Shown one piece after another: positions 1-64,000 of a stretch of DNA of 64,000 nucleotides. The stretch covers positions 9,052,001 to 9,116,000 of the forward strand of contig JBHGNT010000006.1 of NCBI GenBank assembly GCA_043228905.1, given 5' to 3'. The translations under genes and the position numbers were made by a program. The stretch comes from Azolla caroliniana (taxonomy: Eukaryota; Plantae; Polypodiophyta). Below the pieces are notes generated by a model, which saw only the letters and a program-made list of their open reading frames with translations, searched no databases and was not told where the DNA came from. Each line of letters starts with the position of its first letter. The stretch's first letter is position 1.

Positions 1-1639
1 CATGGCTTCTCCCACGAGATCCAACAACTTCACGACGCCGCGCCTGACAAAAGACTCGTCCCCTCTGGCCCTAACCCTCTTCATAACTGAATTCTCAAGT
101 CTCACATGGTATCCAGTTTTCATCTGGTTCTCTATGGCATTAGGTAATGGAATCGTCACTCATATGATTTGGTCTGATAATCATCGATTCAGGTTTGATT
201 CGATTCGGACTTGATACTTGGTGATGTCTCCAGATTACATTCAGTCTTGATATTTGTTGGTGTAGATTCTACAGGGAAATTGGACTCAATCTGGTCCCTA
301 GTCAAATTTTTGTTCGCCTGGATATTCATTTTTATTCAACCAATTTTGAGTTGGATTGAATTCAGTCACTCGGATCGATTTCATTCAACATTTCGACACT
401 TGATTTTCATTCATCCGTATGAATTTTGTTCGACTTTGGTTGCTATTGGTTTTCAATGAGTCATTTCGACATTCAAATTCTTGTGATTTATTTTCAATAA
501 TTAGAACAATGGTTGGCATCAATCTTTTCTTTGTGTTTTGGGTTAGGCATTATGTGGTTCAATTTCCATGAATAGTTTGACAAGGGGTCATTCCACTTAT
601 TTGTGAGATACCTAGTTGATTGACTCGTCCATCTTGATCATTTTCAATGAACTCAAATATGAAAGAAGGTATTCATGTCATTCTAGAGATTACATAATGC
701 GATATCTCATGTGATGAGCTTCTTTTGATCTTTGTATGAGTAGTGGTAGTACTAAACCTTTACCATACTTGATCTATTGTCCGTTCGATTCCAGAGTGTG
801 CCGTTTCACCTTTTCTTATTCCTTGTTATAATAGAGTGCATAAAAAAACTCACACGAATGTAATTTCAATCACCTCATAGGAGATGTTGCCCTTTTGAAC
901 ACATTAACATGCCAATTCATATCATTTGCTTTGTCTCTCTCTATCCCAATAACTAATGCTAAGTTTTGGCATCAATTGATTAGTGATCTATGGGTGTAAC
1001 AAGGGTTCTCTAGCTTGACCTCACACTTGGATTATGGATCGATCAATATAAGAGGAGAATGTGCCAATGGCAAAGGAGGAGTACCTTCAAATGATATGCT
1101 CTTGGGGCGGTAGGTTGACACTAAAATGGGGCCTCCCTCACAAGTCATGCAAGTATATAGATATATCCTTGGTGGTTTGGTTTTGATCACCACTATTTTG
1201 GTTTCACGTGCATTCATGGAGTAACCACATGTTTGACACCAATCCTCAACAACCTAGAGAAAGCATCAAGAAGTGGTAACATCAAAGGAGAAGTGAACCA
1301 AATCATTTGTGTATTGAAAAAAATCACATTAGATACCGACTCAAAGCTAATTCGGCTGGATATCATAATTTTGAATCAAAATGCAAAGTAGACAACTTAC
1401 ATATAGCAAAACTCGTTGTGTTACTGGAAAGGAAGGATAATGCTGCCACAAGTCAAACATGGATATGGAAACAATGATCAAACAAATTGAGATAAAAGTT
1501 GGACAAGGATTAAGTGATAACAAGTTAAACATGGATATGTGAAATACTATCAAACCAGTTGAAATAAAGTTTGGACAGACTAAAAGTAAAATAACTAGAT
1601 CTATAGTTGGTAAAAATGTTGGAAGTGAAGATAACCAAC

Positions 1640-1975
1640 CCTATAGTAGTAAGGTAAAGTGTCAATCTTGATCTTGAATTCAAATTAGACATATCACCTA
1701 ACCATAGTTTTGAAGAAATGTAAAGATGTCTTTGCATGGAAGTTCAAAGTAGAGCACGACAAATTGCTGCAAAGAATGATCATCATTTGTATGTATTAAC
1801 GGAAATTGAATGTGACAACAAAATTGGATCCATTTCCCTTACCCTATATTTGCACTTTCGTAGATAGTATTGTGACATTGTGAGAGAATAAATTTATAGT
1901 TTTTTGGCTAGCTTCTCATTAAATAATTATATTACTATGAAAGATAAAGACAATTTGAAAACATCTTCTATTATA
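1640..1975 (+). pseudogene. Highly decayed Ty3/gypsy reverse-transcriptase fragment
   Basis: Broken motifs read by eye in the expected order: KDVFAW (~1722-1740), TKLDPFPLPYI (~1818-1850), a YSF.. remnant and KD.LKTS. These match gypsy RT N-terminal motifs, but there is no continuous ORF. Confidence 0.55.
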
Positions 1976-4014
1976 TTAATGCCAAACCTCAAGTTGTGTT
2001 GGAATTGGTCAACCCAATTACTCTTTGGAGTCTATGGAAACAACAGTGTAGACGGGTCTTCTCCAACCAAACCACGCATCTCGCAATGTTAATGCAAGAT
2101 ATATGGAGCGACGTTGTAACCACTCTAAAGATCCAATACGATGGCCTCAAGGGCGGATCCGATGGAGTTGAAAGACAACGACTAGACTTCATCCAACAAT
2201 GGTCGCACTCTCCTTTTCTTGAGATAGTGGGCATCCACATAAGATGGAACTATTGTATCCTTACACGGATTTGTATATAACACTCTCATCTGTAAAATTT
2301 TATAATTAATGGAAGGAGTTTTTTTAGAAAAAAAATATCTTTTATTAGTGAATGGGGTGATTTATATATCTAGTATTGAATTTTAGACTTAGGAACGAAA
2401 CTTCATACTTCCAAGGTGCCACCATGACAAGACTTTAACCTTATCTTGTTAGGAATGTTTATGGATGAATTGTGTTAAAAAAAGAAAAGGTATGAATTTA
2501 GGACATTTAAGGATGTGTGTGAATATATGTCAGAATTCAAAATGTCGTTTGACCACCAATTAAAATGTGTTATTCTTGTGAACGTTAGGAGATTATTAAA
2601 GCATCTAATATAAGTTGAGGAACCATTAATGAAGACAAAGTTAGTGAAAATGAAAGACCTAAAAGAATGACAAAGTTTATTGGATGTTGGCCATCCATCA
2701 AGCTTTTGTATTAACCACAACCCCTTGTACTATGTAACCAAACCCTAATTATAAAAGGCATTGTGTATATCTTGATTGGATTGAAAATGTAATCAATAGG
2801 AAAGATAAAATGGGTTATTGTTCCCAAAGGTAATTTAAGGATGACCCAACAAAGGCCTACCTAGTTTGATAGATTGAATGGCCTAAACTCTTGTATCAGT
2901 GACTTCATCATACTCTTAACTAGCACTTGATGGCCACAAATGGACCACTCCTCCAATTTTAATGGACAAAAGTTGTGAAGGTCATTCAAGGGGTCTCTCT
3001 CTCTCTCTCTCTACTACTACTACTACTACTACTAGCATTGCACTCCCATATGTTATATGTTTTTAGGGTTAGGGCTAATGGCAATGATGATTATCGATGA
3101 CGAAGATAGACATGGTGTAATAATGAAGATGATGGAGAGTATGATGGTGAGAGAGATCATGAAGATGTTGACAACCATTGAGAAGCATTGCGGGGTGGGG
3201 GGTGGTGCCTAGAATGGCTCCACCCCCCTCCCAAGGGGGTTCAACGTTAAGGGGAGGGAAAAGAGAGAGAGATGATGAGAGAGAGAGAGATTGAGAGAGA
3301 AATGGTTATTGTTCATTCATTCCCCATAAGGGGTTAAATAGGTACAAAAGGGTAGATACACAAGGGTGCAAGCCCCTTGGGCATTCACACCTAGTCACTC
3401 ACTCACACCTCTTTGTATCCACCACACTCACACTTACATTCACACTCATAATCGTATAAGATTACACATACATTACATCTTTCACCCCCACTTATCAATC
3501 ACCCGTACATCTCGTACGGTAACACCATACATGACATGTTGGGGTTCACATCCCAAATAGCTCCGACAACTCCTACTCGACCACAAAAAATTTTGTGGCA
3601 TCTTCTCGGCCCTCTAGTGCACTTTACTCTTCCCCAACTTCAAACAGTTATTTCGAGTTACACAAACAAAGATTTCCAATGAAGAGAGCACAAACATTGT
3701 TAAGTTTCTGTTGTGCACTACATCACGTTAGATTGCTATCAAAGAGTGACAATGAAAATTGGACAAGAGATAAAGAGGATAGAGTCTAGACATAACACTT
3801 GGTCATTATAAAAGTCATCATAGTCTAAACTCTAGAGGCAAGAAAAAGGGGGACAAGAGACAAAAATGAAGAGAGACCAAGGCATACTGGCCAAAATAGT
3901 GGGAATGTGCCAAAATATACTAAAATATATAAATGTTAATTTTAGGGCTCTTTTATGTTTCAAGTATTGATGTCTAGTACTAGTAGAATAATACCCTAAC
4001 TATTAATAGGTCAA

Positions 4015-4085
4015 GCATTGGTGGCCTAGGGGTAGAGTAGTACCTTGCCACGGTACAAACCCGGGTTCAAATCCCGGCCAATGCA
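4015..4085 (+). tRNA. trnG-GCC: tRNA-Gly (anticodon GCC), slightly atypical
   Basis: GCATTGG/CCAATGC acceptor stem, GTACC-TTGCCAC-GGTAC anticodon arm, CCGGG-TTCAAAT-CCCGG T arm, 71 nt. D-arm substitutions relative to the usual plant tRNA-Gly leave functionality uncertain. Confidence 0.85.
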
Positions 4086-4254
4086 ATTTACAAGCCATCC
4101 CAGTCTAGACTCTAGACGCAGGAAAAAGGAGGGGAAGAGGTGTTTTGGCCAAAATAATGGGAAACTACCATAATAAAGTAAATATATATAAATGTTAAAT
4201 TTAGGGCTTTTTGTAAGTTTGAAGTACTGCAATCTAGTAGAACAATAGGGTCAA

Positions 4255-4325
4255 GCACTGGCAGTTTTATGGTAGAATAGTACTCTGCCACGATATAGTC
4301 CTGGGTTGATTTCCCATCCAATGCA
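4255..4325 (+). pseudogene. Degenerate tRNA-Gly(GCC) pseudogene
   Basis: gcactggcag..tggtagaatagtactctgccacgatatag..gggttgatttcccatccaatgca is colinear with 4015-4085 but has a broken B box (GGTTGATT) and stem mismatches. Confidence 0.8.
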
Positions 4326-4601
4326 ATTTGCCTGCTAATTTTTGGCCTTAGTCTCATCGGTCAAATTTGGTCTTAGAAATGATCCCCAAATACTCCAACA
4401 TCCAAAACATACATATGCTTTTCGACTTGGCTCTCTCTCTCTCTCATGGTAGACTAGAGAGACAACTTGAATAACATTTAGACTTTCATGCCTGTGCTCG
4501 TCGTGTGCGAAATGCCAATGTGACTACGACATAACACAAACTCGGCTAAGTCTCGAACCCATTTACTTTATCCTTTTTTTTCTTTTCTTATTGACACTAC
4601 A

Positions 4602-5408
4602 ATGTCTAAACGAAAGGAACACAAGGATACACAAGACGAGGCTATAAGTAAGGAGGACTTTTTGGATATGTTTAACCGTTTAACAAAAATAGAGACGGAT
4701 ATGAAAAAATGGGTGAAAGACGCCGAAACCCACAAGAAAAAAGATAGAGAGGAAAAAGACACCCTCAAGGCCGAAATAGAAAAACTTAAAGAGGAAAACA
4801 CAAACCTCAAACAACAACTTAATGACATCAAGGTATCCCGAGAGGACGGTGAAATATCCTCCATAGAGGATATAAAAGATGAGATCAAAAAAGTTAAAGA
4901 GGAGGTTAAAAATAACATAGAGTTAGCAAAAACGGGTTGGGTAGATGTCGTTAAAAGAAACATTAAAAAAGAAATAAAGGATGAAAATATTGTTAATACC
5001 ACCCTCGAAGAGGAGAAAATGCGTCAGGCCCGACGCCTAAATGTGCGTGTCACTGGGCTCAAGGAAGGTGCATCCCCAGACGAGGATGCACAAACACTCG
5101 GGAAAATGTTAGGGTACACAACGACCCTACCTATCACCAAAGCTTGGAGGGCCGGACGCGACACAACTAGGAAGAGAGCCTTAGTTCTTCAATTTAAAGA
5201 CTTAGACTCTAGAATCACTTTCTTTAAGAAGAGACCAATTCTTCGAGGATTGGGTGGGGACCCTATCTATCTCGATGAAGACCTCACCAAGATGCAAATT
5301 GAGCATCGCAAGAGTTGTATGCCAAAGGTTATGCAAGCTCGCAAAGACGGGCATCGCGCCTTTTATCGAGATGGGCGAGTGATCATAAATGATCGCACTA
5401 TTAATTGA
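4602..5408 (+). CDS. LINE ORF1p (coiled-coil plus RRM/CTD-like, 268 aa)
   Basis: Intact ORF: charged coiled-coil N-half, then RRLNVRVTGLKE and IYLDEDLT motifs typical of LINE ORF1 C-terminal domains; ends 6 nt before ORF2. Confidence 0.8.
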   Translation: MSKRKEHKDTQDEAISKEDFLDMFNRLTKIETDMKKWVKDAETHKKKDREEKDTLKAEIEKLKEENTNLKQQLNDIKVSREDGEISSIEDIKDEIKKVKEEVKNNIELAKTGWVDVVKRNIKKEIKDENIVNTTLEEEKMRQARRLNVRVTGLKEGASPDEDAQTLGKMLGYTTTLPITKAWRAGRDTTRKRALVLQFKDLDSRITFFKKRPILRGLGGDPIYLDEDLTKMQIEHRKSCMPKVMQARKDGHRAFYRDGRVIINDRTIN

Positions 5409-5414
5409 CGGCGT

Positions 5415-8400
5415 GTGGCCCATGTGACAGAAAACACACTTAGGATGACCTTATGGAATTGTAACGGCGCACTCTGGACACACCCCGGCCGCCTAGAGGG
5501 GATATTAAAGGAATCAGATATAGTTTGCCTAGTAGAAACACACCAAAACCCAAATAGGGGACTCCCACGAGTCGAAGGATTTCGTTGGGAGTCGGCTTTT
5601 AGACAAACCTCACGTCGATTCACTACCAGGGGATCTGGAGGTGTCGCAATATTGTTTCGGAGGGAGCTACATAATAGGATAGAAATACTGAGCACAGACC
5701 CAGAAGCTCGTTTTATGTGGGTGAAAGTCTCCACAAGCAAGGACAAGGCAGTAATTTTCGCCATTTGTTACTTCCCCCCAAAAGGCTCTCGTTATAATCT
5801 GGCTGGCGAGGCGAGATTAGTTGATGACGGAGTGCCACATGGGCCTTCCCCATATGAACCTCTATCGGATGACATAATCCGATATTCTTCCCAAGGCGAA
5901 GTATTCCTTGTAGGAGACTTTAATGCGAGAACCCAATCCCGACAATGCACAATATTTCAAATGAATAGAAACCTAGAAATGGTAAATGTCGATCCTTCAG
6001 ACATAGACACCACACGTAGATCAAAGGATCAAGGTGCAGACGCCACGAGCTTTGGCCATCATTTGCTCGAACTCGGTAGTCGGCACCAGATGGTCATATA
6101 TAATGGTTTAGCCAAGTGGCCAGGTTCGGAAGAGCTCACATGTTTCCCACATGGAGGAGGGGAAAGCACAGTCGATTATCTAATAGGACGCCCTGAAGCC
6201 ACCCACATGATTAACTCCTTCCGAGTGGCCCCATGTCCTATTGGCGCGGACCATAGTTTCTACTTCGAGATAAAATGCGATATCTCTAACGTCACCAACT
6301 CTAGTCAACCACGCCATGACACCACAATACATTTCACACATGAGCTCTCTGACATATATGCTCGACATGTTCAAGCCCATCTCTCCTCCCTTGATCCCTC
6401 CCTACCTTTAGAGAGCCTTAATACGAAACTCACACACATCCTTCATTCTACAGCGGTTAGCAGCTTCCCATACACGAAACACTCCAATCAAGGTAAAGTA
6501 GGATCTATGCCACAAAATAGATGGTATGATGAGGATTGTAGGTGCTTACATCGACAACTTACAATATCGCAACTCAGTGGTAGTATTACCTCAGTACAAG
6601 CTCGTAAAGAAATGCGCAAGATGACACGTCGTAAGAGACGAGCATGGGAGGCATCCCAATATTGGGAACTCTACCACATGCTCATGAGTAACGATTGTGC
6701 CACTGCATGGAAGAGATTACGGGAACCAAGACCACAAACACCCATCGAAGATCCCGAAACTTGGCACACTTATACAGAGAGACTTTACCACATCCCAAAC
6801 CAACCACCCATTCCAATGCCTTCCACACCCCGACCTACTGTGGGGACACTCTTCACGACCTCTAGGGTCACGAAGGTCATAAAGAAATTACAACATAGGA
6901 AGTCCATGGACCACACAGGATTGCGAGCAGAACACATCATATACGCGAGAGAGTGCCTAGCTCCCTTACTAACTCTAATCTTCAATCGTGCCCTTGCAGA
7001 GGGTTTTCCATCACAATGGACCATGAACACAGTGGCCCCCATACATAAGGGGGGGGACCCCATGGACCCAAATACTTATAGGACCATTATGATAGGTCAT
7101 ACCCTTGCTAAATTATATGGTGCAGTAATGGAGGCAGAGCTTAGCGAGTATATGGAGACCTTAAATCTTCGTGCACCTGAACAGGCCGGCTTTAGACGAG
7201 CCTTCTCCACTATTGACCATATCTTCACACTTAGATGCTTAATTGACTAGACTAAGGCTCGCAAGAAGAAACTATATTGTTGTTTTGTGGACTTCCGCAA
7301 AGCCTTTGACACGGTCCCTAGAGAGCGGTTGTTTGATAGGCTTAAGAGCTTGAGGATACCAGATGACATGGTTTGGGCCATCTACGCACTATATGAACAA
7401 GTGTCCGGGTGTGTTCGGTGCCCAGGCGGCATATCCGATAGTTTCACTAGCACTATTGGTGTAAAACAAGGTTGCCCCTTATCTCCGACTCTTTTTGGGA
7501 TCTACATTGATGAGATCACAGATTTTATTGCTCGTAAGGGAGGCAATGGAGTAGTCCTTGGAGATACGCAGGTGCGTATCTTGCTCTATGCAGATGACAT
7601 AGTTTTGCTCTCTGAATCCGAACACGACCTACAAAGGCACCTTAATGCCTTAGATGATTTTTGCACACAACGAGGATTGGTAGTGAATCTAGGGAAAACT
7701 AAAGTCCTTATCTTCCACACGTCGGCCCAAGTTAGAGCTAAGTGTCACCTAACTATCTCCCATAGCCCAGTTGAGGTGGTTGGATCATATGTCTATCTCG
7801 GAGTCACTTTCAGTGCCCGCTCAGGTAAATTTTCGATGACACAAGCAGCGAAGGATAGACTTACAAGAGGACATGCATCCCTCTCACTCCTCGAGAGACA
7901 ATGCCACCAAGCATACTTCCAAGAGCCACGAACTAAAGGGTGGCTCTTTGACTCATTAGTGACTCCCTCTCTCATGTATGCATCAGCGGTTTGGGCCCCA
8001 GGACTACCATCTTTCATGTGGACGCAATTAGAGAGACCATTGGTGATGATGTTATCACGCCAACTCCGAAGCAAATCGTCGGTCCCACATGACATTATTA
8101 GGGCTGAGTTCACTCTACCCCCTATGTTAGTAGAAGCACTTTTTCAACTGGTAGTCTTTATACACAGGATACATAACCAACCACTTGATAGAATATCCCA
8201 CCAAGCCTTTAAGGCTTCTCGTGCATTGTATGAGTCCGGCTATACTAGCTCATGGTATGGCATGATGGTGAGTTGGCTTCTTGCCAACGGTCTAGACATT
8301 ACTAACCTCCCCCCCCTTAAGTACGACCACACGAATGATAACACTTTACTCTCTCATGAGGACCGTAATAAAGTAATACGCCAAGAAATATGGCAAATTT

Positions 8401-9155
8401 ATACCCGGTATAAATGGATCACCCCACTAGAGCCACTCCCATCTAAAATGTCGTACTATAAGGAACACTTTATGCACTTCTCTGAGTTAGGTTTTATCAC
8501 GCGCCCAAAATATCTAGATGTATTCTTACCACATGCACTAAGGGTTGCCATTGGTCAACTTAGAATATCATCTCACCAACTTGAGATTGAGAATGGACGT
8601 ACTAATGGAGTCCCTAGGGAGGAAAGGATATGTAGGTTATGCCACATAGAGATAGAGGATGAGTACCATTTTACATGCAAATGCCCCACCTATGCCGAGA
8701 TAAGGGCAAAATACCAAGACATACTTGGTTCCTCTCCCACCCTCCCTAAACTATTAGATACACTAGATATAAAGAAATTAGGTAGATACATCTTAGAATT
8801 GAAACACCACAGAGAGAACAAATTACAAAACGTTGATAATAATGTTGCTAATGTTTACCAACATATAACGAATGAAGTTTTTCAGGAACAGGGGGAGACA
8901 ATGAATGTCGACACACCTGCACCACTCAGACTTCTCCTTGATGACGCAGAAAATCAAAGAAGAACCAAACGCCCTCGGATGCCGGGTTTCAAAGCAACTC
9001 GACGAGATGTAGAAGCAATAAAGAAAATAAGGGAACGTGAACTACATCGCCTAGAAGCCATGGCTAGGGCACTCTATGCATCGGGACCATGGGTCACACC
9101 CACACCAAAAACTTTTGACCTCCCACTTCTTTTTGAGAGACTTGGGTGGAAATGA
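5415..9155 (+). pseudogene. LINE ORF2p (AP endonuclease + RT + Zn-finger-like) with one in-frame nonsense codon at 7248-7250
   Basis: APE motifs WNCNG, LVETH, GDFNAR, VDY, ADH; RT motifs QAGFR, DFRKAFD, GVKQGCPLSP, YADD. ORFs 5415-7250 and 7287-9155 are in the same frame, joined by *TKARKKKLYCCF. Confidence 0.9.
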
Positions 9156-9548
9156 GATTAGGCTTGGTGCAAAGTTTTGTACACTACTAGAACTTTCTTA
9201 GCTTAAGCTATTTTCTTTTATTTTTAGTTTTGATGATTGGATAAACACTCATTTTTTGTTGTAACCTATTTGTCTCATGGGCCAAATTTGGCCTTAGAAG
9301 ACGTTAATATATCTTTCTTTCTTTCTTTCTTTCTCTCTCTCTTTGTTAAAATCATACAATAATATTAATTGTATGTAAAACTCACTATTGTAACTTCTTA
9401 GCCTTGTCTACCTATGTACGTCAATATAGGGACATCCTCAACTTGAATATGCATTTGAGGAAATGACCTCCACATGCTCCAGCCTCCAACATCCAAGAAA
9501 TCCACATGAAATGTCTTTCAACTTTTTAACATAGGTTAGTGCTCTCTA

Positions 9549-9584
9549 TAGTGGTAGACTATTAATATTAGACCTAGGGTTCAA
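9549..9584 (+). pseudogene. Possible third, internally deleted tRNA-Gly relic
   Basis: tagtggtagactatta...tagacctagggttcaa resembles the D-arm (TAGTGGTAGAATAGTA) and variable/T-arm (AGACCCGGGTTC) of tRNA-Gly with the anticodon loop missing. Confidence 0.4.
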
Positions 9585-11468
9585 GGTACTATTTTCACGC
9601 CTCTCTATACACATTCTATATTTTTCTTAATTTACTAAATGCCACAATGGAATGTAGGGGTTGAATGAATGACTTTCTAGTCTTTGTTAGTCAACCTTAC
9701 TCTTTTTATTGTTGTGGTTGATGTTAATTAGTACATAAGTGTGGTTTATGATGAAGATTTATTGTGTATTCACTAAGTAAGTGATTAGTTAGTTTGAGAT
9801 ATTAACGTATTTAATTACGTCTAGCGTTAAGAGTTAACGTGAGATTGCGGTTCACCAAGTGATGTTTGTTCACCCCAAATTTCAATATGCTCAAGAATGA
9901 TACATCCAATAATAAGGTGTTACCCACCAAACTCTAGACATTAACAATTCAATGAGGAATCTCCTCTCAAAGCTTAAGTAGGTGAGACCACGTAAAACTT
10001 TATATTTGGTGCTATTGTCAAGGATTTGTGGGTGTCAAAAAACATTTGGTTGAGCTTCTCGTAAGCTTTTGTGGCATGTAACGTAGTAGTATTTTTTTCT
10101 TAATTTTTCATTATTATTTGGGTTTTAATTTTTGGGGATTTAGCAGTAAATCCCCTAAAAACATCCCTTGGTAAAGTACCTATATACTTGTGAAGTAATT
10201 AGGAACTCTTAAACTCCTAAACAACTACCAAACATGACTCTCGTGGGCCGAGGCTAACCACTTATGATAGTTGACTATCGAGATTCTAAAGTATTGATGT
10301 TTTTAGTGAGATTAAAATTTGTATTTATTGACTTTATTTTTCTTATTGAAAATAGAAAGAAGATATGTTTTAAACTAAAGATAAGTGTTGACAATTTATA
10401 TACATTCTTCACTTGATTTTACCTCTACATATGTATAACTTGACTCCATCTTATTTTAACTCCAACGATTCCCCTTTTTTGGGGGCATATTTCTTTCACA
10501 TTATTGAAATATTGGAGAAACATGCAATATACATAATAGATGAGTTTGCCCACATAACAAAAGCAATGCATGATGTGATTCCAAATAACATGTGTGCACT
10601 ATTTAATTGTAATATTCAAGATTAAATGAGGCAAAATGTAAACAGGGAGAAAAATCATGGACTTATCGAATCCATGTTTAGCCAACTCCATAAGATGGCA
10701 TTGATTCGTCGGGGTCACCAAACAAACAAATAAAGTTCAATGTACAAGAGAATCGAGTTGGTGTGGAGCTTCCACATTGTCTAGGTAGTTCCTACGAGCA
10801 TAATCGTAACCGTAGTTGTAGGCTAATTCATCCAAAATGAAGGATGGGGATTGAGTTATCTCAATCCTACAAGAGGAGATAACTTTAGAGCGTTTCATCA
10901 CTTGGCAACTTTTTATAAAAAAAGCAACGAAGTTGTAAAAACACACAAGGACCTAGGGTTTTAAGCTAGCTACCTTCACGAAGGACATATCTTTTCTTTA
11001 TCGTTTTGAGATAGAGACTTTGAGAGTGTGGCAAAGCTCTAGATTCATACATGTGTGCCTTCTTCAAACCCAATTTACGATCGATATTTGTACATACTGG
11101 TATGGGACATCGACGGGGGACTTGGATCTGTCTCTCACCTTCGCTAGGGGTTGGTCGGGTGGATTAATACCCTTTCTTCCTTATTTTCCTCTTCAATTTT
11201 GCTTAACATTAATTAACATTCTAATTATAGTAGATGTAAATTCAATAAAATTATAAAATTCCGTAATCCTATCCTAGCAAAAGAAAAAGAAGAGAAGAAG
11301 AAGTGGAAAAAGTTGCACCACCGTAGACCTATCTTGACAGACTCTCTGCGCGTCATCCACCATCGCCATACTGTCTACAGCTGAGAATAAGAACTTGGAA
11401 GGCCCCCAAATGGTGGAAATGTTGATGATGACAATGTATTTGTTCTAAAGAGAAAAAGGAAGAAGAGC

Positions 11469-12917
11469 ATGGCTGAGGAAACGGCAAAGGCCCAGGCAGC
11501 TACGACAGTGGGAGGATCCCGTGAATCACTTCCCGATTTTCAACCTGTTGCGGGGCTGATGGTTGAGCTTCAGCTATCAGAGCAAGAACAAGTACAAATG
11601 AGAGAAGAGATCTACCGTTTGCAACAAATTTCTTTAATTATACAAGTTTTAGGTCTTCGGCCAAATCGTCAAGAGTTGAGGCACTTGCTACAGGCTCGAT
11701 TACAGGCTGAAATTGGACGTATTGAAGATGTGCAATTTTTAGGAAGAGGCTATTATCATGTCGAGTTTCAAGACGAGGCATCTGTCCAGGTATTACTTGC
11801 AATGAAATTTGTTGATATAAGAGGAGCATGGGTTAAATTTCAGGAATGGAAACATGGTTTTGATCCTATGAGAGAGACCCAACATGATTTTTTAGTTATA
11901 ACTGCGAGTTTTCCGGGATTGCCTAAGGAATGTCATCATCTGTTGCATCAGTTAGGGGCTTTAATTGGAGTTGTATTAGATGCTTATATACATAATAAAG
12001 ATGGGAAAATATTTGGAATACCAACAGTTAAGTTATTATGTACTAGAGGAAAACCGTTGCCGGAATATGTGAAATTACCATGTTTGGAAATTGGGGGATG
12101 TGGAAAGAGACAAAAAATTTTATATGCCGGGTTACCAAATCAATGTTTTGTATGTAGAAGAATGGGACATTTAGCTAAGGAATGTTCCTTGTCAAGAAAG
12201 GAGCCAAGACATGTTGTAAATGATGTGCCACAAACAAGTGTTGGCGGCACTTGGGTTCAAGTTGCCAAAAGACACATGATAAAAAAAACAAGTCAAGATA
12301 AAATCAAATGGAAACCTAAGGATAATATATACAATTTGTTAACCAACGTAGAAGACGGACAAACACAAATGATTGAAGATGTAGGAAATATGGATGTACC
12401 TAGTAATAGGCGTCCTGGCAAGGAGATTGTGGATGGAATACAATCAAGGCCAGATGATCCTAAACTTGACATTCAAGTATATAATAAAGAACATCATGAA
12501 GGATGTAGTCATGAAATGGTTTTATATGATGAGAATGCTATTGTTCAGATTAGTGCATCAGAAACAATGGATGGACAAGAGATTGTAGGAGAATTACAAA
12601 ATAAAAATCAGATAGTTGACATTGGGTTCTTGCCTTCTTTTGAAGGGAGGTGGACAAGATCCATGTCCAAGAATTTGTCAAAGGATCATAATCCTTTCAT
12701 GAGGGATGCTAATGATTGGAGAACTTTCACGAAATCATTAGTTGAACATTTTCAAGGAAGTGATAGTAGGATTTCCTCTCAAAGAGTACATAAGCAGACT
12801 AATGCATTTAGTAAAGATCACATCTCTTTTAGAAGAATGATTAAGTCTCAAGACATGTCTCAAGAAGATAGGAATCGATGTTTGAAAGAAAGAAGATTAT
12901 TATCTAAATTTGTGTAA
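11469..12917 (+). CDS. L1 ORF1p (RRM/DUF4283-like region + CCHC zinc knuckle, 482 aa)
   Basis: Intact ORF with FLGRGYYHVEF RRM-like block and CFVCRRMGHLAKEC (CX2CX4HX4C). Confidence 0.88.
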   Translation: MAEETAKAQAATTVGGSRESLPDFQPVAGLMVELQLSEQEQVQMREEIYRLQQISLIIQVLGLRPNRQELRHLLQARLQAEIGRIEDVQFLGRGYYHVEFQDEASVQVLLAMKFVDIRGAWVKFQEWKHGFDPMRETQHDFLVITASFPGLPKECHHLLHQLGALIGVVLDAYIHNKDGKIFGIPTVKLLCTRGKPLPEYVKLPCLEIGGCGKRQKILYAGLPNQCFVCRRMGHLAKECSLSRKEPRHVVNDVPQTSVGGTWVQVAKRHMIKKTSQDKIKWKPKDNIYNLLTNVEDGQTQMIEDVGNMDVPSNRRPGKEIVDGIQSRPDDPKLDIQVYNKEHHEGCSHEMVLYDENAIVQISASETMDGQEIVGELQNKNQIVDIGFLPSFEGRWTRSMSKNLSKDHNPFMRDANDWRTFTKSLVEHFQGSDSRISSQRVHKQTNAFSKDHISFRRMIKSQDMSQEDRNRCLKERRLLSKFV

Positions 12918-12919
12918 AT

Positions 12920-15900
12920 ATGAAGATTATTTCTTGGAATGTTCAAGGTCTTGGGGGATCTTTATGTAAACAATATAAAAGGAGATTTCGGCAAGAGCTA
13001 CATAAATGTATAATTGGGCAAGTGGACATAGTGATGTTACAAGAACATCACCTAAATGAAAGGCGTACTAAAGTCTATGGTTCATTATTGCCTGGAAAAT
13101 GGGAAATGGTGTGGGTTCCAGCATATGGATCAACACAACTTAAAGGTGGATTATGTATGGCTATTCGGGATATATGGCAAGTAAAGATGTTGGAGGTAGG
13201 AAATTTGTTCTTGGGAAGAGCACAATATGTTATCATGGAATTTCATAATAAAAAGGTTGGCGTTTTGAATTTATATGCTCCTAATTCTTCTAGAGAACGA
13301 TTAAAGATGTGGATTGAATTGGATAGATCATTGCCAACTGTAGATCATTGGTGTATAGCAGGAGACTTTAATATGATTGAGGACCCTGAGGATAGGAGTG
13401 GTGAGGGTGGAGTAACAGTGCATGGTCTAGAATTATCTGCATGGGAAAGATTTACTATAAGTAGAAGGTTGGTGGATGTTTGGCATTTACCATCATTTGG
13501 AAAACTACATAATTCGTTACGGTTTTCTAGATCTGATAGAAGAGTAAACGGGGCAAACCTGTCAAGAATTGATAGGATTTATGTTGATGATTTATTTGCG
13601 GAGATAGGAGGGAGTGTTGGCATTTATCCAGGTACGACTTTCTCCGATCATGCCCCAGTTGTATTACAACTTAAGGTTGGGAAAAAACATAAGCAGCAAG
13701 GGAGAATAAGAATTCCACCAGAATTGTTTACAAAGTCTATAATTACTGAACAAGTTATGTATATATGGAGACAAACTTTATTGCAAATTGGAAATGTGGA
13801 AGACAATGTGACCTTGGCAATATCTCATATTAGTAGTTTTTTAATCTCTTGGGTACAGGGGAAAAAGGAAACATATACACAGAAAATTAATAGTATGCAT
13901 CGTGCCTTGGCATCGTTGCAACATTTTCAAGAAAGGGATCCATTGTGTGAATGGACAGCAAATGCTTTACATAATGCGAAATGGGAATTAAGAAAGATTG
14001 AGGACAACATTTTAAACTTTCAATATCAAGCTTCCGCTTCAAAATGGACACAAGTAGGTGACAAAGTAAACAAGATGTTTTTTTCCCAAGTTGCACCGAA
14101 ATGGTCGACAATAGGAATTAAACAATTAAGGAGGGAAGATGGCTCCTTAACAGTAGATGAGTCAGAAATTGTACAAATTGCTACTACGTACTATGCTAAA
14201 TTGTTGAATGCTGATGTGGCTACAGAATCTGTCCACATAAGTAGGAAACGGGTGTGGGATCAAATTAAGCCAAAAGTTACAAATGTAATGAAGGTTGCAT
14301 TAGTTAAGCCCTTTGACATTATGGAAATACATAATGCACTTAGAGCTTTAAGTCTTATGTCTTGTCCAGGGGAGGATGGAATTACTCCACATTTTTTCCT
14401 CAATTATTGGGAATATATTGGGGAAGATTTAACAAAAGCTTATCAAAGAATTTTTGACACTGGGTATATGCCTCGTAGTATGGCAGTTGGTTTGATTTAT
14501 TTAATACCTAAGGGTGAAGGTATATCAGATGATATTAGAAAATGGAGACCAATAACTTTGTTAAATACAATATCTTTGCAAAAACATTGGCTTTGAGAGT
14601 GCAACCTTTTTTGCATGATTTGATTCATATCACCCAAACAGGTTTTATTCAGGAAAGAAGTATACTGGATAATTTGTTCTTTTTTTGGGAAGCCATTGCC
14701 TTGGCTAGGAAGAAAAAAGAGAATTTAGTGATTTTGTTACTTGACTTTGAAAAAGCATATGATCGTGTTGATTGGGAATTCCTTCAGGGTACTCTTGTAA
14801 GATTGGGTTTTCCGGAGAAATGGGTGATAGGAGTGTCTTCTTTGTATAATTCAGCATGCAGTTCTGTTTTGGCTGGAGGGGTTAAAGGTGATGAGTTTCA
14901 AATTTCCCGAAGTGTAAGACAAGGCTGTCCACTTGCACCATATCTATTTCTGTTTTTTGCTGAAGCAATGAGTTTGTTTTTGACTGCTGAAGATGTTGGA
15001 TTAAAAGGAATAGCAATGCCCATTGATGGGACAAATGTGGTTGATGTAGAATTTGCTGATGACACAAGTTTGTATCTGGATTGTCACAATAATAATCTGC
15101 AGAAAATGTACACAGCAATGCAAACATTTTGTATAGCTGCAGGTGCATCAATTAATTGGAATAAATCAGTGGGTTTTTGGGTGTCGTCCGATTCCATAAC
15201 TCCACAATGGAGTCCTCATCCAGATTTCAGATGGGTTCCCGAGGGCACTTCAGTTAGATATTTGGGATGTCAAGTAGGGTTGAATATTTCTTCAGAAATT
15301 CAGGTTGCTTCTTTGTTATTGAAAATTAGGAAAAAACTTATGTTTTGGAGTAAAGCTAAACTATCATTTGCGGGTAGAGTGATAGTCGTTAATCATGTTT
15401 TGTTGTCTAGTCTCTGGTATATTATGTCATGTTGGAGTTTTTCGAGATCATGTATGGGACAATTGCAAAGATTGATTCGAAATTATTTGTGGTCTGGTAA
15501 TGATGGAAGCCATGCTAGGGCAAAAGTCTCTTGGTCCACAATTGTTAAGCCATTGGATCAAGGAGGATTAGGGATTGTGGATCCATTACAACAATCGAAA
15601 GCTTTAATGGCAAAATTGGTGATTCGAGGATTATTGCCAGGATCGGAACCTTGGAAACAATTGTTGTTTTATGAATTGCAAAGGTTTTGTCCCAAGACGG
15701 GTGGAGATTGGACGCCTAGTGCTAGATGGGCTTTTATGGAACATAATAAATTGGCTATTGCTACAAGTTGGGAAGATAGATTTGGTCGATGTGTTCTTAA
15801 AGCATGGAAAGATATTTCTCGTGATTTAGTTAAGACATTGCCAAAAACAGAATCTGAATTCTGTAGGCAACCGCTGATTTGGAATTCATGGTTGACTGAC

Positions 15901-17253
15901 CTAAGAGGACAAATGTTGGGAAAGCGTACTAAATGTGCATGGGCAGAATTAGATCGTGGGCCAGCACAGTCTATAGGTGCATGGATAACTTTTTTGTCTA
16001 AATCTATAGATCAACAAATGCTATTAATTAGTAATATAAGGGGTGGGAAGATAATGTATTCTGCGATCCAGAATGCCCTTGTTAATGTTCAAATGCAAAT
16101 TGGATATACTACACACAAGTGGATGGGTTTATTTACTCCATTGGATGTTTTAATTGGAGTGAAAGCCTATATTGGGGAACAAGAATGCATGACTTTTGAT
16201 GTACAGGATGATGGTAGGTTAATCTGTACATCTATGGAACATGATTTGTTTAGTTTTTGTTTACATAAAGAAGTGAGGGTGATTGCAAATGATGGATCAA
16301 ATTGGGTATTAGACCCGGATCCTCAAAAGGTGAATTGTTTGTGGAGGATTTGGATTTTGGAAAGGAGATCAATATCTACACTAACTTGGGATCCTGGAGA
16401 ACTGTATTGGAAGGTGAGGATGCAAGATAACATCAAATATGTGCCGTTTTTTCAGTATTCTGTGAGGATTGGTAGGAAAGTATTAGCTGCTAGATCATGG
16501 AAAGAATCAACTGCAAATATTGTTTGGAGACGAAATGAACTTTCTCCACAACATCTTAAACAATTTTGGAAATGGTTATGGGGTATAAAGATGAGTAGGA
16601 AAATTGTTGGTTTTCGATGGTTATTGGTTCATAATGCTATACCAGTTAATGGGTGGCGAAAAGGAAATGTAGACAAGATGTGTCCTTTTTGTACAGATGT
16701 AATAGAGACTGCTAAACATTGTTTGTGGAGTTGTGGTTTTGCTATGGATATATGGAAACAAATTATAAAATTTTTAATTCCAATATATCCTAGAGCAGTG
16801 TACACATGGGGTGCAGTATTATGGGCAGCGGTACATGATAAACCGATGGAATATGAACATGAGGAGGTTGCGGATGCTATTATGGTGAGGCATGGTATGA
16901 TGGAAAAAATTTTGATCCGTCCGAATCCACAAATACAAAATGATAAACCTCAAATATGGCAATTGGTAAGCAGTATTACAATTTGGTATATTTGGAAGGC
17001 TCGATGTTTGAAGGTATTTCAAAATATGACTGAAAGACCTGCTCAAATAATCTCCGGAATTTGGATAGAGATTGTACATAATCTTAGAGGGATTTTGGAT
17101 GGTATAAAAGGTAATACGCATCAAGCGGAGCTTAGGCGAGTGGAGTTTCATGCCATTTGGGACATAGGTATATTTTATAGACGGTATTTTGGTAAGGTGG
17201 AGTGGTTCTACTCAACACCAAAGTGTTTATTCAAGCCAATGGTTAGACTTTAG
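12920..17253 (+). pseudogene. L1 ORF2p (APE + RT + zf-RVT) with a single frameshift near 14570
   Basis: SWNVQG, LQEHH, GDFN, RIDR, SDH (APE); WRPITLLN, DFEKAYDRV, VRQGCPLAP, FADD (RT); CPFC..ETAKHCLWSC. Frame switch at LNTI/YNIFAK is consistent with a small deletion. Confidence 0.92.
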
Positions 17254-18100
17254 AAAAATATAGGGGATCGGTATAGCTTGTATGTTTAGCCTTATGGCGG
17301 TTTTCTAATACTAATGTAGTATCTTTTTTTGGAAAAAAAAAAATTATAAAATTCCTTCATTAGACTTTGAAATCCAATACTCCCAAGTGGCACCCCCATT
17401 AGGATACATGCACATTGTTCGTTACATCTTGGACAATAAAGGGAGGGCCTCATTGAACTAAATTTGGTAAATCAAGAATTATCATGAGGGACCAATATGT
17501 TAACTAAAGGAAAACTATCACTAAAAGTGGTTCCCGAGTTTTGGTTGGTAGGAATCTATGCACCCAATAATGCTAATCAACGCATTGAGTTATCGTCTTT
17601 AATGGTCGTGCTAGTTTGTTAATGGGTGATTTTAATATGTGTGTTGATGGTTCACAATCTACTTCACGATTCTCATTGAAGGATTCTCTTGAGAAAGAAG
17701 TATGAGACAAATTAGCATAAGAGGTTTTGAAGTTGGATGTATAGAAATGGTTGCATCAAGATGAGGTTGGGTTTACATTTCGGTCTATGGAGTATAAGGA
17801 AACATGGAGTAGGTTAGATAGAATGTATGTTATGCACAATGAGTCATTTTTGCCAGAGATGCTTAATATGTCAATTATGCAAGAGGTTGTGACATCGGAT
17901 CATTTTCCCATATGTTTTGAGTTTAATAAACATGGGGTAGATATGTACAAAACATTGCTTGATCAAGTTCCTTTGAGGTTTAATTCCTCTTTATTATTAC
18001 ATTCCTTATTTGATGCCTATATGCAACAAATTTTTGGCATGTTTTTAAAACAAGTTATTTCAAAAGGATGGCATGCATGGGATACAATACTACAAAACGT

Positions 18101-18542
18101 CAATGATGTTCATCATATGTATGTTATGACTAATGCTAAAAGACGTAAGAAATTGATTGATAAGTTTTTACATATTCTTATGCGATGCAATGTACTATTG
18201 ATGAATAATCCACATGATTGAAAAGTTCAAGTACATGACATAGTGAAAAAATTGTCTTGTCAAAGTTATCAACAGACAAGACTACATCAATTACGGAGGG
18301 ATTTATGGATAATCAATCACAATGATGTTCATCATATGTATGTTATGACTAATGCTAAAAGACGTAAGAAATTGATTGATAAGTTTTTACATATTCTTAT
18401 GCGATGCAATGTACTATTGATGAATAATCCGCATGATTGAAAAGTTCAAGTACAGGACATTGTGAAAAAATTATCTTGTCAAAGTTATCAACAGACAAGA
18501 CTACATCAATTACGGAGGGATTTATGGATAATCAATCACAAT
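18101..18542 (+). repeat. 219-bp direct tandem duplication inside the old L1
   Basis: caatgatgttcatcatatg...ggataatcaatca at 18101-18319 and 18320-18538, nearly identical, with CAAT microhomology at the junctions. Confidence 0.92.
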
Positions 18543-19932
18543 CTCATATGTTTTTTCAAGGATTAAGACCATCATATGCTCATTCGAATGTGGTACAAAT
18601 TAAGATAGGGGATGACATTGTTGTAGACCCAAACAAGGTTATTGAGTTATGTATTACTCATTTTAAGAATTTGATTAGGCTAGAGTTGATTATTAATGTG
18701 GATATGTTGAAAGCACGACAAGAGTTTTATAATGTAATTGGTTGTGTCATGAATACAAATATTTGTTAAGAACTGAATGTTAATTTTGAAGAAGCTGAGG
18801 TGGAAAAGGTATTATTACACCTTCCGAATGGTAAAAGCCTTGGTTGGGATGGTATTACAAATGAAGTTTTTAAGAAGTATGATGTCATGCTTAAGAGTCC
18901 ATTCACACAAATGTTTCAACAATGTTGGGATTCTGGTTTCATGCCCGAGACCTGGAAGGTGGGCTTAATCAAATTGATACAAAATCCCCGAAGTCATTTC
19001 ATTAATGGAGGCCTATTTCATTGATGGGAGGGTTGTACAAATTGTTTGCAAAGATATTATCCAACAGACTTAAGAAATTCTTACCTCAATTTATTCATCC
19101 ATCTCAATATAGTTTTATTGCAGGTAGAAATATATTGCATAATGTTTTGAAGGTTCAAATGGCTACTAATTATGGTCGTCATACCCATCAAGAAATGGTT
19201 ATGATGCAATTAGATTTGGAAAAAGCATATGATCATGTTAATTGGTCTTTTCTCTCAAGGGTGATGTATAATATAGGGTTTGGTCCTTGTATGTGTCGAC
19301 TTATCTTTTTGCTAGGGCAAAATGCAACCTCTCGTGTGATGCTTAATGGCGGAGTTACTCCGAAAGTGTTTCTTACTAGATTCGTGTGGCAAGGATGTCC
19401 ACTAAGCCCATTGTTATTTGCTATTGTTACACATCCTTTGTTAGTAATGTTGTCAAATCTTGCGGCTAGTGGTGATATTGTGGGTTTGCATCTTCCTTCT
19501 GGTGGACAACTGGTGGCACAAGCATTGGTTGACGATTCTTTTATGTATTTACAAGCCTCAAAAGAAAAACTTGAAAGGAGTATGCAAGTTTGGGATCGAT
19601 TTTCTTTGGCTTCAGGGTTGTATTTAAATTGGAGGAAGTCTCGCCTTATTTCTTGTACGGAGAGTGATTTGGAATGTTTGGGATGGCAAGGGTCAATGAT
19701 TACATGAGGATCAATTTATCGACATTTGGGTTATCCATTGAGTGTTGATGTTGCAAATGTTCAATTGATTGATTGGATTGGTAGTAAATTGAAGGACAAA
19801 TTTATGTATTGGACGCCTCAATTATGACCCTTTCATGTACGACTCAAAGTGGCACGATGTATCTTGATACCCTGTTAATTTATTTTTTACCATTACTACC
19901 TTGGACTAAGAAGGCATTACAAAACATGTTAC

Positions 19933-22617
19933 TGTCACAGACACACAAAGCGCGGACTAGGACGGAGCACAGATGATGGGGCTACGAGCAACGGATGAAC
20001 TTGGAGCTAGATGTGACGAGGCTAGGAACTCTAGATGTTGTGAGCGACATGAGGGCATGAAGAGAAAAATCAAGATCAAGGAGACAAAGATGAGGCGAAA
20101 CGAGAATACTAGATTGATGTGTCAATGATTGGCGTTGAATCCCTTGAAAGGGACCAAGAAGGTTATGAGTATTTATACTCTAAGTTGAAGTACATGCATT
20201 AAAATATTTTGAAGAATATTCTAGAACCTTCTAGAACATTGAAACTTTCTAGAAATTTCTAGATGTCTAGAGAGTATATCTAGATCATGTACATCTTATA
20301 CAATGATATGTAGATCAAATATATCTTATACAATGCTCGTATGAAAATGGTTGGGCATGATGTATTGTTGATGTGAGGTTGTAAGTTCAATCCTCACCAA
20401 CTATATATTTTATTTCATTGTATCGTGACATTATCCTCCCCTTTACGACCACCTTTTTGAAAGTGTAGTGTAGGGGTGAGCGGAGACTAGAACACCAACC
20501 GGCATGAGTGACCATGTGCGGTTCTCACCGGAGACTGGAACACCAATGGGCGTGAGTGACCATGTGCGGTCCTCATCGGGAAGTGGAACACCAATGGATG
20601 TGAGCGACCATGTGCGGTCCTCACCGAAGACAGGAACACCAACGGATGTGAGCTACCATGTACGGTCCTCACTAGGAACTAGAACTCCAATGAGCGTGAG
20701 TGACCACGTGCGGTCCTCACCGGAGACACGAACACCAACGGACATGAGTGACCATGTGCAGTCCTCACCGGGCACTGGAACACCAACAAGCATGAGAGAT
20801 CATGTACGGTCCTCACTGGGAACGCGAACACCAACGGGTGTGAGAGACCATGTACGATCCTCACCGGGAACTGGAACACCAACGGACGTGCGCGACCATG
20901 TGCGGTCCTCACTAGGAACTGGAACACCAACGGACGTGAGCGACCATGTACGGTCTTCACGGGGAATTGGAACACCAACGGGTGTGAGCAACCATGTACG
21001 GTCCTCACCGGAGACATGAACACCAATGGGCATGAGCGACCATGTGTGGTCCTCATCGGGAACTCGAACGTGAGCGACCATGTGCGGTCGTCATTGAAAA
21101 CACGAACATGCATGAGCGACCATGCCACCCTCACCGATAACTGGAACACAAACGGACGTGAGTGACCATGCAACCCTCACCGAGAACTAAACACGAACGA
21201 GCTTGAGCAACCATGCGGCCCTCACCGAGAACCAGGCCACAAACGGACGTGAGTGACCATGTGTGGCCCTCATTGGGAACTGGAATGCGAGTGACCATGT
21301 GCGGTCCTCATCGAAAACACGAACATCATGCAACCCTCACCGAGAACTGGAACACGAACAGACGTGAGCGACCATGCGGCCCTCATCGAGAACTGAACAC
21401 GAACGGGTGTGAGCGACCATGCGGCCCTCACCTAGAACTGGAACACGAACAAATGTGAGCGACCATGCAGTCCTCACCGAGAACTGGAACACAAACGGAC
21501 GTGAGAGACCATGTGGCCCTCACCAAGAACTGAATTGAACGGACGTGAGCGACCATGCGGCCCTCACCGAGAATTGAAACAACAACAGGCGAAGGAGTGC
21601 AAGTGAAGCAATCGACTTGACTTCTTCTATTATGAGAGGGTAAATAGTTGAGGTTGACCCAAGACACGACACAAACGGTAGCGCTAGCGAGAAACCCATG
21701 CAATTCCCACCAGGAAAGTGAGCGGGTGTGACCCCCACCAAAACTAGAAGGTGAGTGATCGAAATCGGTCCTCGCCAACAGAAAGTGGCACGAGACTTGA
21801 ACTATAACGAAAATGTAGTGCAAGTGAGCAATGATCCGATCCCACAAGGAAAGTGAGCGGTTGTGACCCCCATTGGAATTGGGAAGGTGAGTGATCGAAA
21901 GCACTCCTCACCAAAACCGTGATGCAAAATGATAACTAAAAATGATGACAAATAGTGTTGATGATGACGATGGTTGGGCGAAGAGGTGCTGAAAATGATG
22001 ACGTCAAAGACAAGGATGTTGATGATGGTAACTCCGGAAGCAAGGATGGTGATGATGGTAACTCTAGAAGCAAAGACGATGACGAAGACGAGTGGTGCTT
22101 CTAGTTGGAAGGGATTCAAACTGTCACGGACACACCAAGCGCGGACTAGGACGGAGCACAGATGATGGGGCTACGAGCGACGGATGAACTTGGAGCTAGA
22201 TGTGATGAGGCTGGGAACTTTAGATGTTGTGAGCGACATGAGGGCATGAAGACAGAAATCAAGATCAAGGAGACAAAGATGAGGCGAAACGAGAATACTA
22301 GATTGATGTGTCAATGACTGGCGTTGAATCCCTTGAAAGGGACCAAGAAGGTTACGAGTATTTATACTCTAAGTTGAAGTACATGCATTAGTATTTTGAA
22401 GGATATTCTAGACCCTTCTAGAACATTGGAACTTTCTAGAACTTTCTAGATGCCTAGAGAGTATACCTAGATCATGTACATCTTATACAATGATATGTAG
22501 ATCAAATATATCTTATACAATGCTCATATGAAGATGGTTGGGTATGATGTATTTTTGATGTGAGGTTGTAAGTTCAATCCTCACCAACTATATATTTTAT
22601 GTCATTGTATCGTGACA
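19933..22617 (-). mobile_element. Non-autonomous LTR retroelement (TRIM/LARD-like, chromovirus-related), no gag/pol
   Basis: Two LTRs TGTCAC...GTGACA (19933-20430, 22122-22617, roughly 95% identical by eye); 5-bp TSD GTTAC (19928-19932, 22618-22622); PPT AAAGGGGAGGATAA on the minus strand next to 20430; internal region is tandem repeats. Confidence 0.95.
20488..21575. repeat. ~48-bp tandem array (about 22 units, two sub-types)
   Basis: Unit approximately gaacaccaacggacgtgagcgaccatgtgcggtcctcaccgggaactg; translates as a 16-aa repeat SDHVRSSPGTGTPTDV; later units shift to aacacgaac/gcggccctcaccgagaac. Confidence 0.93.
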
Positions 22618-24021
22618 GTTACAACCTATTTGGTTCATGTTGTGGCAGAAGGGAGAAATGATGGGAGTTACATGGATTTCATGGGACCATTTGGCTACTC
22701 CCAAAAGGTTAGGTGTTGCAGCAATATTGGATTTGGAAATGCATTTGATGGCTCGTAGATTTGCATTATTATGAGATATATGTTAACAAGATCAACGATG
22801 GAGATATATGATGCAATATTTATTGAGCATGAAGGATTGTTGCACGGGAAAACAAAGATTCAAGCTTCCTGATGGTCATTACTCAATGGAAGTATTCCTC
22901 TAAAGATTCGACGTTCTATATGTGGACAACATTTGGTAAGATCATGGTAAGATGCATTATCTCTTTTTGAGTGGGGACCATCAAGCCCCATCAAGTGATC
23001 GAGAATCTTGTATTTCATTACAAAATGAATTGCTTGTTTCTTCTTGAGTGTTGTTTTGGCACGAGAAAGAGAAGTTGAGATCTCAATTCAATCGTTTATT
23101 TCGATTGGGGATTGTACATTTGGGAGATGTGGTTGATAATGAATCTCAAAGGTTGTCGGAATTTAAAGATGCCAAGAGATGATTATGTATCCCCCCAAAT
23201 TATGGATTTATTTGGGAGAAATTACATTGTATACAATTGTTGCAAGGATCTTTGCCATTGAAAACAAATGTTGCACCTTGGGTGGAACAAGATGGTACAA
23301 TGCTTGTTACAAGTCACTACAAATATATTGTATCATCACACAATGGCATCATTATCTTGGCTATCTCCTAAAGTAGAGAAGTTGTGGAATGTATTAAGTC
23401 AGATGCAAGGTAGTGGAAAATATTACAACGTGGTCGGCATTCCCATCTACCATTTCGTGCAAAGGTATTCATATGGAGAGCCATGATTGGTGGGCTCCCA
23501 TTAGGTTCGGCCTTAAAGAGATGAGGACTAGGGTCTGGCACTTGTTTCTTTTGCAATATTCCATTGGAGGATAGTACACATAGGTTCATTAAATGTCCTA
23601 TAGCGTGTACCATTTGCAAGTACTTATCGTACATTCAGCAAGTTTTAACCCGTTGTTGTTTGAGACCTTAACAATGGGTTTTTTCTCAATATGTTCAAAA
23701 TGGTTCAAATGATGAGATGGAGATATTGTTCCAATTTTTACGTTATTGGGGACTACAACACAATTGGAATATGTGTAATGCTTTCATGTTTGATAATAGA
23801 CATGGGGTAAAAGATAAAGAAGTTGAAAGGTATTCCCATGTGGAATTTTTGGATGTTAGAGCATGTGGGGATCATTTCCTCAAATGCAGATTCAGCTTTT
23901 TTAATGGCATTACATGACGTCCCTCTCCCTACATAGGTATATGATAGGTAGAGGACTCAAGAGACTAAGAAGTTTTATAACTAAGTGGATTCTACATACG
24001 ATTATTATAATTGTGTGCTTT

Positions 24022-24024
<3 letters not shown>

Positions 24025-24077
<53 letters not shown>
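24025..24077 (+). repeat. (GA)n microsatellite followed by two telomere-like GGGTTTA units
   Basis: About 26 GA units, then gggtttagggtttagg. Confidence 0.95.
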
Positions 24078-24080
<3 letters not shown>

Positions 24081-27049
24081 TTAGGGTTTAGGTCTATTAA
24101 AATTAGACCTCCTCAGATAAGACATTTTAGAAGTTAGGAAACCAATACTCGACTCTACCCTTATTCTCATATGAGTATTAGTTCACTAGGTATGACTAAT
24201 ATGTCACCCTTAGGACTTCGACATAGACTCTAGAAATGAACCATGCCACACACTTATGAAATATATGCCTCCCAACAACATGGTCAAGACAACCCACAAA
24301 ATATGAATTGCTTCTAGTGTCAAGACACACTATTTGCCCACCTAGACATAATGACTTTATGCCAATCTATGCACTTGCTAGCAAGCATGGTGGGACAAAG
24401 GTCCACAACAAGGTATACTACAATGTCAATAGTTTACTAGAGACATCTAAAAGTATGATCCCATCAATAAGATTGTGCCCAAGTATCTTGGGCAAGGGAA
24501 CATAATAAACACATTTAGTGTTTCAAGCAAGTCTTTTGGCCTTAGGACCCAATTTCTAATATGATTTGAGTTGCAACTTTTGGATTGACTCTTAAGGAAG
24601 AAACAAGGAATTAGTTCTAAAACCTTCCAAATGACTTTACAATTGTGAAGAAGGTTTTCTCGTGAAATTTTGCTTGATTGGGTCCCTTTGGAACCCTATG
24701 CACCAACTGGTCCCTTTCATTTAAGAATAGATGGAAACCATGCGTTATTACATCATTCAAATGAAAGCGATGGACCATTAGTGTGAACTTGAAGATAGAA
24801 TGTTAGACCTAAAACCAATGAATTTTCTCATAAGGGGGTTTAATGATTAGATATTTCACCAAACCTTGTGAAAAGGCAATGAGCATGGAAGATAACTTGA
24901 CGGGCCTCCAACCTCCCATGTCTACACTTGTTAACCCTTGAGGAAGGATACTCCTAGTACCCTTACCTAGGCCACAAACTTGAAAGATGGAGAAGTCAAT
25001 TGGATATGCAATACATAGAAATATCCACTGTCTCATTTGACAAGAACACCAACTTCCAAAGTACACACATTATTGTAAGTGGCCTAAGAATTTTGTCATG
25101 AATGACCCAAATCATTGTTGAGGAGTCCCAATTTCATGATTTGGCCAAACTTAGATAGATTAATGTCATACACACAACATATAGACACACTTGGCCATCC
25201 TGTCACCTCAATGTCCCATGTCCTCCATAGGAATTGAGGCCTAAAATGAACAAAGAAGAGTCTCTAGTTGGGGGTCCCAAGTTTCCTACTCGGTGTGCAT
25301 ATGGCCTAGTGTATGTACTACATCATGATCAATATCCATCAAAATAAGAGGACCTCATAACAAAAACAATAATGTTATCAAGACCTCGATATGGTAAGTG
25401 AGTGCGCAACAAAACAATAATGTTACATTAGTAACACCAACAAAAGGAATTATGAAGAACTAGGTGTTGTAGGTGGCCATCAGGATGCAGAACAACATTA
25501 GGTGCCTCCTTAGCTAATAAACCCACCACTTCCAGTGACCAAATTGTATAAAACCTGCTGTCATTATTTACATTGAAGGTAGTTTCATGAGAGAATGTGG
25601 TCGAGTCAGATAATATCATAGTGTCCATAAAAAGAATAATAATGAGAACCCTATTCTTTGTTATACCCTTTGAGGACATGTAACCTTAATATGCAAACCT
25701 CATTCCCCGGGAACAACACAAACAAACAAGTTTGTTAATGGGGAAATTAATGTCGCTTTGTTGCAACAACTCATGACCGTTAAGGTTGCACTACTTATCA
25801 AAGATGTTAGTCGATTGGCTAGCCACCCTAAACTTTTCCATCAAGGGTTGGATTAGTTTTAGTCCAAACCAATGGAACTTACACTACCAAAGGTGCCCCA
25901 TCTTAGCTCAAAACCTCATTACGATGTACTATGATGAGTAATATGCAAATGTGGCAAAGGGGAATCAAGAGAAGCATCTAATTAGTTCGAATGTCAATTT
26001 GCGGATGGTGGAGAACATAAGTTTCAAAGCCACGAAGTAGAGAATAGCCTCACGTGTGTGGTTACACGACTTTCAAGCAATGTGGTTGTTTATTCAGGAT
26101 AATCTCCTTCCTTATAAGGGCCATTTGCCTTGTCATGGACTTCAGGAACGACGTCCTTTACATGGACAACGACATGAAAACCTAGAGAGTTCAAGTTAAT
26201 ACAACAAGCCGTTCACGAGCAAGAGTGGCAAATCCTTACAGAATTCAAGGGGACCAGATGTAGCTATCCAAGGGGAGGCACAATTATGGAAGTGGGAGTG
26301 GATGGCGAGGCGACATAACACTCTATAATGAGCTTGTAACTAACTCATAGTGAGGGGGGGGGGGGGATCCATAACGTGCGTGCTTGCCACAGTGGGGGCG
26401 GTGGCAAGTACGTACGCTATCGGTACAAGAGTGAGTCTTAGTGTGAGTGTCGGTGACACAAAGATGGGCGAGGTAGAAGAAAGAGTAAGGAGTAATAGAG
26501 TATGTATAGTAATGGTAATAGTAATAGTGCTACAAGTATGTATGTACATATGTATGTAGTAGTTAGTAGTTAGTAGTAGTAGTTAGTATGTGTATGTAGT
26601 TCTAAGTTAGTATGTATGTATGTATACATACATGATACAATATGTAGTAAAATATGTAGGCAGCCTAAGGCAGGCATGTATGTATGTAAAAAAAGAAACC
26701 ACAAAGAAAAGAAGCGAGCGCAACAGAAGAGAAAGAGAAAGAGAAAGAGAAAGAGAAAGAATCAGAGATCGATCGATCCATCGATCGCATTTCCCCCTTC
26801 CTTTTCTTTCTGTCTGTCTTTCTGTCTTTCTGTCTACGTCTTCTTCTTCTTCTTGGAGGAAATCCATCTTTTCCAAAAGCAACGAAGAGAGTAGTAGTAG
26901 TAGTAGAAGTAGCAGTAAGCTCGATCCCATCCCATCACACCACAACAACAGCAATCTCTCTTCCTTCTCCCCCTCAATCTGGGAAACAATTATCAACACT
27001 AGCAACAACTACCAGAAGAAGAAGAAGAAGCTCTCTGCCCATCCATCGC

Positions 27050-30000
27050 ATGGCAGACACCCAGGCTACACTCCTTCTTCGCAAACAGCTCCGAGGTAAG
27101 TTACTGAAAAAACCTCCCATCAGTTCCTCTTCTTTTTCCTCCTCTGAAGTAAATTTGCGTTTTCTTTATTCTTTTATTTATTTATTTTGTCTGAGTTGAA
27201 CAAAATCTCATCAGATCTAGTGCAGTTCTTCTTTGCAACTTATTCTTCGAAATATTGCTCTATTTTTCTTTTTTAGATCTTTCTAAGCATCCCGTTGAAG
27301 GATTTTCGGCCGGACTTGTGGATGATTCGAACTTGTTTGAATGGGATGTGGCCATCATAGGACCTCCTGATACACTCTAGTATGTTTTCCTTATTTATAT
27401 ACGTACGGAAGAAATATGTTTTCCTAGTTCATATAAAGGAGAAATATGTTGCTCCGTGGAAGTAATGTCTTGCTCTTGAGCTGAGAAACGTAACTAATAT
27501 GTTTTGTTCTAGCTCAAATGCGGAAGTGGTAATGTGTGTTTTACTGAAGGACAAGTGATATGGAATTAAGATATGGAAGTAGAATGCTCGTCTTTGGAAT
27601 TAAGATATGGGAGTAGTATGTTCTTTTTCCCTCAGAAATGGAATTCGGATATTCAAGATGTGTGTTGCTCTAGTCAGATACAGAAGTACTATGTTCTTCA
27701 CTTCACCATGGACGTGGAAATGTTATTCAGTTCAGATATGTGCTGTGTTCTATCTCAGATTTGAAAATGTTGTGCTGTACTATAGTTCAGATATGTATAT
27801 GGTGTGTTTGTGTTGCTTAAGATATGAAAGTAGTGTGTTGTTTTAGCTGAGATATGGAAGGATTTTGAATTAGGTGTTGAATTTCTGTTGTGCTGTTCAT
27901 CATTCGTCTGTTTTTCTTTTTCCATCCTTTTGCTCAGTGAAGGTGGATATTTCAAAGCAATTATGAGTTTCCCAGTGAACTATCCTAATAGTCCTCCGTC
28001 GGTGCGGTTCACATCAGAAATGTGGCATCCAAATGGTATTTTCTTTTCTTCACATGTTATTTGTGCGTTGCTTTGATAGTCATGTGACACATATATACTG
28101 AAACTGTGAATATATACTGGTGATCTTACTATAAATATATACTGATGATTGTACTGCTAATATGTATTTAAAAGCTCTGATGCTTTTCATTTTCAATTTA
28201 TCCTGACGATATTTTTATTTCGTAACATATTGCCTTTCATGTGCTATGATCATACTGCACAGAAATACTTACAAATTTGCAACTAAATTCAAATATATAT
28301 TGATGAAGTGAATATGTACCAGAAACTTACAATGTTTGTGATTTTCAGTTTATCCTGATGGTCGTGTTTGTATCTCCATTCTGCATGCCCCTGGAGATGA
28401 TCCGAGTGGGTATGAACTTGCAAGTGAGAGGTGGACTCCTGTTCACACGGTAATGTAAACATGAAGGGACCACAAGATTTTTGTCAAAGAGTAGTATGTT
28501 CTCAGTTTAAATATTCGTTTCTTATAGGTGGAAACTATTTTGCTGAGTATAATATCAATGCTATCAAGCCCGAATGATGAGTCTCCTGCAAATATTGATG
28601 CAGCTGTAAGTGGATCATAACCAGAGTTTCTTCTTATGTTTTAATGCTGTCCATGAAAGCTCACATTTTAGTCTTAATGAGGGAATTATATATTTTCAAA
28701 CATTGAAATGCTGTGCAATAAATGCATTAGGATATTAAAAGCCTTGTAATTGTCATGCATGTGACAAACTTTCTTGACTTCCAAATGCAAAACCATTGAT
28801 TACTTAGAGACTACACATACCATTTTCAATTATGCCAACTTCAGGATATACAGACGTCCAGTAAAAAAGTATGCATGCTCCTGAAGATAATAGTCAAAAA
28901 GTAAATGTAAGATGTTCAGAATGATTCATGCCATGGTAAAAAATGCATAACATATTTTCCCTTGATCTCTTATTTTTTCTAGTGTTAAACAAGAAGATTA
29001 TTTCTCTCTGCCTATGTATATATCTATTTCTAGGTGGGAATATAAAAAATTGTAATCTTTGAATAATTTTCTTATACTAAAATGCCTCGGTTGGCAAGGA
29101 TTATCTAATTATATGTGATAGTCACTGATACTTAGTAGTATCAGTATAGGACACATTATTTGGCTTATATTCTATTAATGCCTATAGTTTTACTATGAAG
29201 ATTCTTTTGGTTTTAGCCACTGTGTGTATGGGGTTCTGTTTTGGTTGGCTAGTATTATTCAAAGTTCCAGCTCACATGGATATTTTTATTTTTATATCTG
29301 AATGAACTTAAACAGAAAAATGCACCAGAAGATGTATCACCCTTGCAATCAAAATGAATATGGATCCTACATCTGCCCGCCACACAAATCAACATGTTTT
29401 TGAACTATTAATCAAACAACTCAATGAAGCAAATGAACATGAAATTAGGCACCTTCCTGGATAGGATTCTCAAAATGGAGAAAACCCTGATCATTCAAAT
29501 TTAAAGTGATAGGATATCTTCACAAACTCAGTATGATGAATACATGCATCTCAAGCAGGTCAACCTCAATGCACCTATGAAAGATCTCTAACCTATACAT
29601 AAAATTTCCTGATGGCAATATCCATGTGGTGAAGGAGGGCATAACACTTTATGAGTTCTCCTAGAATCTGAATGTGGAGCAGAATTCTCAATTCTGTCTC
29701 CCCTTGAAATCTAGAATTTGTTGGCTATGGCACTTCAGTTCTTACCAGTAATGACCATTATTTTGATGTATGAATAGCTATAAACTGATACATTGATTTT
29801 TTAAATGCCACTAAAGTAACCAAATGCCTTATTAAGTGTCACAATTCTGACTGCTTACATGATTATTGTTTTTTAACCCGCAGTAAATTTACCGATCAAT
29901 GTTCTGAAGAATGCTACTGCATCACACCATGCTAAACATTTGTAATATACCTGGTCTGAACCATTCCTACTTAGCCTAACCCCATCATTCCCATCATCTT

Positions 30001-31567
30001 GACCTTTCCATTCTCATTCAATGACTTGCTGGCTGCCTAATCATACTCCCTCGAAGTCTTTCTATTGCGATTTTAAATAGCTGCAGACAATACTGCTGCA
30101 GTGGAGGCCATGAAATCCGGAAATAGTCTATGAGTGAGTGTAGATGGAGAACATGATCCACCTTATTTTCCCTCTCTGGCCGAGTTTATGAAGCATGTGA
30201 GTTGTCCCTCTAGAGTGGTTATTGTAGGAATATTTATCCTATATGACTAGTACATGCACTTGTTTATTGATTGAAAATGCACTTCCATGTTCTGTGAAAG
30301 GTTATCTAAAGATCAGTGCAAACATACTGCCAATTAATGTAACTTCTGGAGCATAGGCTACACTCAATCGTTTCCTTGCTTATCATTGAAATTGAGTTCA
30401 GTTTATCTTGATTCTTTCTGATTTGATGTTCCATTGTCCTTGTCTATTTGGGATGAGAACCATTTGTCCTTGTCCATTTCCTTGCTTATCATTGCTCATT
30501 GGTCACCCATTTACATAGCTTTTTAGTATCTAATAGTGACATCTTTTATAGAAAAGATATGATATACCTTGTCTTTTGGTTTGCTGGCAGTGTATTCATT
30601 GAAATTGAGTTCAGTTTATCTTGATTCTTTCTGATTTCATGTTCCATTGTCCTTGTCTATTTGGGATGAGAACCATTGTTATCATCCTCTGCATCCTTAA
30701 AATATTGCCTATCTACCACCTGAGCTTTTTGTCTTAGGTGTGACTCCATTGAACACCAAAGACAGTTTAATATATGTGCGTTAATGCCTATTGAGGATGA
30801 TGACTCCACCCTGATTGTCTGTCCTCTTCTTGGCTTGTATAATACTAGAGCATGGATTTAGACTGACGCTGTGGGCAAGCATGAGAGATGTTGGTATTTT
30901 GTATGACTTTTTTCTGGCTTTATAAACTTTTTTTAAAAGCGTGGAAATGATGGATCTGATCAGTAGAATATGAGAATCAAAACAAAGTGCCAGCAAGTAT
31001 TGATGATGTAGTTCTTCATCGTGCAATTTATTCCTTCCCTTGGATGTTTGTGACTGGTCTGAGTGAGTATTCAGATTCCAAATAATATGTCATTATGATG
31101 GTGCTCAAGTTCTCATCTAATTATTCATTTGACGAGTTCACTCATTTTATACCTTGGTCACATATGGTATGATCTCCCATAGGCTATCATCATTGTGGTC
31201 ATGGTTCTGCACCCCACCATTTATTGTCCAGGAACAACGTCCCAAAATGGTCCTTGAGTGGTAATGGCAAGAAGTCAGACCATTGATGGAAATGTTGTCT
31301 CGTGTGTTGATGCAGACAAAATAGCATTCTGCCTGTGACTTGCAGAAGCTTTAATTGTGTGTAACTTGAGTGTTTCCGTATTGTTAAAATTTTCAGTTTC
31401 TCTATTATTAAATAAGTCAAATAAATGCAAGCAAGCTAATAAGCTCTATATTGTTTTAACTTTTAATCATCTGCATTCAAAACCTGCAGAAAGAGTGGAG
31501 AGAGAGCAAAGAGGAATTTAGAAGGAAAGTCAGTCGAATAATACGACGATCACAGGAGGCATTATGA
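27050..31567 (+). CDS. UBC7: Ubiquitin-conjugating enzyme E2, UBC7/13/14 (UBE2G1/CDC34-like) family, 167 aa. Exons 27050-27095, 27277-27379, 27938-28035, 28349-28449, 28528-28605, 31490-31567
   Basis: All introns are GT..AG and phases join to [55 protein letters not shown]...[92 protein letters not shown] motif, catalytic Cys and the acidic loop insertion diagnostic of this family are present. Confidence 0.96.
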
Positions 31568-32769
31568 TGTATTAGAAGAAATCATCAAGATGCACTCTGA
31601 AAATATGAAGACAAAACGTTTTCATAAATTCTTATGTGTACAGGATTTGTTTGGTCTTTGTCATAAAATTCCAATGTACACAGAATCTGAAGGTTTTTGA
31701 TTGTGGTAGATCCTCGTACATAAAAGAAGTCTTCTTCTGATGTTTCCAAGAAATATTATGTTGAGATGATAAATTTTTTGTTTAGTTTCCTATTGTTTAC
31801 ATTGATTTGTAAAACTCTTATCATTACAAGTGTGAATGTGAATAAAGTTTGAGTACAACCTAAGCTTGCAAAGATAGTGAGGCAAGGTAGTGGAGATGTT
31901 TCTTGCATTCAATGAATATATTATTTTCACGTTCATTGGATATCAGTGTGCATAGCAGTGTGCTGAGGTTGTATGCTGCTGTTGTATTAGATGAAAACTT
32001 CGAAGTGTATACAATGGCTGGAGATTATACTGTAAATGAAATTTGTTATTGAAGAGTTTATTTTGGTTATCTATCATAGTATGCTGCTACATAGTGGAGT
32101 TTTTCTTCAAGATATTGTCTTAACATGTACAAACCATATTTCCCTATACCAAGATATCCAGCGTTTGAGAGTGTTGAAATGACTCTTTACTAATCGAGAT
32201 AACCTATGCCTTGCACATTTAAGAGTGCTGAGTGAAAATACATTCTTTTTCCATTAAGGTAAAATCATTACAGTCAGTATTTAAAAGTTGTATGTTAATT
32301 AATCTCAATCTTATGATCATGTGATTGTAGAGGAATACTAGAAGTCTTGCTTAAAAGCTCAGTTAAAATCTCATTAAGCATGACTGTAGAGAGTTTGAAA
32401 CCTGATAATATTTGCCTACTAGCTTAGTTCGATGATGATAAATTAGCAAAATGTTAGCTTTGTAAAATATAGGTAAACTCAAAACTAACTGCTAGTATAG
32501 TGAATTCATGCCTTGTAATTGTTTGCATTTTGGGCAAAATTTGTATGTAATAAACTCAGCAACATCAATGTAATAGACAATTCAACTTTTAGACGATCAT
32601 TAATCTCATCAATTTGTTAATGTCAACTAGGTTATTCATTGGCAAATAATAATATTTCTAAGGTGTGAACATGTGAGTGAAACTTACTCTTAGCAACTTT
32701 TCAATGTCAACTAGGTTATTCATTGACAAATAATAATATTTCTAAGGTGTGAACATGTGAGTGATTACT

Positions 32770-33225
32770 TGGTTATACTATATGGCTCCATTCTAGAGTC
32801 AAAATTGAGTATATGGGCAAAAAGAAATCATTGCCTTAGAGTTGGATGGGCAAGCTTTCAGAAGGGGTTCACATCTTTGGATCACATATTGATCCTCCCA
32901 ACCCTTATTGAAGCACCTAGAATCCCTTGGGAGTCCATATCGATATGTGATTGGGAATCTATGCATTGTATGAATTTGTGTCAACAAAGGTGCAATGTTA
33001 GAGGTTATGGCTAGCACAATTAGAGTAAAATAGGGATGCCCACAATCACCCACTCTCTTTGGTCTATAGATAGATGAGGTAACACATTACATAGACAAAT
33101 TTGGCTGCTTGGAAGCATGCCTAGCAGGTATAGCCATACAAATATTATCAAATGTTGATGATATTGTGTTGATCTCCAAAACTAGAGAGGGACTACAAAG
33201 ACATCTAACCACTTTAAAAGTGTTT
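32770..33225 (+). pseudogene. Decayed RT fragment of an RTEX-like LINE related to 4460-9335
   Basis: LYGSILESKLS..ASFQKGFTSLDHILIL, STIRVK*GCPQSPTLFG and ILSNVDDIVLIS..LQRHL align by eye with ORF2 LYGAVMEAELS..AGFRRAFSTIDHIFTL, STIGVKQGCPLSPTLFG and LLYADDIVLLS..LQRHL. Confidence 0.75.
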
Positions 33226-35814
33226 TCCGCTTCAACAACCATGCACATAATACTTAACTTTATTGAAATAAAGGTATGTAGTCCTAGATTCCATGATTGA
33301 TGCTTTAGAAATGATCACCATGTGTAAGTCTCTCCCCTATTTTCTATTTTGTAAATTGTAAATTGTAATGATAGGCAATTTTGGGAAACTTTCATTTCTC
33401 TTATGGTAATAGTAAATTATGTTTCTTCTCTCCAATCACTTATACTCTTGGAGCTAAGGGCAATTTGCACTAGCTCAGGCTTGACATAACAATTGTAGGC
33501 ATGAACACTCTACATACCAATTACAAACCCAAAAATATTTGAAGGCAATTCTTTTAAGTATACATGCATGACATTCTCGTTGGCTACTTTGTAATCGGTA
33601 AAACAAATTTATCATCATGTCCGATTGGAATAGGAATTGCCTTCTCTCTTTTTCGTATGGAATACGAAAATTGAAAGGCGAAGATGTCCGAAGTTTGTTT
33701 AATGTTTTTTTTCATCTTCCATATGTATCAAAATTGCTCTTGTTGCCTATTTGTGGCCTAATCATGTCATACTTCTACCAGTTTTGCGTTGATGTCACCC
33801 TTGAATATAGGTGCACAAGATTTTCAAGTTTGAAGATTGCAAATAGCACCTACTAAAATACTTAGTAGGCATGGCTTCATAAATAGGACATGCAAGGTGA
33901 AAATATATCAAAAGCATGTATAATAGTTGTCGGATACATGATCCACTCACTTAAGTTGATAATATTGCTAGGTTCCCTTCCTCAACAAGTCCGTCTATAC
34001 TTGATATGGAGTTCATTGCATGCATAGATCACAATTGGTCTTTAAGGGACATAAAAATGATATAGATCTACCTATCTTTTTTAGATCACAATTGGTCTTC
34101 AAGGGACATAAAAATGATATAGATGTACCTATCTTTTTTGTGATTGACATAACCTGTTTCAAAATATCCTTAAAAATAGAATATGGGAAGATCTTACAAG
34201 TAATGTTGATATAAGCAATTGAATTCGATATTGCTTGTGTAGCTACAACTTTAAATTGCAGTAACAATTAAGAATTTGAATGATACCAAATAGAGCATAT
34301 TTAATCTCCACCTCGATAAATGATGATATTTACCATCCACTATACAATGATGAAATGGACCAATTTGATTTGTTCAAAGATTGTGGATTTACATGAAAAT
34401 TTTGTTCAAAATTCATTAATTCTATTTTGAGAAAAATATTGACCTTCTCCAAACAAGAGCTATGGTCTAGGTGACATTATTTTTGTCCAATTTTTCTCAC
34501 TTATTCATTTTTTCACATCATGGGAAAGTCCCCAATGTATTTTATCAACAACCTAGTCAAATTTATCTATTGAATTGAAACAAAAACACAACGAATAACT
34601 CACTCTTTCTATTGTATAAATGGAACCATTTTGCCTTGTATGTTTTTCACAAGACAAACTCCATTGTGAAATTTAATCTTCACATCCAAAGTTACGGCCA
34701 AAGGCTTGCTACTAACCATATCCATAAGATTGAGTGTGTACCAAGATCCCTTCTCCATCCAAGCTTTTGGCACTTTTTTACCAACATTAAAAGCATTATT
34801 GACAATATTTTTCCTATGAAAGCCCCCAAATTCAACGAGATCACTTCTTTCACAAGGTTTTTTTTGTGTTCCCCCTCCCGTTGCTATCATCATTTTAATT
34901 AGATGTCAAATTTTCCTTCCACACAAGCCAACTTGCGTGCCCCAATATTTGTTCTCATTGTTCGTGTCCAACCCAAAACCCCATATTGAAACCATGCCTT
35001 CATTGTAACTAATGGGAACCTTCCAACTTCCAATCATATAATTGAGTAACTTTCTCAATCGTACTCTATCCTTGCTATCTAAACCAAGCCTTCATTGGAA
35101 CTAATGGGGCCTTTACAACTTCCACTCATATACTCGAGTGGCTTTCTCAGTCTTATTATACTCTTAATTAAGTTCTAATATAGTACAGAAAATACTTTTG
35201 ACTCAATACACATTTGGACCCTTGGGATTGGCTTTAGATGGGTGATTTTAGTGATGTTATTTATCAATACAATCAATTTTTAATACTTGTGTCTTTAGCA
35301 AAGGAAATTTACAAGCACGATAGAATGTCATTATCAAGCACACAACCAAATCACAAATTTACAGACGTGGAGAAGCAAATAAATAAGAAATTAAAGATTA
35401 AAATAATTCCAAAGGAAACAATGCATATTTTGCTGTAAGGGTATTATTATGGTCACATGAACCCAATTCAAATGAGCATGAGTGTATAAAGCAGTTTATA
35501 TCAACACCATAAAACATAGATGATTTATATAGACAAAAGAGTTAAAAACCAAATACAAACCAAGATCACATCAATGAGCATTGTAATGAAATCACAAGCT
35601 CGTATGACTTTTAAGTACATTCTCTTATAATTAAATGTAATAACTATACATTATTACGTTTTGGAGCTGGAGTCCAAAACTTGAAACTTATTATTCAAGA
35701 AAAACTTGATGTAACATTATTAGTGGTTTTGGAACTGGAGTCCAAACCCTGAATTTATTATGCAAGAAAATACCAAAGTGACTATAGACTTCAAAAACTT
35801 CCCATCACACATTT

Positions 35815-38800
35815 CTAAAGCTTTTCCATGTTCACCAAATCCCTCACGGCCCTCTTGATGCTTCCCTCATTCTTCACCAGAATGCGTATATTCATCAACT
35901 GGTCAGTAAATCCCTGTGACAGGAAAAAGTAATAACCAGTACCAATATAGTAAGAGTTAGCGACTAAGTATGAAAATGGGAATGAGAGTCTGTTATTACG
36001 AATAATTCCAATGTAAAAAAATAATGTTTGATCCTTAAATTCTCTAAATGTGAAGACAGTGAGAAAATATTTCTTATTGCTTCAATTTTCCAACCATTTA
36101 TTTCTGCAAGATGGGGAACAATTACATGAGTGAAAATGGTGAAAAGAAAGGAGTGATTCAAAGTGTTTTGTTTATTTCGAAAATCAACTAAATTGGAGAA
36201 TGCAAGAATGGTCATAAAAAGTGTAATCGAATATCAATGAAATACAACAAATGGTAAGAAAGGGTACTAAATGTGAAATAGTATTTCATTTCATACCATT
36301 TCCTCGAGATCTTTGAGCGCTCCATCCCATCCAGCAGCAGCTAAGAGGTCATCCACAGTCCTCTGCAAATTATAGTCATTCTTTTGCAGCAGGAGCAGGT
36401 TCAAATTCCTGTTTGGAAAGCCCATAGATTCCAATGATTGCAAATGCATTTGTTCAACCACATCAACCTTATCAACAACAATGCCTCCTTTCCCCATCAT
36501 TTCAGCATCCATTTCTTCTACTATTCCATTGGTTGTTGCTGTGGTCTCCTGTTTCTCCATATCTTCCATTCCAACATCATCGTTACGTGATAAATTGAAC
36601 CAGTCTGCCTTTTCTGTTGGCTTGTCCACAAGCGAGAACCCATCATCAGATCCAGCCTTCACATCTACAAAGTCATCAAGTACTAGCTGCACAGCTGTGG
36701 CAGAGGGCCCGCTAGTAACCCTATCGATGAGATTAAGAGTAGAACTAGAAGCCTTCTCTTCCAATGCATTCTCACTGACTTCAGAGGCAGGATTTATAGT
36801 CTCGGCATCGAGTGCTTGTGAATAGTCATTGATCTCATTAACCAGGATAAGTGGGCTTGCCATTGACAAATTATTCACCTCATTCAAAGTTTCATCTTTG
36901 TGTGGCACTTCCATTTGCTCACCATCACTCTTCAATAACTCTTGCAACTGAGGGGATTGTTCCCCAATGGGTACCACTTGAATGACAACCCAAAGCCTAT
37001 GGCCAAACTTCTGTCCAAATCGTGTTGCCAACCGCCAATGAGAGACATAACGCCCTGCCTTCTCAGGTGCCAATAGGTCAATCGATACCTCAACATCTTC
37101 ACCACAAGCAAGCCCACCATCAGGTAGCTGCGTAAGACACAAAACAAACAAGATCAAGTTCAGTTCAGAGATCTGTATTTTCACTTCTCGGCCATCATCA
37201 ACATTTATAGCTTGCCTATTGCACTTCTTACACAGTAAACCTTGCTTGTAATGCTTCATTGGGCTATATTAGCTATAGTGCCCTTCCAACTATTGGCATG
37301 TTGCCTTGCTCCCATAATAGAGTAGCTCTGCCTTTTTTATTAGGTATTAGCTTTAGTGACATTATGGTGCCCCTGAACCCTAGCCTGACAACTGCCCTAG
37401 CCATCTACCATACAAAAAGAGCTAAGGAGGGTTTAGGGTATGCACCTCAACATTCACCGTATCCTCAGTAGACAAAGTATCACCTCCGATGTGTATCAAC
37501 TGAATGGCTGCTGGCCAAGCTAGCATTCCACTATTGGACACCCGCCAAATCTTAGTGAATTTGGTTCCAGGAGAAATCTCGGTTCCATCGAAGATAGTCA
37601 CATCCTTCACAAACCTCGCATCTAGCTTCCTGTGCTCCTCATAGGAAAAAGGGGACGAGGCCTTATTCACTTGGCTACCCGTTCCAAATTCAGGTTTCCA
37701 TCCATACGAACCACGTGCGAACGAACCCTTACAATGTGGATGCATAAAAGGCCGGGGCTACAAAGCACAATGAAAAGTTCACAAAATGCAACATAGAATG
37801 GACAAATGGACAAAATACAATATGATCAACACATGAATGCTCAGATGAACATAACACAAGGTCAAAATCAGTTTCTTACAAAACGCAATGTGTACAAATT
37901 TAATATGATTAATAATGGTAGCTAGATGAGTATATGTAATTCTACCCCTCTTCTGCAGTGACCCTGGGGAAAGTGATGATGTCGTTCAGAGCGTTGTCCA
38001 TCCAAGTACGGACAACCGGCCACTGGACGATCTAACTTCTGGTAATCAGCTTTATCCTCAGTTGCTTCAAAACAGCTGAAGCAGAGATCGTAGTTGAGCT
38101 TCCTGCATACAAAACATTAAGATTTATAATAGATTCCAATTCAAGCAATTAAAATTTGAATTAAAATAGGGAAAAACTTCAAAATATCCCTGAATTTTTC
38201 CTTCAGCTACGAAAGAATTTATGAAAAAATTAGAATGCTTTATTTCCCTGTCACCTAGTTTCATAATTTTTGCAGATTCCATTGGTCAACCCCCTTTCAA
38301 GTGATTACATGTGCTATTTAAGCAATGACATTGTCAATCTATCTCCTCTCTTTATTAATTATGTGCTATAGGGTCCTCTATTTCTCTATTTTAAGGTTTA
38401 ACAAGGAGCAATTGGGAAAATAAAAGAAACCCCCCTCTCGAGCAATGACTGTCAATCTATCTCCTTTCTTTATTAATTATGTGCTATGTATGCAATCATG
38501 GGGTCCTCTATTTCTTTATTTTAAGGGTTAACAAGGAGCAATTGGAAAAATAAAAGAGACACTTGGGCATTCAGAGTACTTCCATATAATAAATGTTGTC
38601 ACTAGCATACAGGGTCAGGAATTATTATGGAGTCACAACTGTATGGGAAATTTTGATTTTGACAAAGAAAGCCACAATAACACTGCAAGATCTATTAACA
38701 TCACTACTTACTTGCTTGATTTGTACCTCGGCCCTACTATAGGACACCTGTGACAAACGTCACACTCCACTCCATGATGCATAACAGGGGATTTCTCTTT

Positions 38801-40417
38801 ATCTTCTTGGTTATGTGGCTTCTCTTCATGGTGATGTGATGAACCAGGATCCTTTTCACCAACATCCGACTGTTTTTTTCCTTCGGCCTTATGAGAGGAA
38901 AATTTGTTCACGTTGTTCAAAACCTCTTTAAGTGATTCATTGGCTTTATCCAGAACCTCTCCAGTTAATTTTGGATCAACGAATTGTGCGGTGTGAGTTT
39001 GCAAAAAGTTCTTGACCAAACCAAGAGTTGCTTGAGGAAAGACAGCTTTCAATAGATTTTCAATATCCACATTGGGAATATCATTACCATTATTATTACG
39101 ACTGTTGTTCTTGTCATCATTATTATTCTCCACCGAGGAGGGTTTTGCTTCATGAGCTTTTTCTTTACTTTTTTGTTTCTCACTAGGGACTTGAACCTCA
39201 AGTCGGAGTGGATTTAATCGCTGAACAACACATGCATCAACGAGATCTTGATCATCACCAAGAGTTATCACATCATTTTCTTTGTCGCTGTAAGTGATAA
39301 TGAGAGGGGTACTTGGGGAGAGGTTAAACAGATCCCTTATCTTTGATTCCAATGCTCTTAAAGTGAGCGAGAATGTTAGTTCATTCCATGCTTCTTCGGG
39401 AACAACCCATCTGCGGAGGGTGTCCTCATACTTGATCTGTTAGGAGAAAGGTGATATACAAATGAGCACTGTATACATAATCATCCCTCTGAAATTTGAA
39501 ATTTGAAATTTTTCACTTGAAGTCCATACAAATGGGCATTATACAATCCCTACCATCTCCACAGAATTTGAGATTTTTCACAAGACTGCCATACGAATGA
39601 GTATATACACATAAAAAACATGTTAACCAAACAAAAAACCACATATTCCCCATGAAAATTTGAGATTTTTCAAATAATCAGAACCTCAAAACTTAATAAA
39701 GGTCATTAGGAAAAAGAACTCTAAATATTCATTGTTCACGTCATCATAAACCCATGAGTTAAAGTTTTAACTGGTGTGAAGAAACTCTAAATCATATAAT
39801 CCGAATTTCAAAACGTTTAACTCACTTGAGACACACAGGCAACCACCATAAATCTACATAACCATAATTTCACACAATCCCCACTAATTTTAAGAAACTC
39901 TAAATCATATATAATCAGAATTTCAATACTTCCTAACTCATTTGAAAAACACAGGCAACCACCGCTAATTCTGAGTAACCCTAGACCACACAATTCCCAC
40001 AAAGTTTAAGAAACCCTAAACTCGTGCGATCACCACCCATTGAAATAAACCTTTATTGATAGATCCCCCCACTTGTTCTTAGAAAAAGACCCTAAAAATT
40101 GCCACATATTCATTCCTATCAATTTATTTTGAGATTCTTCACATAATCATAAGCTCACAACTCTAAATTCACATAAAGCCTGACGAGCACTTGTGATACT
40201 TCGTATATACTCAGGCCCAAAAGAAGCTCAAAACACTTCCTAAAACAAGGGAAAGAAAAGTACCAAAAGCAAAGCACTTGTGATACTTCGTATATACTCA
40301 GGCCCAAAAGAAGCTCAAAACACTTCCTAAAACAAGGGAAAGAAAATTACCAAAAGCAAAGCAAACAGATAAACAGGGGCAAATAAAGGCAGGATTCACC
40401 TTCAGAACGAGCGCCAT
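35815..40417 (-). CDS. NBR1: NBR1/Joka2-like selective autophagy receptor, copy A, 713 aa (PB1-ZZ-FW-UBA-UBA). Exons 40417-40400, 39436-38712, 38102-37946, 37757-37446, 37127-36297, 35913-35815
   Basis: GT..AG introns in consistent phase (2142 nt total). PB1 with basic K and OPCA motif (YSDKENDVITLGDDQDL); ZZ finger CDVC..GPRYKS..YDLCFSCF; FW domain LDARFVKDVTIFDGT..FTKIW..HWRL; two UBA domains (LESMGF, LEEMGF). Confidence 0.93.
40186..40363. repeat. 87-bp direct tandem duplication in NBR1-A intron 1
   Basis: agcacttgtgatacttcg...accaaaagcaa repeated at 40186 and 40273 with one substitution. Confidence 0.9.
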
Positions 40418-41081
40418 AGAAACAGATGATCCGATAGAGAGAGAGAGCTGGGTTTGATGAAGCTTAATAATTAGAGGCAGATAGATGAGAGTGGAAGAAG
40501 AATACGTTCCAGTGAGCCGCACTCTACGCAGAGAGACGATGATGAAGATCTTAGATAAGGATGAAGGAAAGACAGAAGAGAGAGGAGGGTGTTTTTATAG
40601 GCACAAAAAAGAAATGCCCCCCCCCCCTCTCTTTTCTTGCGATACCGACCGACAGCCGTGCTCTGCACTTCACGTTTTGCTTCCTTCACGTATACATACG
40701 TACATATACGAATATACGTACGTACATGTATACATATGTATATACGTATGTATGTATGTATGTTTGCACCCAAATCATAAAGAGGCCTTCCTGGCGAGGG
40801 AATCGCAGCAAGAGACGGTGCAAGATGCATTTCCGAGGACGCGTGCAATCCCCACCATCAGATCTTTTATCAAAAACAAGCACATGCAATCTGCACCATC
40901 GGATAGATGTACATCCTTGTAATCCATCTTACAGTTATGTATATGCATTGCCTTTTCTCTGATGCATATGTCCTTACCGAACACTTTCGCACCAGATTTA
41001 CGCGGCCCACTCTCGCTCTTCAAGTGTGGCCAAAATTCGGCGAGGATCAAATCTTGGACATGTCTAGCGTCTGAGTCATGG

Positions 41082-43794
41082 TACCTGAGGTTGGGTCGAG
41101 TGATTGTGAGATAGATGAGGCTCTCGATCAGCTGTCGGTATTGAGTCGGCCCACACTCGTCTGTACCGGAGTCGGCAGTTTGCTTTAGATTCCGATCGAG
41201 ATGGGTTGCCACAGACTTACACTCAATCATCCCGAACTTGTACAACAAGTTAAGGATGTAGTGTCGTTGAGAGATCATAATGGCAGTTGGAGTCCGAATT
41301 ACCTAGATGCCAAGGAAGTAATGGAGCTCCTTCCAGTATATTTTCATCTCCAATGACTAGATCATCTACATATATGATAATGACAATCGGACTTCCAACA
41401 TCACTTCTTATGTAGAGGGAGTTGTCAGATTTTGACATTCTAAAGCCGATTTGATGAAGATATTGTGTTATCTTTGAATGCCAAGCACGTGGTGCTTGCT
41501 TAAGGCCGTAGAGTGGCTTCTTTAGTCGACAAACTGCTTTCGGATGGGTGCTCGATTCGAAGCCGGGTGGTTGTACCATGTACACCTCCTCTTCTAATTC
41601 GCCTTGAAGAAAGGCATTCTTGACATCCATTTGATGGAGGTGTCACCCTTTCGCCACTACAAGTGCAATCACGGTTCACACATTTGTCATCTTAACCACC
41701 GGGGCAAAGGTCTCTTCATAGTCGACTCCATGTGTTTGTGTGCATCCTTTCGCTAGGAGCCGTGCTTTGTAGCTATTGATGGAGCTGTCAGCATTATACT
41801 TCACTTTGTAAATCCACCTACAACCGATCGCCTTTTTGTGTGGTGAGTGGGGAACGAGATCCTATGTCTTGTTCTTGCATAGTGCTCGCATCTCCTCGTT
41901 CATTGCTTCAACCCATCGTGGATCCTTGGCTACTTCAGAAAAAATTTCCGGTTCACGAATTGTCGCCACCTTCATCCTAAAGGCATAGTGATATGCCATA
42001 TAGTCGTTGTATCTGAATCAACTAACTAGAACTTCTATCGGGTGGAGCGATAGAGTTTCTCATTTGCCAATGTAAGTCCTTTCTTAACTCTGAGTGACCT
42101 CAAAGAGGCATCGAATTCATCAAGTTCACTATCGAGTGAGTGAGCCGACTCATTGTTGTCGAATTGATTGTCTTCATATTCCGGCATTTTGGCCTTGCCT
42201 TTGTCCATCATCATACTTGGTTGAGATGTGCTCTGGTTGCTCAGGGGCTCTTGTGGCCCACTGAGCTTGGTCGTGATCGGACTTTCCTCAAACATATGCC
42301 TCAGTTGATCTTCGTCTTCTATCTAATAATCAGCAACGGTTTGGTTTGAACCAAACCGAACCGCGAAATGGTTTCAACAGTAAAAAACCGCGGTTTAACG
42401 GTTTTTTTTTTTAAAAAAAATTTTAATTTAAAAATTTGTTTTTAAACGATCTTTTCATTTTTACACCTTATTCTCACATTTTAGGAACATCTTAAAAATT
42501 CTAAATAATGAAATATTATAAATTTTAAAAAAATTAAAAATTTGACCTATGTTGAAAACCGAAACCGAACCACGAAAAACTGTGGTTTGTACGGTTTGAA
42601 AAATGTTTAACGGTTTGGTTTCACAGTTCAGTTCAGGTTAAAAAATTAAAACGGTTCGGTTCCAAACTGGTTCGGTTTGGACCCTCTCAAACCGAACCGA
42701 ACTATTGCCGATTGTTACTTCTATCTCTTGGTTGGCCAAGTTCGGGTCGACTGGAAATGATTCGGGAGGAGTCGGCTTCGATTCATACCATGATGCCGAT
42801 TCGTCAAAGACGACATCTCGATTTACACGAACCTCCGAGTAGAGGGGTTGAAGCACTTGTACCCCTTTTGCTCCAGTGAGTACCCTACGAGGATACACTT
42901 CTCCGACTTGGGATCTAGATTTTGCCGCTTTTTGTCGGGAATATGCACGTATGCGATTGAGCCGAATATCCTTACATGGGATAGGTCTGACTTCTTTCCA
43001 TAATACTTCTCGTGAGTAGTGACCTCGTGCACACCGGATGTTGTGCACTGGTTCATGAGGTAGATGGCGGTATTTGCAACTTCTACCCAATATGACTTGG
43101 GCATATGTTTCTCGTTCAACATGGCCCTTGCTACTTCGAGGATGTGCCGATTCTTGCGTTCAGCTACACCGTTCTATTGCAGTGTGTGTCAGCAAGTGAA
43201 TTCTCACCGAATTCCTTCTTGTTGAAGGTATGCCATGAACGCATCGAAGAAGTATTCCTTTCCTATGTTCGACCGAACACATTGTACATGGTGCCCAATT
43301 GTCTTTTCGACTTTGCTTTTGAATTTATGGAAGTGTGTAAACACTTTGCTCTTCATCCTCATGGGAAAGATCCATTTGTATCTAGAGAAGTCGTCGATGA
43401 AGGTAACATAGTACCAACATCCTCCGAATGTGGTCATCTGTACCGGTCCCCACACATTTGAGTGGCCTATGTCCAATAGGCCTTTGCTCACATTCCTCTC
43501 TTCTGAGAACAAGTGCCGATGTTGCTTGCCGAATTGGCATGCTCCACATACTCCATTTATTTCCTTTCCTTTAAATGTAGGGAGTCTAATGAATACTCCT
43601 TTTGATTGCATCCCCTTGAGCTTTTGGAGGTTGATATGGCTCATTCTTTTGTGCCATAGCTCTATGTCGGTGTCGGCTTTGAGGCCCTTTGCAAACATGG
43701 CCAATTTCACCTCGTTTGACTCGAGGATAAACATTCAAGCTTCCCTTCGACCCCGAGCTATGAGTCGGCCTTCCTTCTCGATGAAGCAACCACC
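41082..43794 (-). mobile_element. Ty1/copia element, internal part (GAG-pre-integrase, integrase, RT), decayed and 3'-truncated
   Basis: [70 protein letters not shown]; copia domain order; multiple stops and frameshifts. Confidence 0.92.
42324..42717. mobile_element. hAT-type MITE inserted in the copia element
   Basis: 8-bp TSD CTTCTATC (42316-42323, 42718-42725); imperfect TIR TAATAATCAGCAACGG / reverse complement TAACAATCGGCAATAG; many AACCG/CGGTT subterminal repeats; AT-rich core. Confidence 0.9.
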
Positions 43795-46700
43795 TGTCAG
43801 GAATAGTACTAAAGAGAGAGAGAATTAGTACTAGAAAAGAGAAGTACTATTAGTACTAAGAGGACGGGATTGCGTAAGATTCCCGAGAGAGGAAGAGAGA
43901 AGAGGAGAGAGAGAGAGATAGCGAGAATGAGAGAGAGAGAAAGATGATGACAACAGCTAATATATTATGTGAAAGATAAGTACAAAGTGGTTAAGAGGCT
44001 TAAGACTGGCGTTGAACCAATTTGGTTCAAAACAATACCTTGTGCCTCCTTTTATAGTGTTTTTAGGAATAATCCTGAAGCTTCTAGAATGTTCCGGAGA
44101 GATCTGGAATATACATCAATTTTCTATGATAAAGCATAATGAAAATAATATCCTACAAATTACAATTCATAGTCTAATGGTAAGAGCTCGACCCATGTAG
44201 CATAAGATCATGGGTTCGAGTCTTGCCATATCATGGCACTATCTCCCCCTTAAAGACGACGAGTAGAACGAGTTGGCGCTGATTGCGGACCGGGTTTGTC
44301 GAGATACTTTCGGTGGAAATCAGCAAGAAGATCTTGAGCATTGGCAACATGCTCGACGGGTTCCCAAGTACGTTCGCTCGGACTATAACCGAGCCAATCG
44401 ACCAAATGATAAAGTTTGTTGCGAACAAGTTTGGAATCGAGGATAGCAACAACTTCATACTCCGGGCCGGCGTCCAACTCCAGTGGGGGCGGTGGCAGTG
44501 TAACACGATCAGGTATGGTGTTTGCTTTATAAGGTTCAAGAAGAGAACAATGGAAAACCGGATGTATCTGAAGTTGCGAAGGGAGATCAAGGCAGAATGT
44601 GACATCATTAAACTTACCCGTAATACGGAAAGGACCGAGTCGTCGATAATCCAACTTGTCGCACGGTCGAGTAGTCTTGATGTGACGACGTAAGAGCCAT
44701 ACTCGATCTCCGATGGCAAAAGAGGAGGGAATCCGATGACGATCCGCATAAGTCTTCTGTGTGTGTTGAGCATGAAGAAGGTGAGTAGAGAGATCCATCT
44801 GGATCTTGCGTAGCCTCTCCAAATGATCCTCGGCACGAGGGTTGGTAGGTAGCTCCGGGGTGTCGATCACCGACCAGCAAGGATGAAAACCAGTATAAGC
44901 GAAAAATGGGGAGACCCGAGTCGAGGAGTGAATAACATTATTATACGCAAACTCCGCAAAGTGGAGAATCTCAACCCAATCGTCCTGTTGATAACTCAGG
45001 AAACACCGGAGATATTGTTCTAGTGTTTGGTTTGTTCGTTCCGCCTACCCATCGGTCTGAGGATGGTAGCCGGAGGAAAGGTTGCAAGAGACCTTGAGCA
45101 TCTTGAAGAGATGTTGCCAAAATTTGGAGATGAATTGAGGTCCTCGGTCACTGATGATACTGTCTGGGAGGCCGTGATGCCGAAATACCTCACGCATGAC
45201 GAGGGCGGCGGTTTCCTCGCTAGTGATGGCCTTAGTACACGGCACAAAATGTGTCATCTTCGTATATCGATCGACGATGGTTAAGATAGCATCGAACCCC
45301 TTCGAGACCGGCAAATTAGTGATAAAATCAAGACAAATAGATTGCCACGGCTTACTTGGAATCGGTAAGGGTTCCAACAAGCCATATGGATGGTGTCGTG
45401 ACATCTTTGCTCGACAACAAGCATCACACGTCCGAACGTAGTCGTCGACAAAACGGCGCATGTAGGGCCACCAAAAAGATCGTTGCACTAGATCCAATGT
45501 CTTAGTACTACCGAAATGTCCCGCCGTATGGGTGTCGTGACAATTCTAGACGGTTTGAAGGCGACAGGAGCAATCGGGGACATATACGCGCTTTTTAAAG
45601 AATAACAAACCATCATGATATTCGAATTGTTGGTAGTCAATACCTGGTTGTTGAGACTGAGAACAGGATGGCCGAGAAGTATTAATGTGCGCCAGGATGT
45701 CTTGAGCAAAACTATCCGTCTTCAAGTTTGCACGTATGTCATCGGTAATCCGTGAATCCATCAGGGTTTGAAAAATCCGCGTTGTGTGCAATCGTGTTGG
45801 TCCCAAGATTACTTGCTTTTGATTATCAAATGTTGGATCACCAGGATGAGGTGTAAGATATGAACGCCGTGATAGTGCATCTGCTTTTCCTTGCTGCTTC
45901 CCCGGTTGATATGTGATTTTGAAGTCGAAACGTGTGAGGAATTGAGCCCACCGAGCTTGCCGTCGGTTTAGTACACGAGTGTTCTGGAAATAAGCAAGAT
46001 TTTTATGATCACTATAGACAATGACCTGATGTGGAGAGCCCTCTAAGAAATGCCGCCATTGCACAAATGAATCCACGATGGCTACTAACTCCTTGTCATG
46101 TATTTCATAGTTGATTTCCGCGACATCGAATTTGCGCGAATGGAAAGCCACAGGATGTAACTCTTCTTTATCTCCTTGTTGAGAAAGGATGCTACCGAGG
46201 GCAAAATCTGATGCGTCGGCCTCCATGATGAATGGTTTGCTTGTATCCACATGAGCTAGAATCGGTGCTGATGTAAAGGATTTCTTAAGATGCCGAAAAG
46301 CCATATCTGCTTCATTGGACCAAAGAAATGCTTGTCCCTTCTTCGTAAGTTGTGTGAGAGGTAAAATAATCTTTGAGTAATCCTGTATAAACTTATGGTA
46401 GAAGTTAGCAAAACCTAGAAAACATTGTACATCTCGTATCGACCGTGGAATTTGCCACTCTAGTACAGTTTGGACTTTAGCTGGATCTATGGCGATGCCC
46501 TTTAAGGAGATGACGTAGCCTAGAAATTCCACTTGCTTGCAGTCAAAGCTACATTTTTCTAGCTTGGCATAAAGACCATTCTTGCGGAGTCGCTTTAGTA
46601 CTAATAGTACATGAGAATCGTGCTCTTCCTGGGTCTTCGAATAAATCAATAGATCATCCAGATAGATGATCAAACAGATATCCAAGAGGTCTTTGAATAT

Positions 46701-47368
46701 ATCATTTGCCATGTGTTGGAAGACTGCGGGTGCATTGGTTAGGCCGAATGGCATAACAGTATACTCGAAATACCCATACCGCGTGCGAAAGGCAGTCTTC
46801 CATTCATCTCCCGGTCGGATCCGCACGAGGTTATACGCTCCTCGTAGATCGAGTTTGGTAAAAACTTGGCACCATTAACTCGCTCCAAAAGACTTGATAT
46901 AAGAGGAATTGCATACCTATTCCGGATGGTGACCTTATTCAATCCGCGGTAATCAACGACGAGATGAAGTGAGCCATCTTTCTTCTTGACAAAGAAGATG
47001 GGTGCACCGGCCGGAGATTTCGAATGACGGATGAACCCGCTTGCCAAATTCTCCTCTATGTAGGCTCGAAGGACTTCTAACTTGGTGGGTGACAAGTTGT
47101 AAATTGGTCCCCATGGTGGCTCAGTTCCTGGTTGTAAATCGATGGGACAGTCATAGGGACGGTGATGAGGAAGGGTACCGGCGTTTACCTTGTCAAATAC
47201 ATTGGCATAAGGATGATATTTTGGCGGAAGTTGTACTGAGGATTCCTTCTTAATAGTGCTGGAAGGATGTACTGATCTTGCAAATAGGAACATTGTCTCC
47301 TTGTGTTCTTCTTCGCGTAATTGATGGAGTGAAATGGTCGAAACTCGGTGAGTAGATTCTTGGGGTTG
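43795..47368 (-). mobile_element. Ty3/gypsy chromovirus (Tcn1-like), 5'-truncated: RT-RNaseH-INT-chromodomain, PPT, 3' LTR 43795-44238
   Basis: VDYRGLNK, KTAFRTRYG, MPFGLTNAP, YLDD, DASDFALG, NYEIHDKEL, DRGPQF, HPQTDG, HPVFH; chromodomain YEVVAILD..YHLVDWLGY..TWEP; PPT AAGGGGGAGATAG adjacent to LTR TGCCA...TGACA. Confidence 0.93.
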
Positions 47369-50070
47369 TTGACTAAGGTAACAGAAGTGCGTGAGCCGGA
47401 GAGCTACGCAGAAGCGGCAAAGGACGCAAATTGGCGTGCCGCTATGGACGAAGAAATGCGGGCACTCGATGCCAACGAAACTTGGGACCTAGTTGATCCT
47501 CCCCGTCACTGTAAACCGATCGGATGCAAGTGGGTGTACAAGGTCAAGTACAACACCGACGGTTCTGTTAACCGGTACAAAGCCCGGTTAGTGGCGAAGG
47601 GATACGCGTAGACCCACGGTATCGACTACGACGAGACCTTCGCTCCTGTGGCGAAGATGACGACGGTTCGTGTGGTACTGGCGGTTGCTGCGGCAAGGGG
47701 GTGGCATCTTCACCAGATAGATGTGAAGAACGCCTTCCTTCAAGGAGAGCTTGAAGAAGAAGTCTTTATGACTCAACCCCCGGATTTCAATCGGAGATGA
47801 ACAAGTCGGTCGTATGCCGACTGAAGAAGTCGCTTTACGGCTTGAAGCAAGCCCCCCGAGCTTGGAACGCGAAGATCACGCACCGGTTGCGTAAGTTGGG
47901 GTTTGCTGTCTCTAAGTCGGACTCTTCGTTGTTCATCCGGCAAGGCTCTGACAGTTCGGTATGTATACTCTTGTATGTGGATGATTTAGTCATCACCAGA
48001 CCAGGTCTTCCCGAAATCAACCGCGTCAAGTCCCAGTTGTTGGACGCATTCGAAATGAAGGACCTGGGGGACCTTCATTATTTTCTTGGGATCAAAGTGA
48101 TCCGGACCCCCGACGGCATATTGCTCTCACAACGACATTACGTGTTGAATATGCTGTATAAGTTCGGTATGACGGATTGCCGACCTGTCTCCACACCCCT
48201 GGACCGGAACCAGAAGCTTCGTCCCAACTCTGGACCGGCCTGCAATGAGAAACGGTTCCGACAGGTTGTCGGAAGCCTGATCTACTTAACCATCACCCGA
48301 CCCGACATCAGCTATCCGGTCGGCATGGTAAGTCAGTTCATGCAGAAGCCGACCGTGGAGCACCTTCAGTGCACGCAACGAATATTACGATATGTCAGCG
48401 GCACTAAGGACCGGGGACTGCTATACCGGCGAGGTATACCCAAAGAGCTTGTTGGTTACACAGATGCTGACTGGGCTGGCGATGCGTTTGATCGCCGCTC
48501 CACTTCCGGATACATGTTCTCCATAGGTAGCGCGACCGTTGCGTGCAGCAGCAAGAAGTAGCCCACAGTGGCTTTGTCAAGCACTGAGGCTGAGTACCGG
48601 GTCGCTACCGTTGCCACTTGTGAAGCCATCTGGCTTCAACAACTGCTGCGAGACTTGCGGATCGAGGTACCGACCCCGATCCCGATTTACTGCGATAACA
48701 TGAGCAGCCTGCAGCTCGCCAGGAACCCTGTGTTCCATGCTCGTACAAAGCACATCGAGGTGCACTACCACTTCGTGCGTGAGCGGGTCCTGAGCGGTGA
48801 AGTTGACCTACGGTATGTTCATACGGATCGGCAAGTTGCCGACATCTTCACCAAGCCGCTCGGATCGGACAAGTTGCAGCACTTTATCGACATGCTTGGT
48901 ATTCAACATCTCGACGTGCCGCACTTGAGGGGGAGACGCAAGGGCAAAGTCTATCGAAACGGGCAAAGGCCAAAAAAATTGTTGAACCCGTCGGTAAGAG
49001 GAGAGCCGGAAGAAGAGGAGACCAGAAGATGAAGGAAGCCGAGTCGACAAAGGAAGTCGACACATCCGAACAGGTCGGAGCAAGCGGCTGTGAAGAAGAG
49101 TTGTGCACTCAGGAAGAGAAGTGCATGTTGTGCGGAGGTCATCACGACGGTACTGACCATGATACAGAGTCGAATGAAGAATTCGATTTCGGTTCACCGG
49201 CTGAAGAAGCCGAGGGAAGCATGGAGAAGGCCAAGACTCGGAAGTGGTCCGATGTGGTGAGAGGCCTGAAGCCGGAAGTCGAATCGGAGTGTACCGATTC
49301 GGACAAGAGCTGGAACGAGTCGGAGATAGCTGACTCGGATCAACAGATGGATCCGGATGAGTCGGATCGACTGAAGGCCAAGGGGACACAGACACAGCGG
49401 AAGTCGATGCCATCGTGGGAGAACCGACGGATCGGCAAGCGCCGGAGTCACAGCAACGTGAGTGCTGAGATGGGCCTATTGAGCAGACATGCCGACCGAG
49501 AGGGTCGAGGCGCGCAGAACCAAAGGGGTCGCGGCAAACGGGACCGGACCGGACGAGGAGCGCGAGCAAGGCGGAGTGACGCCAGGAGAAGTCGGTTGGA
49601 AGAACCGACTGCCACAGAGGTCGACACTACGACCCCACCTCAGGTTGAGCTTGAGGGGGAGTGTTGAGCGGCAAGCTCAACCGAAGCCGGATCGGCTGAA
49701 TAAGCCGGAGCCGGTAAGCGAGACGGATCGGGCGAAACGGATCGGTATGACGATGAGCAACTGAACCGGCAAGCAGTGGAGGCCGAGTGCAATCCGTAAC
49801 CGGAAGTCCAATCAGAAGCCTAGTATAGGATAGACTACTAGGTAGCTATAGTCTCGTAGTAAGTGTTAGATGCTCGTGTGAGCATTGAAGTACATGGTAC
49901 TTCTGTCAGTCACAAGAGGACTTGTATAAATAGTGCTACTTAGCACAATGTGTATACAGAGTCTCGACATAATTTTGAAATTGTGTTCTGCTCTCTCTGT
50001 CTCTCTCGCTCTCTCTCTCTCTCTCTGTGTTGTTCTCTGTTTTACGCTTCCACAAACACTTACGTTTACA
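47369..50070 (+). mobile_element. Second Ty1/copia element, 5'-truncated: RT-RNaseH, extra 3' ORF, PPT and 3' LTR (49662-50070)
   Basis: [56 protein letters not shown]; PPT GAGGGGGAG, then LTR TGTTGAG...TTTACA. Confidence 0.93.
49029..49667 (+). CDS. Putative extra 3' ORF of the copia element (acidic N-half, basic C-half, 212 aa), function unknown
   Basis: Open ATG-started frame overlapping the pol stop and running through the PPT; contains CMLCGGHHDGTDH; no recognisable family. Confidence 0.4.
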   Translation: MKEAESTKEVDTSEQVGASGCEEELCTQEEKCMLCGGHHDGTDHDTESNEEFDFGSPAEEAEGSMEKAKTRKWSDVVRGLKPEVESECTDSDKSWNESEIADSDQQMDPDESDRLKAKGTQTQRKSMPSWENRRIGKRRSHSNVSAEMGLLSRHADREGRGAQNQRGRGKRDRTGRGARARRSDARRSRLEEPTATEVDTTTPPQVELEGEC

Positions 50071-51477
50071 ATGTTGTTTGCCGAGTTGACATGCTTCACA
50101 CACTCAGTTGACTCGTTTCGACTTAAAGGCCGGAAGCCCCTTTTTCTAAAGGTTCCTCGGTGGCTTCCATCTTGTTGTCGAAGGTTTGAGTTTCCTTCTT
50201 GAGATAGGTCGAATCAACCTCTTCTACCGCCTCGACCTCGTCCTCGACCACCATCCGAATTCAAGAAGAACATTTGTCCTTCCGACATCTTGGTCTTAGT
50301 TCGGATGTAGTTCTCTTCGATCAATAATATTGATTGGAGGTCGAAGAAGGAAGGAGGGTTTTCTCTCGTTAAGATACTTGTCCTTATCGGGTCGAACCGA
50401 TGTGCGAGGCCACCCAACCATACTTGAATCATCTCGTCTTCGTCGACGTTTACATTGATGGAGCCAAGCGAGTCGCAAATGTTCTTGATCTTGGAAATGT
50501 AGTCCGGCACGAGCATATCTTTTTGTTGTATGTTGTTCAACTCTTGCCGAAGTTGAAGCTTGCGAGCGGTCGTGTTGGCGGCGAAAATTTTCTTCAAGTT
50601 CGCCCACGTTTCTTTAGGTGTCTTGGCGTCTCGAATGTGGCTAAGCATGCGGTCGTGGACACATGTTGCCAAACAATACATTACCCGACCCGCTCCTTGC
50701 TCCCACGTTGGGTAGTTGGCGTTTGTGATGTCGGGTTTGTTTTCAAGTGCATCGGTGATGTAGCTCCAATACCCTTGGCCGACTAGGTATTGGTTCATCT
50801 TGTACTCCCAAGATGAATAATTGCTCCGGTCTAGCTTTTCACTAGGGAGCAAGATACCCATTTGTGTGTTCATGTTGATGTAGTATCTTCTTTCTTGGCT
50901 TTTCTTCCGTCGGTCACATACACGGGCTACGTAGCGGCACTACGGTAGGAGATAGCCGGATTTTTCGTCGGCGTCTCGAACACACAATCACAGAGTCGGG
51001 TGGGCTTAGTGGATGTACTAAACCACACACTCTAATACCATGTTAATAATTAGGTAGTTAACTAGGGTTAATTAGTGTCTACTTTTGTGAGTAGTTGATA
51101 ACGCATCGGAAGATTATGTGATATGTGTGTGAGAGGAAGAGAGAGAAGAAGATACACTTATGAACAATAATATAAATGGGGGATGATTAACAAAAGTGTA
51201 GCTAAAGACCTTTCCTCTATATTAATAATTATCAAGTTACAAAAATACCCACAATGAGGTATATATACTACTCATGTGCAACGGTGCACATGTGTGAGTA
51301 GAATATAGGTACAAGGATGTAAGTCTTATATTAAATATACTTGGTAGTGGAGGATCTAGAATGTATCCCCACTTACGTACAAGTACAAGATCCTATTTAA
51401 GGGTTTACTATCTAGGTAACTACTAAGTTACGTGGTTAACTAAATGGCTAAACTAAGTTGAGCTTGATATTTCAACA
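50071..51477 (-). mobile_element. Copia gag, tRNA-iMet PBS and 5' LTR (51041-51477); probable 5' part of the element at 41082-43794
   Basis: gag ORF EKLDRSNYSSWEYKMNQYLVGQGYW..LRQELNNIQQ..RG-rich; PBS TGGTATTAGAG (minus strand, 51040-51030); LTR TGTTGA...TTAACA. Confidence 0.9.
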
Positions 51478-52087
51478 ATATCTTATAATTTCAGTTTTGT
51501 ATAGTCATCCTTGATTGTTGGTTCTTATACATCCTACTTGGCAAGGGTCTGAGCACTGATATGATGATGATGATGGCTAGCTCCTATGCGTTACGATCGC
51601 TAAGTGGCCACGACATGTTTTGGGTCTCTGAACTTGTAACCTCATCTTGTTTTTTGTCATCCTCTATATGGCTTGTACATGTTGTGTGTGTTTACCTCTC
51701 GTTATTGTAATTGGGTTACTTATAATAGCCACAAGAAATTCCTGGATATGTCAAATATTGGACCTTTTGTCAGAGCCATATGGGTTGTGTCAACAAACTT
51801 GTTTTGCCATTTTGGGCTTCTAAATGCCTTGTAGGTATTGTAAATTTCTGGCATGTAATTTTGTCCACAATATATTGTAGTTTACACAATACAAAGCAAC
51901 ACTTTTTGATAAATTCTTGTATATGCATTGTAGTTTTTTTTCATGCATATTATGCCATAAAAAATCAATCAAACATGTTGCTTCTTTCAATATTACGCCA
52001 TTATTGGGCAAACAGATATATGTCAATAATAGTGCAACAAGAAATTGAAAATTGATGTTAGATATATCTTGTAGAACTTTTATACAT

Positions 52088-55000
52088 TGTCACCTAACTG
52101 GGGAAAGTAATGTTTGCACCGAACTTTGGAAAAAAACATTTGTTTGCACCTAACCCGGGAAAGTAATGTTTTTCTACCTAACCCAGGAAAAAAGTATATT
52201 GTATGCACCTAACCCGGGATCAATTTAATGGATCCATTCACCTAACCCCAGGGCCAGATTCGATCCAACTACGTGCAATGATTCTGTTTCAACGTTTAGA
52301 AAATAGCCACCTCCATCAGACGATTATATGTTGTCGATACAGAAGTAATTAACTCTACCAGAGCTACCATAATCACATGAATTGAATCAAACGATTATAA
52401 TTGCTCTGATTATCATATTATCGCTTTCATTATCATATTACTCCACATGATCACATTACTCTCATTATCATGTTGCTCTCGTTTACACATTGTTCTTGTT
52501 AACACTTTGCTCTCATTTCAAACCTGTGATCATGGATGATTCATGTGGGTTAGCGGATGAAACACAATTTATATTTGAGACAGAAATCGAATTGGAGGAT
52601 TCGTTGTCAGATTAGAAACTTTGATTCAACCAATTGATGGCCAAGGGTTTGTCGATGTCGACATTAACAACGCTTGGATCCCGTCATGTTTTGTTCGCCA
52701 AGGTATTTTGTGTTTAATGAAGGTACGTATGACTTAATGGTGAATGATTTATTAGGACACATAAAGGACCGTTACGATATAATCTTTAAAAGAGGCCACA
52801 AAGGGTGCACCACTCACTAGTATAGAGGTGCATGAAGGCTCAACTAGTATAGAGGTGCATGAAGGCTCAACTCATGCTAAAAAATGAGCATGAACTCTAC
52901 TTAAAGTCATTGACATGTCTAAGGGTATCATATATAGAGCAATGGCGGTCCATCATATTGCACGCACATGAGGGGACATCCCATTACCCACTCTCACAAA
53001 CTATTAAAGAGTTGAAGAAACATTGGGCCATGGATCTTTGCGATCATGAAATAGCTAGTGCATATGTAAAAGCACTAATTGACCAATGTGGATGTCAGAT
53101 CATACAAAAGGTGGATTCTATTTACATGTTAGGCACAAGTGTAAGTAAATATGATAAGACTACAATACCCACATAAGTGATGAAGGTAGAAGCTAGTAAG
53201 TTAGATGATACTCTAGTGGAGATACAAATCAAGTATCATACATGCTTGCATAGAGGAGTCCCAAAAGGCAAGTGTGCGACTAGATATGATTGTCATCGCA
53301 TAGGTGTGCCTCGACGAGTGGTTGGATGCTCTCGCTTGCGCAAGGGTTCAAAGCATTCTGGATGTAGTTTTCATTTGAATGTAAGAGTGAATGAAGGGGA
53401 TAAACATGGGATGTCATTCGGGTCATGTCCTAGGAACGAGATTTGACGTGTACCACTTGCTGGTCCATCCTAATGTAATAGAATGTTGTAAAGATGACCT
53501 TTTTGATGTTGGTTGTGCCAAGCATGTTGCCCAGTTGAGCATGTAAAAAGAAGCATCCACAAGTCCAAGGCTACTCCATTAGAACTTGTCACTTTTAGAT
53601 TCTTTATGATACCAAAGGAGGTACATAACATGGCCAATACGTTAAAAATAGGAAGTGCATTGTCAAAAGTTGATTGGTCTTTGATGATGCAAGATACCTA
53701 TGCACTCTGAGATTTAGGCAAAGTGGCACATGTCCAACCATACTTGCATGGTCAAATGGATCTCCAGCTCGACAACCATTTATCTTGATACTTAAAGATA
53801 AATGGATGTTGGAAATGTGTGAGTGATTGTCGTAAAACAACTCTTGCGCAATCGACTCCACATTTAAAACTAATCAATTCGAGCTCCCATTATATGCAGC
53901 TGTTACACCAAATGCCATGGGAATAGAGATCCCACTATGGTATATGATACAAAGTTTTGATAAGGGCTCAAATCATGAGCAAGTGGCATTAGAAATCTGC
54001 GTGAAAGTCATATTTGCTAGGATGCGATAGTCATTGATAAATCTTGGACATCATATAATGCCATATCTAATGTAATTTCTTGTTGAGAGATCAAGCTCAA
54101 CTTAGTTTAGTTAGTTAGTCAACACATGTAACTTAGTAGTTACCTAGATAGAATCTAGTTAGCGTGTTGACCATAAAGCCTTAAATAGGATTTTGTACTT
54201 GAGTGGGATACATTGTAGATCCACCACTCCATGCTCATTTAATATAGGACTTACACGTTGTACCTATATTCTCCTAGCACATGTGCACCCTTGCACATGA
54301 AACCTATATATACCTCATTGAAGGTATTTTTGTATTTTGATGAAAGTTGATGATATTTACCTTTTAATATACGTTATCATCCCCCGTCTTGTTTTTGTGT
54401 TCATAAGTGTACTTCTCTCTCTCTTCCTCTCACGCACACATACACGCACATATCACTTAATCTTCCGCTACGTAATCACTTAACTTAATCACATAATTAG
54501 GTAATAATTATTCCTTAATTAATTACCTAATCCTTAACATTTCTCAAGGCCATGAATCTTGGATTGTCGCAAACGGTGAATGCTCACAAACATGTTGTCG
54601 TCTTTTATTGTGTCACTTCCATGCTAAAAAATCATGGGTTGACAACTTGTTGCCCAAAGTGAGTCTTGCCGAAAGAAACCCCCTCTATCAAAGGATGTGC
54701 CAACTCATGCATTGCATTAGAGAATCATCCTTCAATGCTATGTGTGAGGAGGTAAGGCAAGAATACTCAAACAAAGCTGGAGTTTGGCAATATATCTAAG
54801 GTGGATGGTGTGGACAAACTTGTGTTTCGAGGAGTCTATGGCCCAAGTTTGGTAGACTATTCAATTATGGACATATTGACACTACCAATATTGTGGAGAG
54901 ACATTGGCAATTTCTCAAGTACATTGCCTTAAGGGGAAGAATAAATCGTTCTATTACTGATCTTGTGCATGTCATAATCGGGGACAATGTCTTTGGCACT

Positions 55001-56285
55001 TGCATCACGGGACCGTGGTGGAATGGTACATGCAACAACAAGAGATATGTGAGAGTGGTATATTCTAACCCTGTGGAAATTGTAAGGATCAAAGGTCAAA
55101 ACTTAAAGAGGCTAAGAGGATACTAGAAAGGTATGTGACTGATAGCAACTCAATGCATATTGTGGACGAGGCCCGATATTGGTTTCTAATATTGTCAAAC
55201 ATGACCACTCCCACTGTATGGTACACTGTCTCACTCCAATGTTCATATTGTGATTGCCAAGACTTTGCAAGTAAATGTAAGCATTTGCTTGCCATTCGGA
55301 TGATCATTGAGAGACATATGCCATCGTTACGTGGATCATTACCATTTATAGATCATGCAACCCAAATGAGAATGGATGATGCCACAATGGATAGAGAACT
55401 AGAGTTGACACAAGAAGCAGAAGTCAAGATGAATGTAGAAGTTGACGAAAGGGAAGAAATAAAGTTAGAAGCACATCAAACTATGGAAGCACTTCAACTT
55501 CTCGAGCAATGAATAGTGTGGCTCTTGAGCGTTGCTGACAACACATGGTAGATTTTTGAACGAAATTGCTCTTATTTATGGGTGCATTGACAACAACCAA
55601 TATGGCATCGGGAGGTTCAATAAATCGAAAGCAAAAAATTGGTGTGAAAAGAGGAGCCACACTCAACATTTCACAAGAACTTATTGGCAGCTCCCTAAAC
55701 ATGACCAAAACACACACCAACAAGACTACAGAGAGATGCTCATCATGCTAAGAGGCGGTTGCCAATATGTGACATTGAGAAGGTTTGGTGTTTGCATTGT
55801 GATGGTTTGGCATTGACTTCAAGAGACTCCAATGAAAATTGCTACAAAAATTGTGGGTGTATCTTGCCATCCTTTGAACAAGAACCTTGATCTTGATCTC
55901 ATAGTTTTTTATTACATTATATCATGTGATTTTTATATGTAAAATCGTGCAATCTTGTACTTTTGAAAAAGTTTTTGATATTTTTGAGTAATCTTGAGAA
56001 ATTTAAAGTGGGTATCCGCGTTAGATTTAGGTGTGGGGTTAGGTTTAGGTACATGGGTTAGGTTCATGTACCCGGGTTAGGTTTAGGTGTTACAAAATAA
56101 CTTGTTAGAGTTGGGTTAGGTGTGATAGAGGCTTGGCAGACCCGAGTTAGATGTGACAGATCCGATTGTCAAACCCGGATTAGATGTGACAGAGGCTCGT
56201 CAGACCCAGATTAAATGTGACAGATCCGATTGTTAGAAGTGGGTTAGATGTGGTAGAGGCTTGTCAGGCCTGGGTTGGGTTTTAG
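52088..56285 (+). mobile_element. Decayed Mutator-like (MULE, SWIM-finger) DNA transposon with inverted subterminal repeat arrays; ends approximate
   Basis: IDSTFKTNQFELPLY (first catalytic D, ~53850-53895), CHFH, TTNIVERHW (E), SWIM CDCQDFASKCKH, and a FAR1/WRKY-like C..R.G..SKHSGC.F. CACCTAACCCGGG repeats at 52088-52252 are mirrored as CCCGGGTTAGGT/GTTAGATGTGAC at 56035-56285. Confidence 0.8.
54081..54539 (+). mobile_element. Solo LTR of a copia family related to 51041-51477, inserted in the MULE transposase
   Basis: TGTTGAG...TTAACA flanked by 5-bp TSD TTTCT (54076-54080, 54540-54544); colinear with the reverse complement of 51041-51477. Confidence 0.93.
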
Positions 56286-56513
56286 GCGTGCGCTTTTTGT
56301 GGATAGAGATTGAACGGTGCAGATCGCAGGCGCCATTCAAAACGTGTCATGGACCGTCCGTGTCAACGATTTCCTCACCACCGGGTCTAATTAAGATCTG
56401 GTCGCAAATAGAAACGATACATACATGCATGCATGCATAAATACATACTCACTTCATTCTCATTCTCTCGGAGCCTTGCGCTTACGTGTTAAAACCAACG
56501 TATGTATATAGGC

Positions 56514-56545
<32 letters not shown>

Positions 56546-56646
56546 TGTATCAGTATATTTCAGGAGTTCCGGTATCCATCATCTCCATCTCTTTCTCGAT
56601 CTTCTTCTCTCTTTACATACATACATATGTACATATATGTGCAGCC

Positions 56647-57469
56647 ATGCCGATCGTTGTCAAGGTAAACCCTCTCGCTGTCTCTGTTCTGTGCTCCTTT
56701 CTTTGCGCTTTCGTTTTGGAAGATGGATGGCTTTCTCCATTTCGGGTTTCTGTTTAATGAGCGACCCCCCCCCCCCCCCCCCCCCCCCAAGTGTCAGTGA
56801 AGAGCTCCCGCTTTGATATAATGGCTTTACAATAGCCTGAAGAATCAAGGAGGGGTTTTCTGTGTTTCTAATTGACCTGTTAAGATGAATATTTTAGGGC
56901 TCCACATATTCTTTTGGCATTCAGGTCTTCAATAATGATTCAAGAGCAGTATCCCGTTTTGTGCCTGATATAAAATTTGTGGAACTAGGGTTTCTGGGAA
57001 TCAATGAGTTTGGAGAGGACTTATTATGTGACAAATCACAGTCACGAGAATGGACAGTTCCTTCCAACGTGAGAAATATGAGCCAAATGAGCTCTTCCCC
57101 ACATAGAGAAATTATTGCAAAGTTCTTGTTTAAAATGTGAATGTAGGGTTTCTTAGAAATCAAGAAGTTTTCATGTGAATTATGTGGATTTAGATTTTCT
57201 TAGAATGGAATGATGTTGGATTTCTGATTGTGTGAATAAAGCAAATCTCAAGACCTGATTGGGATTGTGTGACCAAGCCAAGGTTATTGTAGGGATTATG
57301 GGTATTGGAATGCGTGTATATTATTTGAAGTTTATAGGTTCTTCACATCAATGCAAATTATGTAGTGGCAGGCTTTAGGGCAAGCCATAAAGGATCTGAA
57401 CTTGAAATAAATCTTGAAATTTCATGGGAATTCCTATTTTATAAATTGATGTCTGTTTAGCGCGTGCGT

Positions 57470-57512
<43 letters not shown>

Positions 57513-60500
57513 TATTCATATGCTCATTTCTGTGTTTCTTTATATGAATTGAGTTCTGATGCATCACATTTAGAATTTTATGGGATTATGTCAACCTATG
57601 TGTGCTCTTGTCTGGCCAGAATTCCATGTTTGAGTTATAGGATGCTCATGTGTATATTGTCTGTACCCTAACAGATAAAGTATGAGGAGACCCTCCGTAG
57701 ATGGGTTGTTCCTGAAGAAGCGTCAAACGAACTTCCATTCTCCCTCACTCTACAAACTTTGAAATCGAAGATAAGGGATCTGTTTAACCTCTCCCCATTT
57801 ACCCCTCTCAATATCACTTATGTCGACAAAGAAAATGATGTGATAACTCTCGGTGATGATCAAGACATTGTTGATGCATGTGTTGTTCAACAATTAAATC
57901 CACTCCGACTAGAGGTTCGAGTTCCTAGTGAGCAGCAAAGCTGTAAAGGAAAAGCTCATGATGCTAGCCCCTCTATGATCGGGAAGAACAATGACAATGA
58001 CAATAACAGGAACAAGAATACCAGTAATAGTGGTAGTGGTAATTATAATTTGGATATTGAAACTCTTTTGAAAGCCCTTCCTCCTCAAGCAACTGTTGAT
58101 TCGATAAAGACTCTTTTGCAAACTCACATTACCCAATTTGTTGATCCAAAGTTAACCATAGAGCTTCTGAATAAAGCCGAAGAATTGTTTAAAGGTGTTA
58201 TGAACAGCTTGAATAATAGCTCAAAAGTTTGTAAACCTGAAAAGAATAGTAGGTCCAATGGTGATGAACAGTATGCCTCATCGTACAACCCCAGGGAGAA
58301 ACATTATAAGGAAACGAGAGAAAAAGATGTCCCTGAACCAACAGTCCATCCAGGAGTGATGTGTGATCGGTGTGACATGTCTCCAATTGCAGGCCCTAGG
58401 TACAAATCAACAAAGTAAGTTGTGAATCTTGCAAGGTTTGAATTTGAATACTGTATAGCATCTTAGGAGTGGATTTGAATCAGTTGACTGAACTTTTAGG
58501 AATTTAGAAGTGAATCCTAAACATCTGATTGAATTTCAGGGGTAAGTTAGATTCCGATTGGAATTTTCCCACATTTAGTACTGAATGGAATCTTGGTTAA
58601 ATGTTTAGGATGAGAACTATTGATCACCATCCCAACTCTGTATGCAGGATGTTCGATTATGATCTCTGCTCCAACTGTTTTGAAGCAGATGGGAGTAAAA
58701 CCGATTATCAGAAGCTCGATCATCCAGTGTCTCATCCTTACTTCCACAGTCACCATCCTGATCGATATCACCATTCTTACCGAGGTCCTAGCAAAAGGGG
58801 AGCGGTAAGAATGTATATCTTTAATCTGTCTGACCATATGATTGTATCATATTCTATAATTTGATGTTAGTCTGTCCGTATGTTCTATTGCATCCAATAA
58901 TGTGATATTGTCACTCCATCCATACTATTGACCTTATTGCATTTTGTAGGAAGCTGATATTGACTTGGTGTGTGCATTGATTGCAGCCGCGGCCATACAT
59001 GGTACCACAGTTTAAGAATGTGTTCTCACGTGGGTCTAATGGTTTGAAATTTAACTTTCCATCTGGAGTTCATGGGAGTAGCAGTTCTTCTTGCCCAGCC
59101 TTCAGTGGCGAAGAGCACAGGAAGCTTGATGCAAGGTTAGTGAAGGATGTGTCCATCTTTGATGGAACTGAGCTTTCTCCTAAAACCAAGATCACTAAGA
59201 TTTGGCGGGTATCCAATAGTGGAGCTATAGCATGGCCAAGAGGCATTCAGTTGGTGCACATCGAAGGTGATAATTTTTCTACTGAGGATGTGGTGAATGT
59301 TGAGGTATTGTGCTGATTAAACCTTAAGCTGCTCTTAGGTTTTGCTAGAAAGGCATGGATAACTGTTATAGAATACTAGGACGGGTTCTTCATCATAGGG
59401 TTCAGAGGCAGGATATTTGTGACATGAACATAATACCACTATAGCTGATAGCCTCATAAAAGGCAAACTTACTGTATTATGGTAGTAAGGGGGCAGGCTA
59501 TAAAAAGTGACAGTTGGGAGGGGGAAATAGGGCAATGAGACAAGGCCATTATATTATATTATCAGAGCACTGTGCATGCTCTAAATGTTGATAATAGTTG
59601 TGAGGTGAATCTCGTTCGCTATTTCAACATTCTGAGCTGAGCTTAAGCTCGTTTGTTTTGTGTCTTATGCAGCTACCTGAGGGTGGGCTTGCTTGTGGAG
59701 AAGATGTGGAGGTATCGATTGACCTCATGGTGCCTGAGAAGGCGGGGTGGTATGTCTCTCATTGGTGCTTGGCATCACCATTTGGACAGAAGTTTGGTCA
59801 TAGGCTTTGGGTTGTTATTCAAGTGGTTCCTGCTGGGGAACAATCCCCTCAGTTGCAGGAGTCATTGAAGAGTGATGACCACATGGAAGTGGCACTCGAA
59901 GAAGAAACTTTGAATGAAGTGAATAACTCGTCGGTTGCAAACCCACTTATCCTGGTTAATGAGATTAATGACTATTCACAACCTCTCGATGCCAAGGCTA
60001 TAAATCCTGGCTCTGAAGTCAGCAAGGATAAGGAGGAAGAGGAAGCTTCTACATCTACTCTTAATCTTATTGATATGGCTAGCAGTGAGCCTTTGGCCCC
60101 AGAAGCTCATCTTGCAGTTGATGACTTTCTGTATGTGAAGGCTGATTTTGATGATGGGTTCTCTCTTGTGGAAAAGCCAACAGAAAAGGCAGATTGGATT
60201 GGTTTATCTCCAAAAGATGGTTTTGATTTGGAAGATATGAAGGAAGAGATGGAGCCAATAGAGAGTGTTTTGGTAAAAGAAGCTGAGGCAGAAACAATGG
60301 GGAAAGGAGGCCTTGTTGACAAGGTTGATGTGATGGAACAAATGCATTTGCAATCATTGGAATCTATGGGCTTCTCAAACCGGAATTTGAACTGTCTTTT
60401 GTTGCAAAAGAATGACCATAATTTGCAGAAAACTGTGGATGACCTCTTAGCTGCTTCTGGATGAGATGTAGCTCTCAAAGATCTGGAGGAAATGGTATGA

Positions 60501-60972
60501 AATGAGATACTATCATCACATTTAGTTCTTTCTTTTTACCATTTTTGCATTTAGTTGATTGCCAGTGGAACACTTTTTCTTGTTACTATTTTCACATTTG
60601 CTAATTCTTAATGAAAATACACTCTCTTTGGACCAATATCACATTCAATTGATATCCTTATCGAACAATTCCCTAAAACACTTCTTTTAACAAATTTTGC
60701 ACATGCAGTCTCGGGAAGTGTTTGGAGAATCCAACCAATAAGAGAATTTTTTTTACATCAGAATGATTCTTATTAAGAGACATATTTTGATTATTGTTAC
60801 CCCATTTTTGCATTATTTGTTGACACTTACAGTATTGATGCTTCTTTTTTCTTTTCTTTTTTTGCTGTTGCAGGGATTTACTGACCAATTGATGAATATA
60901 CGGATTTTGGTGAAGAATAAGGGGAGCATCAAGAGGGCTGTGAAGGATTTGGTGAACTTGGAAAAGCTTTAG
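56647..60972 (+). pseudogene. NBR1: NBR1 paralogue copy B: six exons (56647-56664, 57675-58414, 58648-58804, 58987-59304, 59673-60494, 60874-60972) with premature TGA at 60462-60464 (674-aa truncated product or young pseudogene)
   Basis: Same exon phases and domains as copy A and all splice sites intact. AASG*DVALKDLEEM versus AAAGWDGALKDLEEM in copy A. Confidence 0.88.
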
Positions 60973-61083
60973 GATTTGGTGAACTTGGAGAAGCCTGTCT
61001 TGGAGTCATGTGGATTTTCTTGCATGATAAAGTTTGAGCTTGGGAGTTTAGTTCAAAAGCTACTGATAATGTTTGTGTACTTA

Positions 61084-61695
61084 TCCTGGTTGTACTGGAA
61101 TATTTTAGACTTGAGAGCTTGTGATCTCATTACAATATGTCTATCTTGTGTTCTTAATTTGTATATCCACTTTCCACACTATCAATCTAAATCACCAATG
61201 CTATATGATGTTTATACAACTCCTGGTTCTACTGGAATATTTTAGACCTGAGAGATTGTGATCTCATTACAATGTCTATATTGTATTCTTAATGTGTATA
61301 TCCGTTTTCCACACTCATCAATCTAAATCACCAGTGCTATATGATGTTTATACAACTCCTGTTGTTTGGTCTTGTAGTGTAGACCTTTCAGGTTTAAGAT
61401 GATATAAGCTTGTTTCTATGTCAGTTTTTCTTAATTTGTATCAGGTTTCCACACTAGTTATCAATTTAACTCACCAATGTTTTATGGTGTTTATACAACT
61501 GCTGCTGTTATTTGGTCATGAAATATAGCCCTTTTCAGTTTAAGATGATGCGAGCTTGTTTTAAATTCACTTTCCCACCATGTATCAATACTTTCATTAT
61601 TGATCATGTGTTCTTAATTTGTGTATTGGCTTTCCACTCTTCGTATCAATTTAATCACCAATGTTTTATGATGCATACCTATACAATTCCTTGTA
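61084..61695 (+). repeat. ~137-bp diverging tandem repeat (about 4 copies) downstream of NBR1-B
   Basis: tactggaatattttagac...ttccacact..atcaat.taa.tcacca.tg.t.tatg.tgtttatacaact recurs at ~61093, 61230, ~61380 and ~61540; a single related block is present 3' of copy A (~35470-35600, minus strand). Confidence 0.8.
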
Positions 61696-61959
61696 TGTAA
61701 TGCTGATTATTTGGGTAGTCCAGTGGGTGTATGAGCCTGCCCCAAGACCTTAGTGTATAATGTTTGGTAAAGGATAAAGTATAAAATAGGAAACCAACTT
61801 TTGTATGACTTTCAAAGCCCAATGGGGATGGCAACTTGTTGAACAACTATAAAGTTTGTCAAATAAATAGCTATATATAGTCTAATGTAACACAGAGAAG
61901 TGTGAGAATTGGTTTTGACTACATGTGAGATTGAGTGTAATTTCTTCTATAAAATCTTT

Positions 61960-62340
61960 TGTGGTATTATAAACAAGAGTGTCTTTCCCATGGATGATCA
62001 TCAAGATGATGATTGAGACATTATGGATTCATATAAATCCACTTGAACGTCAAGTCTTTCCCATCAATAATGATTGCGACAATGTGGATTTGTTTATCCT
62101 CCTTAAGTAGGAAGATAAAGCTGATGCGAAGAACAATTTGTGACAATAAAAATAATAGTAATGATATTCTTCATGTGGATATTGGAACCGTGGTATTGAA
62201 AGTTGTCCCCCTCATTCAACCGACAACACCACCCAATCAGCCAAATAGAGAGGTTCTGAGTAAAGACCAAGTATTATTTAGAGAGGTTTTGAATAAAACC
62301 AATGCGGCTTTATCAGTTGTTTTGAACAAATTGTGTAGGT
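61960..62340 (+). pseudogene. Third, decayed NBR1 exon-2 relic
   Basis: NDILHVDIGTVVLKVVP and EVLNKTNAALSVVLNK align with copy A NDIPNVDIENLLKAVFP and EVLDKANESLKEVLNN; upstream gatgatcatcaagat and taaatccact..caagtc echo the PB1 end. Confidence 0.6.
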
Positions 62341-64000
62341 AACTTGATTAATTGTGTTGATTCATCTTGTCACCCCAAAAGAGAGAAGTGCTACAAGGAA
62401 ATGAGAGAGAGATGGTGATGTTCCAAGTATCCATATTGGAGTCTGAGTTTGATTGATGGCCAATGTCTTTCACAAATGGAGATATAGAATAGAGATCAAC
62501 AACGTAAGAAGTGTGAATGTAGCATTGGTGCTTGAAGTTGTACATTAAACCAAACTTCACCTACATACATCAGTGGTGGTGGGTGTTTTGTAGGTGTGAC
62601 GACAACGATGACATGTGGTGGCAAAACCATGAGAGGAATATGGATAACCATAGGTGATAGAAGAGAGGATTTTTAATTCAGGCTATTAGGGAGTGGGACA
62701 ACCATAGTCTGGTGGGAACACTTAAAAGTCTTAATTTTTTTTTGGAAAACAAAAAAGTCTTAATTTCTTCTATGAATGTACTAAAAGTTGTTACCTCATT
62801 AATAAAGTGAATATATTTGATCTCTCGCAATGATTTGTTCTTCCATTACTATTAGGTGGTGGTTTGCTTAATTTCTCTTAATTAATATTAAATGTTGTCT
62901 ATGTGGAACTGCAGGTGCTTTAAACATCCTTACTTTTCCGAATCTTTCATTAATTTCTCATCTCTGTCGAATGGATTCGATTATCGACAAAGTACACCAT
63001 ATTTTTTTATAGGCAGTGCACTTTAGATACGGAGAATCACATCAATAATGGCATTCCCTTCTCAGCCCCAATAATGGCATTGTTTGTACCTTTCTATCTT
63101 CTTGAGGTTTTTGTTAGGTCAGAACCCCATTTTCCCATTGATTTGCGCATGTCGTTCTTGGCGCCTGCATGCTCTCTTGACTGCCCCCTCTCAGAAATGA
63201 GACCGTCTTCATTTTCCATGAGGATTCCAAAGGTCTCTTCGGTCTAGCTTTTAAAAATAAAAGCACCTTACTCAAGTCTAGGACAAAATTAGTTGAGCGA
63301 GCAAATCTTCGTTCGATGGAACTCTTTAAGCGTGACTCCGACACTCGATGATTTGTTCGAAGCTTCGACCTTAAGTATATTAGACCTTTCTTTGTTATCC
63401 AGAACGAATGAATCATCGAGGATGATGTATTCCTTGTTTCGAAAGATTCCCAATTTAGGCTTTTTGCTTGAATTTCTAGGATCCGAGGATGAAGGAACAC
63501 ATCTTTTAGTCAAAGTGGCCGTTTGGGTCCACGATTATTTCTATGGCCTTATCAAGGCCAACTGTGTTATCCCTTTCGGTGGAGCATGTGGTCCATTATC
63601 ATCGTAAGCATATGGATGAAATCTTAACTCGGCACTCCAACTATCATCCCTTGCCACTTGTTTCACATCGGATTCACTAAAGATGTGTGAAGGGGAGACC
63701 GAATAAGGTCATGTGTCAAAATGACTTCTAACATAACCAAGTAGGTCATTATCATGTTCATTGCTGGATTGGCTGAACCTTTCAATGAAAATGTGAAAAA
63801 AAACACCAATTGGCTCATGCACGCATACTTGTATTCCGGTATTTCACACGCATGTCTATGTGATTGTGAAGTTCATTTCCTAGTTTCCCAGTTTCTGAAA
63901 ATGTTCCAAACAAATATCTTTCGTGGACAATGCAAAAAATCAGGGAGCCTTCAAGAGGCAAAAATTAATAGCATACATTATTTCTTGCATTATGCAAATT

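Follow-up and report, generated by a model that had tools for sequence, protein, structure and literature searches.

How does a retroelement that encodes no protein and lacks a primer-binding site (PBS) of the tRNA type start its reverse transcription? This question is raised by a locus in the 64,000-nucleotide stretch of Azolla caroliniana DNA analysed here in its whole length (referred to as the window), for which a first-pass annotation, made from the sequence, had proposed a coding-free element that is primed by the 5' end of its own transcript, independently of tRNA. We report that positions 19,933 to 22,617 of the window, minus strand, read directly from the sequence, hold a complete non-coding LTR retrotransposon of 2,685 bp, and that the self-priming, tRNA-independent reading is supported by a primer/PBS pairing that is conserved, and covaries, in its relatives.

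The 5' LTR (22122-22617, minus strand as are all features of the element; 496 bp; TGTCACG...CGTGACA) and the 3' LTR (19933-20430; 498 bp) are 95% identical. Both start with TGTCACG and end with CGTGACA, i.e. they are of the TG..CA type with a 7-bp terminal inverted repeat. The borders of the 5' LTR are confirmed by public contigs, since their loose ends stop precisely at 22122 and 22617, and since the loose-end consensus beyond 22617 equals the reverse complement of the polypurine tract of the element, AAAGGGGAGGATAA, which adjoins the 3' LTR at 20431-20444. A 5-bp target-site duplication, GTAAC, is read on both sides (upstream copy 22618-22622, downstream copy 19928-19932). Most of the interior is taken up by non-coding tandem arrays of 48-bp and 46-bp units (20481-21588). 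The opposite orientation was rejected because a purine tract adjoins an LTR on the minus strand only; the TATA box points the same way.

Neither gag nor pol is encoded by the element, whose open reading frames are repeat artefacts without a Pfam match of credible score; the earlier description of it as coding-free is correct. All features of a non-autonomous LTR retrotransposon are thus present: two LTRs, the target duplication, a PBS, a polypurine tract and no coding capacity. With 5% divergence between its LTRs, the window copy is an old insertion and it may be dead or inactive; no second copy was found within the 64-kb window. In its order of LTR, PBS, non-coding interior, polypurine tract and LTR, in its target duplication and in its dependence on helper proteins the element is similar to LARD and TRIM elements, but its interior differs in consisting mostly of 46-48-bp tandem repeats. 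LARDs are several kb long. TRIMs are defined as shorter than 1 kb with terminal repeats of 100-250 bp and a tRNA-complementary PBS (PMC6934838), and with 2,685 bp, LTRs of 496 and 498 bp and no tRNA PBS the element falls outside this definition. By size (2.7 kb with 0.5-kb LTRs), it belongs to neither of the two classes.

The sequence that follows the 5' LTR is GTTTGAATCCCTTCC and hence, as the first-pass annotation had noted, a TGG-type PBS is absent there. After a GT spacer (22120-22121), the element instead reads TTGAATCCCTT (22119-22109), which is the exact complement of AAGGGATTCAA in both LTRs (22334-22324 in the 5' LTR and, as an exact match, 20145-20135 in the 3' LTR). The complementarity is exactly 11 nt, with the adjoining base mismatched on either side. 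The 11-mer starts 32 nt past the first T of a TATA box, TATAAATA (22366-22359), and at a C|A step; the distance is the same in the 3' LTR (20177 to 20145) and constant in nearly all related families. The coordinates and the 32-nt distance given in the first-pass annotation are all correct. The TATA spacing together with the C|A step predicts a transcription start at A 22334, and AAGGGATTCAA is accordingly treated as the putative self-primer, i.e. the presumed first 11 nt of R. None of the public RNA runs searched contained the element.

Could an 11-nt match of this kind have arisen by chance, as an inverted repeat within an element in decay? The window offers one copy, with LTRs that have diverged by 5%, which would leave room for such an explanation. 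In 6 of 20,000 dinucleotide shuffles of the LTR, however, some part of it was complementary over at least 11 nt to the first bases that follow (offsets 0-5; P = 3e-4), and the expected number of such matches in a correctly placed 10-nt window is approximately 1.6e-6. The match is moreover conserved and covarying in independent copies and families (see below), which refutes chance as an explanation; we give it practically no weight.

The arrangement is that of a known system. Self-priming has been demonstrated for Tf1 of Schizosaccharomyces pombe and proposed for Tj1 (PMC4600332), and in Tf1/Tf2 as well as in Tj1 of S. japonicus the PBS that adjoins the 5' LTR is complementary to the 5' end of the mRNA of the same element. 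Elements of the Tf1 type are recognised by a PBS 0-3 nt from U5 that complements a part of their own LTR, and this is what we find. Similar to Tf1 are also the 11-nt primer, the lack of a tRNA PBS and a primer/PBS duplex that is extended by neighbouring pairing. On the other hand, Tf1 encodes a chromodomain integrase and the window element encodes nothing, and priming and cleavage have been shown by experiment for Tf1, whereas for the window element they are predicted. Given that the PBS lies 2 nt from U5, a geometry proven for Tf1 (PMC4600332), we consider Tf1-type self-priming to be very probably the mechanism of the element, with the start, RNase H cleavage after CAA and mobilisation in trans as parts that we infer.

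In plants, Neumann et al. 2019 (REXdb) predicted self-priming for 12% of the LTR retrotransposons surveyed, which correspond to Tcn1 chromoviruses of mosses and club-mosses and to the TAR lineage of copia elements; according to these authors no other plant chromovirus group self-primes (PMC6317226). The novelty implied by the first-pass annotation was therefore overstated, and the window element is a non-autonomous case of an already known priming mechanism. Tcn1 elements are plant chromoviruses related to Tf1/sushi, have no tRNA PBS and are predicted self-primers (PMC6317226) with a classical group I chromodomain (PMC3350952); unlike the window element they are autonomous, and they come from mosses and club-mosses. 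For SM-Tcn1 of Selaginella an earlier study had reported no self-priming signal (PMC2864245). The TAR lineage of Ty1/copia (Houba, Osr-1) likewise comprises plant LTR retrotransposons predicted to be self-primed (PMC6317226), but it belongs to the other superfamily, whereas the coding relatives of the window element, as judged by cis signals, are Ty3/gypsy chromoviruses. In the literature we found no description of non-autonomous self-priming LTR elements. Our data would thus extend self-primed reverse transcription, so far proven in fission yeast and predicted for the moss and club-moss Tcn1 and the TAR copia elements, to a very abundant non-coding parasite of a non-seed plant.

That the non-coding element is very abundant is evident from public DNA runs of the source species and one relative, which contain thousands of contigs matching it at 85% identity or more. 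Contig depth peaks 10- to 100-fold over 22278-22358, a segment that spans the primer and the sequence just past it, and so this core is common to many more LTR families than is the U3 of the element. Among the 40 best-supported variants in the public contigs none lies within either 11-mer, and among the best-supported variants only two indels (approximately 3%) fall inside the PBS, compared with 15-95% variation at neighbouring positions; as a sign of conservation this scarcity of variants, taken from the best-supported 40, is suggestive only.

Individual relatives were obtained by scanning metagenome and viral contigs with 15-mers for the junction between LTR end and PBS. The matches were largely due to chance: 9 of the 168 matches (in 168 fetched loci) had a complement of at least 9 nt in the upstream sequence, the real relatives amounted to only six loci (L002, L011, L023, L046, L051 and L087), and the viral contigs contributed none. 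L002 and L011, both from the metagenome scan, are chromovirus junctions. The other four are diverged non-coding copies with 70-84% identity and the same tandem repeats. In L023, L046 and L051 both 11-mers are exact, though the flanks vary, and L087 has one C>T change in the PBS that leaves a G-U pair; the complementarity, whose fate in other copies the first-pass annotation had named beforehand as a check, is hence retained in these loci.

That annotation had also asked for compensatory changes, and these are present, both in a second non-coding element and in six autonomous chromovirus families. The former, subfamily B (L046:1355-1538), has the primer AAGGTGAACAA and the PBS TTGTTCACCTT, and shows clear homology to the window element in R, in U5 and after the PBS. 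Relative to the latter, four adjacent primer bases are altered, and so are all four of their PBS partners. Subfamily B is also present in the source species, as seen in the loose-end consensus of public contigs at 22326.

The element and its relatives were combined in an alignment of 15 sequences (A1), which was scored for the primer/PBS helix. In A1, 95.6% of the helix cells are paired and 9 of the 12 pairs show double-sided changes. The covariation score is 0.671, to be compared with 0.172 +/- 0.031 for shuffled alignments (0 of 500 shuffles were as high), and it falls to 0.01-0.23 when the helix register is slid. As the spacer between LTR end and PBS, 13 of the 15 aligned relatives have GT and 2 have GA. 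RNAalifold, given no hint, returned the primer/PBS helix as the only consensus structure, and in folds of single sequences the helix is part of the minimum-energy structure. The covariation series comprises eight primer/PBS pairs, including the four-base block switch between the two homologous non-coding subfamilies, and is close to the strongest support that comparative data can give to a pairing.

As a result drawn from aligned sequences, we take this covariation to be proof of selection on pairing, and not of priming. What it shows is that the pairing matters, and this would also fit a selected RNA panhandle with a different function, for example in packaging, dimerisation or the control of translation, and with a different primer used for the minus strand; the single-sequence folds, where the helix reaches into R and U5 as expected for a structural leader, would fit as well. 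Against a panhandle stands, however, the position of the 3' arm, which starts exactly 2 nt past the LTR end in every family, i.e. at the site required for the minus-strand primer if correct LTR ends are to be made. Nor is there an alternative TGG... PBS in that position, and Tf1 provides an experimentally proven precedent for the geometry (PMC4600332). We therefore regard a panhandle with another role as unlikely, and self-priming as the preferred reading.

The family-specific pairs bear in turn on the possibility that the primer used at TTGAATCCCTT comes from the host, as a tRNA, a tRNA half or another small RNA with the 3' end ...GGGAUUCAA, and that the LTR match is incidental. Half-tRNA primers are known for some plant copia lineages (PMC6317226), and our tRNA screening covered the window and the element. 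The PBSs of sister families differ, however, and each matches its own LTR at an equal distance from the TATA box, and the homologous subfamily B likewise has its own matched pair, none of which a shared tRNA can explain. Furthermore, there is no TGG, and an Rfam search of the whole element gave no match, tRNA included; the sole tRNA gene in the window, tRNA-Gly(GCC) at 4015-4085, is 18 kb away and was judged by its position alone. Priming by a host RNA is consequently very improbable. Taken over copies and families, the conserved and covarying matches rule out both chance and a shared tRNA primer and support self-priming of the Tf1 type. Those refuting conditions of the first-pass annotation that were put to the test have all turned out in favour of its reading.

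The window itself contains a truncated chromovirus (minus strand), whose 3' LTR (43795-44238) has a TATAAAAG box, the palindrome TTGAACCAA-A-TTGGTTCAA and then the core CGCCAGTC. Its coding remnants (44250-46826; identified by Pfam matches and translation) include an RT-RNase H ORF (45546-46826) and an ORF for an integrase SH3 domain and a classical chromodomain (44250-44870). The Pfam Chromo match, 1e-11, covers the full profile, and the chromodomain, EYEV...YHLVDWLGY, retains the three aromatic-cage positions and is of the classical group I type (PMC3350952). The identity of the RT to named matches is 55-56% for Rhizopus, 49% for fish, 48% for Endocarpon and 41-45% for the angiosperm Tanacetum; by these identities the RT is closer to fungal and fish elements than to that of an angiosperm, which fits an affinity to Tcn1 and Tf1/sushi. 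In a search with the NBR1 ORF of the host, by comparison, the best match had 87% identity, and the named ones after it had about 40%. The 5' LTR and the PBS of this chromovirus are missing from the window; the PBS is predicted to be TTGAACCAATTT, and no PBS-bearing copy of the family was present in any fetched locus.

Further relatives were gathered by protein searches with the RT of the window chromovirus and then with the gag found thereby. The resulting contigs carry chromoviruses, most of which encode an intact gag of about 320-395 aa and an intact pol of about 1,100-1,210 aa, and several derive from the same studies as the non-coding copies. All have one layout: a TATA box, 32-33 nt, a C|A step, a segment of 10-12 nt ending in CAA, a conserved core (CRCCAGT in the closer families and CACAAGT in two distant ones), and, after the LTR end ...ACA and a 2-nt spacer (GT, once GA), a PBS exactly complementary to the primer segment. 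One distant family (L187-L193) is exceptional in that the complement is 10 nt, 33 nt past the TATA box, and follows a T and not a C.

Intact chromoviruses of this layout add six further private primer/PBS pairs. Over all these loci, the primer ATTCCGGTTCAA goes with the PBS TTGAACCGGAAT in L002, L011, L170-L175 and L179, AGTTCGAGTCAA with TTGACTCGAACT in L176-L178, AATTCGAATCAA with TTGATTCGAATT in L180, AAGGAGATCAA with TTGATCTCCTT in L181-L183, and CAAGGTGAACAA with TTGTTCACCTTG in L184-L186; in the more distant families the pairs are GTATTAGCAA and TTGCTAATAC (L187-L189 and L191-L193) and ACTCTGGTTCAA and TTGAACCAGAGT (L194). Compared with Tf1, the relatives of the window element thus use primers of 10-12 nt with an invariable CAA end and a conserved CRCCAGTC core behind it. 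The invariant parts, i.e. the CAA end, the CRCCAGTC core, the GT spacer and the 32-nt TATA spacing, are probably those read by the RNase H, RT and integrase of the helper.

Which chromovirus might act as helper? A BLAST comparison of the element with the intact chromoviruses sampled gave no extended DNA similarity, and for this reason no helper can be named. The link between the element and the chromoviruses is supported by common cis signals only: the TGTCA..GTGACA termini of the LTRs, the spacer GT, the polypurine tract, the CRCCAGTC core of R and the distance from TATA box to primer. The polypurine tracts in chromovirus loci are near-identical to that of the element (AAGGGGAGGATAA in L181 and AAAGGAGGGGATAA in L001). 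On the basis of these signals, the element probably descends from a lineage of chromodomain-bearing, self-priming Ty3/gypsy elements, and the same chromovirus lineage would presumably copy it in trans.

In the mechanism that we propose, transcription would begin at A 22334, 32 nt past the TATA box. The RNA would then fold back with its first 11 nt on the PBS, 2 nt past U5, in a fold lengthened by short pairings of the R core with the GT spacer and the LTR end. The RNase H of the helper would then cut after ...UUCAA, and the freed 3'-OH would prime minus-strand DNA. Following the principle of PBS inheritance in retroviruses, the plus-strand copy of the PBS would be templated by the primer, and a change in the primer would then be copied into the PBS; we further infer that this explains why each family has its private pair. 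For Tf1, a report cited in PMC6317226 holds that the self-primer is not removed.

The R core invoked in this mechanism, CGCCAGTC (22316-22323), directly follows the primer and consists of invariant columns in alignment A1. In the RNAalifold consensus the helix is extended by pairing of the R bases RC with the spacer GU, and of GUC with GAC of the LTR end; in the window element, the GT spacer has a possible partner in GC of the core, and GAC at the LTR end has one in GTC. It is plausible that the core is conserved because of this extended pairing with the spacer and the LTR end.

Another difference from Tf1 is that many relatives of the window element also carry a PBS-like arm in U3. In the window element this arm, TTGGTCCCTT (22337-22346), is an imperfect PBS-like copy located between the TATA box and the primer, with which it is predicted to form a hairpin. 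Such a hairpin would be confined to the U3-R copy at the 3' end of the RNA, where it may protect the downstream copy of the primer from being mis-paired or cleaved. We suggest, tentatively and as a possibility that we hold to be rather less than even, that a private primer/PBS 'code' for each family, coding or not, made possible by renewed copying of the PBS from the primer in every cycle, together with a third, co-varying U3 arm constitutes an undescribed regulatory layer of self-primed retroelements; if true, code and hairpin would free non-coding parasites from host tRNAs and from the primer choice of the helper. Annotation pipelines that demand a tRNA PBS will miss or misjudge elements of this kind. 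With respect to the strength of the arm, that of the window element has 6 nt of Watson-Crick pairing and is weak (P about 0.06), whereas the arms of sister families have 7-9 nt and are significant.

As a minor observation, the segment from promoter to primer in subfamily B resembles that of family L184.

Many of the related LTRs carry, downstream of the TATA box but ahead of the putative start site, an arm that resembles the primer-binding site (PBS). This U3 arm is complementary to the primer, i.e. the short sequence that putatively begins the RNA, over 7-9 nt in the related family F2, the intact chromovirus families F5 and F6, the non-coding subfamily B and the truncated chromovirus of the window (shuffle P = 0.0002-0.007), and the arm, the primer and the PBS vary jointly between families. 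The arm is located at 44023-44030 in the window chromovirus, at L046:1334-1345 in subfamily B, and at L184:5793-5802 and L181:6106-6117 in two further public loci. In the non-coding element of the window (22337-22346, minus strand) it is weak (6 nt), and in the F3 and F4 LTRs a U3 arm complementary to the primer is absent. Within the RNA, the arm could fold into a hairpin at the 3' U3-R copy.

In rare public contigs the edges of the PBS (22119) and of the primer (22324) are fused, separated by just 15 foreign nucleotides, and one junction, 22068/22339, changes strand. The break points of the rearranged contigs coincide exactly with the two 11-mers; these contigs could be the product either of recombination between the inverted 11-mers or of aberrant reverse transcription.

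A GATTCGAACTTGTGACC- or GGATTGAACTTACAACC-like motif is present 15-50 nt inside the LTR 5' end in all LTRs listed for it: the U3 of the window element (22571-22590, minus strand), the LTR of the window chromovirus (44203-44222), L170:4060-4085 and the U3 starts of L178 and L180 (L170, L178 and L180 being chromovirus contigs). The motif resembles a tRNA T-arm in antisense orientation (B-box-like), and it sits away from the priming position.

The interior of the window element includes approximately 1.1 kb of 46-48-bp tandem repeats (20481-21588), each unit containing an inverted repeat of its own, GTGAGCGACC...GGTCCTCAC. Since the diverged copies L023, L046 and L051 retain the arrays, these may be of importance, e.g. 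for packaging.

Many of the public contigs of intact chromoviruses (L169-L174, L177-L178 and L184-L188) are ≈4.9-5.4 kb, circularly permuted (pol-LTR-gag) and covered 30- to 130-fold, a combination characteristic of recently active elements whose many copies the assembler has collapsed. The truncated window chromovirus is surrounded by Ty1/copia remnants (43400-43794 and 47797-48561), including copia gag-integrase-like sequence directly past its 3' LTR and an RVT_2 ORF on the plus strand, the whole being a nest of retroelements. Finally, two plant-type LINEs, each comprising one ORF for an endonuclease and one for an RT, are present on the plus strand (4602-9155 and 11469-17253), the second additionally having a DUF4283/zinc-knuckle ORF1, and a plus-strand LINE RT fragment (19021-19707) lies immediately beside the insertion site of the non-coding element.
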